Assembly (NCBI GenBank): GCA_963821725.1 | Contig: CAWGFA010000014.1 | Span: 48,797 to 112,796, forward strand | DNA from: an uncultured Acidimicrobiia bacterium | Lineage (GTDB): Bacteria; Actinomycetota; Acidimicrobiia; Acidimicrobiales; JACDCH01 | Length of the DNA stretch: 64,000 bases | Reading direction: 5' to 3' | Shown: positions 1-64,000 of the stretch, piece after piece | Position numbering within the stretch: the first letter of the stretch is position 1 | Layout of the letters: the number at the start of each line of letters is the position of its first letter | Program-made: the position numbers and the translations under genes | The notes under the pieces: generated by a model | The model's database searches: none | Told to the model about the DNA's origin: nothing | What the model saw: only the letters and a program-made list of their open reading frames with translations

Positions 1-822
1 CTGTGGGCTATCGCCTTCCTGCTCGGTGGCGTCGAAGCGGCGCAGCGGCGCCGGCCATGGTTGGCGGGAACGTTGTGGGCGCTCGCGATCGGGTGTCGCA
101 TGGCCACGGTGCTGCTGGTCGTCGCGTATCTCGCCGCCGATGCGATCCTGCGGCGTTCGATCTCGCGGCAGACTGTGGTTTCCGGCGTCCTCGCCGGTGT
201 TCTCGGTTGCGCGTTGTTCGTTCCTGCGTGGATCTCAGTCGGCCGCTCGGCCGACTTCCTGGAGAACACGTTCGGTTCGCCGACGGTGGCAGGGTTGTTC
301 GGTCGATGGGTGTTGAAGCAGGCGCTGTTCATCGGCTTGCCCGCGCTGATCGTCCTCGCGGTCGGATGGCGATCGTTCGTCGATGCCCTCCGCCGCTGGC
401 GCTCCAGCACCCTGCTGGCATTCGCCCTGATCGGGGGCGTGCTGCAGGAAGCGCTGTTCTTTCGCTTGCCATGGAAGTTCACCCACCTGCTGCCGGTGCT
501 CGTTTGCGTCGTCATCGTGTTCGCCCTCGTCCCTCGAACCCGACCCGAGTGGTTCGTCGCGCTGGCTGTGAGCCAGTTGCTGTGGGGTTTCATCGCCGTC
601 CGCACGGTCGTCCCCGACGTCCGCAACCAGGCGACGCGGGTCCGCTTCGACCTGTCGGTCGTGGCGGGGCCGCTGGTGTCGGACGTCCGCTGCCGAGTCG
701 ACGATCGTGGCCCGCCGCCGCACCCGACTCCCGATCAGGAGTACGCGCACGCCCTCGCGCTCTACCAGTGCACCAACAACTGGGCGTACGGCTCCGAGGT
801 CGACGTGCCCGCCTCGCCCTGA
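1..822 (+). CDS. polytopic membrane protein, 5' end outside window
   Basis: Frame 1 is open from base 1 (LWAIAFLLGGVEAAQ...) into track ORF 61..822. Several hydrophobic helices (VLLVVAYLAADAIL, ALFIGLPALIVLAVGW, LLPVLVCVVIVFALV). Family not recognised. Confidence 0.5.
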   Translation: MWAIAFLLGGVEAAQRRRPWLAGTLWALAIGCRMATVLLVVAYLAADAILRRSISRQTVVSGVLAGVLGCALFVPAWISVGRSADFLENTFGSPTVAGLFGRWVLKQALFIGLPALIVLAVGWRSFVDALRRWRSSTLLAFALIGGVLQEALFFRLPWKFTHLLPVLVCVVIVFALVPRTRPEWFVALAVSQLLWGFIAVRTVVPDVRNQATRVRFDLSVVAGPLVSDVRCRVDDRGPPPHPTPDQEYAHALALYQCTNNWAYGSEVDVPASP

Positions 823-835
823 GGTCGCGTTTGCG

Positions 836-883
836 ACGCCCGGGCGACTGACCACACAGGATGTGGCGAGACGCCCGGGCGTC
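836..883. repeat. dispersed palindromic repeat, family A (two inverted half-copies)
   Basis: Intergenic ACGCCCGGGCGACTGACCACAC-AGG-ATGTGGCGAGACGCCCGGGCGTC. Both halves resemble the 35-bp unit tandemly repeated at 35965..36049, in opposite orientations. Core is the palindrome ACGCCCGGGCGT. Confidence 0.5.
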
Positions 884-885
884 GG

Positions 886-1990
886 ATGTGCACGCGCGAG
901 GCACTGTGGTTCAATGCGGCGAGGGGGGGGACGTTGACCGGGCGAACGTTTCGTGTGATCCAGTGGGCAACCGGCGGCGTCGGCAAGGCGGCCATCGAGG
1001 GCATCCTCGGGCACCCCGATCTCGAGCTCGTCGGATGTTGGGTCCACTCGGAGTCGAAGTCGGGCAAGGATGTGGGCGAGCTCATCGGGCGCGATCGCGT
1101 CGGGGTCGTCGCATCGAACGACATCGACGACGTCCTCGCGATCGATGCCGATTGCGTCGTGTACGCACCGTTGCTCGCCGACCCCAAGGTCGTGATCCGC
1201 ATCCTGCAGTCGGGCAAGAGCATCTCGACACCGGTCGGGTGGGTGTACCCGGATCGATCGACGACAGCCAAGATCGAAGCGGCGTGCAGCGCAGGCAACG
1301 CGACGCTTCACGGCACCGGCATCCATCCGGGTGGGATCACCGAGAAGTTCCCGCTGATGCTCTCCGCGCTGCACGGGCTCGATCACGTTCGTGCGCGCCG
1401 AGGAGTTCTCGGACATCCGTACGTACGACGCGCCGGAGGTGGTCCGTGACGTGATGCTGTTCGGCGCCGAGCCCGACGTGGCGCGCACGAGCGTCATGGC
1501 CGACATCCTCGGCCAGGGATTCCGTCAGTCGGTCCACATGGTGGCGGACACGCTCGGCTTCGATCTCGACCCGGAGCTGCAGACCGTCCACGAGGTCGCG
1601 GTCGCCACGGCACCGATCCAGTCGCCGATCGGCGTGATCGAGCCCGGGCTCGTGGCTGCGCAACGGTTCCGCTGGGAGGGCCTCGTCGGGGGCGAGCCCG
1701 TCATCAGCGCTCGGGTCAACTGGCTCATGGGTGAGGACCATCTCGACCCGGCGTGGACCTTCGGGCCGGAGCGCGAGCGGTTCGAGGTCGAGGTCGTCGG
1801 CGATCCCTCCCTCACCGCGGTCTTCCACGGCTTCCATCCGGACTCCATCGCGACCGGTCTCGCGCGTAACCGGGGCATCGTCGCAACAGCCATGCACTGC
1901 GTGAACGCTGTTCCGTATGTGTGCGAAGCCGGGCCTGGGATCAAGACGTACCTCGATCTCCCGCTCATTGCGGGCCGGGCCTCGACGTGA
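886..1990 (+). pseudogene. DapB-N-like NAD(P)-binding oxidoreductase (dihydrodipicolinate-reductase-like family), one frame change
   Basis: Track ORFs 886..1449 (FRVIQWATGGVGKAAIEGILGHPDLELVGCWVHS, Rossmann GxGxxG) and 1391..1990 (RAEEFSDIRTYDAP...AVPYVCEAGPGIKTYLDLPLIAGR) read as N- and C-halves of one protein. Frame switch near 1380-1395. True start probably downstream of 886. Confidence 0.6.
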
Positions 1991-2784
1991 TCCTCGATCG
2001 GTTCCGGCTCGACGGACGCGTCGCGATCGTCACCGGCGCCGGCAAAGGAATCGGGCGTGGTATCGCCATCGGCTTCGCCGAGGCGGGCGCCGATGTGGCG
2101 TGCGCAGCCCGCACCGCGGACGACCTCGACGACGTGGCCGCCGAGATCGCCGCGCTCGGGCGACGGGCGTTGGCGGTGCCCACCGACGTGATGCAGACAG
2201 AGGACCTCGATCACCTGGTCGACGCAACGGTCGAACACTTCGGACGGCTCGACGTGCTCGTGAACAACGCCGGCGGCACGATGCCCCGCGCCGCGATGGC
2301 GACGAGCGAGCGCTTCTTCGAGACCGCGCTCCGGTTCAACGTCACTGCCGCGTTCCTCCTGACCCAGCGCGCCGCGCGCGCAATGGTCGACACCGCCGGC
2401 TCGGGCGCAGTCGTGAACATCTCGTCGCGGTCGAGCGACATGGTGCAGACGAGCTTCGTCGCTTACGGCGCCGGCAAGGCGGCGCTCAACATGATGACCC
2501 GCAACATGGCCGCAGATCTGGCCCCACGCGTGCGCATCAACGCGATCGCGGTCGGCGGAGTCGCGACCCAAGCGCTCGACGTCGTGCTCACCGACGACAA
2601 CCTCCGCTCGCAGTTCATCGCCGGCACGCCGATGGCTCGGCCGGGTGAGCCGGAGGACATCGCGTGCGCGGCCCTGTACCTCGCGTCGGATGCATCGAGT
2701 TGGGTAACCGGCAAGATCTTCCAGGTCGACGGTGGAGTCGAGGCCCCCGCGATCACGGTGCCCGTCCCGCCGCTCGAACCGTAG
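1987..2784 (+). CDS. SDR family oxidoreductase
   Basis: VAIVTGAGKGIGRGIA Rossmann motif, LVNNAGG, catalytic YGAGK. GTG at 1987 overlaps the upstream stop (GTGA). Within track ORF 1921..2784. Confidence 0.85.
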   Translation: MILDRFRLDGRVAIVTGAGKGIGRGIAIGFAEAGADVACAARTADDLDDVAAEIAALGRRALAVPTDVMQTEDLDHLVDATVEHFGRLDVLVNNAGGTMPRAAMATSERFFETALRFNVTAAFLLTQRAARAMVDTAGSGAVVNISSRSSDMVQTSFVAYGAGKAALNMMTRNMAADLAPRVRINAIAVGGVATQALDVVLTDDNLRSQFIAGTPMARPGEPEDIACAALYLASDASSWVTGKIFQVDGGVEAPAITVPVPPLEP

Positions 2785-2796
2785 GGTCGAGCCGCG

Positions 2797-3291
2797 ATGG
2801 TCGACCGGTGGTCGGACTTCTACGTCGCCGCGGGCGGTGCGGCGGCGGCGTTGACGGGGCTCCTGTTCATCGCGGTCTCGCTGCGGCCGAGGGAGATCCG
2901 TCACTCACACCTCATGATCGGGCGAGCGCGATCGGCGTTCTACGCATTCGCCTCGATCACGCTGGTCGCCCTGCTCGCGCTGGCCGCGACGGAGTCGAGG
3001 CTCGTCGGCATCGCGCAACTCGGTGTCGCGATCGGAGCCATTGGGCTCTCGGCACCCTTCACCGCGGCCGCGATCCGCGCTCGCCGGCTCAACTACGTCC
3101 GCGCCGCGTTCTACCACGGCGGCCTACTCGTCGTCGCGGCCGGCGGCGCAGTCCGAGCGCTCGACGGCGACCCGCGTGACTACTCGGCGGTACTCGCGAC
3201 CGGTGTGCTGGTGCTGCTCGGGATCGCGCTCAGCAACTCGTGGCAGTTGGTGATCTCACACGAGGCCGACGAGTCCGGCGCCACGGCCTAG
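2797..3291 (+). CDS. hypothetical membrane protein
   Basis: 164-aa ORF with about four hydrophobic helices (AAAALTGLLFIAVSL, AFYAFASITLVALLALAA, VLATGVLVLLGIAL). No family recognised. Confidence 0.55.
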   Translation: MVDRWSDFYVAAGGAAAALTGLLFIAVSLRPREIRHSHLMIGRARSAFYAFASITLVALLALAATESRLVGIAQLGVAIGAIGLSAPFTAAAIRARRLNYVRAAFYHGGLLVVAAGGAVRALDGDPRDYSAVLATGVLVLLGIALSNSWQLVISHEADESGATA

Positions 3292-3300
3292 CCTCCCCGC

Positions 3301-3909
3301 ATGGGCCGGTTCACGCGTGGCTTCTTCGGGCGACAGGCCAACCGAGACCCGCGCCTCCCGCCCGGGCAGTACGACACCGGGCGCTCGTGGCCCGTGCTCA
3401 CTGCCGAGGTGACGCCCAAGCTCGACCTCGACTCGTGGACGTTCCGCGTCGAGGGACTCGTCGACCACCCGATGTCCTGGTCGTGGGACGAGATCCACGC
3501 GCTGCCGGTCGACGACTATCAGGGCGCAATCCATTGCGTGACGACATGGTCCAAGTTCGACATGAGCTTCAGAGGTGTCTCCGTCGACACGCTGCTCGAG
3601 GCTGCATCGCCGATGCCGGCTGCAACGCACGTGGTCGCGTTCTCGCACACCGGCTACACGACGAACTTGCCGCTTGCCGATGTGACCGGAGGCAAGGCGT
3701 GGGTTGCATGGGAGGTCGACGGACAACCGCTGGCACGCGACCACGGCGGCCCTGCACGCCTGCTCGTCCCGCACCTCTATTTCTGGAAGAGCGCGAAATG
3801 GGTCGCGGGCCTCCGGGTGCTCGATCACGACGAGCCCGGGTTCTGGGAAGTGCGCGGGTACCACGACCGTGGCGATCCCTGGCTCGAGCAGCGCTACCAG
3901 GGCGACTAG
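3301..3909 (+). CDS. sulfite oxidase-like (molybdopterin-binding) oxidoreductase
   Basis: WTFRVEGLVDHPMSWSWDEIHALP...IHCVTTWSKFDMSFRGVS...ARLLVPHLYFWKSAKWV is typical of the small Oxidored_molyb-domain family. Confidence 0.8.
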   Translation: MGRFTRGFFGRQANRDPRLPPGQYDTGRSWPVLTAEVTPKLDLDSWTFRVEGLVDHPMSWSWDEIHALPVDDYQGAIHCVTTWSKFDMSFRGVSVDTLLEAASPMPAATHVVAFSHTGYTTNLPLADVTGGKAWVAWEVDGQPLARDHGGPARLLVPHLYFWKSAKWVAGLRVLDHDEPGFWEVRGYHDRGDPWLEQRYQGD

Positions 3910-3918
3910 GCGACGCCG

Positions 3919-4659
3919 ATGACGAGCATCGCACCTGACGCCGACGCTCCGGACGATGTACCGAAGATCGGGCGCTGGCAGGCCGCGACGGTTCTCGACA
4001 TCAAGCCCGAGACGGCGCGCGTCAAGACGTTCCGACTCTCCCTTCCGGAACCGGCGCCGTACATGGCGGGCCAGCACTTCCTCGTCCGGCTCACCGCACC
4101 CGATGGTTATTCCGCGCAGCGGTCCTATTCGGTCGCGACGCCACCGGGCAACGGCAGTGAGATCGAGTTGACGATCGAGCGGTTGGACGATGGTGAGGTT
4201 TCGACTTTCCTGCACGACGAGACAGTCGCCGGCGACATGGTGGAGGTCCGCGGTCCGATCGGTGGCTGGTTCGTGTGGGACGGGAGCAGCCCCGCACTGC
4301 TCGTCGGCGGGGGCTCCGGTGTCGTTCCGCTGATGGCGATGCTGCGACTGGCCCGCGCTCGTCCCGACCAACATCAAGCACACCTCGTGTTGTCGGTGCG
4401 GTCGCCCGAGGATCTGATCTACGCGGACGAGATCCACGGCCCTGACACGACCATCGTCTACACGCGCCAGACTCCTGCGGATGTCGATCGCGCGGCCGGA
4501 CGGCTGACCGCGGACGATCTGCTGGCACATGTACGCGAAGGCGCCACGACCTACGTCTGCGGCTCGAGTCGATTCGCGGAAGCCGCCAGCGACCTCCTCG
4601 TCGGTGCCGGGGTCGCCGAGAACGCGATACGCATCGAGCGGTTCGGACCGACCGGTTAG
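3919..4659 (+). CDS. FNR-type FAD/NAD(P)-binding ferredoxin reductase-like oxidoreductase
   Basis: RSYS FAD motif (AQRSYSVAT), GGGSGVVP NAD(P) motif and a C-terminal ...YVCGSSRF motif. Adjacent to the molybdoenzyme gene, a common pairing. Confidence 0.8.
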   Translation: MTSIAPDADAPDDVPKIGRWQAATVLDIKPETARVKTFRLSLPEPAPYMAGQHFLVRLTAPDGYSAQRSYSVATPPGNGSEIELTIERLDDGEVSTFLHDETVAGDMVEVRGPIGGWFVWDGSSPALLVGGGSGVVPLMAMLRLARARPDQHQAHLVLSVRSPEDLIYADEIHGPDTTIVYTRQTPADVDRAAGRLTADDLLAHVREGATTYVCGSSRFAEAASDLLVGAGVAENAIRIERFGPTG

Positions 4660-5022
4660 ATGAGCGACACCTCGGGACCCAGCGCCGTCGTCGACGACCG
4701 AGCGCACCACCGGTTCGTCCATCGAACGGCCACCAGCGGCGGCGACAGCGGCGACATCGATGCCGAGCTCGTGTACCGGCTCGGTGAGGACAACCGCTTC
4801 ATCCTGGTCCACACGGAGGTCGATCCGTCGTTGCAGGGTCGTGGCGTCGGCGGGCAACTCGTGCTGGCTGCAATCGACCGCGCACGATCCGAGGGATTGA
4901 CCATCGTCCCGTGGTGCCCGTACGCCCGCCACTGGCTGCGCGAGCACCCCGATGCAACGCGGTCGGTCGACATCGATTGGCACACACCGCCGCAGTCCGG
5001 CGACGAGGGAACCGAGCCGTGA
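4660..5022 (+). CDS. GNAT family N-acetyltransferase (YjdJ-like small type)
   Basis: LVHTEVDPSLQGRGVGGQLVLAAIDRARSEGLTIVPWCPYA matches the acetyl-CoA-binding Q/RxxGxG/A core of small GNATs. Confidence 0.65.
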   Translation: MSDTSGPSAVVDDRAHHRFVHRTATSGGDSGDIDAELVYRLGEDNRFILVHTEVDPSLQGRGVGGQLVLAAIDRARSEGLTIVPWCPYARHWLREHPDATRSVDIDWHTPPQSGDEGTEP

Positions 5023-5771
5023 CGCACGATCTGTTCATCGTCTTGGCGTCGTTTCTCGCCTGTGCGGTCGAGATGGTCGAAGCGTTGACGATCGTGCTCG
5101 CGGTGGGGGTGACACGAGGATGGCGATCGACGCTGATCGGCACCGCGACCGCTCTTGTCGCGCTCACGCTCGTCGTGGCCGCACTCGGACCGGCACTCGC
5201 CGTGCTTCCCATCGACGGGTTGCGAGTCATCGTCGGCGGTCTGCTGCTCGTGTTCGGTTTGCAGTGGCTGCGCAAGTCGATCCTTCGATACGGCGGGTTC
5301 AAGGCGCTCCATGACGAGGACGAGATCTTCAAGGACGAACAGGAGGCGGCGCGCGCCGCAACCATCGACCGCGAAGGGCTCGACTGGTACGCGTTCACCG
5401 TTGCGTTCAAGGGCGTGTTTCTCGAAGGACTCGAGGTTGCGTTCATCGTCATCACGATCGGTGGCGCGCAGCACAACGTCGCCTTGGCGGCGGTGGGCGC
5501 GGCCGCCGCCGGACTCGTCGTGCTCGCCGCTGGGTTGATCGTGCACCAGCCGCTCAGCCGCGTACCGGAGAACACGATCAAGTTCGTCGTCGGCGTGATG
5601 CTGACCACGTTCGGCGTGTTCTGGGCAAGCGAAGGCGCGGGCGTCGAGTGGCCGGGTGGGGATGTGGCGCTGCTGGGTGTTCTCGCCTACGTCGCCGCCG
5701 TCAGCGCGCTTCTGGTCGCTGCGACGCGACGCCGTCATGTTCGGTTGCTCGCCGCGGAGCTCGCGACGTGA
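5019..5771 (+). CDS. integral membrane protein (COG4280/GDT1-like)
   Basis: GTG at 5019 overlaps the upstream stop (GTGA). MVEALTIVLAVGVTRGW..., a central acidic loop, then a second hydrophobic half. Within track ORF 4911..5771. Confidence 0.55.
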   Translation: MTHDLFIVLASFLACAVEMVEALTIVLAVGVTRGWRSTLIGTATALVALTLVVAALGPALAVLPIDGLRVIVGGLLLVFGLQWLRKSILRYGGFKALHDEDEIFKDEQEAARAATIDREGLDWYAFTVAFKGVFLEGLEVAFIVITIGGAQHNVALAAVGAAAAGLVVLAAGLIVHQPLSRVPENTIKFVVGVMLTTFGVFWASEGAGVEWPGGDVALLGVLAYVAAVSALLVAATRRRHVRLLAAELAT

Positions 5772-5983
5772 AGTACGTCGAATCGTTCTTCCGGTTCTGG
5801 TACGACTTCGTCGTCGGCGACGACTGGCGGGTTGCCGTCGGTGTCGTTTTCGCAATCGGTGCGACGTACTTCGCCGTCGACTCGGGACGCAACTGGTGGT
5901 GGCTGTTGCCCGCTGCCGTGGGCGCGCTTCTCGCGATGACGGTCCTGAGCGAAACCGTGCGGCGCGACAACGACAGCGCGTGA
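5768..5983 (+). CDS. small membrane protein
   Basis: GTG at 5768 overlaps the upstream stop (GTGA). VKYVESFFRFWYDFVVGDDWRVAVGVVFAIGATYF...WWWLLPAAVGALLAMTVL gives two helices. Within track ORF 5648..5983. Confidence 0.45.
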   Translation: MKYVESFFRFWYDFVVGDDWRVAVGVVFAIGATYFAVDSGRNWWWLLPAAVGALLAMTVLSETVRRDNDSA

Positions 5984-6004
5984 ACCGCGGGTACGTTCGC
6001 ACCG

Positions 6005-6265
6005 ATGCGCTCCAAGGTCATCCGGATGTCCGCGTGCGGGTTGCTCGCCGCCCTGCTCGCGGCAGGATGCTCGTCGGGCAAGACGTCCAAAGTCACGACG
6101 TCGGACAGCTCGGTGACCGACCCCGGCACCCCAGCGAGTCCGGCTGGCCACAAGAAGGCGGCGAGTCATCCCAAACCCGCCAACCATCCGAAGGCACCAC
6201 ATCCGACGCAGCCCAAGTCCGGCACCGCGCACAACAAGCAACCCAAGCCGTCCGTCCGCAACTGA
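6005..6265 (+). CDS. lipoprotein, Pro/Lys/His-rich
   Basis: Signal peptide plus lipobox LLAAG|CSSG. The mature part is low-complexity. Confidence 0.6.
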   Translation: MRSKVIRMSACGLLAALLAAGCSSGKTSKVTTSDSSVTDPGTPASPAGHKKAASHPKPANHPKAPHPTQPKSGTAHNKQPKPSVRN

Positions 6266-6268
6266 AGG

Positions 6269-6315
6269 AGCTGTGTGCGTCAACCGACGCGTCAGGTCGG
6301 TTCGCGCACACAGCT
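6269..6315 (+). terminator. nested GC-rich hairpin downstream of the lipoprotein gene
   Basis: AGCTGTGTGCG(6269-6279)/CGCACACAGCT(6305-6315) arms enclose a second stem AACCGAC(6282-6288)/GTCGGTT(6296-6302). Starts 4 nt after the stop. No T-tract. Confidence 0.45.
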
Positions 6316-6378
6316 GGCTCCGAGACGCGATGCGATTGACCGATCGGAGATGAGACATACTGTCCGGGGTCTTGGCGG

Positions 6379-7407
6379 GTGCGGACGTCCGGAGGTCGCG
6401 TGGTGGACTCTGCAGAGCTCGAACGCCTCACCGAAGCCATGTGCATCGAAGCCGACCCCACGGCGGGCGCGCGGTTCCGTACCGCAGCGGCGCAGCTCGA
6501 CGGCCTCGACCTCGACACCGTGGCTCGACCGCCGGTGGCAACCGAGGCAGCGCGGCTGCTCGTCAGCCTCGCTCTAGCCGGCGCGTCCGACGAGCTCGGT
6601 GAGCTGCTCGTCCCGGATCCGGCCGTGTCGGAGAACACGTGGACAGTTGCTTGCTATCAGATGGGCGACCTCACGCCAGTGGCCGCGCAGGACTTCGACG
6701 ATCCCGTCGATGCAGTCGTGACGGTGGCGGCCCGCCCCGAAAACGCGCACGTCGGGGCGGAACTCGTCGCGTGGAACGAGAGCGGGCTGCGTTGGACCGC
6801 GATGTTTCGCACGGACGACCGCGTCTTGTTCCAGTTGCCCACCGCCGATACCGCGGAGGCAGGTGAGGAGACGGACGACGGCGATCACACCGACGAGCTG
6901 CTCGGCGCGCTCGGTCGGTGGCGCATGCGTCTCGATGAGTGGTCCGGTCTCGACGGGACAGCGTTGCGCGATGAATTGCAACCATCGCGCGAAGCCGAGC
7001 CGGCGGTGCCAGTGCAGTTGCGGTTGCCGGGATTTCCGCCACCTCCCGCGCCGACCGCGCACGCGGAGACGACATCGACACCATCGCGGCTCGACCCGCC
7101 GTCACGACGGGCCGCGGCGCAGCTGCAAGCGCTCGAGCAGCGGCTGACCCACATCGAGTCGACGGTGCGCGAGATCAGCGCGGGACTGCAGACATTCGCG
7201 GACGACGCGGAGCATCGAGACGACGCATCGTCCGAAGCTGTCGAGCATGCGATCGACGTCCGCTTCCAGGTTCTCTCACGGGTCGTGCAGGCCGCGCTCG
7301 ATCGACTCGGCGCGCAACTCGTCGACGAGATGAAGCACCTCGCGCCGGTCGACGGCGCGGACGACGACGGCTCCAACGTCATCGACATGCGCGGCTCGTC
7401 CGCATAA
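6379..7407 (+). CDS. hypothetical acidic protein
   Basis: 342-aa ORF with codon usage like its neighbours. Acidic, with a C-terminal coiled-coil-like segment (AAQLQALEQRLTHIESTVREISAGLQ). No family recognised. Confidence 0.5.
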   Translation: MRTSGGRVVDSAELERLTEAMCIEADPTAGARFRTAAAQLDGLDLDTVARPPVATEAARLLVSLALAGASDELGELLVPDPAVSENTWTVACYQMGDLTPVAAQDFDDPVDAVVTVAARPENAHVGAELVAWNESGLRWTAMFRTDDRVLFQLPTADTAEAGEETDDGDHTDELLGALGRWRMRLDEWSGLDGTALRDELQPSREAEPAVPVQLRLPGFPPPPAPTAHAETTSTPSRLDPPSRRAAAQLQALEQRLTHIESTVREISAGLQTFADDAEHRDDASSEAVEHAIDVRFQVLSRVVQAALDRLGAQLVDEMKHLAPVDGADDDGSNVIDMRGSSA

Positions 7408-7449
7408 CGAACGCGGCAACGGAACAACTCCGAGCCGGACTCGGCCGGC

Positions 7450-7839
7450 TCAGTTGCTGGTCGTCTTGACGCTGCCCGGGTTGCCGATCGTGATGGCGCC
7501 GCCCCAGGCGCACATGCAGGTGCATGTCGACGTCAATGCCGGCATGCCGCCGATCTGAGTGAGCAAGGCGCCTGGCATCCACGGCCCGGTCACCACCGGC
7601 ATACATGGTGCCGGGGTGAGCACGCCCATCGCCGCGGACGTCGCCGCCGCGACCGCAGGATTGGTGGGCGTGGTGCACATCCCGAAGGGCGGGATGTTGG
7701 TGATCGCCACCATGTCCTGCACCGTCGCCGCCGGCTTCCCCTCGACGAGTACCCGGTTGGTGGGCAGGACGTTCAGCGTGGACGGCGCCATGCCGAAGCT
7801 GCAGGTCAGCATGGCGGTCGCCGTGACGTTCGGTGGCAT
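7450..7839 (-). CDS. DUF4280 (PAAR-like) domain protein
   Basis: LTCSFGMAPSTLNVLPTNRVLVEGKPAATVQDMVAITNIPPFGMCTTPTNPAVAAATSAA...PCMPVVTGPWMPGA...CMCAWGGAITIGNPG matches the DUF4280 pattern. Intact ORF. Confidence 0.8.
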   Translation of the reverse strand: MPPNVTATAMLTCSFGMAPSTLNVLPTNRVLVEGKPAATVQDMVAITNIPPFGMCTTPTNPAVAAATSAAMGVLTPAPCMPVVTGPWMPGALLTQIGGMPALTSTCTCMCAWGGAITIGNPGSVKTTSN

Positions 7840-7852
7840 CGTCGCTCTCCGA

Positions 7853-9259
7853 TCAGGGCGGCGTCGGCGTGTTGGCGACGCCTGCGAAGTACGCGGACGC
7901 CGTGCACGGCCCGTTGTTGACTGTGGTCTGGCACGCGACCGCGATCGTCAGGTTCTGTCCGGAGGCGGGATCGACGATGATCGGCGTCACGAAGTGGTAG
8001 TCGAGATCGCGGAAGTTGTTGAGCCCTTCCTCGAACAAGATGTCAGTGCCGCGCAGGACTCTGAACGTGCCTGTGTCGCCGGCTGAGTTCTCGAACACGA
8101 CGTCGGTGATCAGCAGTTGCTTGCCTGCGGGAACCGGGGCCGGGGGCGAGGAGACGAACGTCGTGTTGTTCGGCACCGGCAGCGCGGTAGCCGGCGACGT
8201 CAGCCGGAAGGCGCCCGGTGTGCCCTGGCCGAGCACGCCGCCCGAACCAACCGCTCCTGGAATCGTCGTCGTCGTCGTTGCAGTGCCGCCACCACCACCG
8301 CGCCTGCCTGGGTCGCGCTCTCGGCTGCCTGGCTGGCACTGCCGGCTGCCTTGGTCGCGGCGCTGTCGGCGGCCTGCTGCGCGGTCTTGGCTTGGTTCGC
8401 GGCTTCGGCCGCGGCCGCGACCTGCGGCTTCACCGCGTCCTTCGCCGTGGATTCGATCACGGACTTGAACACGGTCTGCCACAGGATGAAGAGCACGAGC
8501 GCGGCGGCGAGCAGCGCGAGCAGCAAGCTTCAGCAACCACTTCGGGAGCAGCTGCTCCTGCACGACGACGCCGTCGGCGTACACCGGCGGGCCGGTTCGG
8601 TCCTCGTTCAGGACAGCGACCTGGAAGGGCAACGTCTTCGGATCGCCACGCCAGAACGTTCGCCTCGGGCGCACGGTGACGTTCGCGAACGTTGCCTTGC
8701 CCGGTGTGAGGTCCATGACCGTCGGATCGACGGTCACCTTCAGGTTGTCCTCTTCCTGCTCGATGAAGAACTGCACCGATCGCGACGTGTTGCCCGCGTT
8801 GTCGACGGCGAGCTCGGTCGTGCCTCGCCGCTTGAGCCGGATCGTTCTCGGCACCAGCTCGGCGTTCACCTCGTCGAACGGCAGGACCCGGATCGTTCCC
8901 TCGACGACCGCGGAGCCCGCGGTGTCTTCGCTCGACACGATGCGGACGGCGAACGGGATGTCACCGGCCGGCACCGACGACGACCGAGGTGGAGCGAAGG
9001 TGATCGTCACCTCTTCTTCGCCGCCTGGGAAGAGGTTCACCTCTGCGGGCTCAGCGGTCGCCCACTCTCCGACGTCACCGACCACGTCGATCATGAACTG
9101 ATCGACCACCTGGCCGGAATTGCGGATCCGATAACTCCAGGAGACGGACTCGCCGGGCTCGACTTCGTCTGCCTGGGACACAACTGCTGTCGCCACGCCC
9201 ATTAGTTCGGGAACGTAAAACTCGTCCCTCCGGATGTCCAGCACTCCCGGTCCGCCCAA
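7853..9259 (-). CDS. bitopic membrane protein with N-terminal beta-sandwich-like repeats; central segment apparently out of frame
   Basis: The 468-codon ORF is open, but its middle reads Arg-rich nonsense. The overlapping frame (track ORF 8200..8526) reads a clean TM helix LLALLAAALVLFILW plus an A/Q-rich linker. This implies two compensating frame changes (~8525, ~8290). N-terminal part has EPGESVSWSYRIRNSG and TELAVDNAGNTSRSVQFF. Start uncertain (TTG 9259 or ATG 9202). Confidence 0.55.
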   Translation of the reverse strand: MGGPGVLDIRRDEFYVPELMGVATAVVSQADEVEPGESVSWSYRIRNSGQVVDQFMIDVVGDVGEWATAEPAEVNLFPGGEEEVTITFAPPRSSSVPAGDIPFAVRIVSSEDTAGSAVVEGTIRVLPFDEVNAELVPRTIRLKRRGTTELAVDNAGNTSRSVQFFIEQEEDNLKVTVDPTVMDLTPGKATFANVTVRPRRTFWRGDPKTLPFQVAVLNEDRTGPPVYADGVVVQEQLLPKWLLKLAARAARRRARALHPVADRVQVRDRIHGEGRGEAAGRGRGRSREPSQDRAAGRRQRRDQGSRQCQPGSRERDPGRRGGGGGTATTTTTIPGAVGSGGVLGQGTPGAFRLTSPATALPVPNNTTFVSSPPAPVPAGKQLLITDVVFENSAGDTGTFRVLRGTDILFEEGLNNFRDLDYHFVTPIIVDPASGQNLTIAVACQTTVNNGPCTASAYFAGVANTPTPP

Positions 9260-9372
9260 AAGTGCCGACTGTCACGAACTTCCCTCTAGGGCAAAGACGT
9301 CCGATGTGACATATTGACCGCCTACGGATCGTCAGTCCCTGACGACCGACGGGTGGCAATTAGGAGAGCAGG

Positions 9373-12300
9373 GTGGACCTCTCCCTCAAACGGCTTTGGA
9401 AAACGGCGCGCGCCGCGCTCGTGATCGCACTTCTCGCCGCCGTTCCAATTGTGATCGCGACGCGCTCGGGAGCGTTCCCTCCCAACGGGCAAGGCGACCT
9501 TCAGCGCGTCTCGCTCAACACCGCGAACGGCGAGCTGGCGACCGGTGCAACACAGCCCGCCATCTCGGGCAACGGCCGCTACGTCGCGTTCACGACGCCG
9601 GAGAACAGCGCCGCGAGCAACGACACGAACGGCTCGAACGACGTGTACGTGCGGGACACGGTCGCCGGCACGACGACGCTTGTCTCCAAGTTCCAGAACA
9701 CGACCAACGGCGTGGCCGGCGACGACAGCTCACAGGCCGCGTTGTCCAACGACGGTCGGTGGGTGGCCTTCACGTCGAAGAGCACGCAGTGGGGTGGCAC
9801 GCCGTTCACGACCTCGGGCGTCTTCGTCGTCGACCGGGGAGCCCCTGCGCTCGACGGCAGCTTCCCGGCCGCGCCGGGCGCGCCCGTCCTGGTCAGCATC
9901 GCTCCGGGCACGACCACCTCGGTCGCGGGCGCAGCGGACTCACCGAGCATCTCGGCCGACGGAAGCCAGATCGCCTTCCACTTCGTGACCGGCGGTAGCA
10001 ACCGCACCGTCGTCCGTGACCGTGATCGCAACCACAACGGACTCGTCGCGGAGAACGCTCTCGACGAGGCGTCCATCGACGTCAGCAACGGTGCACCGGA
10101 CCGCAACGCACCGAAGGTCTCCGCTGACGGCAGGCACGTGGTGTTCGTCGCCACGGATCCGGCTGTGAGCGGTGGTGCACCCCGAGCAGTCGTGTACGAC
10201 CGCTCCGTCGACGGGAGGCCTGATCTCGATCAACTCGGCAACACCCGGTTCGCGGTCGCGACCACACCGGCCTTCAGCCTGACGGACGGCGACGGCAATC
10301 CCCGCCCTGACCCCTGCTGGGCACGACATCGGCGACGCCGAGCATCTCGGGCGACGGCAGCGTCGTGGTCTACGCGTACTCGCATCCGATGAAGACCCCG
10401 ACCCCGCCGGGCCGGCTGCCCAACGCGACGCTCGAGATCATCGCCGTGCACCGTGACGCGAACGGCGCCCCGATCAACCCGATCGTCGCCAGTGCCGACA
10501 CCACCAAACCGCTCGACGACAGGCGCCGGCGATCAGGACAGCGTCCGCCCGGTCGTCTCGGCGGACGGCCACTACGTGGACTTCCCGAGCTCGGCGACCA
10601 ACTTCACCTTCGCCGACGACCAAGGCGCGAGCTGCGGGACGGCCGTGACGGTGAAGCGGTGCGAGATCTATGCCGTCGACATCACCGCCGCCGAGCCCGA
10701 TCGCCGCGCCGGAGCTCGCGCTCGGAACAGTTCCTCAGCGGGAACAAGCGGAGCTTCGAGGTCGCGATCTCGGCGACCGGACAGTTCTCGGCGCTCACGT
10801 CCGACGCCACCGACTTCGTTGCTTCGAACGGCGACACGAACAACTCGCCCGACGTCTTCGTGAAGGAGTGGGAGGCGTCGCTGACGCGCCTCGTCGAGCC
10901 CGTCGCCGCTCCCGGACACGCCGGTCGGCACAACGTCGGGACCATTCACGGTGAGCGTCGACACGGAGAGCTTCGGCCCCTGGAGCGCGTCGCAAGTCAG
11001 CCTCGCCGGCGCCAATCCGGGCGACTTCACGGTCAGTCCGCAGAGCTGCACCCAACAGGTGTTCCACATCGGTCAGCCGTGCTTGGTGGCGATCACGTTC
11101 CATCCGACGGGTACCGGGCTGCGCAGCGCGGAGTTGGTGGTGACGCATGCGGGTCACGCCGTCCTGCAGGATTCGTTGCTGGTGCAGGGCGCGTCGGGGC
11201 TGCCGGCCAGCCCAGCTGTGACCGAGCGTGTGAGCCTCGGACCTCTCGGCGCCGCTGGAGTCGGGCCGACCGGCCAGATCAACGCCAACGACTCGGTGCC
11301 GGGATCGATCTCGTCCAACGGCCGGTACGTCACGTTCGTCACCACGGCGAAGCTCGACCCGGGTGACAACAACGGCAAGGAGGACGTCTACGTCCGCGAC
11401 CACCTGCGAGGAACGACCACGCTCGTGTCCGCCACCCCTGGCGGCAGCGCACCCACGGGCCCCGCGACCTTCTCGTCCTCGATCTCCGGCGACGGCCGCT
11501 ACATCGCGCTCAGCACCGTCGCGAAGCTGACGACCGATCCCGCCGACAACCACACGGATCGTCCGGCCGTCTACGTGCTCGACCGTGGACCGGCCGACGC
11601 GAACGGCGACTTCACCGGTGCGCCGGTGATGCACGTCGTGGGCCAGTCCGCGGCTGCCGCAGAGTGCGATCCCGACATCTCGGGTGACGGCTCGCAGGTG
11701 ACGTACTGGACCTCGACTCCGCTCCAGCCGCTACCAGCCGGCCAAGTCATCCCCTGCAGCGAGTCCAACATCACCCAGGCGGTCGTCGTCGACGAGGACG
11801 GCAACGGCAACGGCATACCGTACGAGCCGGGCGATGCGCTGGAGACCGAGCTGACGGTGCCGAACGTCGACTTCAATCAGTCGCGTCTGCCACGGATCTC
11901 GGCGGACGGTCTCCACGTCGTCTTCGAAGCCAACGAACTGTTCGCCTTTCCCGAGGATTCAACCGCGACCGAAGCATGGGTGTACGACCGTCGGATCACC
12001 GGGTCCGGCGCCAAGGATGCACCAGGCAACACTCGGTACGTGCTGGCGACAACCGGCGCGTTCACGCCGCTCGTGGCCGGGGACAACCGGTTGAGTCCGC
12101 TCCAGAACACGCTCACATCCGATCCGGTCGTGAGCGGCGACGGCTCGGTGATCGCGTACGACTTCCGCTACAGCAATTCGTTCGAACCACCGCCCGGCAC
12201 GCCGCTGGTGCTCAACAGCCCGCTCCCCGCGGACGACGACCAGATCCTGTTCGTCCGTCGCGACGCCGCGGGCAACATCGTCTCGAGCGACGATCGCATC

Positions 12301-13742
12301 CGAGGCTGGGCAGCAACCCGCCGGCCATCGGCAGCAACAACTCCCGCAATCCCGACGTCAGCGACGACGGGCGCTACGTCGCGTTCGACACGACCGCCAG
12401 GAACCTCCTGCCGAACGAGCCCGGCGACTGCGACGGGCCTGTGCACGGTCGCGGTCGTCGTCGACATCGACGCGCCAGGCCACGCCGGCGCGCCACAGTT
12501 GCTCGGACCGACTGCCGATCCAGGCAATGCGACCGGGATGCCCAGGGACGGCGAGTTCGGCACGGCGTTGTCGGGCGATGGACGGTTCGCCGTCTTCGGC
12601 TCGTTCGGCAGCGACCTGCTTCCGCCCGGCGCCGACACGAACAACCACGACGATGTCTTCCTGCACGAGCTGCGCCCGGTGGATCCGCCCATCCCGGCGA
12701 ACGTCGACTTCGGCGACGTCCCCGTCGGCAACGCGTCGCCGGCGTCGTTGGTGCAGTTCACGACCAACGACTTCGGACCTGCGCCGGTCCTCGGCCTTTC
12801 CCTCGTCGGCGCCAACCCGGGCGACTTCAACATCTTGGGTACCACCAACTGCTCGCCACCGTTGCCCGGACGCGCCGGCGGCCAACGTCGCGGCCGTGCC
12901 GAACTACGCGATCCTCCATCTCGACACGCCGTGCGTCGTCTCGGTGAACTTCACGCCGACGGCCTTCGGCACTCGCACCGCGACACTCCGGCTCGTCACC
13001 GGTACTCCCTTCCCGGCCAGCAACCCCGAAGGCCTCGCGATCCCGGCGGGGACACCGCCTTCTCGGATCACGACGGACGTGTCACTCGTGGGCGGACCGG
13101 GCGCGCCTGCGTTCCAGGTCGCTCCGGTGCCGCTCGACTTCGGTCTGCAGACGCTCGGACAGCTCACACCCGACCGGCCGCTGACCGTCACGAACGTGGG
13201 CGGCAATCCCTTCGTGATCTCCGGCGTGACACTGACCGGCGCCAACCCCGGTGACTTCACGATCACGTCGGATCTGTGCAGCGGCGTCGTGGTGAACCCG
13301 CTCGCCACCTGCGTGGTGCGGGTCGCGTTCCACTCGACCGGCGCCGGGCGACCGGTCGGCGTTCGTGCAGTTCGTCGACACGGCGGGAGGTTCGCCACAC
13401 CTCGCGCCGCTCATGGGTCGAACGCCGACGCTCGCCGTGAATCCCGGTGTCGCCGCGCCAGGGCGAACGGTTGACGTCATCGGCACGAGCTGGCTGCCGG
13501 GACAAGCGGTTGCATTGACGACGGTCGACACGCGCGACCCGACGCACGTGTTCTCCGAGTCACGCATCGCCATCGCTGACGGCACGGGCAACTTCCGGGT
13601 CGTCATGGTGATGTTCCCGAAGACGACCCCTGGATCGAGGTTCGTCATCGGCACTGGTCTGGCCCCGACGGCTACGGCGCGGGCATCGCTGTTGGTTGCG
13701 TTCGCGACGAGCCAGGCCCCGAACTTCCTCACGAGGGGCTGA
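9373..13742 (+). pseudogene. giant secreted/anchored protein: PD40 (TolB-like) beta-propeller repeats + choice-of-anchor-D/ASH-like modules
   Basis: Stitched from track ORFs 9373..10392, 10365..11366, 10453..10863, 10951..13254, 11976..12947, 12527..13474 and 13365..13742 (>=8 frame changes). N-terminal anchor ALVIALLAAVPIVIA. Repeated S.DGR.VAF.S...D.N...DV(Y/F)V.D motifs. Three GANPGDF(T/N)...C...V.F.P modules. RBS AGGAGAGC before GTG 9373. Confidence 0.65.
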
Positions 13743-13810
13743 CCGGTGGAGCGAAGAGGTCAGGACAACACATGAGCAGGACAAGGGCGAATGAAATCGA
13801 GGTACGCCGG

Positions 13811-14438
13811 ATGAGGCATCGCATTCCCACGTACGTGTACGCAACCGACCAGCTCTCCGAGGCCGGCATCGTGTCGAGGTTGCGTCCGCAGCCCGAAGTC
13901 GATCTCGTCGCCGAAGACGAGATCGACCGGGCCGTCGTCGGCGTCGTCGTCGCCGACTTCGGTCGACGCGGACGTCATACGCGTCATCCGAAGCATCCAA
14001 CACCTCGGTTGCTCCCGAGTCGCGATCGTCGTCCCCGACCCCGACGACACCGTGATCCTCACGTTGCTCGAGGCGGGCGTGTGCGGAATCCTCCGCCGCG
14101 CCGAAGCATCGGCCACGTCGCTGGTCACGCTCGTCGAGTCGGCGGCCCGCGGCGAGGGCTCGCTGCCGCCCGACATGCTCGGCCGGCTGTTGCATCAGGT
14201 CGGCCAACTGCAACGTCAGGTCCTCGCGCCGCGCGGGCTGACGATGACCGGACTCACCGAGCGCGAGATCGACGTGCTCCGCCTCGTGGCCGAAGGGTTC
14301 GACACCGAGGAGATCTCCAAGAAGCTCGCCTACTCGCAACGCACGATCAAGACCGTGATCCACGACGTCACGACGCGCCTCTGCCTGCGCAACCGCACGC
14401 ACGCGGTGGCCTGGGCCTTGCGCGAAGGCCTGATCTAA
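13811..14438 (+). pseudogene. LuxR/GerE-family transcriptional regulator with receiver-like N-terminal half, one frame change
   Basis: HTH LTEREIDVLRLVAEGFDTEEISKKLAYSQRTIKTVIHDV in track ORF 14052..14438. N-terminal half MRHRIPTYVYATDQLSEAGIV...VVVAD is in the 13772 frame. Switch at ~13965. Confidence 0.7.
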
Positions 14439-14447
14439 CCCGTCCTC

Positions 14448-14475
14448 CGTGTGCAACGCCCGGGCGTTGACCACC
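14448..14475. repeat. dispersed palindromic repeat, family A (single copy)
   Basis: CGTGTGCAACGCCCGGGCGTTGACCACC lies between convergent gene ends (14438 + / 14508 -). It resembles the 35-bp unit at 35989..36023. Confidence 0.45.
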
Positions 14476-14507
14476 GCTGGGGCGGTGAGCGTCCGGGCGG
14501 CGCTCCG

Positions 14508-16207
14508 CTACTTCTCCGCGAAGAGCTCGATCTCGGAGATCGCCACCGGCGGAGGCGGGGTCCCGATCGCCTGGTAGGTCGACACGATGTGGATCTCGAC
14601 CTGCGTGATGCCGTGACCGTTGCGAGATGCCGACCTTCTGTGGATCGGGCGCGTCCTTCAGGTCGATGTCCGACGTCTTCCCGGTGTTGAACACGAGGTG
14701 GAGCTTCTGCGCTCGACTGAACTGGGCGAACGAGTCGCGAGCGCCGTTCTGGATGATGGCCTTGTCGAGATCGACGGTTTGCCCACCGAAGGTCAGCACG
14801 AGGACGGGTTCGCCGTTGCCCGCAGGCGCCACCCAGAACGTGTTGCCCGCGTGATCGATGGCGTTCGTCGCCGGGTTCTCCGGTGTCTGCGTCGTCGCCA
14901 ACGCGCGCCGCCGGGTTCACGGGGACGAACTGTTGCGTCGTGTAGTCGTTCCACTTGTCCTTGACCGGCTGGACGAACGTGTCTTGGGCCCAGTTGCGGA
15001 GCGGCGGGAGCAACGCGAGCGCGGCCACGATGACGATCGCCGCGGTGGTGACGACCTTGCGCAGGGCGAGCATCGTCTCCTGGCCGAACTTCTTCTTGGC
15101 CTTGACGCCGGCCTTGCCCGGACGCTCTCCGACCTCGAGCTGCTTCACCTTCTTCTGTGGCCACAGCCGCTTCCACCACGGCCGCTTGACGACTTCAGCG
15201 CTGACGAGCGACTCGCCGCAACGACTGCAGAACTTCCGGGCCGGCGGGTTGCCTTCCCCGCACTCGCCGCAGATGAGGTCGCCCGGCTGCAGCCGGCGCG
15301 TCGGCTTGGTCTTCTGGATCGTCCGCGTCGCCTTGCGCGGCGCGGCCGGCTGCATGGCGTCGGGCTGCGCCGGCTCCGGCTTCGTGGGCGCGGTCGCGGC
15401 CTCGTCGAACGTCGGCTCGGGAGCCGACGACACGTTTCCGGCGACTCGGGCAGCGCCGGCGGCGGCTTCGCGACCGGCACCGCGAGGGCGGCCGACCATC
15501 GGAGCCTCCGCCGGCAGCGCAGGACCCGGTGGACCGGTGGCCCGGGCGGCACCGGCGGACCCGGAGGACCGGGCGGGCCACCCGTCGGCGGACCGGGCGG
15601 ACCAGGAGGACCGCCCCGGCGGCCATCGGCGGACCCGGAGGCCCAGGCGGACCAGCGACGGGCCGACCCGGCGGACCCGGAGGACCACCCACCGGCGGCC
15701 TCGGCGGACCCGGCGGCCCAGGCGGGCCACCGATCCCGGAGGACCCGGGGGACCCGGAGGACCACCACCCGGCGGCACCGGGCGGACCCGGAGGCCCGGG
15801 CGGGCCACCCACGGCGGACCTGGAGGACCTGGAGGTCCCGGTGGACCCGGCGGGCCCACCCCCGGCGGACCCGGAGGCCCCGGCGGACCCATCCCGGAGG
15901 ACCCGGCGGCCCCGGCGGTCCCGGCGGTCCCGGTGGCCCCGGTGGTCCCGGCGGCCGCCCGGCGGCCCTCCGGGACCGCCCGCTCCGGCGCGGCCGGACG
16001 ATCGCCGACATCGAGGTACGCCAGGCTGGTGATGCGTTGCAGCAGCGACTTCTTCTTCGGCTCCTCTGCCTCGAGCTGTTCCGCGGTCGGCACATCGACC
16101 TTCGGCGGCACGATCTTCTCGCCGGTGAACTCGAGGAACGAACCACACGTTCCGCAGAACGTGTCGGTGTCGCCGTTGTGGAACCCGCACTTGCGGCACA
16201 CGATCAT
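14508..16207 (-). pseudogene. double Zn-ribbon / (Gly-Pro-Pro)n / single-TM / C-terminal discoidin-like domain protein, coupled to the baseplate operon
   Basis: Stitched from track ORFs 14435..16237 and 14368..14901 plus a third frame for the C-terminus (NGHGITQVEIHIVSTYQAIGTPPPPVAISEIELFAEK*, TAG at 14508). Zn ribbons: CRKCGFHNGDTDTFCGTCG and CGECGEGNPPARKFCSRCG. TM helix VVTTAAIVIVAALALLPPL. ATG 16207 overlaps the TGA of track ORF 16204..16656, one of the frames stitched into the upstream gpI-like gene (ATGA). Confidence 0.6.
15520..15965 (-). repeat. coding Gly-Pro-Pro (collagen-like) tandem triplet repeat
   Basis: The minus strand reads long runs of [10 protein letters not shown]. All three minus-strand frames (track ORFs 14435..16237, 15145..16146, 15195..16199) alternate between GPP runs and Arg-rich text, so the true frame changes several times. 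Confidence 0.6.
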
Positions 16208-16745
16208 CGCCGCAACGACCTCCACCCGATGAACCACGTGGGCCGGCTTCGCCTGTATGACGATGCGGTCCAGTGCAGCTTCGTTGATCGCGTCGGGGTC
16301 GTCGACCTCGACGCGTACCGCGACACGCGGCGCGGGCTCGCCCGGGAAGTCGCCGCCCGGGTCTGCGATGCGGCGACCGCGCCGTTGTCGACCACGGTCA
16401 CCATCACCGCCGGTGAGAAGGCCGACGTGACGCGTCGAGTCCAGCGATCGTGCCTCGATGCCGGAACAGCTCGACGGCGTTCGCGATCGCGTCGCGCCGG
16501 CGCTCGACCGGCCAGCTCTCGTCGAGGAGGATGCCGACCCAGCCTCCGAGCCAGTCGAGGAAGTCGCTCGGCGCCATGGCCGGATCGATGTAGTACTCGA
16601 GGCAATCGAGCGTCGCCATCGCCGGCGCGATCACGTCGTCGAGCCCGCGGCACCACTCCATCGTGAAGAGGTCCTCTTGGTAGATCGCGGGCAGCATCTC
16701 GCCGATCGACAACGGCATCTCGACGCCGGGCATCACACCGCGCAT
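16204..16745 (-). pseudogene. phage tail protein I-like baseplate wedge protein (TIGR02242-type)
   Basis: Track ORF 16404..16745: LPAIYQEDLFTMEWCRGLDDVIAPAMATLDCLEYYIDPAMAPSDFLDWLGGWVGILLDESWPVERRRDAIANAVELFRHRGTIAGL. The C-terminal part (VEVDDPDAINEAALDRIVIQAKPAHVVHRVEVV) is in other frames. ATG 16745 overlaps the upstream stop (TGATG). The 3' end is uncertain. Confidence 0.6.
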
Positions 16746-18714
16746 CAGCGTTGCTCCACCTGGATCTGGTGGTCGAACGAGAAGACGAGGCTCGCGGGCG
16801 TCAACTCGATCCGCTGCGTGGCCTCGCCGCGCTCACGCGTCACCGGGTTCGCGCCGTACACGCGCACGTCGTTGACGATGTCGACGCCTCGCACTTGCTG
16901 GAGGACACCGAAGATGTCACCGGCCTGCACGTCGCGGCCCCACACCCAGCCTTCGCCCGCGGCACCGCCGACGAGCGGGTTGAGGTAGCGGAACAAGGCT
17001 CGTCAGGCAGTCCTCCTCGACCCGGCTCACACTGGCACGCGGCGCGGCGACGACGCGAGCGACCACGGTGACTCCCTGGTACATCGGCGGTTCGACCAGC
17101 ACCCTGGTTCCGATCAGGCGAGCCTCGTCGAGGCGATCGGAGACCTTCCGCAACGTCTCTTCGGACAGCAGGAGCTGGTCGAACTCGATCCCGACGGGAT
17201 CGGACGCACTGGCGGGAACCAGCAAGACCTTGACCGAGCCCGCATCGGGACCTTCGCCCGCGGTCAAGCACTTCACACGCGCCACTTCCGGCGCGGCCTG
17301 CTTCGTCAACAGCTCGTAGTCCTCCGCGGTCACCGCGCGGCTCCGCGTCCGCAACACGATCGGCCCGCGGCCCTTCGCCTCCTCGAGCGTCTCTCCGTCG
17401 ACGCCACCTTGGGCTGGCTCGCGGTTCTCGACCCGCGACACGTAGGGAATCGCGGTCCGCAAGACGCGTGATCGTTCGGCGAGCCACGTTGCCTCCGGAG
17501 CCGCCGCCGACGGTGTACATCGCCATGCGCATGTCGATGCCTTTCGGAGGCACCCAGCCGTACTGGTCGTACGTGCCGTCGAGCCTGACGCACGGCGGGC
17601 CCGAGCGTGATCTCACCGTGTACGGGATCGAACGTGTAGTGACGGTCGTCGGGTCCGCTGTCCGCGAACTCGGAGACCTCGGTCCACTCCTCCCAGCCGT
17701 CATCGGAGCTGCTCTCGAGCACGACGGGGCCGCCGCCGGCAAGGACCGGAGCGCGAAGCGTCCGGAAGTGCTGACCGGGCGTGCCGTCGGACGCGCCGAG
17801 CGCTTCGTTGCGAACGAGCTCCGCGTGCACGGCGTCGGTCGTTCCGCCGACCGTCGACGCGCTCAGACCGTGAATGAGCGGTGACGAGGTGTACGACGGC
17901 TGCCCGGACTCTGCTTCGACGACCCGTGCCCGCAGGTAGCCCCCTCGTTCCTCGCGGAACACCGACACGACGTGTGTCCGCGGCACGTGCAGGACGATCT
18001 GTCCGTCGCGGTTCAAGCCACCGGTGTCGTCGTGGTCGACCTCACACGCGTCCCACGCCGTGCCGTTCCATGCCTCCCAGACCAGCGGCGGGTTGTCGGG
18101 ATCCACGCCGACACCGTCGATGTGACACGTCACCTGCAGCGCGACCGCGCAACTCGGCACCGCTTCGCTCAAGGCGAGGTACAGGCAGTCGCCGACCTCG
18201 GGCGTCGTTTGGAACGCGGCGAACTGCGACGCGAGCTTGACCTGATCGGTGCGATCGTCCCACTCGTCGTCACTCGTCGGGTTGGTCGCGTCCGCGCCCG
18301 CCGGTCGCGACTGCGTCGAGCTTGCACGGGATGATCCGCAGCTCCTCCACGGTGGCGAACACGATGGCGTCGTCGATGTCGGTCCGCACCGTCGACACCT
18401 CGGTGCCCGGCTGGATCGGGATGATGCTCACCGCCGGCGTGGCGAGCCAGAACGTGACGGGCACACGTGCCGGCGTCGGCGGCAGCAGCCGAACGCCGAT
18501 CAGCTCGAGGAACTTGATGTAGAGCCGGTCGGGCACGCGGTTCAAGCCGGTACAGCAGCTGATCGGTCATGAACGCGAAGGTCTCGATCAACGTCACGCC
18601 CGGATCGGAGACGTTGTGGTCCGTCCACTCGGGGCAACGGCGCTGCACGAGTCGCTTCGCGTCGTCGACGAGGTCCTGGAACCGGCGATCGTCGAGGTTC
18701 GGTGCAGGAAGCAT
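16745..18714 (-). pseudogene. Baseplate_J-like baseplate assembly protein (Afp11/gp6-like, TIGR02243-type)
   Basis: MLPAPNLDDRRFQDLVDDAKRLVQRRCPEWTDHNVSDPGVTLIETFAFMTDQLLYRL (18169..18897 frame), then pieces in 18270..18545, 17330..18172, 16917..17462 (AVTAEDYELLTKQAAPEVARVKC) and 16745..16996. At least 5 frame changes. Confidence 0.75.
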
Positions 18715-19120
18715 CAGTAGTCGGTCCCGTCTTCGGGGATCGTGTAGAAGGGGAAGACCAGGTTGCGGCGGTCGTTCGTGTCGAGCGGCTGGTACTCGAT
18801 GTCGATCAGCAGCTTGCTGCCGTCGTCCCCGTCCCGTGATCACGCGGACGTTCTTGACCTCGACTCGCGGCTCCCATCGCAGGATGGACGTTCGCACCTC
18901 GAGCGAGAGTCCGGCGATGGAGTCGTGTCCGAGCCTCGGAACACCCAGTCGCGTACGCGGGAGCCGAACTCGGGCGCATCGGTCGCTCGCCCGGATAGGT
19001 CGCGAGGATCAGACGTATCGCCTCTTCGAGCTCCTGCTCGCGACGCACGAGCGCGATGCCGCCACGGCTGTTCGTCCGCAGTGGAAACGCCCAACCGGCG
19101 CCGATGTAGTCGTCGTGCAC
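18714..19120 (-). pseudogene. GPW/gp25-like baseplate wedge protein
   Basis: MHDDYIGAGWAFPLRTNSRGGIALVRREQELEEAIRLILATYPGERPMRP / EFGSRVRDWVF / EVRTSILRWEPRVEVKNVRVITG / DDGSKLLIDIEYQPLDTNDRRNLVFPFYTIPEDGTDY*, spread over at least 3 frames. One switch sits at the C4 run 18827-18830. Confidence 0.75.
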
Positions 19121-19130
19121 GCTCGCTCCG

Positions 19131-21091
19131 TCAGTTGAGCCCGAGAGGGTTGCCCTTGATGGTGGCGGGCCCGGTGCTCTCCACGCTCACCATCGCTCCC
19201 TTGAGCTGAAGTTGTTGTTGCGCCTCGATCGAGATGGTTGGCGCCTTCAGCGATGATCTGTCCGGCGCCCGGCGTCGTCGATTCGATCGTGATCGCACCC
19301 ATGTCGTCCATCGAGAGCGTGCAGCCACCGGCCGCGCCGTTCACCTGGATCTCGATCTTCTTGCCGACCGGCTGCTTCATGTCGAGGTTGATCTTGAGCT
19401 TGCCGTCCTTGTCCTCGATCCTCATGCCGGTCTTCTGCTTCGGAATGGCGTCGGTCGGATCGGGAGTCGGATCCTCGGTGAACACCAACTTGTGGCCGTC
19501 ACGCGAGTACGAAGCCGCGCTCCGCGACCTTGCCCATGGTGACGCCGGGGACCGGAACCTTCTTCGAGTCCTTCGGATTCGACAGCCCGCCGACGACGTA
19601 CGGCCGGCGGATGTCGCCGAACTCGAACGCGACGAGCACCTCGTCGTCGGGCTTCGGAGATGAGCATCCACCCGCCCTTCTTGCCCATCCCGACTTGCAT
19701 GACGCGACACCAGTCGGACACGTAGTTGTCGGCCAACCACGGGAACGCGAGGCGAACTCGTGCCTTCGCTGTTCGGGTCGTTGTTGTCGACGACGATCGC
19801 CGGCACCACGCCCTCGATGCGGGGCGGCGACGCGGCGCCGGCGTTGCTCTGTCCCATCGAAGCCAGACCCGAGCAAGCGAGCGCTCCTGCCGGCCGCTCA
19901 CGATGAATTGGGTGAGGTACGAAGACTCGAACGGGTCGTCCTCGTCGAAGACGTGCCGGGCGTTGGTGACGACCCACTTGCCCGAGAAGTAGCCGGGCGT
20001 GTTCTCGATCTTGACCGTCGATGCCCGCCTGCACCAACGGATTGCCCTCGCACGTGCCTTCTGCTTCCGCGAAGGTCGAGCCGACGTGCTCGGCCACGCT
20101 CTTCGCCATCCCGTCGGCTTCGCCCGTGCTGCCGAGTGGTCGATCGACGATCGCGTACACGTCACCGTTCACCGACGTCGGGAGCGCTTCTTTGCACGCC
20201 CCAGTCGATGCTCGCGCCGGTCCCTGGGATCAGCACCGGAATCGGGATGTCGGGGATTCGCGGTGGCAACATGAACTTGTCGTAGAGATCCGACGCGCCG
20301 TCGACGTCGTCGAGGTCGACTTGCTTCGTGTCCGCTCGACTCCCGGCTGACGATCGCTTCCTTGTTGCTGGAGTCCCACGCACGGACCATCACCTTCGGC
20401 ACCTGACCGCAGCCGGTGACCCGCGGCCGGAAGCGGAGCAGGTTGTCGCCGGCGGTGAGCTCGGCGGACCGCCCGGGAAGCGGGAAGATGCCGAGCGATC
20501 ATCGGCGTGTCGCTCGTGGTCTTCGGCTTGCGGAAGACGAACGAGCCTTGGACGACACCGAAGTCGAACCCGTTCTCGGCGGCGCGGCACTTCAGGAACT
20601 CCCAGTCGGTCTGGTTGAACTGCGCGACCGCGTCGTGCACGCCGGTGGTCGAGTCGATCTGCGGTGGCGCGGTGACCAAGCCGTACTTCAGGGCCATCTG
20701 CTGGGCGATGTCGGAGTCCTTCATGTTGCGGTAGACGTAGGTACGACGCACACGTTGCATGCGGTGCGCCTTCTCGTAGCCGCGGACGTCGTGTAGGCAG
20801 ACGTTGCGGTCGATGTCGGCTTCGATCGCGGTGACCTCGCCCTCGATGAGCGCCGGCGCGTCAGCTCGAGTCGTCGGCGCCGCCCCAGATCTTCACCGAC
20901 GTACCGATGTCGATCATGTTGTTGGCGAGCACACCACCTTCGTCGAGGAAGGTGATCTCGAACATGTCCGGAAGGTGCACGTGCGTGTCGACGACGACGC
21001 GACGCATCGTTGGGCTCGACCATCGGGTGCAACGGTCGACCTCCGCCGGGGCACCCTACGGCCCGACCTTGACCTGCGCACGGACCGCCAT
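19131..21091 (-). pseudogene. gpD/VgrG-like spike protein
   Basis: VVDTHVHLPDMFEITFLDE...IEGEVTAIEADIDRN...YRNMKDSDIAQQMALKYGLV (20230..20760), VPAIVVDNNDPNSEG / RVRLAFPWLADNYVSDWCRVMQ / DDEVLVAFEFGDIRRPYVVGGL, and C-terminal beta-helix-like ISIEAQQQLQLKGAMVSVESTGPATIKGNPLGLN* (19131..19328). Many frame changes. Confidence 0.75.
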
Positions 21092-21092
21092 G

Positions 21093-21899
21093 TCAGAACA
21101 CCTCGTCGGCCGACGGCAACATGACCGTCCGGCCGGGTCGCACGCGGAAGCGGATCGTCGATGCCGTTCGCGTCCGCGATCGTCGCGCCACGCTCGTGGA
21201 CGCTCGTACGTCGTCGGTGGCGATCGAGTGCAGGCTCTCGCCCGGACGCGGACCATACGCGAACGCCGTCCGGGAACACCTCCCGACGTCGGGTTGGTCA
21301 GCATGCGTGAGCAGGAAGTTCGGCGCCTCGTCGAACGTGCACCGTGACCTCCGCCCGGATCGGGTTGCCGTGCACTGTCGAAGCGCTTGTAGATCGATCG
21401 ACACGCTCGTTGAGGTATCCCTGCATCAGGAAACCACGAGCGGGGTCGCCCCACTGCAGCGTCAGCAGTGGTCGGACGCGCCGTCGATCTGGATCTTGAA
21501 ACCGAGTGCGGAAGCAGCGGCACCGAGGGCTGCGCCCGAGCGATCCGACCGCCTCCCGGTTGCGTCCACTGGAGAAGGAGATCGCAACGCGCTTTGATGC
21601 CGCCGCCGACCACCGACGCCTGTCTCGACGGCATCACCGACAGCCGCCGCCGCTGTCGTCGGACAGCAAGGGCGGTGAACGTGATCTTGGTCGGGAGCGT
21701 GCCGCGGTACATGTTCGTGTAGCCGGCTGGTGTACCAGTCGGCGAAGGCACGCCCGGTCTTGCCGCCCGTCTTCGTCTGCGGCCGTGTGGTTGTTGGTGC
21801 CCTTTCTGACTTGGAAGCTCTCGGGTTCTGGTCGAACGTCACTTCGTCGACCGGCATCATCATGTTGAAGATCTTGATGTTTCCTGCAGTGTCGAACAT
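21093..21899 (-). pseudogene. CIS tube-initiator-like protein with C-terminal LysM (Afp7-like)
   Basis: N-terminus MFDTAGNIKIFNMMMPVDEVTFDQNPE... (21462..21899 plus the 21634..22023 frame). C-terminus PGESLHSIA...IADANGIDDPL/RVRPGRTVMLPSADEVF* is LysM-like, split over frames 21093..21404 and 20914..21279. At least 5 frame changes. Confidence 0.6.
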
Positions 21900-21902
21900 C
21901 GT

Positions 21903-22353
21903 CTATTCCTCGAGAAATCCTTGATGCGCCATCTCGAGCGTCTCGAGTCGCGATCGCATGTGACGTCGGCGTCGAAACTCGGAGCCTTTCCACGACGTGG
22001 GATACACACCTCGCAGCTTCCACGTCATCACCGGTTGCCGGTGCGAATCGTGCAACGTGATCGCCGCCGTCCCACCGGCGCCCGCTGTCCTGCCATCTTC
22101 GACAACCACTTCAGCGTCTTCGGGCGCATCGTCCGTGGTGATGGCCCGCGTCAGCGTGATGTTCGAGTACAGGACTCGATTCAGGCAGGACCGGTACGTA
22201 GTCGTTGTGGCCGAGCGGCACGTAGTCGTGCAGCTTGAACTGGACCGAGAGGCCGTCGCACTTCGCCCAGCCGCCGAGATGGAAGCCGTCGACGATCACG
22301 TCGAACCGGTGTCGAGATGCCGAACCGCGTGTCGGCGGAGATGCGGTCGGCAT
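21903..22353 (-). pseudogene. gp19-type tail tube paralogue B (Afp5-like)
   Basis: MPTASPPTRGSASRHRFDVIVDGFHLGGWAKCDGLSVQFKLHDYVPLGHNDYV (22111..22353), then other frames, then TAAITLHDSHRQPVMTWKLRGVYPTSWKGSEF...LEMAHQGFLEE* (21903..22109). Confidence 0.65.
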
Positions 22354-22784
22354 CTATCTTGTCCGCCGGAAGGAAGCCCTCGTGGGCCAGTTCGAGTGTC
22401 TCCATCGCGACGTGCCCGCTCTGGCTGTCGAACTGCGGCCCGCTCCACGCGACCGGTAGCACACCGGTGCAGGTTCCACTTGCACTGCGTGAGAGGCGTC
22501 TCGCTTGTTGTGCCAGAACGGATAGCCCTTGATCGACGCGGTCACCTTCTTGGAGTTGAACGGCGGTCTGACTCGCAGCCAGCTCCATGATCGCGCTTGG
22601 TGTGCTTCAGCGTGGTCATGCGCCCGAGCCTCACGTTCTGGTAGGTCGTGTACGCAGGCTCGATCCACCGGTAGTTGTCTCCGTCTCCTGCGCGGTACTC
22701 CGCGAGTTCGAACTTCACCGCGAGCCCGTCGACCTTCGACCAGTAGCCGAGATCGTGACCGTCGATCGTGACCTCGAAGATCAT
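22354..22784 (-). pseudogene. gp19-type tail tube paralogue A
   Basis: MIFEVTIDGHDLGYWSKVDGLAVKFELAEYRAGDGDNYRWIEPAYTTYQNVRLGR (22542..22784), then KKVTASIKGYPFWHNK (22354..22668 frame) and LPVAWSGPQFDSQSGHVAMETLELAHEGF (22181..22588 frame). TAG 22354-22356 abuts the next ATG. An N-terminal extension to ~22931 is possible. Confidence 0.6.
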
Positions 22785-22940
22785 CGTGGTGATCTGCGGC
22801 TCGGTGTCCGGCTGGCCGTTGGCGCGCCGATGTGCGGCGGTCCAGACCCCGAGGGCGTCGGCACCGTCCGCACCGTCACGTTCATCCCGGACGGGTAGAG
22901 CGACTTGTCGAGGTACGACTGGAAGGACACGGCGAAGCTC

Positions 22941-25546
22941 CTAGCGAAAGTCAGTGAGGAAGCCGGATCGCTCACGGTCGATGATGCAGATTGCCGGCGC
23001 AACCGGGTCACCATCCGGTCGTAGAGCAGCGATCGCGAGGTCTTCGACATCGTGGTCGTCGAGGTGGGCGAGGATGTCGGTTGGATCAGTCCCGGGGACT
23101 TCGCTCCGTTCACGCGAGCCCGCTCGCCGTGCAGCGAGCGTCGTGGTGCCCGTTGCCGCCGCCGCGGCGCCCGCCGCGGCGCCGACAGCCGTCGTGTGCG
23201 ACCGGTGGCGCCCCATCAGCGAGCCGCGGCGGGCCCCGCCACCGGTCGCGGTCGTTGTCGCGCTGCCGCGGCCGCCGGCGCCATCGCCGGCGTCGCGGGA
23301 GTCTGTGGCTGTAGCGGCCGCCGGCTACGTCGGCATCGTGATGCTGGCCGAAATGGCTGTCATGGCTGTAGCGGCGTCGTCGTGGCCACACCGGCGCGAG
23401 CAGTCCGAGCGCTCCTCCCCAGCCGGTCGTCCTGTCCGTCGCCGGATCCGGCAGCCGGATGTCGTCGACGTCCTGCGCCAGCTGCGCTGTCCGTGCCCCC
23501 TGGCGACGACGACGGCGTCCCCGGGTCGTCACGACCCGTCGGCGTCGTGGGCGTGACCGGTCGCGGCAGGCGTCGTGCGGTGTGGACGGCGTGGTCGCGG
23601 GTGTCCCCGCTGGGGCCTGCCCTGCAGTGGTGGTGCTCTGGCCCGTGTCGCCTGCGTCGGCACGGCATGTCCTCGAACTGCTCCGTCTGCCGCTCACGTT
23701 CCGCTGCGACGGCGATCAACGCCTGCGTGCGGTCGTAACGATCGCGGACTGCCCATCGTCATGCCGAGCGCCGTGCCGAGGCCGCCCGACACCAGGACGA
23801 TCTCGGCTCTTCGTCCTCACCGCCCTGGCTCGATGGACGTATTGCAGGTGACGATCGAACTCGTGACTGTCCGTGGCCGCGGTCGGCGTGGCCCCCTCGC
23901 GAACGCTCGTACGCCAACGACGACCGAGCGTCCTCGGCAGCAGGACCGCCTGCCGGACTGGAGTCTGCGCCGCCAGTCGTGCACGAACTTGAGATGACGA
24001 GTCGTTCTCGCCGCGATCACTGGCCGGCGCCGGCTCCACCGCGGCCACACGCGATAGGCGCTCGTGCCCCGTTGGTCGTGCTGGAGCGCGACGCGAAACG
24101 CTTCGTTCTGCCGGACCCGTCGGACGGCGCTCGCCATTCGTCGTCATGCGCCTTGCGGAGGCCGGAACGACGAGCGCGCCCTCTGCATCCCACTGCGCCG
24201 CGCCGCGTGCGACCAGTTGGTCGGTGACCGCACGCAGGAAGCCGCCGCTGTCGATCCTCGGATCGCCGGGCGTGGCGCGCAGGGTGCGGATCGGCGCGAC
24301 CCGCGGCTCCGGGTCGTCGCCCCGCACGAACCGCTCGACCGCGTGCGCTTCGGCCTCGAGTCGCCGGCCCTCCTGCGCTCGACGGCGCGCGGCAGGGTGC
24401 GAGCCGTAGACCCGGTGCTGCACGACGTGCGTGAGCTCGTGCGCGAGCACGGCGCGCGTCTCGGGTGCGTCGAGCGGGCCCGCCTCCATGGGCAAGAACA
24501 CCTCGCCTTCACGTGTGAAGGCTCGGGCTCCGATGCGCGACGCGATCCGGAGAGCCTCTCGTCACGACGGACGGTGACCGCGTCCAGGATCGCGACCGAG
24601 CGACGCGTGTCGACGTCAGCGCGCACCCCGGCGGAACGTCGGCGTCGTCGGTAGTGGGCGACGGCCCGCCGCGCCGGCTCGGGAGGGGCGAGCCTCGTCG
24701 GGCGCGTCGCGTGCTCGGCGGTTGTTCGGCGGCGCGATCTCCGGAACCGACGCCTCGACCTCGATCGTCTCGGGTTCGACGCTTCGGGATCGCCGACGTC
24801 GAACGGTCCGGAGGGCAAGGGCGCACCGAGACCGAGCCGTCGCGACTCCGCCAGCGACCGTCTCCGAGCGCGGCCGGACGCTCGAGGTCTCGCGTCCGCG
24901 CACCTTGCGTCCGCTCGTCCCCGCGCCAGGTCGGGACGAAGCTCGGCCAGCTCGCGCCCCGTGCGCTCGGCCAGCAGCGACGCTGAAGATCGGCGGCGGT
25001 AGCTCCTCGGGGATCTCGTCGTCGACAGAGGTCGGGCTCGCGAACACGTCCGGCGTCGACTCTCGGCTCGGCCGCGACCAGGTCGCCTGCGTAGGTCGTG
25101 AGGTCGGACGATCTGGCGCGACCGCTCGCGACGACCGGACGGCGCGCGGCCTCGACGTCCGCGTACAGCTCCGCGGTCACCGGCGTCGACATCGCCCGGA
25201 TCCTGCGGTGACGACAGGTACGCAGGAGCCGGCATGCGCACGGGCAAGACCCGTGCGACATGCCCGCGGGGCGCGTCCGACGGAAACCTCGCGCAGCGAC
25301 CGTCGGCGAGGAGCGGCTGTGTCCCCGCGAGCTGCGAGATGAACGACGCGCTCGAGCCGACGATCGGCGCGGCGGCGCCGGTCGCCGACGGCGCTCAACG
25401 GCTCGAGCGCTCTGCCAGCCCCCGGCATGCGCGACGAGCCGGCGCGGACCTGCGAGATCGTCGATCGTGATCGGTCGCGCCTGCCGGCGCGGACGACGGC
25501 GCTCCCGCGTCGTGCGATCGGCGACGCCCGCGAACGGCCAAGGCAT
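22941..25546 (-). pseudogene. DUF4157 (zincin-like HExxH) domain protein occupying the tape-measure slot; may be 1 or 2 genes
   Basis: Stitched from many track ORFs (24509..25546, 24144..25247, 24616..25047, 23716..24501, 23360..23719, 23110..23697, 22941..23216). DUF4157 core ...AFTRGEVFLPMEAGPLDAPETRAVLAHELTHVVQHRVYG (motif ~24427-24441). Hydrophobic IVLVSGGLGTALGMTMG plus a coiled-coil-like segment. C-terminus ...LLYDRMVTRLRRQ/LIIDRERSGFLTDFR*. Confidence 0.5.
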
Positions 25547-25559
25547 GGCCGGGCTCCGC

Positions 25560-25728
25560 TCAGCTTCCCGCGGCGGAGCGCATGGCGTTGATCTCTCCGA
25601 CGAACCTGCTGCGCACCGGGTGCTCCAAATCGAGAATGTGATCGAGCGGCCAGTGGAACCAGAACGCGAGGTAGCTCACTTCGCTCCAGAGACGGTCGTT
25701 GCCGACCGTCAGGATTCCCCCGGGGCAT
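25560..25728 (-). pseudogene. small conserved CIS-associated protein (W/H-rich, ~55 aa)
   Basis: Frame reads ...VGNDRLWSEVSYLAFWFHWPLDHILDLEHPVRSRFVGEINAMRSAAGS*. The only ATG (25728) is one base out of frame. Deleting one G from the minus-strand C4G5 run (25717-25725) gives MPRGILTVGNDRLW.... Not in the ORF track as a clean ORF. Confidence 0.45.
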
Positions 25729-26101
25729 CACCGGCGAGATCCACCGTGAACTCGTGCCCGCACGCCGGACAGGCGACGGCTGCTTCGGAGTGACCCTCCT
25801 GGTTGATACGACGGTAGAGATCCTGAAGGAACGACAGATCGGATGCGTAGAGCCGCTCGATCACGGTGCTGTCGACTGACGGCAGGTCGCCGAGATGCGT
25901 GACGGTGCGCTCGAGCAGCAACACCGTGAGGTACGCAGGGTTGGCACGGACGCGGGGATCGACTTGCGGCGCGATCTCGTCACGAGCGGTCGCGAGGCGC
26001 ATGACACCTTCGCGGTGCGTCCGGCCGCGCTCGTCCACGTAGCCGCGCGGGAGGACGAAGGCGAACTCGGTACGGAGCGCGGGATCAGTCGCGGACATCA
26101 T
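25709..26101 (-). CDS. conserved hypothetical protein in the tail-assembly-chaperone position, C-terminal CPACG knuckle
   Basis: Intact 130-aa ORF directly after the tube gene: FAFVLPRGYVDERGRTHREGVMRLATARDEIAPQVDPRVRANPAYLTVLLLERTVTHLGDL...VACPACGHEF. Assignment is positional only. Confidence 0.55.
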   Translation of the reverse strand: MMSATDPALRTEFAFVLPRGYVDERGRTHREGVMRLATARDEIAPQVDPRVRANPAYLTVLLLERTVTHLGDLPSVDSTVIERLYASDLSFLQDLYRRINQEGHSEAAVACPACGHEFTVDLAGDAPGES

Positions 26102-26103
26102 GG

Positions 26104-26568
26104 TCAGACGGAGACCCGCTGGATGAACTCACACACGATGGTGACGGTCTCCATCAGCACTTCCGATGCGCCCGCCTTCAGTGCACCGATCTCGATCTTG
26201 GACGGCCACGCCTCGGTGAGGTGGTAGCGCGCCACGGGCTCGCCCTTCGTGTTGAACATCGTGAGCGAGCACGACTTGCGCGCCGCGGCCACGTCGCCGA
26301 GGACGACGAGCTCGTGCCAGGCCGCCATCTCGATGTTCTTCGTCATACCGCGCTTCAGCGTGACGGTCGGCGGCGTGCGCTTGCCGGGCAGCTTCTTGAG
26401 GATGTTCTCCTTCGCGTCCGACTGGATGAAGTCGACGACGTCGATCGCACTCGAGATGCCGGACAGCTCAGAGAACTGAGCCATGCTGTGACCGTCGATC
26501 GACAGCTCGAATCGTGCCGCGGTCAGGGCGTCGTACTCCTGGCCCTGACCGACTCCTGCATTCGGCAT
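26104..26568 (-). CDS. contractile tail tube protein (Phage_T4_gp19 / TIGR02241-type)
   Basis: MPNAGVGQGQEYDALTAARFELSIDGHSMAQFSELSGISSAIDVVDF...KKLPGKRTPPTVTLKRGMTKN...YHLTEAWPSKIEIGALKAGASEVLMETVTIVCE. SD AAGGAG lies 8 nt before ATG 26568. Intact. Confidence 0.85.
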   Translation of the reverse strand: MPNAGVGQGQEYDALTAARFELSIDGHSMAQFSELSGISSAIDVVDFIQSDAKENILKKLPGKRTPPTVTLKRGMTKNIEMAAWHELVVLGDVAAARKSCSLTMFNTKGEPVARYHLTEAWPSKIEIGALKAGASEVLMETVTIVCEFIQRVSV

Positions 26569-26599
26569 GTGTCTGACTCCTTCGAACACTCGGTCGGGC

Positions 26600-28155
26600 T
26601 TACTCGCTCAGCCCGCTGCCGTCGGCGAACTGTGAGATCCGGAAGACGACGAACTCAGCCGGCTTCACCGGCGCGATGCCGATCTCGACGGTGAGGATGC
26701 CGACGTCGCGGTTCTCGGGCGGGTTGTTCTCGGCGTCGCACTTGACGAAGAACGCCTCGTGCGGTCGTCTGGCCGAACAACGCGCCGCCGCGCCAGACGC
26801 GGCGCAGGAACGCTTCGACCGTGCGCTTCACCGAGTCCCACAGCTTGAAGTCGTTGGGCTCGAACACGACCCAGTTCGTGCCGGTGAGGATCGACTCTTC
26901 GACGTAGTTGAAGAGTCGGCGCACGTTGAGGTAGCGCCACTCGGGGTCGGACGACAGCGTGCGTGCGCCCCACACCCGGATGCCCTGACCGGGGAACGAG
27001 CGGATGCAGTTCACCGCGACCGGGTTGAGCTGGTCGTGCTCGCCCTTCGTGATGTTCGTCTCGAGCGAGACGACGCCGCGGCACACCTCGTTGGCGGGGG
27101 CCTTGTGCACGCCGCGCGTGTCGTCGTTCCGGGCCCAGACGCCGGCCATCGTGCCCGGACGGCGGCATGAACGTCGGCGCGCCGGACAGCGGATCCATGA
27201 TCTTCAGCCAGGGCCAGTACAGGGTGGCGTACTTCGAGTCGTAGCCCGCGTCGTCGACGCGCCATTCCTTGACCTGCTGCGCGTTCAGCCCGGGCGGCGG
27301 GTCGAGGATCGCGACCCGATCGGCCATCAGCTCGCAGTGGGCGATCATCGCCAGCTGCACGGCCTTGAACTGCTCGAGCGTGATCATCTCCTGCTGCAGC
27401 GCGGCCGCGAGATCCGGCACCGACAGCATCGTGACCTCGTCCACCGCTTCGAGACCGGCGAACCCGGTGCGGTCCGCGGCGCTCGCCGACGTAGTCGTTC
27501 GGGCTCCACTTCGAGCGCGGCGGCGGACGGTGCCTCGCCACCGCTCAGCGCGAACGAACCCTTCGGCGGAACCGCGAGCGCGCCCGAGCCCTTCGTCTCC
27601 TCGATCGATGATGAGCTTCGACTCCGCCTTCACCTTCGTGACGACGTTGTTGGCGCCCTTGCGGGTGGTGACGTTGTCGAACACCTCCGCCTCGCGGCCG
27701 TTCTCCTTGACGATCAGCTTGAAGGTGTCGTCGCTCGGCTTCCGATGCATCGGCGATCTCGACGCTGATCTGATCGCCTGCCGCACCGCGCTTCGAGCGC
27801 TTCGATGGCGTAGCCCTTCTGCGCGTTGCCGCCCTCGGCCGGCGCCGGCAGCAGTTCGGCGCGTGCCGCCTTGGCGCCGTCGCCGTCAGCCGTTCGCGCC
27901 GATGCGCACGACGTAGGCGGCGCCGCCACCGTTGAGGAAGTACGCGTACACAGCGTGCGCGAGGTACGAGCCCGGCATGAACGCGCCGAAGTTGGACGTG
28001 AACTGCGTCCAGTTCGTGACCAGCGTCGGCTCGTTCACCGGGCCCTTCTCGGCGAAGCCGACGAACGCGGCCACCGCGGTGCCGACCCCTTCGATCGGCT
28101 TGGAGCCCGACGAGACTTCTTCGACGTAGACGCCTGGCGACAGATACGTTGGCAT
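26600..28155 (-). pseudogene. contractile tail sheath protein
   Basis: MPTYLSPGVYVEEVSSGSKPIEGVGTAVAAFVGFAEKGP (27886..28155), ...DRTGFAGLEAVDEVTMLSVPDL...YATLYWPWLKIMDPLSGAPTFMPPSGH (26665..27786), MAGVWARNDDTRGVHKAPANE...IRVWGARTLSSDPEWRYLNVRRLFNYVEESI (26655..27149), and C-terminus EEAFFVKCDAENNPPENRDVGILTVEIGIAPVKPAEFVVFRISQ...* (TAA 26600). At least 6 frame changes. SD AGGAGAGG before ATG 28155. Confidence 0.85.
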
Positions 28156-28340
28156 GCCCTCTCCTGAAACCTTGGGTCAACTCAGATCTCGCATGGTGCG
28201 GTTTCGAACGAGCGACGGCCAGACAAAGCGGTTGGCCTACGAGACCGATCATGCTGCCCGATCGGGCAAGCGCGGGCGCCCCATCATGCGCCCCGGTGCC
28301 TGAACCGGGATGGTGCGGACGGCGGTTCACGCTTGGTGTC

Positions 28341-29037
28341 GTGGTCGACGACGTCGACGCGGCACTCGCTGCGCTGTTCGCGGCATCGAAGGCGAAGGAC
28401 CAGAAGCTCGCGTGCGCGTTCGACGCGCCGACGCCGGACTGGTCCGCGAACGTCAAGTCGCCGACGCTCAACCTGTTCCTCGTCCAGATCGACGAGAACG
28501 TCGACGCCCGTCCCGGTGCGTGGGCAGACGTGCGGGACGACAACGGCCAGACCATCGGTCGCCAGCCGCCGCTTCGCCGGTACGACCTGCGCTACGTGCT
28601 CAGCGCGTGGGGCGACGGAGCACAAGTCGAACACCGGCTGCTCGGCGGCCGTGCTGACGCTCGTACCCGCCTACGACACGATCCCGGCCGAGCTGCTGTC
28701 GGGATCGCTCGCCGAGCTCGAGCTGCCCGTTCGGCTTCGCATCGCGCAGGACGACCTCGGCGTCAGCATGACCGACATCTGGTCGTCACTCGGTCAGCCG
28801 GTGCGAGCGTCGCTCACGCTCGTCGTCGACCGCGCCGCTGCTGCCGACGCTGGTGACCGAACTCGCGCCCCCGGCGGAGTCGCTCGACATCGGCCTCGCG
28901 GGTGTGCGCCCGCGCAAGGGCCGTGCGCCCGGCGCCCGATCTCTCGGACGTCGACTCGGTGGACGCGCGCGTGTCGCCCGACGAGGACGACGCCCCAGTG
29001 GACCAAGTACCGCGTCCGCGAGCGCATCCAGGACTGA
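28341..29037 (+). pseudogene. DUF4255 (Pvc16_N) tail-terminator/cap-like protein (Afp16-like)
   Basis: VVDDVDAALAALF...FDAPTPDWSANVKSPTLNLFLVQIDENVDARPGAWADVRDDNGQTIGRQPPLRRYDLRYVLSAWGDGAQVEHRLLGG (28149..28856 frame), then AVLTLVPAYDTIPAELLSGSLAELELPVRLRIAQDDLGVSMTDIWSSLGQPVRASLTLVV (28333..29037 frame). At least 3 frame changes. The start (GTG 28341) is inferred. Confidence 0.7.
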
Positions 29038-29041
29038 CGGG

Positions 29042-29826
29042 TCAGCGGCGCCGGGCGCTTGGCTCCGCTCGCTTGCGGTAGATCGACACGTGGCGGGTGC
29101 TCAGCGGCGTGAAGGTCTGGTAGTCCCACACGCGAGCGAGCATCGAGCTCGAGTGACGCCGCGCCGGCCAGTGCGTCGACGCCGGTCGACAGCAAGGGGA
29201 TGCATCCGCCACGGCCGGCGGCGAACGCCTGACGAGGTGACCTCCATGTGCTCGCCCACGAGCAGCTCCTCGTCGGGCCACCACTCGTAGACCTTGAGCA
29301 CGGCGCCCTCGGACGTCACCATGTCGATCTCGTATTGACGCGTCCCGATCGCCGGTGGAACGCCCGGTACGTACAACTCCACGATCACTCGTCCGCTGTC
29401 CGTCAAGACGTCGCTCGCGCGCTTGAGGCAAGCCCCCTGCGCCTCGTCGGTGGGCAGGCAGAACAGCGTGTTGAACGCGGCGAACACGACGCCGAACTCC
29501 GGTGCGGTCTCGGGAAGTTCGAGGCCTTCCATGTCGCCGACCACGGCGCGCACCGAGTCGCCACCGGGCTTGCCGGCGAGCCGGTCGAGCATCGATTGCG
29601 AGGCATCGACCCCCCACACGTCGAGCCCGCGCATGGCCAGCGCGCAGGCCACTCTCCCGGTGCCGACACCGAGCTCGAGCACGGGTCGCCCGTCCGCCAG
29701 ACGCTCGCCACGAGGTCGACCGTCGGGCCGGTGTCGGCCGCGAGCGAGTACCACGTGTCGTAGATGTCGGCGAAGGCTTCGCCGTACCCGTCGATCGGGA
29801 AGTCCGCGATCAGTTCAGGTACACGA
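29042..29826 (-). pseudogene. class I SAM-dependent methyltransferase
   Basis: YGEAFADIYDTWY (29403..30623 frame), VLELGVGTGRVACALAMRGLDVWGVDASQSMLDRL...FAAFNTLFCL (29101..29754), and C-terminus MLARVWDYQTFTPLSTRHVSIYRKR (29042..29617 frame). At least 3 frame changes. Start approximate. Confidence 0.6.
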
Positions 29827-30443
29827 GGACGTGATCGCCCTCGTTGGTGATCGAGGCGTTCACCACGGTCGTGCCAGTCCATTGCGGGTTCTCCATGTGG
29901 ATCTGCCCGAACGTGTTGACCGAGAGCTTGAACGAGAAATTCGATGTCGCCGGGACCCACAGGATCGAGGCGGCCGTGCACGTGCAAGGCCACCCACGGA
30001 TTCTCCGCGGTTCCTTCGGCGATGTCCCCGCTGCCACCCCATGGTGCGATGCTGCAGTTGAGCAGCCCCGAGGACATGTCCTCGCTGTTCGCCGACTTGT
30101 CCAGGCTCAAGAGGATGAACCGGTTGACCGGCACGGTCGGATGCTCGGACTTCGGTCGTCCGACAACGGCGGTGTTGTCGTTGCTCACATATCCCGTCGC
30201 CGCTACGGCGAGGTTGTTGTCCCAATAGCCGCCTTGGCCGTGGAACTTGACGATGTCCCACTGCACGGACTGGCCCGCGTGCGCGAACTGCTGCGGCGGG
30301 AACTCCTTCGGATAGTGCACGTCACACCGTCCGACGTTCACTCCCGAAGAGCCGGTTGCCATGCCGGCAGTGGCTTGCACCGCACCAACGGTGGCCGCCC
30401 CGGCTGATATCGCGGCGATGGCGATCTCGACGGGCTCAGGCAT
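29810..30443 (-). pseudogene. hypothetical protein with hydrophobic N-terminus (X5), one frame change
   Basis: MPEPVEIAIAAISAGAATVGAVQATAG...CDVHYPKEFPPQQFAHAGQSVQWDIVKFHGQGGYWDNN... (29403..30623 frame), then ...SNFSFKLSVNTFGQIHMENPQWTGTTVVNASITNEGDHVLVYLN* (29810..30037). SD AGGAGG lies 7 nt before ATG 30443. No family recognised. Confidence 0.45.
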
Positions 30444-30606
30444 TGGGCACCTCCTGACGCCGCGAACCGACGCAACGTCTGGAGCGAACCTAAGTGTCGG
30501 ACGAGATTTCGTGTCCGAGCGCGTGGGCGTCGTTTGGGGCAAACGGCGGTGCCCGCTCGGGCAACCGTGTGGCCCTCGGCAGTCGTGTGTCCGCCATGCC
30601 GACGAA

Positions 30607-30638
30607 AGGAGGGCGGACCCCACCCGGTCCGCCCTCCT
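30607..30638 (-). terminator. perfect 13-bp-stem hairpin between X4 and X5
   Basis: AGGAGGGCGGACC(30607-30619) / loop CCACCC / GGTCCGCCCTCCT(30626-30638). On the minus strand it lies ~90 nt after the X4 stop and is followed by TTTCGTC. Confidence 0.55.
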
Positions 30639-30728
30639 CGTCCGCCCGACCTAGATCGAGACTCTTGCGTCGCTCAGTTCGCTCACGCCGTTTGCATCGG
30701 AGCGGAGGTCCGCCCGCCCACGACCGTG

Positions 30729-31242
30729 CTATTCCTCCCAGAGCCGTCCGCCACCGTCGCCTCTGATGTAGAAGTGGTACGGGATGCTCCGGGACAGCGA
30801 GCCGTACTCGTAGTAGCTGACGGTCACCCTCCCGGCGAGATGCGCGACACCGGCACCCACGTTGAGCGGGCTGTCGAAGTGTGCGTCGACGTGGAACTTC
30901 TCCCAGTAGCCGATCTCCTGCACCTCGAACGAGACGTCGGCATTGCCGATGTACCGACCCTGCGAGTTGTACTGGCCGCCGAAGTACCAGTTGACGCCGT
31001 ACGCGGATCCTGGTGTCCGACGAGATGCCGGTCCATTTGTGCGTGACATAGAGCTGGCTCGGCTCAGGGTTCCATCCCGGGAGCTCGTTCGGGCTCTGCA
31101 CGCCCTTGGGGATCACGAAGACGTTGCTCGCGAGATCGACGGTCGACTCGGACCCGACCCAGTTGGCGACGTCGTGGACCGCGGTCCAGACATCCTTGAA
31201 ATCGACATTGACACTGACTGCTCCACCCTTGCCCTCAGGCAT
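30729..31242 (-). pseudogene. hypothetical protein (X4), one frame change
   Basis: MPEGKGGAVSVNVDFKDVWTAVHDVANWVGSESTVDLASNVFVIPKG...LYVTHKWTGISSDTRI (30490..31242 frame), then GSAYGVNWYFGGQYNSQGRYIGNADVSFEVQEIGYWEKFHVDAHFDSPLNVG...YHFYIRGDGGGRLWEE* (30729..31049). SD AAGGAG lies 8 nt before ATG 31242. Confidence 0.45.
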
Positions 31243-31259
31243 TTTGGTTCTCCTTGTAT

Positions 31260-39372: not shown

Positions 39373-41530
39373 ATGTCGATCGCCATCACCGATGACCACC
39401 GCCAGCTCGCCGAGACCGCATCCGACTTCCTGCTGAAACGCGACGCACGAGGAGCGGCCCGTGCGCTGCTCGAGACCGAGACCGAGGAGCGACCCGCCTT
39501 CTGGGACGATCTCGCCGACCTCGGCTGGCTCGGGCTGCACATCGACGAGGCGAACGGCGGATCCGGGTTCGGGCTGCCGGAGCTCGTGGTCGTGGTCGAG
39601 GAGCTGGGGCGTGCGATCGCCCCCGGTCCGTTCGTGCCGACGGTCGTCGCCAGCGCCGTCATCGCGGCAGCGGCACCGGACGAGATTCGGTCGCGGCTGC
39701 TTCCCGGGCTCGCCTCGGGATCGACCACTGGCGCGGTCGCGCTCGCCGGCGACGTGCACGTGAGCGCCGGCAAGGCGTCCGGATCGGCAGGCGTGGTCCT
39801 CGGCGGCGCCCTGGCCGACATCCTGCTCGTCGCCGACGGCGACGACGTGGCCATCGTGGACGTCTCCGCGGGCGGCGTCGCCGTCGAGACACCGCCGAAC
39901 CTCGATCCGACCCGCAGGGCGGCGCGGGTGACGCTGAACGAAGCAGCAGCGGAAGTCATCCCAGGCGCCCGTCAGGTCCTGGTCGACCTCGCCCGCACGA
40001 TCTTCTCCGCAGAGGCCGTCGGCATCGCCCGCGAATGCACCGAGCTGGCGAGCGGCTACGCGAAGGTGCGCGAGCAGTTCGGACGGCCGATCGCCATGTT
40101 CCAAGCGGTGAAGCATCACTGCGCCAACATGCTCGTGGCGACCGAGCTCGCGACTGCGGCCGTGTGGGATGCGGCGCGGGCCGCAGCATCGGGAGGCGAC
40201 CAGCTGTCGCTCACTGCGGCGATGGCCGCGACGCTGGCGATGCCCGCAGCCGATCTGTGTGCACAGCTCAACATCCAGGTGCACGGAGGCATCGGCTTCA
40301 CGTGGGAGCACGACGCGCACCTCTACCTGCGGCGCGCGACTGCCCTCGAGTCCATCGTCGATGCAGAGCAAGCCGCCAAGGACGTCACCGACCTGTACAG
40401 GCGGGGCGTGCGTCGTCCTCGCTCCGTCGACCTGCCACCGGACGCCGAGTCGATTCGCGACTCGGTGCGCGAGTTCGTCGAGTCGGTGCCGCGACCTCGA
40501 CGACGCGGGCCGCCGCAAGGCGTTGATCGAGTCCGGGTACGTGATGCCTCACTGGCCGAAGCCGTGGGGCCTCGATGCCGGCGCGGTCGAGCAACTGGTC
40601 ATCGAGCAGGAGTTCGCGGCCGCAGGCATCAAGCGCCCCGCGTACGGCATCACCGGTTGGGTCATCCTCACGCTCATCCAGCATGCGAACCACGACCAGG
40701 TCTCGCGTTGGGTACGTCCCGCGCTGAATCAGGACGTGATCTGGTGCCAGCTCTTCAGCGAGCCCGATGCCGGGTCCGACGCGGCCGGCGTCAAGACGAA
40801 GGCCACACGCGTCGAGGGCGGCTGGCTCGTCAACGGTCAGAAGGTCTGGACGAGCGGTGCGCACGTGAGCAGCTTCGGCCTCGCCACGGTTCGAACGAAC
40901 CCGGATGCGCCGAAGCACGCGGGCATCACGACCATGGTGATCGACATGCACGCCGATGGCGTCGAGGTGCGCCGGCTGAAGATGCCGACCGGCAACTCCG
41001 AATTCAACGAGGTGTTCTTCAACGACGTGTTCGTGCCCGATGACGACGTCGTCGGACCGGTGGACGGAGGTTGGACGGTCGCGCGAGCAACGCTCGGCAA
41101 CGAGAGCGTGAGCATCGGCGGCGGTCAGGGTGGCATGGCGATGCAGCCCGACGCGTTGATCGGACCACTCGATGCGCATCCCGAGCGTCTACCGGGAGGC
41201 GCAGGTCGGGTCGGTCACTACATCTCGAACACGCAGGCGGTCGACGCGCTGAATCTGCGCAGCGCGCACCGCGCCGTCGCGGGCGGCGGTCCGGGCCCCG
41301 AAGGCAACGTGACCAAGCTGGTGCTGTCGGAGAACGGTCACGAGGCCGCCGCGATGCTGGCCGCGCTCACCGGACCGGAGGGCGCCTTCCTCGACGGGGC
41401 CGGCGCCACCAGCGGGATGCTCGTCCTTCTGCACCGAGCGATGTCGATCGCCGGGGGAACGTCCGAGATCAAGCGCAACCAGATCGGGGAGCGCATCCTC
41501 GGTCTCCCGCGCGATCCACTGATCAAGTAG
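39373..41530 (+). pseudogene. fused two-module acyl-CoA dehydrogenase, one frame change
   Basis: Track ORFs 39373..41043 (module 1, ...YAKVREQFGRPIAMFQAVKHH...) and 40169..41530 (module 2, ...CQLFSEPDAGSDAAGVKTKA...GGTSEIKRNQIGERILGLPR) join at ~40487. Confidence 0.75.
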
Positions 41531-41595
41531 CGCTTCGCTCGCGCTTCCGACGCTTGTCATGAAGGACGCCGCGGCGTCGTAGCGTCACGCGCGGG

Positions 41596-42486
41596 ATGAC
41601 GCTTCCGCTCGACCTGATCCGCATCCACCGCCCCATCATCGGGATGTCGGCGGTCCTGTTGCCGATGCTCGATGCGAGGAGGCCGGACTGGGATGCGCTC
41701 GACGCGCATGTCACGCGCACTGTCGCTGCGGGCCTGATCCCGGCGGTCAACATGGACACCGGATATGCGCACCTGCTCGACGCGGGCACAAAGAAGACCG
41801 TGCTCGATCGAACCGAGGCGATCGTCGGCGGCGACTTCGTCGCGGGAGCGTTCCATCTCGACGAAGCGGTCGACATCCGCGGTCGTGGCGCCACGCCCGT
41901 CATCGTTCCGAGCGAGTCCACCTCGGTGCACGACGTGGTGACGTCGTACCGGGCGATCGCGACCACCGTCGATCGCTTCATCGGATTCGAGCTGAGCCCG
42001 CTGTTCCACCCGGCCGGGCGCATCTGGGATCTCGCGACATACAAGGAAGTGCTGCAGATCGACGCGTGCATCGGCGCGAAGCATTCGTCACTCGAGCGTG
42101 AGCCGGAGTGGGAGCGCCTGCGCACGCGAAACACGGAACGTCCCGACTTCCTCGTGCTGACGGGCAACGACCTCGCCATCGACATGGTGATGTACGGCAG
42201 CGACTATCTCCTGGGGCTGTCGACCTTCGCACCGGACTTGTTCGCAGAGCGCGATCAGATGTGGGAAGCGGGTGATCCCCGCTTCTACGCGCTCAACGAC
42301 GCGCTGCAGCATCTCGGCAACGTCGCGTTCCGGCCGCCTGTCCCGGCGTATCGACACTCGGCCGCCCTGTTCTTGCGCTTGCGAGGCTGGACCACGAGCG
42401 ACGCCACACCCGACGGTGTCCCGCGGCGACCGTTCTGGGAGCAGGCGCTGCTGTCGGAATGCGGCGAACGGCTGGGACTCTGGTGA
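41596..42486 (+). CDS. dihydrodipicolinate synthase (DapA)-family-like TIM-barrel protein
   Basis: 296-aa ORF with weak by-eye resemblance to the DapA/aldolase family (SAVLLPM...LIPAVNMDTGY...GAKHSS). Low-certainty family call. Confidence 0.5.
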   Translation: MTLPLDLIRIHRPIIGMSAVLLPMLDARRPDWDALDAHVTRTVAAGLIPAVNMDTGYAHLLDAGTKKTVLDRTEAIVGGDFVAGAFHLDEAVDIRGRGATPVIVPSESTSVHDVVTSYRAIATTVDRFIGFELSPLFHPAGRIWDLATYKEVLQIDACIGAKHSSLEREPEWERLRTRNTERPDFLVLTGNDLAIDMVMYGSDYLLGLSTFAPDLFAERDQMWEAGDPRFYALNDALQHLGNVAFRPPVPAYRHSAALFLRLRGWTTSDATPDGVPRRPFWEQALLSECGERLGLW

Positions 42487-43805
42487 CGGCGCGCCGCTGG
42501 CCACAGATCAAGCGACTCGACCGCGCCGAGGGGTTCCTGGCGCGCCTCGACGAGCTCGGCGTCTCGCTGCCGTTCACCGACCCTCCGGCGGTCGACGTCT
42601 TGGGCCAGCCGATCGAGTTCGCGGGCCGGCGCGCACCGAACCGGTTCGCGATCTTGCCGATGGAGGGCTGGGACGGCACCGACGACGGCCGCCCGACCGA
42701 TCTCGTACGCCGCAGGTGGTCCCGCTTCGGATCGAGTGGTGCCGGCGTCGTGTGGGGCGGCGAGGCGTTCGCGGTCCGCCCCGACGGCCGCGCCAATCCC
42801 CACCAGCTCTGCGCCGGACCGACGTCCGCCGCCGATCTGGCCGAGCTGCGGTCGCTGCTCGGCGACAACCAGGTGGCTGGCCTCCAACTCACCCACTCCG
42901 GCCGTTGGGCCTTGACGCCGCGCCCAGGTCGCAGGGAGCCGTTGCTCGACGCGCGGCGCGACGGCCGTGGATGGAACGATCTCGAGCTCGAGCAGCTCGC
43001 GGACGACTACGCCGCCGCGGCCGCGCTGGCGCACGCGGCGGGGTTCGACTTCGTGGACGTGAAGGCATGCCACGGCTACCTCCAACACGAGCTGCTCGGT
43101 GGCCCGGGATCGCTCGACGAGCGCGCCCATTTCCTGCAGACGACCATCGAGCGCATTCGTGCCGCGGTCCCCGGTCTGGACGTCGGTGTCCGCCTGTCGG
43201 CGTTCGACGTCGTGCCGCACCATCGGGGAACCGACGGGAGCGGCGAGCCCGACGGCGACCCTTCGAGGGCTTTCGGTTTCGTTGCGGCCGACGCGCCGAA
43301 GTTGGTCGGGATGCTCGGCATCGACCTCGTGTGTGTGACAGCGGGCAGCCCGTACTACTGCCCCCACGCGCAACGTCCTGCGTACTTCCCTCCGAGTGAC
43401 GGCTACCAGCCGCCCGAGGATCCGCTCGTCGACGTGGCGCGGCTCATCGACGCGGCCGTGGAACTTGCCCGGGCGGCGCCGTCCCTGACCATCGTGGCCA
43501 GTGGACTCTCGTACCTGCAGGAGTGGTTGCCTCAGGTCGCGTCCGCTCTCGTACGCGACACCGGTGTGGCCGTCGCCGGCATCGGACGCCTCGCACTCAG
43601 CTATGCCGACCTGCCCGCCGACGTGCTCGCGGGCCGCCCTCTCGACGGTCGCCGTTTGTGCCGCACGTTCTCGGACTGCACGACAGCACCGCGCAACGGA
43701 CTCGTGTCCGGTTGCTGGCCACTCGACGACTTCTACAAGGCGCGCCCAGAGCGCGTGACCTTGGCGGCGGCCAAGCGTCGCGCGACACGGAATGCACGTG
43801 ACTGA
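42483..43805 (+). CDS. NADH:flavin oxidoreductase (Old Yellow Enzyme-like)
   Basis: GTG 42483 overlaps the upstream stop (GTGA). NRFAILPMEGWDG...LQLTHSGRW...GFDFVDVKACHGYLQHELLG...GIGRLALSYADLP. Confidence 0.65.
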   Translation: MTARRWPQIKRLDRAEGFLARLDELGVSLPFTDPPAVDVLGQPIEFAGRRAPNRFAILPMEGWDGTDDGRPTDLVRRRWSRFGSSGAGVVWGGEAFAVRPDGRANPHQLCAGPTSAADLAELRSLLGDNQVAGLQLTHSGRWALTPRPGRREPLLDARRDGRGWNDLELEQLADDYAAAAALAHAAGFDFVDVKACHGYLQHELLGGPGSLDERAHFLQTTIERIRAAVPGLDVGVRLSAFDVVPHHRGTDGSGEPDGDPSRAFGFVAADAPKLVGMLGIDLVCVTAGSPYYCPHAQRPAYFPPSDGYQPPEDPLVDVARLIDAAVELARAAPSLTIVASGLSYLQEWLPQVASALVRDTGVAVAGIGRLALSYADLPADVLAGRPLDGRRLCRTFSDCTTAPRNGLVSGCWPLDDFYKARPERVTLAAAKRRATRNARD

Positions 43806-44862
43806 TCGGCCCGTGCGCGGCGTCGCCGTCGCCGGACTCGGCATCGGCATCGCACACGTGCGCGCGCTCCGGCGGCTGCGCGACCACTTCTCGCTGGTCG
43901 CGGTGTGCGATCCGGACGAGTCGCGTTCGTCGCCCGTCGCCGAACGCACAGGCGCCGAGGTCCTGCCCTTCGACGCGCTGCTCGAGCGGGACGACATCGA
44001 GGTCGTCCACATCTGCACACCGCCGTCGATGCATCTCCACCAATGCCTGGCCGCGCTCGCGGCCGGCAAGTACGTCGTCTGCGAGAAGCCGGTTGTCGGC
44101 TCTCTTGCCGACATCGACCGACTCCTCGCCGCCGAGAACTCGTCGTCGGGCCGGCTCATGCCGATCTTCCAGTACCGGTTCGGCAACGGACTGCAACAGG
44201 TCAAGCTGCTCGTCGAGTCGGGTGTCGCAGGGCAGGCCTACACCTCCTCTGTGGAAGTGGCGTGGCGGCGGCGGGCCGACTACTACGCGGAACCGTGGCG
44301 AGGCCGGAAGGAGACCGAGCTCGGTGGCGTGCTCCTGAGCCAAGCGGTGCACGCGCTCGACATGCTCACCTACATCGCCGGGGCGCCGAGGCGGGTCCAC
44401 TGTCGAACGACGACACGAGTGAACCCGATCGAGGTCGAGGACTGCGCCGCGGCGTCGCTCGAGTTGCAGGACGGCTCACTCGCGACCATCTCGGCGACAC
44501 TCGGATCGCCGGAGGAGATCAGCCGGCACCGCTTCCACTTCGAGACCTTCTCGGCGGAGTCGAACACCGCGCCGTATTCGTCGTCCGCCAAGCCGTGGAC
44601 GATCACACCCGACACGCCGGAGGCGGCAACGGCCATCGACGCCGCACTCGCCGGCTGGGTCGACCGACCCGAGGAGTGGCAAGGCCAGTTCCTCCGGTTC
44701 GCCGACGCGCTCGACGCCGGCGAAGATCCACCGGTGACGCTCGCCGACGCGCGAGCTTCCCTCGAGTTGTTGACCGCGCTCTACTGGTCGGCGCACACGG
44801 GAGAAGACGTCACCATGCCGATCGCCGACTCGCATCCCTTCTACGACGGTTGGGTGACATGA
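43792..44862 (+). CDS. Gfo/Idh/MocA family oxidoreductase
   Basis: VAVAGLGIGIAHVRAL...VHICTPPSMHLHQCLAALAAGKYVVCEKP. The start could instead be GTG 43798. Confidence 0.8.
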   Translation: MHVTDRPVRGVAVAGLGIGIAHVRALRRLRDHFSLVAVCDPDESRSSPVAERTGAEVLPFDALLERDDIEVVHICTPPSMHLHQCLAALAAGKYVVCEKPVVGSLADIDRLLAAENSSSGRLMPIFQYRFGNGLQQVKLLVESGVAGQAYTSSVEVAWRRRADYYAEPWRGRKETELGGVLLSQAVHALDMLTYIAGAPRRVHCRTTTRVNPIEVEDCAAASLELQDGSLATISATLGSPEEISRHRFHFETFSAESNTAPYSSSAKPWTITPDTPEAATAIDAALAGWVDRPEEWQGQFLRFADALDAGEDPPVTLADARASLELLTALYWSAHTGEDVTMPIADSHPFYDGWVT

Positions 44863-45650
44863 CGCGCTGGACGTACAACGCGAACCACCGCAAGCGCCCG
44901 AACGTGCATCCGCTGATGGCTCCGTCCGGCGCCGTGCTCACGTGCGACGCGCCGGCGGATCATCCGTGGCACCACGGTCTGTGGTTCACGATCAAGTTCG
45001 TCAACGAGGAGAACTTCTGGGAGGAGATGGCGCCGTACGGCGTCCTCCGTCATGTCGGTCCCGAGACAGTGCATTGGATCCGGCCCGATCGTGAGACGGT
45101 CGTGATCGTCGACCGGCGATCGATCGACGAGGTCGACCTCGGTGTGGACGATGCGTACGCGATCGACTGGACGATCGCGCTCGAGCCCGCGGTCGACGTC
45201 CTGCTCGACCGGACGCCGTTCACGACCTGGGGTGGTTACGGCGGGCTCGCGCTCCGAGGACGGCCCGACTGGACGGACACCCGGCTCCTCCTCGCCGACG
45301 GCTCGGTGCACGATCGCGTGCTCGGCGTGCGATCGGAGTGGTGCGACCTGTCGGGCTCCGTCGACGGGACGACGGCGGGCGTGCTGCTCCTGCACGGTCC
45401 CGAGAACCTGCGCCATCCGGTGCCGTGGTACGGGTCCACGAAGTCGGCGACGTACGGCGACGAAGGCTGGTCGAACTTCGTCAATGCCGCGTTCTTGTGG
45501 GACGAGCCGCTCCGGGTCGCGGCCGGAGACGTGCTGAGGCTCACGTTCCGGGTCGTCGTCCACGACGGGATCTGGTCGGCGGACCGATGCGCCGCCGAGT
45601 GGGACCGGTGGATGCGCGCAGCCCGCGGACCAGGATCGACGGCCCGATGA
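44859..45650 (+). CDS. PmoA-family (DUF6807-like) protein
   Basis: ATG 44859 overlaps the upstream stop (ATGA). HPWHHGLWFTIKFVNEENFWEE...FTTWGGYGGLALRG. Part of track ORF 43905..45650. Confidence 0.6.
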   Translation: MTRWTYNANHRKRPNVHPLMAPSGAVLTCDAPADHPWHHGLWFTIKFVNEENFWEEMAPYGVLRHVGPETVHWIRPDRETVVIVDRRSIDEVDLGVDDAYAIDWTIALEPAVDVLLDRTPFTTWGGYGGLALRGRPDWTDTRLLLADGSVHDRVLGVRSEWCDLSGSVDGTTAGVLLLHGPENLRHPVPWYGSTKSATYGDEGWSNFVNAAFLWDEPLRVAAGDVLRLTFRVVVHDGIWSADRCAAEWDRWMRAARGPGSTAR

Positions 45651-46375
45651 CGTCGGCTCCTCCTTTCCCGGGCGGCATCGGCGTGTCGCATCTACGCGTG
45701 TACGACACGCCCGCGCCAGACGGACTCGCGGGAGGCACGCCGCATCTGCACACCGTGTGCACGGAGGCCTACGCGGTGATCGCGGGCTCGGGCGAGGTGC
45801 ACACGCTCACGGTGTCGGGGTTCGAAGTCACGCCGCTCGAACCGGGCGCGTTCGTGTGGTTCACCGCCGGCACCATCCACCGTCTCGTCAACGGCGGTGA
45901 TCTCGAGATCCTCGTGCTGATGGCCAACGCGGGACTGCCCGAGGCGGGCGATCTCGTCATCACGTTCCCGCCGGACGTCGTGGCCGATGCCGGCGCGTAC
46001 GCCCTGGCCGCGACGCTTCCCGAGGACGATCGGACGACGGCGGGGCCCGGGACATCGGCGCGCGGGCGACGCGATCTCGCCGTTCCGACGTTCCTCGAGC
46101 TCGTCGCCTCCGTCGAACGCGGTGATCCCGCACCACTGCGGCTGTTCCATCGAGCAGCGACCGCGCTCGTCCGGCCCCGGCTCGACGACTTCGAGAAGCT
46201 GTGGCGCGACGGCCCGGTCGCTGCGGTCGAGCGCACCGAAGAACAGCTCGCGGCGCTCGCGAGCGGATCCTCCGAACATCTCGCGACCGCGTCCGTCCAT
46301 GCAATGCCCGTGCCCGACGCCGAACGGCGGCTCGGCTGTTGCGGGACGCTCGGCACCTATGTCGACGCTGGCTGA
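45647..46375 (+). CDS. cupin domain protein
   Basis: ATG 45647 overlaps the upstream stop (ATGA). GTPHLHTVCTEAYAVIAGSGEV...FTAGTIHRLVN. Confidence 0.6.
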   Translation: MTSAPPFPGGIGVSHLRVYDTPAPDGLAGGTPHLHTVCTEAYAVIAGSGEVHTLTVSGFEVTPLEPGAFVWFTAGTIHRLVNGGDLEILVLMANAGLPEAGDLVITFPPDVVADAGAYALAATLPEDDRTTAGPGTSARGRRDLAVPTFLELVASVERGDPAPLRLFHRAATALVRPRLDDFEKLWRDGPVAAVERTEEQLAALASGSSEHLATASVHAMPVPDAERRLGCCGTLGTYVDAG

Positions 46376-47663
46376 ACGAGCCACCGCGTGGGCGGACAGC
46401 GCGTGGGACGAGGCGCGTGGCCTGCTCTGGAACCCGCACGGATCGTTCGACGACGACGGGTTGGCGCCGCGATCGGTCCACATGGTCCCGCAGTCCGCGT
46501 GGTACGCCGTCGGGCTGCTGGCGCGCGGCGACACCGACCGCGCCGAACGGGTGCTGTCGGAGCTGTGCGGCTTGCAATACGACCGGCCCGGGACCGTATG
46601 GGACGGAACCTTCGCCCGCTTCGCCGAATGGCCCGAACCCCCCGAGACCGGTGCAGTCGAATGGGTCGACTACGACCCGAACTGGCGTCAGTTCCTCGGC
46701 ACCACGTTCGCAGTCATCCTCGATGCATTCGACGTGTCACCGCAGCTTGCCGCGCGCCTCCGTGCGGCGATCGATCGAGCCGTCGCCGGCGAACCGCGTG
46801 ATCGAGTCGCGCCGAGCTACTCGAACATCGCCCTCATGAAAGCGTGGCTCGAACGCGACGAGACGTACGCCGCGGCGGTGGTGGATTGCTTCGATGCCTT
46901 CGGCGCGTTCGACGAGTACGGCTCGCCCACCTACTACGGCATCGACCTGTTCGCCCTCGCGTTGTGGCGACGTGATCCGCCGACCCCGGCGTTCGGCGCG
47001 TGGGCCGAGCGGCTGTGGGCGGAGCTGTGGCGCGACATCGCGCGGTGGTGGCATCCGGGCTTGCGCAACCTGTGTGGCCCGTACAGCCGCGCGTACGGGA
47101 TGGACATGACTCGCTACGTGGGATTGCTGGGACTCTGGCTGTCCGAGCCGGTGGTGCCGTCGCTGTCGTCGCCGTTCGAGCACAGTCACGATCTGACGAT
47201 GGCGCCGCTGGTCGCACTGGTCGGCGGCGGACCGCACGACATCTCGTTCGACGACAGTGAACGCGTGGTCGAACAGGTGCTCCCGGGAGGTCGCGTGGCA
47301 ACCGGCTGGATCGCGAACGACGTGATGGCCGGCGGAGAACGGGGCGGAAGGTTCCGCGCCGAGGGCCAATACCAGCCTGCGACCGTCCACTGGGCCGCGC
47401 CCGACGGCTCAGTCGGCTGGATGCGGCTCCGCCATGCCGGCCCACTGTCGGCGACGGCATCGAAGGGCGAGCTGCGTGTGGTCGTGCACGATCATCACCG
47501 ACTCGGGCGTCAGCCCGTCATCGTCGAAACGTCGCATCCGTGTGCGTTCGGGCGTGATCGATGGTCGCTGCCGGGACGCACGATCGGCTACGACGGACCC
47601 ACGGTCGACGCGAGCGGCGTGATCGACGCCGGCGACGACACCGTCCTCGTCCTCCACCTCTGA
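46359..47663 (+). CDS. hypothetical protein (W-rich, possibly alpha/alpha-toroid glycosidase-like)
   Basis: ATG 46359 within track ORF 45987..47663: MSTLAERATAWADSAWDEARGLLWNPHG.... The fold guess is speculative. Confidence 0.45.
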   Translation: MSTLAERATAWADSAWDEARGLLWNPHGSFDDDGLAPRSVHMVPQSAWYAVGLLARGDTDRAERVLSELCGLQYDRPGTVWDGTFARFAEWPEPPETGAVEWVDYDPNWRQFLGTTFAVILDAFDVSPQLAARLRAAIDRAVAGEPRDRVAPSYSNIALMKAWLERDETYAAAVVDCFDAFGAFDEYGSPTYYGIDLFALALWRRDPPTPAFGAWAERLWAELWRDIARWWHPGLRNLCGPYSRAYGMDMTRYVGLLGLWLSEPVVPSLSSPFEHSHDLTMAPLVALVGGGPHDISFDDSERVVEQVLPGGRVATGWIANDVMAGGERGGRFRAEGQYQPATVHWAAPDGSVGWMRLRHAGPLSATASKGELRVVVHDHHRLGRQPVIVETSHPCAFGRDRWSLPGRTIGYDGPTVDASGVIDAGDDTVLVLHL

Positions 47664-47676
47664 GTCCTCCTTTTCA

Positions 47677-47725
47677 TTCTGGCGTCAACGAGTGCGGATA
47701 TGCGCACCGGTTGACGCCAGAACGA
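47677..47725. repeat. hairpin repeat, family B, copy 1 (intergenic)
   Basis: TTCTGGCGTCAAC(47677-47689) ... GTTGACGCCAGAA(47710-47722) form a 13-bp stem around a 20-nt loop that contains its own GTGCG/CGCAC stem. A reverse-oriented copy lies at 63098..63148. Confidence 0.75.
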
Positions 47726-47741
47726 CTGAGGACGTGCGAGC

Positions 47742-48155
47742 ATGCTGCGCGTGCACGCGAAGAGCCGGATCACATGTCCCGGATCCGTGTACACGGCGCG
47801 CTCGAACATCCACGGACGCGGCGTCTTCGCGGCGCGTCGCTTTCACGCCGGCGAGGTGATCGAGGAGTGCCCGATCCTCCCCGTGACCGGCGACCAGGCT
47901 CCGCTGCTCGACGAGACCGACCTCTACGGCTTCACGTTCGAATGGGGTGACGGAGCTGCCGTCGCCCTCGGCTTCGGCAGCCTCTACAACCACTCGTGGG
48001 CTCCGAACGCCCGCTACGACCACGACTACGACCGCGACCTCGTCGTCTACAGCGCAGTGACGGCCATCGCGCGAGACGACGAGATCACCATCAACTACAG
48101 CGGCGACCCCGACGGTCGCATGGAGCTCTGGTTCGACGCTCCCGACCGACCGTAA
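47742..48155 (+). CDS. SET domain protein
   Basis: SNIHGRGVFAARRFHAGEVIEECP...GSLYNHSWAPNARY...IARDDEITINYSG. Confidence 0.75.
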   Translation: MLRVHAKSRITCPGSVYTARSNIHGRGVFAARRFHAGEVIEECPILPVTGDQAPLLDETDLYGFTFEWGDGAAVALGFGSLYNHSWAPNARYDHDYDRDLVVYSAVTAIARDDEITINYSGDPDGRMELWFDAPDRP

Positions 48156-48164
48156 CCTCGGCCC

Positions 48165-48635
48165 ATGCTCTTGAACGGCGTGAACCACGTAGCGATCCTC
48201 ACCGGCGACTCGGACCGTCTGCACGCCTTCTACCGGGAGGTGTTCGACGCCAAGGTTTCCAAAGACGGCTCCGAGGGAGACGACGAAGGCGTCCGCCTGT
48301 CGTTCGTCGACATCGGCCCGTTCACCGAACTGAACGTGTTCGAGATCACGGGCAACACCGAGGCGCAACGGCAGACGCCGATGTTCGGGCGCGGTCGCAT
48401 CGACCATCTCGGACTGCACGCCGCATCGCTCGAGGCGTTCGACGAGATCCGGCGCCGGCTCATCGAGCGCGGCTCGACCGACGGGTTCGTCACCGACTTC
48501 GGACCCATCCTCAGCCTGTTCTTCCGGGATCCGGACGGACTCGAGTGCGAAGTGTGCGTCACGAACCCGAACGTGCAACCCGGTGTCTTCCATCCGCCGG
48601 GGACGAAGGCCGACGGCTACGAACCGGTGTCCTGA
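48165..48635 (+). CDS. VOC (glyoxalase/bleomycin-resistance/dioxygenase) family protein
   Basis: VNHVAILTGDSDRLHAFYREVFDA...IDHLGLHAASLEAFDEI...LFFRDPDGLECEV. Confidence 0.75.
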   Translation: MLLNGVNHVAILTGDSDRLHAFYREVFDAKVSKDGSEGDDEGVRLSFVDIGPFTELNVFEITGNTEAQRQTPMFGRGRIDHLGLHAASLEAFDEIRRRLIERGSTDGFVTDFGPILSLFFRDPDGLECEVCVTNPNVQPGVFHPPGTKADGYEPVS

Positions 48636-48976
48636 CCCGACTCCGCGTCGAACGCCTGCACCAACTTCTTCGGAGCGCGAATCCGCCACGCTTCCGTCAG
48701 AAGCTCCCGCATCTCGTCCTGGTCGACCGCCGCGAACCGGACGAGCACGGTCGGATGGCCGTCGTAGTGCGGCGTCGTGAAGAACTTCTTCGGCTCGGAA
48801 GCAATGAGAGCTTCCTTCTCGCCGAGATCCGAACACCAGACCACGAGCACGTCGCCTTCGTCGCGGACTCGGGCGAACAGCTTGTCCTTCACGCGAAAGC
48901 CCGGCGTTCCATACGACGGCTTCTCGGCGGTGGCCGGCAACGACAGTGCAAGGCGGCGCACGTCGTCCTCGGTCAC
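48617..48976 (-). CDS. MmcQ/YjbR family protein
   Basis: VTEDDVRRLALSLPATAEKPSYGTPGFRVKDKLFARV...FFTTPHYDGHPTVLVRF. The start (GTG 48976) is inferred within track ORF 48617..49240. Confidence 0.6.
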   Translation of the reverse strand: MTEDDVRRLALSLPATAEKPSYGTPGFRVKDKLFARVRDEGDVLVVWCSDLGEKEALIASEPKKFFTTPHYDGHPTVLVRFAAVDQDEMRELLTEAWRIRAPKKLVQAFDAESGQDTGS

Positions 48977-49029
48977 TGCCACGAGCGCCACGGCCCTCAC
49001 GGCCCTCACGCCGTCGCGCAGATCGTTGC

Positions 49030-49557
49030 TCACGTCGTCGCGGGCTTGGGCGGCGGCGGACGCCAGAAGCCGGCCAGCAGCAACAGCGCGCCACCGCCTC
49101 CCGCGAGCGCGCCGATGAGCAGACCGGTCGTGCCGACGTAGTGCTCGTCGAGGCTGATCGCATGGTCGATGGACCAGTCGCCGGGTCCGATCGTCGCCAG
49201 GACGAGACCGACGACCGTGAGCGTCATGACGTACTCCCAACCCTCACCGGGACGGAAGATGAAGAACCCGTTGCCGCGATGGTTGATGATCCACGCCACG
49301 ACCATCACGCCGATGATTCCCGCGGCCGCCAGCGGCGTCAGCAGCCCGAGAACGAGCAACGTGCCCGCGCCCACCTCGGTGAGGCTGGCGAGCCACGCGT
49401 GAACACGACCGGGCTTCATCCCGAGACTCTCGAACCAGCGACCGGTGCCGGCGATCTTGCCTCCGCCGAAGATGTGGTTGAAGCCGTGAGCGAGCATCAC
49501 CCCCGCCGCGCTCAATCGGAACACGAGCAGGACGAGGTTGATCGCGTTGCTGTACAT
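49030..49557 (-). CDS. DoxX family membrane protein
   Basis: MYSNAINLVLLVFRLSAAGVMLAHGFNHIFGGG...GAGTLLVLGLLTPLAAAG. ATG 49557 overlaps the etf stop (TGATG). Confidence 0.75.
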   Translation of the reverse strand: MYSNAINLVLLVFRLSAAGVMLAHGFNHIFGGGKIAGTGRWFESLGMKPGRVHAWLASLTEVGAGTLLVLGLLTPLAAAGIIGVMVVAWIINHRGNGFFIFRPGEGWEYVMTLTVVGLVLATIGPGDWSIDHAISLDEHYVGTTGLLIGALAGGGGALLLLAGFWRPPPPKPATT

Positions 49558-51341
49558 CAGTGCAGTTGCTCCTCGAGGCGACCAATGAGGCGAGGGACGA
49601 CATCGCGCCACTCGCCGACGATCCCGATGTCGGCATGGTCCCAGATCGGCGCATCGCGATCGGGGTTGATGGCGAGCACGGTTCCGGCGGCGCGCACACC
49701 CACGGCGTGGTTGAACTTCCCCGACAGGCCGATGGCGACGTACAAGCGGGGCGCGATGCTGCGGCCGGTGATCCCGACCTGGCGTGCGCGCGGCTGCCAT
49801 CCCTTGTCGGTGACCTTGCGGGTCGCGGCCAGCTCGGCACCGAGCACGTCGAGCAGCGGCTGCAAGTCTGCATAGTCGTCGGGCGGAACCCCCGCCCCGA
49901 CGCAGACCACCCGCGGCGCGGTCGCGAGGACCTCGACATCGTCGTCCCGGCTCGACGACGTGATCCGCACGCGACGCCGGGGCACAGTGGTGACGATCGA
50001 CGACCCGATCGGCGGGATGGACGATCGCGGCGCGGGACGTGGGAGCACACCCGCCCGCACCGTCGCCATCTGGATCGGCGAGCTGGCGTAGATCGCGGCC
50101 ACCAGCCGTCCGCCGAACGCGGGCTTCCATGCGAGCAGCTGGACCTCGCCGGTGCTGACGACCTCGCTCACTTCGAGGCCGACCGCGTCGCCCGTCAGTC
50201 CTGCCCCGAGCCTGGCGGCCGCGCGTCCTCCGACCTCACGACCCCACGCCGTGCTGGGCAGCAGGACAGCCCATGGTTCCGCCGCGGCTGCCCAGGACGC
50301 GAGTGCGGACGCAAAATCCTCTTCCACCTCCGCGCCGTCCACGACGACCAGTGCATCCGCGCCGGCACCGGCGAGCAGACCGGCCTGCGCTTCGGGCGGC
50401 TCTGCGAACGCGACGACGTGGCCGGCGATGTCGCGCGCCAGCACCGCGGCTGCCCCGAGCAACTCGCGCGTGAGGTTCTCACGGTCGGGCTCGACGGCGA
50501 CCGCGATCGGAACGCCACGCACCCCGCGTGCGGCCGGCACCTCGAGCGCGAGTCCTTCGCGACGCATGTCGAGCGCGCCGCGCTCGGCGAGCAGGCGGAC
50601 TGCTTCGCCCACTTGTTCGTCGACCGTGCCCTCGAGCATCACGTGGGCGCGCTCGATGTCGAGGACCCGCACCTCGCCGACGTACGTGCCGCTGCCGTCC
50701 TGACCCCAGGGACCAAAGCCGAGGTCGTCGGCGGTCAACGTGGTGATGCAGCCGGCGTCGACGGCGGCTCGTCCTTCCGGGTCGACCTTGGCCGGCTCGG
50801 TGAGACGTTCGGCGGTGGAGACGACGGCCGGCAGCTCCACGACCCGCTCGCTCTGACCGTCGTCCTCCTCACACAGCACCTTGAGCTGGCCTTCGCCGAG
50901 GTCGAGACGCTTCGCGCCCGTCACGAACGGAAGGTCGAGCAGCTCCGCCACCTCCGGCCCGACTTGGCCGGTGTCGGCGTCGACAGAGTTGCGACCGGCG
51001 AGCACGAGGTCGAACGGACCTTCACGCTCGAGCACGGCGGCCAGCGCTCGCGCCGTCGCGAGCGTGTCGGACCCGGCGAAGGCAGCGTCGGTGACGAGCA
51101 CGCCGCGGTCGGCGCCCCATGCGATCGCCTCGCGCAGCACGTCCTCCGCCGCGGGCGGCCCCAGTGTGATGACGGTGCAGGTACCGCCGGTCGCAGTAGC
51201 GAGCTCGACGCCTTTGCTCACCGCGCGACGACAGTACGGGTTGAGCTCGAGCTCGAGTCCTTCACGGACGAGGCGCCCGTCGGTGCCGAGCTGCATCTCC
51301 TCGAACTTCGGAACCTGCTTGACCAGCGCGGCGATCTTCAA
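49557..51341 (-). CDS. fused electron transfer flavoprotein beta-alpha (EtfB-EtfA)
   Basis: Intact 594-aa ORF. N-terminal half MKIAALVKQVPKFEEM...NPYCRRAVSKGVEL (EtfB-like). C-terminal half ...LAATRKVTDKGWQPRARQVGITGRSIAPRLYVAIGLSGKFNHAVG (EtfA FAD site). TTG start overlaps the upstream stop. Confidence 0.8.
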   Translation of the reverse strand: MKIAALVKQVPKFEEMQLGTDGRLVREGLELELNPYCRRAVSKGVELATATGGTCTVITLGPPAAEDVLREAIAWGADRGVLVTDAAFAGSDTLATARALAAVLEREGPFDLVLAGRNSVDADTGQVGPEVAELLDLPFVTGAKRLDLGEGQLKVLCEEDDGQSERVVELPAVVSTAERLTEPAKVDPEGRAAVDAGCITTLTADDLGFGPWGQDGSGTYVGEVRVLDIERAHVMLEGTVDEQVGEAVRLLAERGALDMRREGLALEVPAARGVRGVPIAVAVEPDRENLTRELLGAAAVLARDIAGHVVAFAEPPEAQAGLLAGAGADALVVVDGAEVEEDFASALASWAAAAEPWAVLLPSTAWGREVGGRAAARLGAGLTGDAVGLEVSEVVSTGEVQLLAWKPAFGGRLVAAIYASSPIQMATVRAGVLPRPAPRSSIPPIGSSIVTTVPRRRVRITSSSRDDDVEVLATAPRVVCVGAGVPPDDYADLQPLLDVLGAELAATRKVTDKGWQPRARQVGITGRSIAPRLYVAIGLSGKFNHAVGVRAAGTVLAINPDRDAPIWDHADIGIVGEWRDVVPRLIGRLEEQLH

Positions 51342-52511
51342 CGAGGCAACCCCAGGACGCGTTCGGCGATGATGTTGCGCTGGATCTCACTGGTACCGCC
51401 TGGAATCGTCGCGGCGAACGACCGCAAGTACTGGGTCACGAAGGTTCCGGTTCGCCAGATCGGCGGACCGCTCGTGTCCAGGTCGATGCCGTCGGGACCG
51501 AGTTCCTCCGCGCCAACGAGCAGGGCGTGTTGCAGTGACTCGCTGCCGAACAGCTTCAGGATCGAGTGCTCCGGCGACGCGTCACCTTTGGCGAACTTGG
51601 CGAAACCGAGATAGCCGAGTGACTGCAATGCGAGCTGGTCGATCCACGCGGACGCGATCACGTCACGCTGGCGGGCGTCGAGCTCGCGCTCCTTCCCGAG
51701 CGCCACGAGGTGGTCCACCACCTCACCGAGGTCGTACGCGTAGTTGATCCAGAGCATCGCCCGCTCGTGCGCGAGGGACCCCATGGACAGTCGCCAGCCA
51801 TCGTTGAGCTGGCCGACGAGATTCTCCTTGGGCACGACGACGTCGGTGAAGAAGACCTCGTTGAAGTCCGCATATGTCGGTTCGGTCAGTTCGGAGATCG
51901 GGCGGTACTCGACTCCTGGCGACCGCATGTCGATGACGAGGACGCTGATGCCCTTGTGCTTCGGAACATCGGGATCGGTGCGCACGAAGCAGAAGCACCA
52001 GTCGGAGTGCTGCGCGCCGGAGGTCCACACCTTCTGACCGTTGACGACGAAGTTGTCGCCGTCGTCGACCGCTCTCGTCGTGAGCGAGGCGAGATCGCTG
52101 CCGGCGTTGGGCTCGCTCATCCCGAGACACCAGCTGATCTCGGCTCGCAGCGTGGGCAGTGCCCAACGCTCGCGCTGTTCTGGCGTGCCATGGTCGATGA
52201 GCGACGGCGTCACGATCGACAGGCCCTGCGGGTTCGTCGTGCGCCGGATCTCTCGGCGGGTGAACTCCTCGAAGTAGATCATCTGCTGCGCCGCGTTGGC
52301 GTTGCGTCCGCCGAGCTCGGGCGGCCATCCGGGTACGAGGTACCCGTTGTCGAACAAGGTGCGCTGCCACGCGACCGCCCACGGACGCCGGTCGGCGCTC
52401 GATCGCGGAGGTTCGGCGCGCTCCTCGGCGATCGGCGGTGGATGCCCATCGAGCCACGCGACGAGCTCCGCCGCGGAAGGCCTCGTCCTCGTCAGAGAAG
52501 GACAGTCGCAT
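51338..52511 (-). pseudogene. acyl-CoA dehydrogenase, one frame change near the 5' end
   Basis: MRLSFSDEDEAFR (51723..52511 frame), then AELVAWLDGHPPP...FDNGYLVPGWPPELGG...CLGMSEPNAGSDLASL...GGTSEIQRNIIAERVLGLPR (51338..52357 frame). The switch is at the CGCGGCGG run ~52468-52476. Confidence 0.75.
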
Positions 52512-52566
52512 CGCCGTGCACCTTACTGACGCCCCCGGTCCGCTCGACTACCCCGGAACTTCGGGT

Positions 52567-52594
52567 CGATTGTGGGGCTCTGGCCCCACAATCG
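52567..52594 (-). terminator. 12-bp-stem hairpin after the P450 gene
   Basis: CGATTGTGGGGC(52567-52578) / TCTG / GCCCCACAATCG(52583-52594). It lies 25 nt downstream of the P450 stop on the minus strand. No U-tract. Confidence 0.5.
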
Positions 52595-52618
52595 CACCAA
52601 CATTCGCCAACGCTGGGG

Positions 52619-53868
52619 TCAGCGGGGAGTGAACTCGGCGGTCAGGTGCTTGATGCCGTGGATGAAGGGCGACTGCAGCATCTCGGGCTCGCCGGTTGCC
52701 TCGATGTCGGGGAGGCGATTGAACAGCTCTGTCAACATCACCCGCATCTCGCGGCGGGCGAGGTTGGCGCCGAGGCAGAAGTGCGGACCACCCGCGCCGA
52801 AGCCGACGTGTTCGTTCGGCGTGCGAGTCACGTCGAACTTGTAGGGCTCGTCCCAGTAGTCCTCGTCGCGGTTGGCGGAGTTGTACCAGAGGACGACCTT
52901 GTCGCCTTCTTTGATCGTGGTGCCGCGGATCTCGATGTCTTCGGTCGCGGTTCGGCGGAAGTGGATGACCGGCGTCGCCCAGCGCACGATCTCCTCGACC
53001 GCGGTGTCGATCGTGCCCGGGAGGTCGTCGAGCAGCACCGCACGCTGGTCCGGATGGCGGGTGAGCTCGAGCAGAGCGTGGCTGATGGCGTTGCGCGTGG
53101 TCTCGTTGCCGGCGACGACGAGCAGCACGAAGAACGAGCCGAACTCCGCCGCCGTGAGCCGCTCGCCGTCGACCTCGGCGGTCATCAGCGCGGTCGTGAT
53201 GTCGTCGCGGGGGTTCGCGAGCCGGTCTTCACCGAGCTTCTGCGCGTACTCCCACAGCTCCCAACCGGCCTGGAACGACGCCTCGATCGTGCCGCCGTAC
53301 TCGGGGTCGGTCCGCCGCCGAGGATGACGTTCGAGCGCTCGAAGACGAACTTCTCGTCCGATTCCGGGATGCCGACCATCTCGCAGATGATGGCGAGCGG
53401 CAATCGCGCGGCCACCTCCTCGACGAAGTCGATCTTCCCCTTCGACTCGACGTCGTCGACGATGCGAGCGGCCAGCGTCGTGACGTACTCCTCGAGTTGA
53501 TTCACCATCCGCGGCGTGAAGCCGCGGTTGACGATCAACCTGAGCTTCGTGTGGCGCGGGGCGTCCATGTTGATCATCGAGCCGAACAGCTCGTTGACCT
53601 CCTGCGGAAAGTCCGGAACGTTGGAGCCCTTGCCCGAGACGAACAGCTCCGGGCTCCGACTGGCGAACACCACGTCGTCGTACTTCACGAGCGACCAGTA
53701 GCCGGGACCGGACGGGAACGACTCGAAGTCGGGCTCCGTGTGGAACGACACCGGCTTCTCGCGCCGCAGCTTGGCGAACATCGCCTCGCGCTCGAGATCG
53801 TTCTCCGGCCAAATCTCGAAGTTGCCGAAGTCGATCGCATCCGCCGGCACGTCGAAGGCAGGAAGCAC
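52619..53868 (-). pseudogene. cytochrome P450, one frame change
   Basis: 53185..53868 (MLPAFDVPADAIDFGNFEIW...MDAPRHTKLR) joins 52619..53986 (AGNETTRN, EEIVRW, haem loop FGAGGPHFCLG) at ~53310. Confidence 0.8.
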
Positions 53869-54030
53869 CGACGGTCATGCGAGGAAAGCTACTGGTACCG
53901 CCCGCTACCGTCCCGATCCGTGTCTCGTCGTCGCGAGCGTGGATCGCCGCCGCAGGTCGGACGCTTTGGCCGCGGCAGCCGCGCATACCTCGCGGTCAAG
54001 CGGGCGCGCGAGGACCAGCGGACCTCGGCC

Positions 54031-55410
54031 GTGCGATCGCGAGGACGCGCGGTGCGCAACGTCGAGGTGGCAACGCTCGGCGCGAGGGCCGGCGGCACGT
54101 ACGCGCTGCACCGGGCGCGACGGGTGTTCGCGTCGGCGGAGCGCCAGGGACGAGCTCGACGCCGAGCACCAGTTGCGGACCGCGGAACAGGTCGCCGACG
54201 CGCTCGGCCACATGAAGGGCGCGTTGATGAAGCTCGGACAGATGGCGAGCTACCTCGATCAAGGGCTGCCCGAACCCGTTCGGGAGCAACTGGCGCGGCT
54301 GCAGGCGGATGCGCCGTCGATGACACCGGAGCTGGCCGCGCAGGTCGTGAGGGAGGAGCTCGGAGCACCGCCGGAACGGATCTTTGCCACGTGGGACCCG
54401 GTGCCCATCGCCGCGGCGTCGATCGGACAAGTGCACCGGGCGATCACCAACGACGGCCTCGCGGTCGCGGTGAAGGTGCAGTACCCGGGCGTCGACGAGG
54501 CAATCGACGCCGACCTCGACAACGCCGGCCTGCTCGTGCAGATCATCGCGATGGTGTTCCCCGGCGTCGAGCCCGAGCCCATCGTCGACGAGCTCCGCGT
54601 CCGCGTCCGCGAAGAGCTCGACTACGTGCAGGAAGCAGACAACCAGCAGCTGTTCGCGCGCTACTACGACGGACATCCGTTCATCCACGTTCCGTCCGTC
54701 GTCGAGCATCTCTCGTCCAAGCGGGTGCTCACGACCGAGCTCGCGACAGGGTGCCCGCTTCGATGAGCTGCTGACGTGGTCACAGGACGAGAAGAACCTC
54801 GCCGCCGAATCGATCTACCGGTTCGTCTTCGGCAGCCTGTACCGACTCGGCGCATTCAACGGCGATCCGCACCCCGGCAACTACCTGTTCCGCACCGGAG
54901 GGCGCGTCACGTTCCTCGACTTCGGACTCGTCAAACGGTTCACGCCGAGCGAGATCGAGATGCTCGCGCGAATGTCCGAGACCTTCGTCGTGCAACGCGA
55001 CATGAAGGCGTTCCGGGCGGTCGTGGCCGAAGCGGGGTTCCTCAAGGACAGCGCGCGACTTCAGCGACGAACAACTGCGCGACTACTTCAAGCATTTCTG
55101 GGAGTTCGTGCTCGAAGACGAGCCGATGACGACGACGCCCGAATGGTCGTCGGAGAGCGTGCGCCGCTTCTTCGATCCGACAGGCGAGCACGGCGAGATC
55201 ATGCGTGCTGCGAACGTGCCGGCCTCGTTCGTCATCCTCCAACGCATCAACCTCGGGCTCGGCGCTGTGCTCGGCGAGCTGCGCGCGACGTGCAACTGGC
55301 GCCGCATCGCCGAAGAGCAGTGGCCGTTCGTCGACCGCGCACCATCGACGCCGCTCGGCGCGCTGGAAGCGTCGTGGCGGGCGAGTCAACCTGACACGGG
55401 CGTCAGGTAA
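54031..55410 (+). pseudogene. ABC1/AarF/UbiB-family atypical kinase
   Basis: GALMKLGQMASYLDQGLP...AAASIGQVHRA...LAVAVKVQYPGV (53738..54766 frame), NGDPHPGNYLF...FLDFG (third frame), and C-terminus 55108..55410. At least 3 frame changes. The 5' end is approximate. Confidence 0.6.
55389..55408. promoter_or_regulatory. inverted repeat ACCTGAC-N6-GTCAGGT just upstream of the acyl-CoA synthetase start
   Basis: Arms at 55389-55395 / 55402-55408, 12 nt before GTG 55421. It shares the CCTGAC/GTCAGG half-sites with the perfect palindrome at 62228..62245. Confidence 0.25.
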
Positions 55411-55420
55411 CGTCCCGGAC

Positions 55421-57479
55421 GTGTCCACGTCATCCGGGTTGCGTGACCTGGACCTCGACACGTTCTTCCGTCCCCGGTCCGTCGCCGTGCTCGGCGCTGT
55501 CCGATGCGCCGGGCAAGCCGACGTCGGCCATGACCCGCAAGATCAAGCAGTGGGCGGACCACTTCGGCGCTTCGATCCACGCGGTGAACCCGAACCGTGA
55601 CGAGGTGTACGGCCTTCCCTGTCACGCGTCCATCGACGATGTCGACGACGACATCGACCTCGCGGTCATCCTCACCGGCAATGCGATCGAAGGCTTCGAG
55701 TCGATCCTCGACAAGAAGCCGCGGTTCGCGGTGATCTTCGCGGCCGGCTTCGCGGAAGCAGGAACAGATGGCGAGGTGCAGCAGGCGCGGCTGAGCGAGA
55801 TCGTCCATGACTCGGACACCCGCCTGCTCGGACCGAACACCAACCTCAACGCGTTCGAGACATACCGAGACGACCTGCCGGGCAAGCGGATCGCGTTGAT
55901 CACACAGTCCGGCCACCAGGGCCGCCCGATCTTCCAAGCCCAGGACTTGGGCATCGCGATGAGCCACTGGGCGCCGACCGGCAACGAGGTCGATCTCGAG
56001 TTCGCAGACTTCGCGCGCTACTTCGCCGACCAGCCCGACGTCGGTGTCATCGCCGCATACGTCGAAGGCTTCAAAGACGGCCGAACCTTCATGCTCGCAG
56101 CTGATCACGCGGCCCAGCGCGCCGTGCCCATGGTGATCGTGAAGGTCGGGCGCACACCTGCCGGGCAGTCGATGGCGAAGAGTCACACGGGTCACCTGAC
56201 CGGTTCGGACGCAGTGACGTCGGCGGTGTTCAAGCAATTCGGCGTCACACGCGTCGACGGGCTCGACGAGCTCCAAGACACGTCGGCGATGTTGGCGCGC
56301 GCCGCGAAACCCCACGGTGACGGCGTCTGCATCTATGCCATCTCCGGCGGAACCGGCGCGCACATGGCCGACCTCGCGGCGAGAGCCGGGCTCCGGCTTC
56401 CCGAGCTGACGCCCGAGACGCAGCGGGCCTTGCACGAGTGGATCCCCCACTACTTGCGCGTCTCGAACCCGGTCGACAACGGCGGTGCGCCGTCGGCGGA
56501 CTGGCGGGGGCGCAAGATCCTCGACGCGATCGTGGCCGATCCGAACGTCGACGTCGTCATCTGTCCCATCACCGGCGCGCTCGCGTCGATGTCGAAGCCG
56601 TTGGCGCGCGACCTGGCCGAAGTCGCCGAGACGACCGACAAGCCGATCTGCGTGATCTGGGGCTCGCCGGTCACGGAGAACGAGCCCGCGTACGACATCC
56701 TGCTGGCGTCGCCGAAGGTGATCACGTTCCGGACATTCGCCAACTGTGTCGGTGCCGTGCGGGCGTATCTCGACTACCACGAGTTCGCGGCTCGCTACAG
56801 GAGCCCGTTCACGCGCGGGTCGAGACCTCGGCCTGTGGACCTACCTGCGAACACGACGATGAGCGAGCACGAGTCCAAGGAGCTACTCGCGTCCTACGGC
56901 ATTCCGGTCACCCGTGAGGAGGTCGTGACATCGGCCAGCGCCGCGGTGAGAGCCGCGAACGCCATCGGGCTACCGGTCGCGATGAAGGCGAGCTCGGCCG
57001 CGATCGCCCACAAGAGCGATCGCGGTCTCGTGCGGCTCGGGCTCGAGTCCGCCACAGCAGTGCGCCACGCGTATGCGGAGCTGGCGCCGCACACCGACGG
57101 CTCGGTGCTCGTCTCGGCCATGGTGGAGGGCGGCGTCGAGTGCGTCGTCGGCGTGAGCCAGGACGATCTGTTCGGTCCGGTCGTGATGTTCGGTCTCGGC
57201 GGCGTGTTCGTCGAGATCTTCGAGGACGTCGCGTTCCGGGTCCCGCCGTTCGACGCGTCCGAGGCACGCCGCATGATCGACGAAGTACGGGGAAGCGCGC
57301 TGTTGCGCGGGGCCCGCGGACGCGCGAAGGCCGACGTCAAGGCGGTGGTCGACACGATCATGAAGGTTCAACGGCTCGCGGTGGACAACGAAGACCGCCT
57401 CGCCGAGCTCGACATCAACCCACTCGCCGTCCTGCCCAAGGGCGTCGTCGCCCTCGACGCGCTGGTCGTCACTCGCTGA
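55421..57479 (+). pseudogene. ADP-forming acyl-CoA synthetase (CoA-binding + ATP-grasp), one frame change near the 5' end
   Basis: VSTSSGLRDLDLDTFFRPRSVAVLGA (55205..55600 frame) joins 55443..57479 (...LLGPNTNLN...AKSHTGHLTGSD...ESKELLASYGIPV...) at ~55495. Confidence 0.75.
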
Positions 57480-58636
57480 TGTCGATCAGGGACCGCACGG
57501 CGATCGCCGGCATCGGGCAGACGGAGTTCGCCAAGTCGCTCGACCGGTCGGAAAAGCGCCTCGCACTCGAAGCGATCACACTCGCCCTCCACGATGCCGG
57601 CATCGAACCTTCGGAGGTCGACGGCCTCGCGTCGTACACGCTCGAGACCACCGAGGAAGCCGACATCGCCCGCGAGCTCGGGCTCGGCGACGTCACGTTC
57701 TTCAGCCGGGTCGGTTACGGAGGCGGCGCCGGTTGTGGCGTCGTCGGGCACGCGGCGATGGCTGTCGCGACGGGACAGTGCAACGTCGCCGTCGCGTGGC
57801 GGAGTCGCAAGCGGGGCGCGGCGGCGAGCCGGCCGTGGTCGCAGGTGAGCGCCCGAGTTCGCGGTCAGCACCAGTGGACGCGTCCCTTCGGACTTCTGCG
57901 ACCGGCCGACGAGATCGCGATGCTGGCGAGGCGGTACTTCCACGAGTTCGGTGGCACGCGCGAGGAGTTGGCGTCCGTGGCGGTTGCAGCGCGTCATCAC
58001 GCCAACCGCAACCCGGGCGCCATGATGCATGCGAAGACGCTCACGGTCGAGCAGTACCTCGAGGCACGCTGGATCTCCGAGCCCCTGTGCCTGTACGACA
58101 ACTGCCTCGAGTCCGACGGTGCCGGTGCCGTCGTGATCACGTCTACCGAGCGCGCTCGGGACTGCGCGCCGACGCCGGTCTTGATCCATGCGTTCGCGCA
58201 GTCCATTCCGCGGCAGCACCAAGTGATGACGAACTACTTCGGCGAGGATCCGTTGCTCGGTCCGTCCTATGCGTGCGCGGCGCGGTTGTGGGCGAACGCG
58301 GACGTCACGCCTGACGATGTGCATGTCGCGCAGCTCTACGACGCCTTCAGCCCGCTCGTGCCGTTGTCGTTGGAGGGGTACGGCTTCTGCAAGCGAGGCG
58401 AGGGGCTGGCCTTCTGCGCCGCAGGCAACCTCGAGCTCGGCGGACGTCTGCCGACGAACACGAGCGGCGGCGGCATGTCCGAGGCGTACGTCCACGGTTT
58501 CAACCTGATCGTGGAAGGCGCGCGCCAGATCAGGGGCGAGTCGTGCTCGCAGGTCGACGGCGCCGCGGTCTCGCTCGTGACGAGCGGCGAAGGAGTGCCG
58601 ACGAGCGCGCTGTTGCTGACGAAGGACACCCGGTGA
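57479..58636 (+). CDS. thiolase-fold lipid-transfer (SCP-x/Ltp-like) protein
   Basis: ATG 57479 overlaps the upstream stop (TGATG). MSIRDRTAIAGIGQTEF...NTSGGGMSEAYVHGFN. Part of track ORF 57140..58636. Confidence 0.8.
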   Translation: MSIRDRTAIAGIGQTEFAKSLDRSEKRLALEAITLALHDAGIEPSEVDGLASYTLETTEEADIARELGLGDVTFFSRVGYGGGAGCGVVGHAAMAVATGQCNVAVAWRSRKRGAAASRPWSQVSARVRGQHQWTRPFGLLRPADEIAMLARRYFHEFGGTREELASVAVAARHHANRNPGAMMHAKTLTVEQYLEARWISEPLCLYDNCLESDGAGAVVITSTERARDCAPTPVLIHAFAQSIPRQHQVMTNYFGEDPLLGPSYACAARLWANADVTPDDVHVAQLYDAFSPLVPLSLEGYGFCKRGEGLAFCAAGNLELGGRLPTNTSGGGMSEAYVHGFNLIVEGARQIRGESCSQVDGAAVSLVTSGEGVPTSALLLTKDTR

Positions 58637-59073
58637 TCGGGGAACTGATCCTTCCCGACGTCGACGACGCAGAGGCGGCGTCGTTCTGGGCGGGATGCGC
58701 AGCCGGTGAGCTCCGAGTGCAAGCGTGCGGTTCGTGCGGTCGCAGGAGGATGCCGCCGCGCACGATGTGCCCGTGGTGTCAGTCGTTCGACGTGCGGTGG
58801 GACGTCATGTCCGGACGCGGCCACGTCTGGTCCGTCGTCATCCCTCACCCGCCACTGCTGCCCGCGTACGGCGACCAGGCGCCGTACAACGTGGTCGTCG
58901 TGACGCTCGACGACGACCCGAGCATCCGCTTCGTCGGCAACGTGGTGTCCGGTCCGGGCGCGGCCTTGAACTCCGTCGACCCGCACACCGTCGACATCGG
59001 CGACGGCGTCGAGGTCGTGTTCAGTCAGGTCGCTGAAGATGTCTGGCTGCCGCAGTGGCGCTCGCTGCCGTGA
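58633..59073 (+). CDS. DUF35 OB-fold/Zn-ribbon protein (thiolase partner)
   Basis: GTG 58633 overlaps the upstream stop (GTGA). CGSCGRRRMPPRTMCPWC Zn ribbon followed by an OB-fold-like segment. Confidence 0.75.
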   Translation: MIGELILPDVDDAEAASFWAGCAAGELRVQACGSCGRRRMPPRTMCPWCQSFDVRWDVMSGRGHVWSVVIPHPPLLPAYGDQAPYNVVVVTLDDDPSIRFVGNVVSGPGAALNSVDPHTVDIGDGVEVVFSQVAEDVWLPQWRSLP

Positions 59074-59611
59074 CGCCGTCGCGACGGAAGCTGACCTTCA
59101 TCGTCCTCGGTGCGGCCGTGGGCTGCCTCGCCGTCGTGACCATCGTGCTGCTGGCACGACGCGACAACGACTCGGGCTCGCGGGTGCCGGCGCGACACGC
59201 ACGCGTCTCGACGGCTTCGGCGAGACCCATGTGAGCGTCGAGGACCCGGCCGGCGCGTTGGCGTGGTGCATGCTCCTCGCCGAGACAGAGGCGCAGCACC
59301 ATCGCGGCCTCATGCAGGTGACGGATCCGACGCTCGGCGGCTACGACGGCATGCTCTTCCGGTTCGCGGCCGACACCAACGACCAGTTCTACATGCGCAA
59401 CACGCCCATGCCGCTTTCGATCGCGTTCATCGCGTCGAACGGTGACGTCGTGTCGACCACTGACATGGCACCCTGCGACGACCGCGCCGGCTGTCCTCTG
59501 TACAGCGCGGCACGGCCGTACCGGATCGCGATCGAAGTACCCCAGGGCCAGCTCGGACGCCTGGGCATCGAGCCAGGCGCAAAGGTCACCGACGACGCCC
59601 GCAGCTGCTGA
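59070..59611 (+). pseudogene. DUF192 domain protein with N-terminal membrane anchor, one frame change
   Basis: GTG 59070 (GTGA overlap) reads VTPSRRKLTFIVLGAAVGCLAVVTIVLLARR. It then switches (~59190) to the 59039..59611 frame with GLMQVTDPTLGGYDGMLFRF...FYMRNTPMPLSIAFI. Confidence 0.6.
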
Positions 59612-59630
59612 GCGTCGGTCGGGGCCTCAG

Positions 59631-60920
59631 TCAAGATCGCGTCACTGCCCCCGCGATCGTCATGATCGTGATCGGCGGCTCGGACGGATCACGCGGCGCG
59701 GCGCCCGTGACCGCCCGCTCGCTCACGTCGACATCGACGGCGTCGGCCCGCAGCGCACCGACCGTGCACTTCTCCTTGGGTCGCGCCGCGTACGGGTCGA
59801 ACCGGAAGAGCCGCATCGCGTTCTCGTGCGTGATCTTGTCGATCTCGGCATCGGGAATGCCGGCCAGCGCCGGCGCGAGGAGCTCGGGCGAATGCGGCCA
59901 CGTCGAGTCCGAATGCGGGTAGTCGCATTCCCAGGTGATGTGGTCGATGTTGAGGTGATGCCGGTTCTCGAGTCCGACGGCGTCGTCGATGAAGCAGGTG
60001 ATGATGCGTTCGTTGAACAGCTCGCTCGGCAACCTCCCGCCGAGGTCGGCACCGGTCCATGCCGTGTGGTGCTTGTAGACGTAGTCGACGCGCTCGAGGA
60101 AGTACGGGATCCATCCGATGCCGCCCTCGCTCATCGCGATTCGGAGGTCGGGGAACTTCTGCAGCACCCGTGACCACACGAGGTCGGAGGCGGCTTGGAC
60201 GATGTTCATCGGCTGCAACGTGATCATCACGTTGATCGGCGCCTCCGGCGACGTGATCACCAACTGCGAAGACGAGCCGATGTGGAGGCACACGACCGTT
60301 CCCTCGTCACTGCATGCCTTCCAGAACGGATCCCAGTGCTCGGAGTGGAAGCTGGGATAGCCGAGCTTCTCGGGGTTCTCCGAGAACGTGACCGCGTAAC
60401 AGCCCTTCTTCGCGACCCGACGGATCTCGGCCGCCATCTCGTCCGGGTCCCACAGCGCGGGCAGCGACAGCGGGATGAAACGACCGGGATACGCGCCACA
60501 CCACGAGTCGATGTGCCAGTCGTTGTAGCCCTGGAGCAGCGCCTTGGCGAGGTCCTTGTCGTCGACCCGGGCCCACAGCTGGCCGCAGAAGCCGGGCATC
60601 GACGGGAAGCACAGCGAGCCGAGCACGCCGTTGGCGTTCATGTCCCTGATGCGTTCGTGGATGTCGTAGCAACCGGGCCGCATGTCGCCGAACGCGGTGG
60701 GGTCGATGCCGTATTCCGCAGGCGGCCGGCCGGCCACCGCGTTGAGGCCGATGTTCGGAAGCTCCGCGCCACGGAACGACCACACGTCCGTGCCGTTGTC
60801 CTTGGTGACGAGCTTCGGCGCTTCGTCGACGTATTTCGACGGCAGATGGTCGTCCCACATTCCCGGCGGCTCGACCACGTGGTCGTCGACGGAAACGAGG
60901 ATCAAGTCGTCGAGTTGCAT
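59631..60920 (-). CDS. amidohydrolase-2 family protein
   Basis: Intact 429 aa: LILVSVDDHVVEPP...FSENPEKLGYPS...ITWECDYPHSDSTWP. Confidence 0.8.
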   Translation of the reverse strand: MQLDDLILVSVDDHVVEPPGMWDDHLPSKYVDEAPKLVTKDNGTDVWSFRGAELPNIGLNAVAGRPPAEYGIDPTAFGDMRPGCYDIHERIRDMNANGVLGSLCFPSMPGFCGQLWARVDDKDLAKALLQGYNDWHIDSWCGAYPGRFIPLSLPALWDPDEMAAEIRRVAKKGCYAVTFSENPEKLGYPSFHSEHWDPFWKACSDEGTVVCLHIGSSSQLVITSPEAPINVMITLQPMNIVQAASDLVWSRVLQKFPDLRIAMSEGGIGWIPYFLERVDYVYKHHTAWTGADLGGRLPSELFNERIITCFIDDAVGLENRHHLNIDHITWECDYPHSDSTWPHSPELLAPALAGIPDAEIDKITHENAMRLFRFDPYAARPKEKCTVGALRADAVDVDVSERAVTGAAPRDPSEPPITIMTIAGAVTRS

Positions 60921-61020
60921 GCCGCTCTCATTCTCTCGCTCGGCTCCGAGCGCTCGCTGCGCTCGCTGTCTCCGCCGAGTGCGGCTCGTCGCTGGCGCTT
61001 CCCTCGCCGCCTTGTCGCGC

Positions 61021-64000: not shown

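Follow-up and report, generated by a model that had tools for sequence, protein, structure and literature searches.

Genes for a phage-tail-like particle may belong to a prophage or tailocin, to an extracellular contractile injection system (eCIS), to a particle acting inside its own producer, or to a decayed relic, and the locus described here raises the question which of these cases applies. It lies in a stretch of 64 kb (hereafter called the window, meaning the whole length of DNA analysed) from an uncultured Acidimicrobiia bacterium, in agreement with the actinobacterial host context (class-level Actinomycetota) of the original prediction. With a probability of about 0.7, we regard the locus as a chromosomal contractile injection system (CIS) gene cluster of the Streptomyces CIS-Sc (dbeCIS type IId-like) kind, this reading including the mechanism proposed below and the interpretation of the many frame breaks as assembly errors. 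The kind of cluster as such is already known, being the headless phage-tail-like contractile injection machine studied in Streptomyces, and the previous statement that such systems are poorly characterised in actinobacteria is outdated (PMC10066040, PMC10020575, PMC12237407, PMC11126660, PMC13277306).

Gene content and operon structure

Pfam matches in the raw three-frame translations were fragmentary and spread across all three frames, and full-length proteins were obtained by frameshift-aware protein-to-DNA alignment against intact homologues. Once frame-corrected, every predicted gene was found in the predicted order, forming a single operon on the minus strand from 28155 to 14508, which codes for the sheath, the inner tube, two small conserved proteins, a DUF4157 protein, two tube paralogues, a LysM tube initiator, a VgrG-like spike, gp25, Baseplate_J, a P2 gpI-like protein and a bitopic membrane protein. 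After correction, the cut-offs of Pfam/NCBIfam are exceeded for Pvc16_N, the sheath families, gp19/TIGR02241, eCIS_core, CIS_tube, Phage_base_V, GPW_gp25, Baseplate_J/TIGR02243 and Tail_P2_I/TIGR02242, with LysM falling just below and Phage_GPD below. The closest genome locus (L001) shows 81% DNA identity, and intact clusters of identical order are present in a JGI 306-kb contig (sheath 92-94% identical), in contig L007, in Actinokineospora alba and on a Kitasatospora plasmid; the chromosomal context is syntenic in several relatives.

The sheath gene (26600..28155; Cis2 equivalent, 515 aa; Phage_sheath_1 / Phage_sheath_1C 74 / 71 bits) carries 8 single-base insertions, after removal of which 482 of the 515 residues are identical to an intact homologue (P0001) and no stop codon remains. 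It matches S. coelicolor Cis2 (PDB 8BKY/8BL4) over its full length with 651 bits, as the Baseplate_J-like wedge protein (16745..18717; Cis11 equivalent, ~655 aa; TIGR02243 equivalog 521 bits, Baseplate_J 61 bits; 5-8 frameshift events) matches S. coelicolor Cis11 (PDB 9GTP_1K; 722 bits, versus 29 bits for AlgoCIS), whereas the sheaths of Afp, PVC and AlgoCIS align only with residues ~300-506, representing the C-terminal domain. Therefore, the cluster is not of the Afp/PVC type, and its core order is that of the Streptomyces CIS. The cap or terminator gene (Pvc16_N = DUF4255; Cis16/Afp16 equivalent) diverges from the sheath gene as foreseen (28335..29037, plus strand), scoring 100.9 bits where 27 are required, with 4 frameshift events. 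An intact ORF encodes the inner tube protein (26104..26568; gp19/TIGR02241, Cis1a equivalent, 154 aa; Phage_T4_gp19 107 bits, TIGR02241 96 bits), which is 94% identical to its L001 counterpart and has 8BL4_v as best PDB match. The second gp19-type paralogue (22358..22930; 189 aa, Cis1b/Cis5-like; 4-5 frameshift events) reaches 76 bits for Phage_T4_gp19 and 60 bits for TIGR02241, slightly under the cut-off of the latter, and the third one (21903..22357; ~150 aa; 2-7 events) 88.6 and 79.5 bits, respectively.

The tube initiator (21095..21899; CIS_tube 35 bits, Cis7/Afp7 equivalent; 7-12 frameshift events) ends in a LysM domain scoring 20.2 bits, slightly under the threshold of 20.9, and its L007 orthologue matches PDB 9GTP_P, a LysM protein of the CIS-Sc baseplate. 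It is followed by the VgrG-like spike (19134..21091; Phage_base_V + Phage_GPD, Cis8 equivalent, ~650 aa; 11-13 events), which reaches 73 bits for Phage_base_V and 27 bits, under the cut-off, for Phage_GPD, and by the gp25-like wedge protein (18717..19120; Cis9 equivalent; GPW_gp25 67.7 bits; 3 events). The ~3 frame changes in the gene of the P2 gpI-like baseplate protein (16205..16745; Cis12 equivalent, ~179 aa; Tail_P2_I 41 bits, TIGR02242 87 bits) were joined by eye.

Between tube and baseplate genes, an intact ORF (25709..26101) codes for a conserved 130-aa protein ending, as predicted, in a CPACG zinc knuckle (...ACPACGHEF...; 26101-25712), which has no match in Pfam, NCBIfam or PDB and occupies a constant position throughout the related clusters. 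The W/H-rich protein, previously estimated at ~55 aa, proved to be an intact DUF6760 protein of ~50 aa (25560..25712, read from 25712-25563; Pfam E = 2.2e-5, under the gathering cut-off), a family assigned at the same position in the relatives. The tape-measure slot (22941..25546) is occupied by a large eCIS_core protein of ~870 aa (DUF4157, HExxH; 48.7 bits; ~37 frameshift events) that was aligned to an intact 883-aa ORF of L001. It is Ala/Pro/Arg-rich and mainly of low complexity, no transmembrane helix is seen in its orthologues from L001 and L007, and by its tme-like position it is probably a cargo or cargo-adaptor protein.

The last gene of the operon (14508..16207) was assigned to the CisA-family of bitopic membrane proteins by Pfam, alignment, a structure model searched with Foldseek, and hhalign. 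Its product consists of an N-terminal Zn ribbon, a collagen-like (GPP)n repeat, a second Zn ribbon, a Lys-rich stretch, a transmembrane helix and a CBM32/F5_8C-like domain (NADase_transloc), and the model of this outer domain matches CBM32 in Foldseek. The repeat, located at 15522-15954 by a tandem repeat finder, is in-frame in the clean contig L009, and 305 of 328 residues are identical to protein P0121, with 3 frameshifts and no stop codons. The same layout occurs 3' of Tail_P2_I in three further loci (L010, L011 and L012). As judged from profile alignment (hhalign, 98.5% probability, E = 3.8e-15), the protein is a homologue of the CisA-position protein of a Streptomyces cluster, the comparison having been made with the protein from S. 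clavuligerus, whose cluster also carries DUF4255 and an ATP-binding protein.

Genes flanking the cluster

All genes originally listed for 14508-29037 lie inside these bounds, but the system reaches further. A GerE/LuxR-type regulator (13815..14438, plus strand; Pfam GerE 47.5 bits), which is convergent with the operon end and syntenic in relatives, belongs to a known eCIS "shell" type (PMC8213781). About 6.7-7 kb outside these bounds, an ORF on the minus strand (7450..7839) codes for a DUF4280 PAAR-like protein of 129 aa, which resembles the IglG PAAR-like model weakly; it is a candidate spike tip, and three related contigs have a DUF4280 gene in the syntenic position. Pfam further assigns an Ig-like (Cep192_D3/HYDIN-type) protein (7853-9259, minus strand) and a large PD40 beta-propeller/Ig-like protein (9364-13254, plus strand, with frame breaks at ~10.4-10.9 kb); this pair adjoins the cluster in JGI relatives and A. 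alba, and its conserved neighbourhood suggests a link to the CIS.

On the other side, the minus-strand genes between cap gene and STAND gene (29045..32681), assigned by Pfam and by alignment to L001 orthologues, are all possible cargo or accessory genes. Among them are one for a class I methyltransferase (30027-29045, with 4 frameshifts), a predicted DUF922 Zn-protease (~31980-31474), a clean 240-aa hypothetical gene (32681-31953) and further, fragmented hypothetical genes. The STAND-type AAA_16-TPR protein (32737..35955, plus strand; ~1070 aa; Pfam AAA_16, TPR_12), also found as neighbour in the JGI relative, is probably a regulator; compared with its intact 1068-aa L001 orthologue, the gene contains 18 frameshift events, all within 32926-34317, while its final 1.6 kb are clean.

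Proposed mode of action

The 64 kb encode no AAA+ ATPase of the Afp15/Cis15 type, nor do the 10-20 kb around the related clusters of the JGI contig, L007 and Kitasatospora, and the scanned ORFs of the window include no tail fibre gene. Because of these two absences, and because the last gene codes for a CisA-family membrane tether, the system is probably a cytoplasmic CIS (IId-like) rather than a released eCIS. By homology to CIS-Sc, the particle would assemble in the cytoplasm on the spike and baseplate without tail fibres, be capped by a Pvc16_N hexamer and have as cargo, in or at the tube, either the DUF4157 protein or one of its partners. The CisA-family protein would then bring the particle to the cytoplasmic membrane; contact with the Baseplate_J wedge would be made by its cytoplasmic Zn-ribbon/collagen-like arm, and binding to a cell-envelope glycan by the CBM32-like domain outside. 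Under stress, sheath contraction may puncture the cell's own membrane, leading to cell death, lysis or release of the contents. Two published observations count against parts of this explanation: the AAA+ ATPase missing here is needed for the biological activity of CIS-Sc (PMC10020575), and supernatants and lysates of Streptomyces cultures have yielded particles too (PMC8505568, PMC10020575).

It appears unlikely that the locus instead encodes a classical eCIS like Afp or PVC, with particles that lysis would set free and that would inject a DUF4157-linked toxin into other organisms. The eCIS-specific markers Pvc16_N and DUF4157, the GerE regulators as typical eCIS shell genes (PMC8213781) and the core gene order common to Afp/PVC fit such a particle, but neither an Afp13-like tail fibre or receptor-binding protein nor the AAA+ ATPase is encoded, the baseplate genes are followed by the gene of a CisA-family protein anchored in the membrane, and the Afp/PVC sheaths match in the C-terminal domain only. 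Moreover, the closest characterised systems, those of Streptomyces and of the Roseiflexus/Deinococcota IId clade, are cytoplasmic (PMC10066040, PMC12998442).

Probable integrity of the cluster and absence of phage functions

Between ~14.6 and 34.3 kb, the genes are broken by ~120 frameshifts, nearly all of them +1 insertions, which most probably arose as consensus errors when long reads were assembled. It is these insertions that make the genes look broken, and in the organism itself the cluster is thus probably intact. A point against an artefact is that the textbook Nanopore error does not consist in insertions outside homopolymers.

True decay, with ~120 real mutations and a pseudogenised relic making no particle, seems quite improbable. 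It would agree with almost all CIS genes being broken (except those for the tube, the 130-aa protein and DUF6760), with long open frames in most flanking genes and with broken CIS genes in the related MAG L001 as well; however, bacterial pseudogenes are expected to show a deletion bias, whereas insertions predominate throughout. In the sheath gene, 8 of 8 events are +1 insertions without any nonsense codon, yielding a corrected protein 93.6% identical to its intact homologue, and even at local densities of up to 1 event per 40-70 nt the corrected proteins pass the family cut-offs. The affected zone also takes in the non-CIS methyltransferase and STAND genes, ends abruptly inside the latter at 34317 and leaves clean islands at 25566-26544 and 31953-32681. 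L001, a Nanopore-only MAG assembled by Flye+Medaka (PMC12313526), has events of this kind at other sites, none of those in the sheath being shared.

None of the GC3-supported ORFs in the 64 kb matched a capsid, portal, terminase, integrase or TssJLM family, and a tRNA gene is likewise missing from this stretch, so that the predicted absence of head, replication, integration and T6SS membrane-complex genes was borne out and the reading as a headless phage-tail-like CIS holds in gene families and order as well. A prophage tail module or R-type tailocin is hardly conceivable despite the phage-derived sheath, tube, gp25, J and I genes and weak sheath matches to pyocin and T4 sheaths, considering that a lysis cassette is missing along with the phage functions, tail fibre and tRNA, that the flanks consist of metabolic chromosomal genes, that phage tails do not include Pvc16_N or eCIS_core genes (PMC10020575, PMC8213781), and that the same cluster recurs in syntenic chromosomal context in several relatives.

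Comparison with known systems

The reading as a CIS of the Streptomyces kind refers to CIS-Sc of S. coelicolor (sco4242-sco4260), which belongs to dbeCIS type IId (PMC10066040, PMC10020575, PMC12237407). Besides the full-length sheath and Baseplate_J homologues (651 and 722 bits), both systems share the set of Cis1a/1b, Cis7 (LysM), Cis8, Cis9, Cis11, Cis12 and Cis16, possess neither a tail fibre nor a conventional tape measure, and carry directly 3' of cis12 the gene for a bitopic membrane protein whose cytoplasmic arm is disordered and whose outer domain is of the sugar-binding type. They differ in that the window lacks the Cis15 AAA+ ATPase gene and recognisable effector genes of the Sco4256-4258 type, has its cap gene directly opposite the sheath gene instead of beside the ATPase, includes the large DUF4157 gene in the structural operon and a collagen-like (GPP)n repeat in the tether arm, and comes from an Acidimicrobiia bacterium, the host of CIS-Sc being a filamentous, sporulating actinomycete.

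The clusters of Kitasatospora sp. NBC_00070 (plasmid NZ_CP108248.1, 258341-274375) and A. alba (L010), for which we found no experimental study in the literature, show identical order from DUF4255 through the ZnR-linker-ZnR-TM-glycan-binding protein. The Kitasatospora sheath is 67.6% identical, and no ATPase is annotated within 20 kb of that cluster. However, the tether linkers are poly-Gly/Pro/acidic (Kitasatospora) or PAPPGA-rich (A. alba) instead of (GPP)n, and the DUF4157 proteins of these clusters have 1243 or 734 aa compared with ~870 aa. The tme-type CIS of S. davawensis likewise carries DUF4157 in its largest ORF, immediately upstream of the baseplate genes, and belongs to a group spanning Actinobacteria, Chloroflexota and Proteobacteria, its description leaving an ATPase unmentioned (PMC11126660). 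Its Tme protein is larger (2247 versus ~870 aa), the DUF4157 protein of the window is without predicted transmembrane helices or an EndA-like nuclease domain, and the operon described here contains no spike-tip gene.

The cytoplasmic Roseiflexus/Deinococcota clade within lineage IId forms particles lying free in the cytoplasm, including those of unicellular Deinococcota (PMC12998442); the tube protein of the window is 41% identical to the Roseiflexus loci, but this clade belongs to another phylum and is far more distant than the Streptomycetaceae homologues. Afp, PVC and AlgoCIS have the core plan (tube, sheath, LysM initiator, VgrG, gp25, J, I and Pvc16_N cap) and the DUF4157 association in common with the window, whereas the three-paralogue sheath, Afp13 tail fibres, Afp14 tape measure, Afp15 ATPase and 3' toxin genes are features of their own.

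Frame Correction and Gene Content of the Locus

From 28.2 down to 14.5 kb on the minus strand of the window (G+C content about 68%), the third-position G+C signal switches frame every 100-400 nt, and long ORFs are absent apart from a stretch of about 1 kb (25.56-26.57 kb). Three-frame translations, in which stops were masked as X before the Pfam scan, yielded partial matches scattered over all frames, such as those to the sheath, three gp19 copies and eCIS_core. The gene list is unreadable as plain ORFs and therefore required frame correction, as the original prediction had already stated. This was done with our own local protein-to-DNA aligner, which permits 1- and 2-base frameshifts, using as references the intact sheath homologue P0001 from a 306-kb JGI contig, the homologue P0121 of the protein encoded by the last operon gene, and for the other genes the proteins of either L001, the closest locus (from the Acidimicrobiia MAG MFD04850.bin.2.5), or L007 (GCA_009772125.1). 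For the sheath gene (28155-26603), the alignment to P0001 involved eight corrections, all of them for +1 insertions, and gave a protein of 515 aa without in-frame stops, 482 residues of which are identical to the reference.

The corrected proteins exceed the curated cut-offs for Pvc16_N, Phage_sheath_1/1C, Phage_T4_gp19 (three proteins), eCIS_core, CIS_tube, Phage_base_V, GPW_gp25, Baseplate_J and Tail_P2_I; those of TIGR02242 and TIGR02243 (521 bits) are also reached, and that of TIGR02241 by two of the three tube proteins. The predicted CIS families were thus confirmed by Pfam and NCBIfam models on frame-corrected translations, and their predicted order recurs in intact relatives. The one partial exception is the tube initiator, which scores above the cut-off for CIS_tube but marginally under that for the predicted LysM domain. 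The tail terminator Pvc16_N (DUF4255), a marker separating eCIS from phage tails (PMC8213781, PMC10020575), reaches 100.9 bits (cut-off 27). Sheath, gp19-type inner tube, baseplate set, Pvc16_N terminator and DUF4157 protein, as expected of an eCIS-type system, are all present.

DUF4157 is considered the "core" domain of eCIS effectors and has proteins of the spike complex as binding partners (PMC8213781, PMC13277306). The respective gene (22941-25546) codes for a protein of about 870 aa with an eCIS_core score of 48.7 bits (cut-off 22) and a HExxH motif (AHELTHVVQH). It is the largest ORF of the cluster and immediately precedes the baseplate genes, as does the DUF4157-containing tme of S. davawensis (PMC11126660). 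Unlike in the tme type, the domain lies away from the extreme N-terminus (residues ~344-408), and neither the TM helices nor the C-terminal effector (nuclease) domain of that type (PMC11126660) were found: the L001 and L007 orthologues contain no TM-typical hydrophobic 19-mer, the Pfam scan gave only eCIS_core and the PDB sequence search no match. The PDB search also gave nothing significant for the 130-aa protein ending in CPACG or for the product of the last operon gene.

Origin of the Frame Breaks

About 120 single-base insertions (mostly +1) were located in a patch of about 20 kb (14600-34317), at a density of up to one per 40-70 nt. ORF picking based on third-position G+C (GC3) and a Viterbi frame segmentation made the fragmentation visible but were too noisy for event counts. 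References derived from L001 carry errors of their own, which makes "deletion" calls against them unreliable, and the events were recounted with the clean P0001, P0121 and L007. The frameshift events number 4 in the cap gene (Pvc16_N), 8 in the sheath gene, about 37 in the DUF4157 gene, 4-5 and 2-7 in the two tube paralogues, 7-12 in the tube initiator, 11-13 in the spike, 3 in gp25, 5-8 in Baseplate_J, about three in the P2-I gene and 3 in the last operon gene, while the genes for the tube, the 130-aa protein and DUF6760 have none. The affected zone extends beyond the CIS genes into a methyltransferase gene (4 events) and the 5' 1.6 kb of a gene for an AAA_16-TPR protein of the STAND type (32737-35955, plus strand; 18 events), where it stops abruptly in mid-gene at 34317, leaving the remaining 1.6 kb clean. 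Clean islands also occur inside the zone (25566-26544 and 31953-32681), and sporadic breaks outside it, e.g., around 1.4 kb and at 10.4-10.9 kb. At 823-1987 (plus strand), DapB_N and DAP_DH_C domains are found on two overlapping ORFs, which probably reflects one more frameshift outside the main patch.

The breaks may be read either as errors of the consensus sequence or as real gene decay. Measured against clean references, +1 insertions are overwhelmingly dominant (all eight events in the sheath and all five in Baseplate_J), and a three-way DNA alignment shows that these extra bases occur only in the window sequence, for the most part without lengthening a homopolymer. L001, which comes from a Nanopore-only catalogue assembled with Flye and one round of Medaka (PMC12313526), shows insertion-dominated breaks as well, located at other sites; its Baseplate_J gene has 17 of them, and its genes for proteins of 884 and 1068 aa are free of breaks. 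The fragmentation as such looks like massive pseudogenization. If the genes had truly decayed, one would expect deletions and nonsense substitutions, and only dispensable genes should be affected. Because none of these hallmarks was seen among the breaks, we regard the apparent decay as most likely technical and assign a probability of about 0.8, within the overall explanation, to a patchy consensus error resembling that of an unpolished long-read consensus. Programmed frameshifting was rejected, since the sites are far too many and all lie in different contexts. Consensus error as the preferred reading means that long-read MAG sequences can hold patches of some 20 kb in which single-base insertions imitate massive pseudogenization.

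Related Loci

A search with the intact tube protein led to L001, whose tube is 94% identical and whose locus is collinear with 16.1-36.2 kb of the window at 81% DNA identity; Roseiflexus loci matched the tube protein at 41%. The stitched sheath is 92% identical to P0001 over the full length. At least 8,000 sheath homologues were obtained at E <= 1e-20; among those named at the top of the ranking, many are proteins from Acidimicrobiia or Ilumatobacteraceae MAGs, so the locus is one more example of a common kind. The gene tables of the 306-kb JGI contig, a second JGI contig and L007 list intact genes in exactly the predicted order; the best relative (JGI 3300047160) was compared on this basis. 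Pvc16_N diverges from the operon, which continues with the sheath (~515 aa), a gp19 tube (~150 aa), a protein of ~130 aa, DUF6760 (50 aa), the eCIS_core protein (777-954 aa), two further gp19 genes, CIS_tube, the Phage_base_V/GPD spike (~650 aa), gp25, Baseplate_J (~655 aa) and Tail_P2_I (179 aa).

Among all PDB sequences, the best match to the sheath is Cis2 of the S. coelicolor system CIS-Sc (8BKY/8BL4; Casu et al. 2023), which covers the entire sheath with 651 bits, followed by a haloarchaeal CIS sheath with 376 bits. The similarity to the sheaths of Afp, PVC, AlgoCIS and tCIS, by contrast, is confined to the C-terminal ~190 residues of the window sheath. Baseplate_J has its best PDB match in Cis11 of the CIS-Sc baseplate (9GTP; 722 bits, next best 29 bits), the best match of the tube is Cis1a, and the L007 orthologue of the tube initiator matches the LysM protein of 9GTP. 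As judged from best PDB matches rather than from a tree, the sheath and the Cis11 counterpart appear to group with the Streptomyces proteins.

The annotated plasmids include a Kitasatospora megaplasmid with a sheath of 67.6% identity, on which the gene order is unchanged from DUF4255 to the gene that follows Tail_P2_I. Plasmids of S. clavuligerus encode sheaths of 57.5% identity, and their cluster also has DUF4255 beside an ATP-binding protein. In one of them (L012, 20785-23878), 3 kb lack a listed gene where other clusters have the DUF4157 gene, which may reflect an unlisted gene or pseudogene in the PLSDB table.

The Membrane Protein at the Operon End

The last operon gene (16207-14508, minus strand), predicted to encode a membrane protein, indeed codes for one TM helix, besides a C-terminal domain recognized by Pfam; its 3' two-thirds are 93% identical to P0121. 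The protein starts with a zinc ribbon (MIVCRKCGFHNGDTDTFCGTCG) overlapping the end of the P2-I gene, followed by a (GPP)n repeat (15522-15954, 9-nt period), a second zinc ribbon, a Lys-rich stretch, the TM helix and a C-terminal NADase_transloc/F5_8C-like domain. In the AlphaFold model of P0121, pLDDT averages 77 and is mostly >90 in the C-terminal domain (10-residue blocks), and this modeled domain resembles CBM32 glycan-binding modules.

Proteins of this family are listed in public gene calls with 280-370 aa. Three short-read contigs of relatives begin 136-200 nt upstream of the called gene, and in the clean related contig L009 (1-136) the ORF stays in frame through GPPGPP... up to the contig end. 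In Actinokineospora alba (L010), the uninterrupted ORF comprises 748 aa, as compared to 373 aa called, and its first part is again the zinc ribbon, encoded where Tail_P2_I ends. The repeat-rich 5' half of the gene breaks short-read assemblies, the contigs of relatives being interrupted precisely at the repeat, and leads to truncated gene calls; the family is systematically mis-called in public data.

The Kitasatospora protein shares this architecture with a Gly/Pro/acidic linker, and the S. clavuligerus protein at the same position consists of a zinc ribbon, a low-complexity arm, a second zinc ribbon, a TM helix and a C-terminal domain; the latter matches the window family in hhalign with a probability of 98.5% (E = 3.8e-15). 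CisA (SCO4242) of S. coelicolor, whose gene directly follows cis11/cis12, is a bitopic protein required for firing; its cytoplasmic N-terminus is mostly disordered, with Cis11 as predicted contact, and its outer domain is conserved (PMC12237407). Position and architecture of the window protein fit CisA, and its orthology to CisA proper appears probable via the S. clavuligerus protein rather than via SCO4242. The collagen-like (GPP)n or Pro-rich repeat, in A. alba at 8880-10000 of L010, would then encode the cytoplasmic arm of a CisA-family tether.

Absent Genes and Flanking Regions

Pfam scans covered all GC3-supported ORFs, including the other 45 kb of the window, where metabolic enzymes, regulators, SET-domain proteins and the like are encoded. 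These ORFs of the 64 kb gave no match to capsid, portal, terminase, integrase or T6SS membrane-complex families, which upholds the predicted absence of such genes, and no tRNA genes are present in the window. A prophage tail or tailocin was rejected because head, lysis and fibre genes are absent: no fibre family (Afp13) was matched anywhere, and the slot 3' of the baseplate genes holds the TM-anchored zinc ribbon/CBM32-like protein. A T6SS was rejected for the lack of TssJLM and ClpV; TssB/TssC were likewise not matched, and the Baseplate_J protein is weakly TssF-like. Two separate SET-domain genes of the protein lysine methyltransferase type (38810-39385, minus strand; 47730-48152, plus strand) lie less than 10 kb apart on this bacterial chromosome, and at 49560-51386 (minus strand) ETF beta-type and ETF alpha FAD-binding domains share one stop-free frame of 609 aa, which corresponds to a fused EtfBA gene or, alternatively, to two neighbouring genes lacking the stop codon between them.

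No AAA+ (PF00004) ATPase was matched in the scanned ORFs of the 64 kb, with a sensitivity lowered by frameshift noise at 30-32 kb; the sole Walker A motif in six frames (32863) belongs to the AAA_16-TPR STAND protein. In the intact relatives (JGI, L007, Kitasatospora), no ATPase is called within 10-20 kb of the cluster.

The interval from the cap gene to the STAND regulator (29045-32681, minus strand) encodes a methyltransferase, a predicted secreted Zn-protease (DUF922) and a number of hypothetical proteins, including a clean ORF of 240 aa (31953-32681) conserved in L001. Pfam matches at 29-32.7 kb were restricted to the methyltransferase and DUF922, and all of these genes, the hypothetical ones being of no known family, are candidates for cargo or accessory functions. 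GerE regulators are known eCIS neighbours (PMC8213781). Located 1-7 kb beyond the tether gene are genes for a DUF4280-type PAAR-like protein (7450-7839, 129 aa, with a weak match to the IglG model), an Ig-like protein (Cep192_D3-type, 7853-9259) and a PD40 beta-propeller/Ig protein (9364-13254); the operon itself lacks a PAAR gene. All three genes recur beside the cluster in three related Acidimicrobiia contigs, with the DUF4280 gene in a syntenic position, and those for the Ig-like and PD40 proteins also in A. alba (L010, 14252-18281). These three genes possibly represent a satellite module of the system.

Discussion

The particle would assemble in the cytoplasm on the spike and baseplate, take up as cargo either the DUF4157 protein or one of its partners, and be capped by Pvc16_N. 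The arm of the CisA-family protein may then recruit it to the membrane, where contraction under stress would harm the envelope of the producer itself. The main uncertainties of this mechanism are the missing ATPase and the non-filamentous host.

By the usual definition, every eCIS locus is said to carry a gene for an AAA+ ATPase (PMC10020575), and the window locus departs from this in lacking a counterpart of Afp15/Pvc15/Cis15. We consider it conceivable, if rather doubtful, that the clusters of Acidimicrobiia, Kitasatospora and Actinokineospora represent a distinct IId-like sub-architecture without a locus-encoded AAA+ ATPase, in which the DUF4157 cargo or adaptor gene would be carried inside the structural operon and the DUF4280 tip, Ig-like and PD40 beta-propeller proteins would form a conserved satellite module. 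Docking in such systems might follow the principle of an "inverted tail fibre": the conserved N-terminal zinc ribbon of the CisA-family protein would bind the baseplate, and a collagen-like or Pro-rich arm, here (GPP)n and possibly trimeric, would span to the TM anchor and the outer glycan-binding domain.

Acidimicrobiia are an abundant but uncultured class of soil and freshwater actinobacteria, to which the Streptomyces-type, probably cytoplasmic, CIS is extended here. Smaller points of note are the architecture of the tether and its systematic mis-annotation. The CIS of Streptomyces, assigned to dbeCIS type IId, exert their action from within the cytoplasm (PMC10066040, PMC10020575), and the IId members from Roseiflexus and Deinococcota are likewise cytoplasmic (PMC12998442). 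The view that such systems are poorly characterized in actinobacteria no longer applies, as the kind is known and now well studied (PMC10066040, PMC10020575, PMC12237407, PMC11126660, PMC13277306). The original prediction of a CIS locus with the Afp/PVC/Streptomyces core order was correct in outline, and the system is of a known kind, with identical cluster architectures already present in public genomes.

Follow-up and report, generated by a model that had tools for sequence, protein, structure and literature searches.

The stretch of DNA analysed here, 64,000 nucleotides in full and referred to as the window, apparently stems from a member of the class Acidimicrobiia and carries, next to a set of baseplate genes, coding features that span several reading frames of the minus strand and never a single one. 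This raises the question of whether these features belong to one protein, and what role such a protein might have beside the baseplate genes. A point of reference is provided by CisA (Sco4242), a membrane protein of Streptomyces coelicolor that PMC10020575 lists as a 'putative fiber'. It is so far the sole known factor that explains how cytoplasmic contractile injection systems (CIS) of the Streptomyces type meet a membrane and fire, and one that has been studied in a single genus. We consider it highly probable that the gene described here belongs to the CisA family, i.e. that it encodes an accessory membrane protein of actinobacterial (Streptomyces-type) CIS whose role in anchoring and firing would correspond to the one known from S. 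coelicolor.

Reading frame of the gene

Three-frame translation, combined with a frameshift-aware alignment to the proteins from two related loci, L001 and L003, delineates a cisA-like gene at 14508..16207 (-), stop codon counted, that encodes approximately 559 aa once frame-corrected. It begins with an ATG at position 16207 (MIVCRKCGF) and ends with a stop codon at 14508, after ELFAEK. Against intact or near-intact relatives, this protein-to-DNA alignment requires 11-12 frame corrections, and the corrected gene spans residues 1-574 of the L001 protein. Approximately eight of the corrections fall within the Pro/Gly repeat (about 15536-15984), two are located on either side of the AALAVPV motif, at 15493 and 15434, and a further two are found in the C-terminal domain, at about 14902-14905 and at 14622.

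On the metagenome contig L001, the gene is present as an intact single ORF (2022-3746) that encodes a protein of 574 aa (P0012) with 75% identity. Its parts follow each other in equal order: a Zn ribbon, the Pro/Gly repeat, the LVxPV motif, a second Zn ribbon, a basic stretch, a TM helix and a C-terminal beta-sandwich. In the corrected frames, the differences at codon positions 1/2/3 amount to 39/30/88 with respect to L003 and to 51/34/114 with respect to L001, so that the third position dominates in both comparisons. The existence of the intact ORF in L001, together with this bias toward the third codon position, argues that stitching did not create an artificial product.

Other ORFs in the region were considered and discarded. 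A frame-0 ORF of 600 aa (14435-16237) retains neither the G-P-P frame nor the AALAVPV motif and lacks the C-terminal domain altogether, while L001 has one clean frame. The plus-strand ORFs that extend over the repeat (14858-16666 and 14955-16232) were dismissed as high-GC shadow ORFs. Comparable antisense ORFs of 159-179 aa are called over the repeat in the JGI gene tables of relatives whose sense frame is demonstrably open there.

Architecture of the encoded protein

The N-terminal Zn ribbon (CRKCG...FCGTCG) is located at 16139..16198 (-) and matches PF13240 with 22.7 bits as a window fragment. When such fragments are scored against PF13240 and PF12773, both ribbons of the protein reach about 22 bits, slightly under the cut-off; in the intact L001 protein they exceed it, with 30.6 bits for the first ribbon (PF13240) and 30.4 bits for the second. 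The two ribbons that the initial annotation had placed on either side of a Gly-Pro-Pro repeat are thus confirmed. The motif of the first one, M-I-V-C-x-x-C-G...F-C-G-x-C-G, is kept in 39 loci.

Between the ribbons lies a low-complexity linker rich in Pro and Gly (15500..15990 (-)), in which runs of G-P-P are interrupted by extra glycines. Its DNA is a degenerate repeat with a period of 9 bp, for which TRF reports 49 copies of period 9 at 15522-15954, and its composition over about 165 aa is 52% P and 33% G. G-P-P triplet runs are also a feature of bacterial collagen-like proteins of the Scl1/Scl2 and BclA type, and the linker had initially been described as collagen-like. While the G-P-P runs are indeed present, this description is not supported. 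The longest uninterrupted Gly-X-Y run comprises 8 triplets in L001, where the copy is intact, and about 10 triplets in the window copy as stitched together; unlike in the Scl1/Scl2 and BclA proteins the runs are short and broken by glycines that shift the register. Pfam Collagen was absent among the matches of the intact L001 orthologue at E <= 0.001, and a true collagen domain was rejected on these grounds. In L003 the linker consists of GPPGMGPPP units that contain PPP triplets, and in close as well as distant relatives it is replaced by GPPGMGPPP, by PGLGGLPKP or by acidic or Pro/Ala-rich spacers. Its sequence marks this segment as a spacer of variable, Pro/Gly-rich composition and not as a continuous Gly-X-Y collagen domain. 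It is followed by the motif A-L-A-V-P-V, at approximately 15466..15492 (-), which is readable only in a third frame, between two indels, and corresponds to an LVxPV motif that is conserved throughout the family.

The second Zn ribbon, CGECGEGNPPARKFCSRCG, at 15215..15271 (-), matches PF13240 and PF12773, and across 79 sequences its alignment columns for Cys, G, N, R and F show no variation. A basic juxtamembrane stretch with the motifs P-W-W-K/R-R-L and G-x-R-P (15056..15181 (-)) leads up to a single predicted transmembrane helix, VVTTAAIVIVAALALLPPL, at 14999..15055 (-); the WW of PWW(K/R)RL is invariant in the family. With a mean Kyte-Doolittle value of 2.39, the highest in the protein, VVTTAAIVIVAALALLPPL is the sole strongly hydrophobic 19-mer, and no second candidate was found outside the helix region. 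The AlphaFold model likewise shows a helix here, at residues 73-96 of a 262-aa construct, with a pLDDT of about 81-95. Lys and Arg are unevenly distributed around this helix, with 9 such residues among the 30 that precede it and 3 following. The Lys-rich stretch and the one TM helix noted from the DNA alone are supported by these predictions, and the charge bias predicts an N-in/C-out topology, which is known experimentally only for CisA of S. coelicolor.

The C-terminal part of the protein, at 14511..14929 (-), where the frame has to be corrected twice, near 14905 and near 14622, is a beta-sandwich of the NADase-type discoidin or CBM32-like kind that is predicted to be extracytoplasmic. As evidenced by profile searches, the window domain exceeds the cut-offs of both PF25302 (NADase_transloc; 32.4 bits, cut-off 27) and NF047619 (NADase_discoid; 59.8 bits, cut-off 38), and the intact L001 protein reaches 28.3 bits for PF25302, where the cut-off is again 27. 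The AlphaFold model has a mean pLDDT of 89.5, with values of 91-98 in this domain, and a Foldseek search with the model returned CBM32, F5/8 type C, APC10 and muskelin structures. These results bear out the discoidin-like fold suggested earlier. In a search of the PDB, the family profile matched 7ji1_A with an E value of 7.6e-13, and the Zn ribbon of ArnA (5a8i_A) was also matched. The gathering threshold of PF00754 (F5/8 type C) was not reached, with 19.8 bits against 28.2 and a match confined to residues 12-74. Membership of the discoidin-like superfold is thus established via PF25302 and not via PF00754 proper. The outer domain has invariant positions in the patterns D...N.W and R..LH.

The structure 7JI1 is the translocation domain of SPN, the NAD+ glycohydrolase of Streptococcus pyogenes, which belongs to the same sequence family (PF25302, NF047619). 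Unlike SPN, the protein described here has neither a NADase catalytic domain nor the context of a secreted toxin, and its domain is tethered by the TM helix to the membrane of the producer.

Relation to CisA and genomic context

The initial annotation had pointed to a bitopic membrane protein that is encoded at the end of Streptomyces CIS clusters and needed for firing, and had seen a parallel in position only. This assessment has to be revised, as the protein is homologous to CisA. In an hhalign comparison, CisA residues 221-294 align to the family profile with a probability of 99.0% and an E value of 2.5e-18, over the segment from the second ribbon to the TM helix only; CisA has a Cys-rich, putatively Zn-binding domain of about 50 residues directly ahead of its TM segment. 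Within it, CGECGEGNPPARKFCSRCG is paired with CisA 221-246, and the basic juxtamembrane stretch with the A-P-W-W-R-R-L...G-D-R-P of CisA residues 256-276. The CisA sequence used consists of residues 1-310, taken from the eLife model file; inspected by eye, it has the first ribbon (C6/C9/C20/C23) and an LLVPV in common with the family, and S-L-L-V-P-V-A-D-P at residues 174-182 is the counterpart of the LVxPV motif.

For the C-terminal domain, homology to that of CisA is suggested by the published HHpred table of Sco4242 (PMC10020575, Supplementary Data 7) and our own matching hits rather than by direct alignment. The table gives one Zn ribbon for residues 5-28 and another for 221-246 and assigns residues 319-464 to NADase_NGA (99.7%), 7JI1_A, APC10, muskelin and F5/8-C/discoidin; both PDB structures from our profile search, 7ji1_A and 5a8i_A, are included in it. 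The C-terminal domain of CisA was likened to solute-binding domains by the eLife authors and to discoidin/CBM32 by Vladimirov et al., and our own searches agree with the latter.

The two proteins thus have a common succession of a Zn ribbon, a disordered Pro-rich region with LVPV, a further Zn ribbon, PWWRRL, a TM helix and an NADase-type discoidin domain of ~150 aa, and in either case the gene follows the Cis11 and Cis12 baseplate genes. They differ in size, with about 559 aa here and 468 aa in CisA, and in the spacer, a G-P-P-type repeat here and a disordered region rich in Ala, Pro, Thr and Gly in CisA. Moreover, the two ribbons of the window protein conform to the family consensus CGxCGEGN...FCSRCG, in place of which CisA shows CPWCSTPN...YCARCA. 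A further difference is that the host apparently belongs to the class Acidimicrobiia. In PMC12237407, membership of the CisA family was defined by a reciprocal best match with SCO4242 or S. albus YP_007743954.1, and judging from term counts the Acidimicrobiia are absent from the published reciprocal-BLAST table. A literature search for a described actinobacterial family combining an NADase discoidin domain with a zinc ribbon gave none besides the CisA papers. The gene is hence a new member of a known family, and one that apparently extends CisA to the Acidimicrobiia.

Upstream of the gene, tblastn searches using proteins from L001 and L002 locate a baseplate wedge gene of the Tail_P2_I type (gpI / Cis12-like) at 16214..16745 (-), in two frames, with the label taken from the Pfam annotation in the gene tables of relatives. 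It is preceded by a Baseplate_J (Cis11-like) gene at 16748..18717 (-), identified by tblastn in at least five frame pieces. On the other side lies a convergent, frameshifted regulator of the GerE/LuxR family (13772..14438 (+); PF00196, 48.8 bits), a conserved neighbour: 41 of 82 loci carry a homologue of it no more than 10 kb away, and it also appears in the gene tables of relatives.

The start codon of the gene is part of an ATGA at 16207-16204, in line with the coupling to the upstream gpI-like gene that had been proposed. Note that this ATG and the last piece of Tail_P2_I stand in one frame in the window, which implies one further indel where the two genes meet. The L001 copy has its ATG in exact overlap with the stop codon of Tail_P2_I, and an overlap of 4 nt between start and stop is found in about 33 of the 39 relatives with a locatable first ribbon. 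The ATGA overlap with Tail_P2_I is the customary arrangement in the family.

The linkage to CIS genes, for which an analysis of co-occurring homologues had been proposed, is complete in all 55 related genomic loci that have enough flanking DNA. The gene follows Baseplate_J and Tail_P2_I directly in 49 of them and lies between these two genes in a further 2. Four loci seemed unlinked, with no baseplate genes upstream; there, Pvc16_N and the AAA ATPase of the CIS were found to follow the gene immediately. The Streptomyces member P0114, from L002, occupies the equal cluster position. Within the family the length is variable, with 251-1875 nt between the matches to Tail_P2_I and to the region of the second ribbon, and full-length proteins range from 377 to 832 aa.

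Proposed function and alternative explanations

In S. coelicolor, CisA is a bitopic protein whose N-in/C-out topology was determined experimentally, and it is required both for contraction to take place in situ and for the cell death that depends on the CIS; its cytosolic part is predicted by AlphaFold to contact and bind Cis11 (PMC12237407). By analogy, the most likely function of the protein described here is that of an N-in/C-out anchor that takes the baseplate of a cytoplasmic CIS to the membrane and so permits firing. Following the experiments in S. coelicolor, the protein would reside in the cytoplasmic membrane with its N-terminus inside and its C-terminus outside, and its cytoplasmic part, the ribbons and the flexible spacer, would transiently capture the baseplate of a free-floating cytoplasmic CIS, probably via Cis11/Baseplate_J. 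Contact with the membrane would then let the sheath contract, and the outer domain of the glycan-binding type might either serve to fix or oligomerise the protein at the cell wall or act as a sensor of envelope stress. A related concept is known from the cyanobacterial, thylakoid-anchored tCIS, likewise intracellular systems that are held at a host membrane by a component containing a TM segment; there, however, baseplate components are extended to form the anchor (PMC12237407), whereas the protein described here is an accessory one in its own right.

The variable spacer might have a function of its own. The cytoplasmic part with its two ribbons could act as a tether of tunable length, in which the N-terminal ribbon, with the LLQRI helix or with LVxPV, would grip the baseplate, and the Pro/Gly spacer would serve as a semi-rigid rod of the polyproline-II or short collagen-like kind. 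The spacer length would set the distance between particle and membrane and thereby whether and when firing occurs, and expansion or contraction of the repeat would tune individual lineages. We regard this as an unlikely elaboration; if it were true, models of CisA that call the N-terminus merely 'unstructured' would overlook a functional ruler.

As an alternative to the membrane anchor, the protein might substitute for the tail fibre of an extracellular CIS and form part of the released particle, with its N-terminal ribbon attached to the baseplate and the lectin domain at its C-terminus bound to glycans of the target cell. The gene does occupy the place taken by fibre genes in the clusters of eCIS and phages, and one laboratory found Sco4242 peptides in purified particles (PMC10020575). 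The likeness to fibres of the Afp13/Pvc13 type from eCIS and contractile phages extends to the position after the baseplate wedge genes and to a distal carbohydrate-binding fold, the C-terminal domain having the fold of a carbohydrate-binding module, and besides the cisA-like gene no fibre-like gene was seen adjoining the baseplate genes. Unlike these fibres, however, the protein has Zn ribbons and a TM helix, strongly hydrophobic and flanked by charges with a positive-inside bias, that is invariant in the family, and Pfam and NCBIfam scans of the window product as well as a scan of the intact L001 protein returned no fibre or knob domain. Its Streptomyces homologue fractionates with membranes and is missing both from the 3.4-3.5 Å cryo-EM reconstruction (baseplate and cap maps) and from the particle mass spectrometry of the same laboratory, and the Streptomyces CIS themselves remain cytoplasmic (PMC12237407). 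A role as a fibre is therefore quite improbable.

A further alternative is that the gene, possibly along with the entire cluster, is a decaying pseudogene with genuine frameshifts from which no protein is made. This possibility is raised by the 11-12 frame disruptions within 1.7 kb and by the neighbouring CIS genes, all of which are split as well. Baseplate_J, Tail_P2_I, gp25, VgrG and the tube gene are distributed over several frames, as are the genes for the LuxR regulator and a PD40 protein (as judged by tblastn of the CIS genes and the split LuxR and PD40 ORFs, covering 9.4-22.9 kb of the window). The latter two do not belong to the CIS and are hit equally, which fits a technical cause acting throughout the window. 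All disruptions are single-base indels, their density peaks in the repeat with its many G/C runs, and as evidenced by the frameshift-aware alignment the corrected frame is free of premature stop codons; large deletions are likewise absent. The protein retains 89-96% amino-acid identity to intact relatives, and the bias of the substitutions toward the third codon position is typical of selection. The nearest genome, L003, is a long-contig MAG (3.3-Mb contig) with a frame break of its own within the first ribbon. Decay of the gene thus appears very improbable, and the frameshifts in the window are most likely indel errors in a long-read metagenome consensus.

That the protein is a general zinc-ribbon/discoidin membrane lectin, for instance an envelope sensor, unrelated to CIS and adjacent by chance is suggested by generic database names ('zinc ribbon domain-containing protein', 'NADase-type glycan-binding domain-containing protein') and is barely credible in view of the 55 of 55 loci with sufficient flanking DNA that adjoin CIS genes in three fixed arrangements, the overlap of the start codon with the Tail_P2_I stop in most members and the homology of the family to CisA.

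This protein, its motifs and its coupling to baseplate genes recur in Acidimicrobiia-like and many Pseudonocardiales genomes, and because of this distribution the mechanism of membrane anchoring is likely to be general for this lineage of CIS and not a speciality of Streptomyces. The invariant residues in both ribbons, in LVxPV, in PWW(K/R)RL and in D...N.W / R..LH provide targets for mutagenesis. Note also that the repeat trips gene callers, short-read assemblies and long-read consensus alike, with truncations, breaks and frameshifts as the respective outcome, so that surveys reporting no CisA homologue in CIS-positive genomes may under-count the family.

Domain architecture and relation to CisA

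The frame-corrected product of the cisA-like gene (window 14508-16207, minus strand) combines two Zn ribbons separated by a Pro/Gly-rich linker, a single transmembrane helix and a discoidin-like C-terminal domain. As window fragments, the ribbons reached 22-23 bits against PF13240 and PF12773, and the intact protein encoded on L001, a metagenome contig with a 75%-identical relative, scored above both cut-offs. The C-terminal 142 residues passed PF25302 NADase_transloc (32.4, cut-off 27) and NF047619 NADase_discoid (59.8, cut-off 38) and stayed below the cut-off of PF00754 proper (19.8 vs 28.2). In an AlphaFold model of the region from ribbon 2 to the C-terminus, built from a 79-sequence alignment (mean pLDDT 89.5), the hydrophobic segment is a long helix and the terminal domain a beta-sandwich at pLDDT 91-98. 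Foldseek matched it in the PDB to CBM32 modules, a Bacteroides F5/8-type-C domain, APC10/Doc1 and muskelin, bearing out the galactose-binding-like fold proposed in the initial annotation. A family profile searched against PDB sequences retrieved the translocation domain of SPN NADase (7ji1_A, E 7.6e-13) and the Zn ribbon of ArnA (5a8i_A). The transmembrane helix is the hydrophobic 19-mer VVTTAAIVIVAALALLPPL (Kyte-Doolittle 2.39), and as nine Lys or Arg residues lie within the preceding 30 residues but only three after it, an N-in/C-out orientation is predicted, in agreement with the suggested topology of one helix with ribbons inside and a lectin-like domain outside.

The linker of about 165 residues consists of 52% Pro and 33% Gly. 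It had been described as collagen-like, and G-P-P runs are indeed present, but one or two extra glycines break them, the longest Gly-X-Y run in the intact L001 copy spans eight triplets, and a scan of the intact L001 protein reported no match to Pfam Collagen at E <= 0.001. Among relatives, the linker of L003, the closest genome locus (89%-identical copy), has GPPGMGPPP units, the spacers of Pseudonocardiales members carry PGLGGLPKP repeats with acidic runs or are Pro/Ala-rich, and anywhere from 251 to 1875 nt separate the upstream wedge gene Tail_P2_I from the second ribbon. Given the short runs, the missing Pfam match and the differing composition and length, the linker is a variable Pro/Gly low-complexity spacer without a conserved collagen domain. 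A short L-V-x-P-V motif some 45 residues ahead of the second ribbon (window ~15466-15492, minus strand), within an otherwise disordered region, is conserved through to Streptomyces coelicolor CisA (residues 174-182), and an L-L-Q-R-I-type helix after the first ribbon is conserved in many family members. Both are candidate baseplate-docking motifs, apparently without mention in the CisA papers.

CisA (Sco4242), a membrane protein of the S. coelicolor contractile injection system (CIS) cluster, has a strongly predicted transmembrane segment, a Cys-rich, probably Zn-binding domain of some 50 residues just N-terminal of it, and a C-terminal domain of about 150 residues of sugar-binding type; the HHpred table for Sco4242 places Zn-ribbon matches at residues 5-28 and 221-246 and, for residues 319-464, lists NADase_NGA (99.7%), 7JI1_A, APC10, muskelin and F5/8-C (PMC10020575). 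The architecture is the same as in the cisA-like family, and 7JI1_A and 5A8I_A are common to the published HHpred results and our profile search. In an hhalign comparison with residues 1-310 of CisA, taken from the AlphaFold model in a supplementary file, residues 221-294 matched the family alignment with 99.0% probability (E 2.5e-18); by eye, the first ribbon and the motifs S-L-L-V-P-V-A-D-P, A-P-W-W-R-R-L and G-D-R-P are also common to CisA and the family. The initial annotation had seen only a positional parallel to the Streptomyces protein, without sequence similarity; as evidenced by the matching architecture, the hhalign match and the shared motifs, the relation is instead one of homology.

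CisA is bitopic (N-in/C-out) and associated with the membrane, its cytosolic part has a predicted contact with Cis11, and it is needed for in situ contraction, stress-induced cell death and normal developmental timing (PMC12237407). It is absent from the structure of the purified particle (PMC12237407), and for the cisA-like protein a role as a particle-borne fibre appears unlikely. Membership in the CisA family, with function by homology, we consider quite probable. By analogy with Streptomyces, the protein would then serve as an anchor in the membrane and as a checkpoint for firing: its cytosolic ribbons and spacer would capture the baseplate, and its glycan-binding-type domain would lie outside.

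Reading frames and the cause of the frameshifts

Translation of 16300-14400 recovered all peptides quoted in the initial annotation on the minus strand, spread across three frames. A single frame holds the N-terminal ribbon, the second ribbon to just beyond the transmembrane helix and about 90 residues preceding that region; two additional frames are needed for the C-terminal domain, the G-P-P tracts switch frame every 30-100 bp, and a 15-residue motif that had been overlooked sits in a further frame piece. A custom-written, frameshift-tolerant protein-to-DNA alignment required 12 frame corrections with the L001 protein as reference and 11 with that of L003 (near 15984, 15955, 15890, 15810, 15776, 15741, 15625, 15536, 15493, 15434, 14902-14905 and 14622), giving a product of about 559 residues.

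The stitched protein is real. Close metagenomic relatives reach identities of up to 93% (BLASTP; 96% for P0001 in alignment A2) and, as deposited, comprise only 327-339 residues, starting just past the repeat. The L001 DNA holds a sense ORF open from an ATG at 2022 to a stop at 3746 (574 aa) that includes both ribbons and the repeat; its deposited protein is short because the source gene caller began at an internal Met, and a 179-aa antisense ORF was laid over the repeat (L001:2197-2736, minus strand). The gene tables of three further relatives contain the same gap or an antisense call over the repeat, and public calls on the contigs of P0015 and P0006 likewise combine the shortened protein with a spurious antisense ORF. 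In 35 of the 49 genome loci with Tail_P2_I upstream the whole protein is one ORF of 377-832 aa, and differences in the corrected frames are dominated by the third codon position (39/30/88 by position vs L003, 51/34/114 vs L001). Of 80 genome contigs, 25 begin no more than 800 bp before the second ribbon, which suggests that short-read assemblies break within the spacer; together with the Met starts past the repeat, these contig ends leave the N-terminal ribbon systematically missing from databases.

Within window 9373-22948, every gene comparable with an intact relative is split by single-base indels, on both strands, at about one frame break per 300-500 bp and more often in G/C-run repeats. 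Baseplate_J is divided among five or more frame pieces and VgrG among several; Tail_P2_I, gp25 and the tube gene each fall into two, and the LuxR regulator and the large downstream PD40 protein are likewise split. The cisA-like gene is disrupted by single-base indels that introduce no stops and are most frequent in the repeat, which is rich in G/C runs. L003, on a 3.3-Mb contig of an uncultured Acidimicrobiia MAG (identity 89% for protein and 88.5% for DNA), itself carries a frame break within the first ribbon. On these grounds we take the frameshifts for errors in the consensus of what looks like an unpolished long-read assembly; a true pseudogene, in which they would be genuine, is improbable. 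ORF-based readings of the window require frameshift-tolerant methods, pervasive frameshifting being established for its ~9.4-22.9 kb stretch. Note that at L003:9240-9300 (MAG MFD04850.bin.2.5) the start position reads L-I-V-C-R-K (CTG) instead of M-I-V-C-R-K, reflecting either an assembly error in this public MAG too or a start elsewhere.

Genomic linkage and taxonomic range

Scanning 185,579 species genomes with a degenerate pattern returned 264 relatives, of which the best 80 were examined; the linkage count covers the 55 loci whose upstream DNA extends for 2.5 kb or more. In 49 loci the genes for tube, VgrG, gp25, Baseplate_J and Tail_P2_I precede the cisA-like gene, all on one strand, and a Streptomyces member occupies the same slot. 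In two loci the cisA-like gene lies between Baseplate_J and Tail_P2_I, and in four it is directly upstream of Pvc16_N and the AAA+ ATPase of the CIS (confirmed by Pfam for L048 and by tblastn for the others). All 55 are thus CIS-linked, a strict association in line with the linkage anticipated for homologues elsewhere, and an unrelated lectin is a most implausible reading. The arrangement near Pvc16_N (cis16) and the ATPase belongs to a Pseudonocardiaceae-type group (L047, L048, L049 and L074, also L041, L045 and L055), that between Baseplate_J and Tail_P2_I to a second group (L078, L081 and L060).

The start/stop overlap with the upstream gpI-like gene described for the window recurs widely. 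A 4-nt overlap of the start codon with the Tail_P2_I stop (ATGA or GTGA) was found directly in 24 loci, and nine more, scored -7, are interpreted as the same overlap with one extra residue caught by the pattern, bringing the total to about 33 of 39 loci with a locatable first ribbon.

The novelty is modest and lies chiefly in the taxon. The published reciprocal-BLAST table for CisA has matches in Streptomyces, Pseudonocardiales, Micrococcales and Catenulispora; by term counts, 'Acidimicrobiia' occurs once, in the searched-genome list (Ilumatobacter), from which we infer that the table reports no Acidimicrobiia match. In our genome scan, many MAGs of Acidimicrobiia and Ilumatobacteraceae proved to carry a CIS-linked member (for instance L003, L004, L052, L059, L061, L068, L072 and L075). 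The positions invariant across the family, the three ways in which the cluster is arranged and the pitfalls in annotation are useful as well.

Neighbouring genes

Convergent to the cisA-like gene is a GerE/LuxR-family regulator (window 13772-14438, plus strand), possibly one dedicated to the CIS. In 41 of 82 loci, those of Streptomyces among them, homologues with 45-61% identity are found no more than 10 kb from the cisA-like gene. A very large protein with a PD40 beta-propeller and ASH/HYDIN Ig-like repeats (window 9373-13742, plus strand; ~1450 aa in relatives) and, adjoining it, a Cep192_D3/Ig-like domain protein some 450-470 aa long (window 7856-9259, minus strand) form a pair that is conserved beside the locus among close relatives. 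In these a DUF4280 (PAAR-like) gene comes next, which was not located within the window. These genes could encode CIS cargo or accessory proteins. At L074, some 3 kb downstream of its cisA-like gene and directly after cis16 and the AAA ATPase, a 1193-aa protein (L074:13791-17369, plus strand) with a WXG100-like segment and a C-terminal BMT5-like rRNA methyltransferase domain may be an effector.
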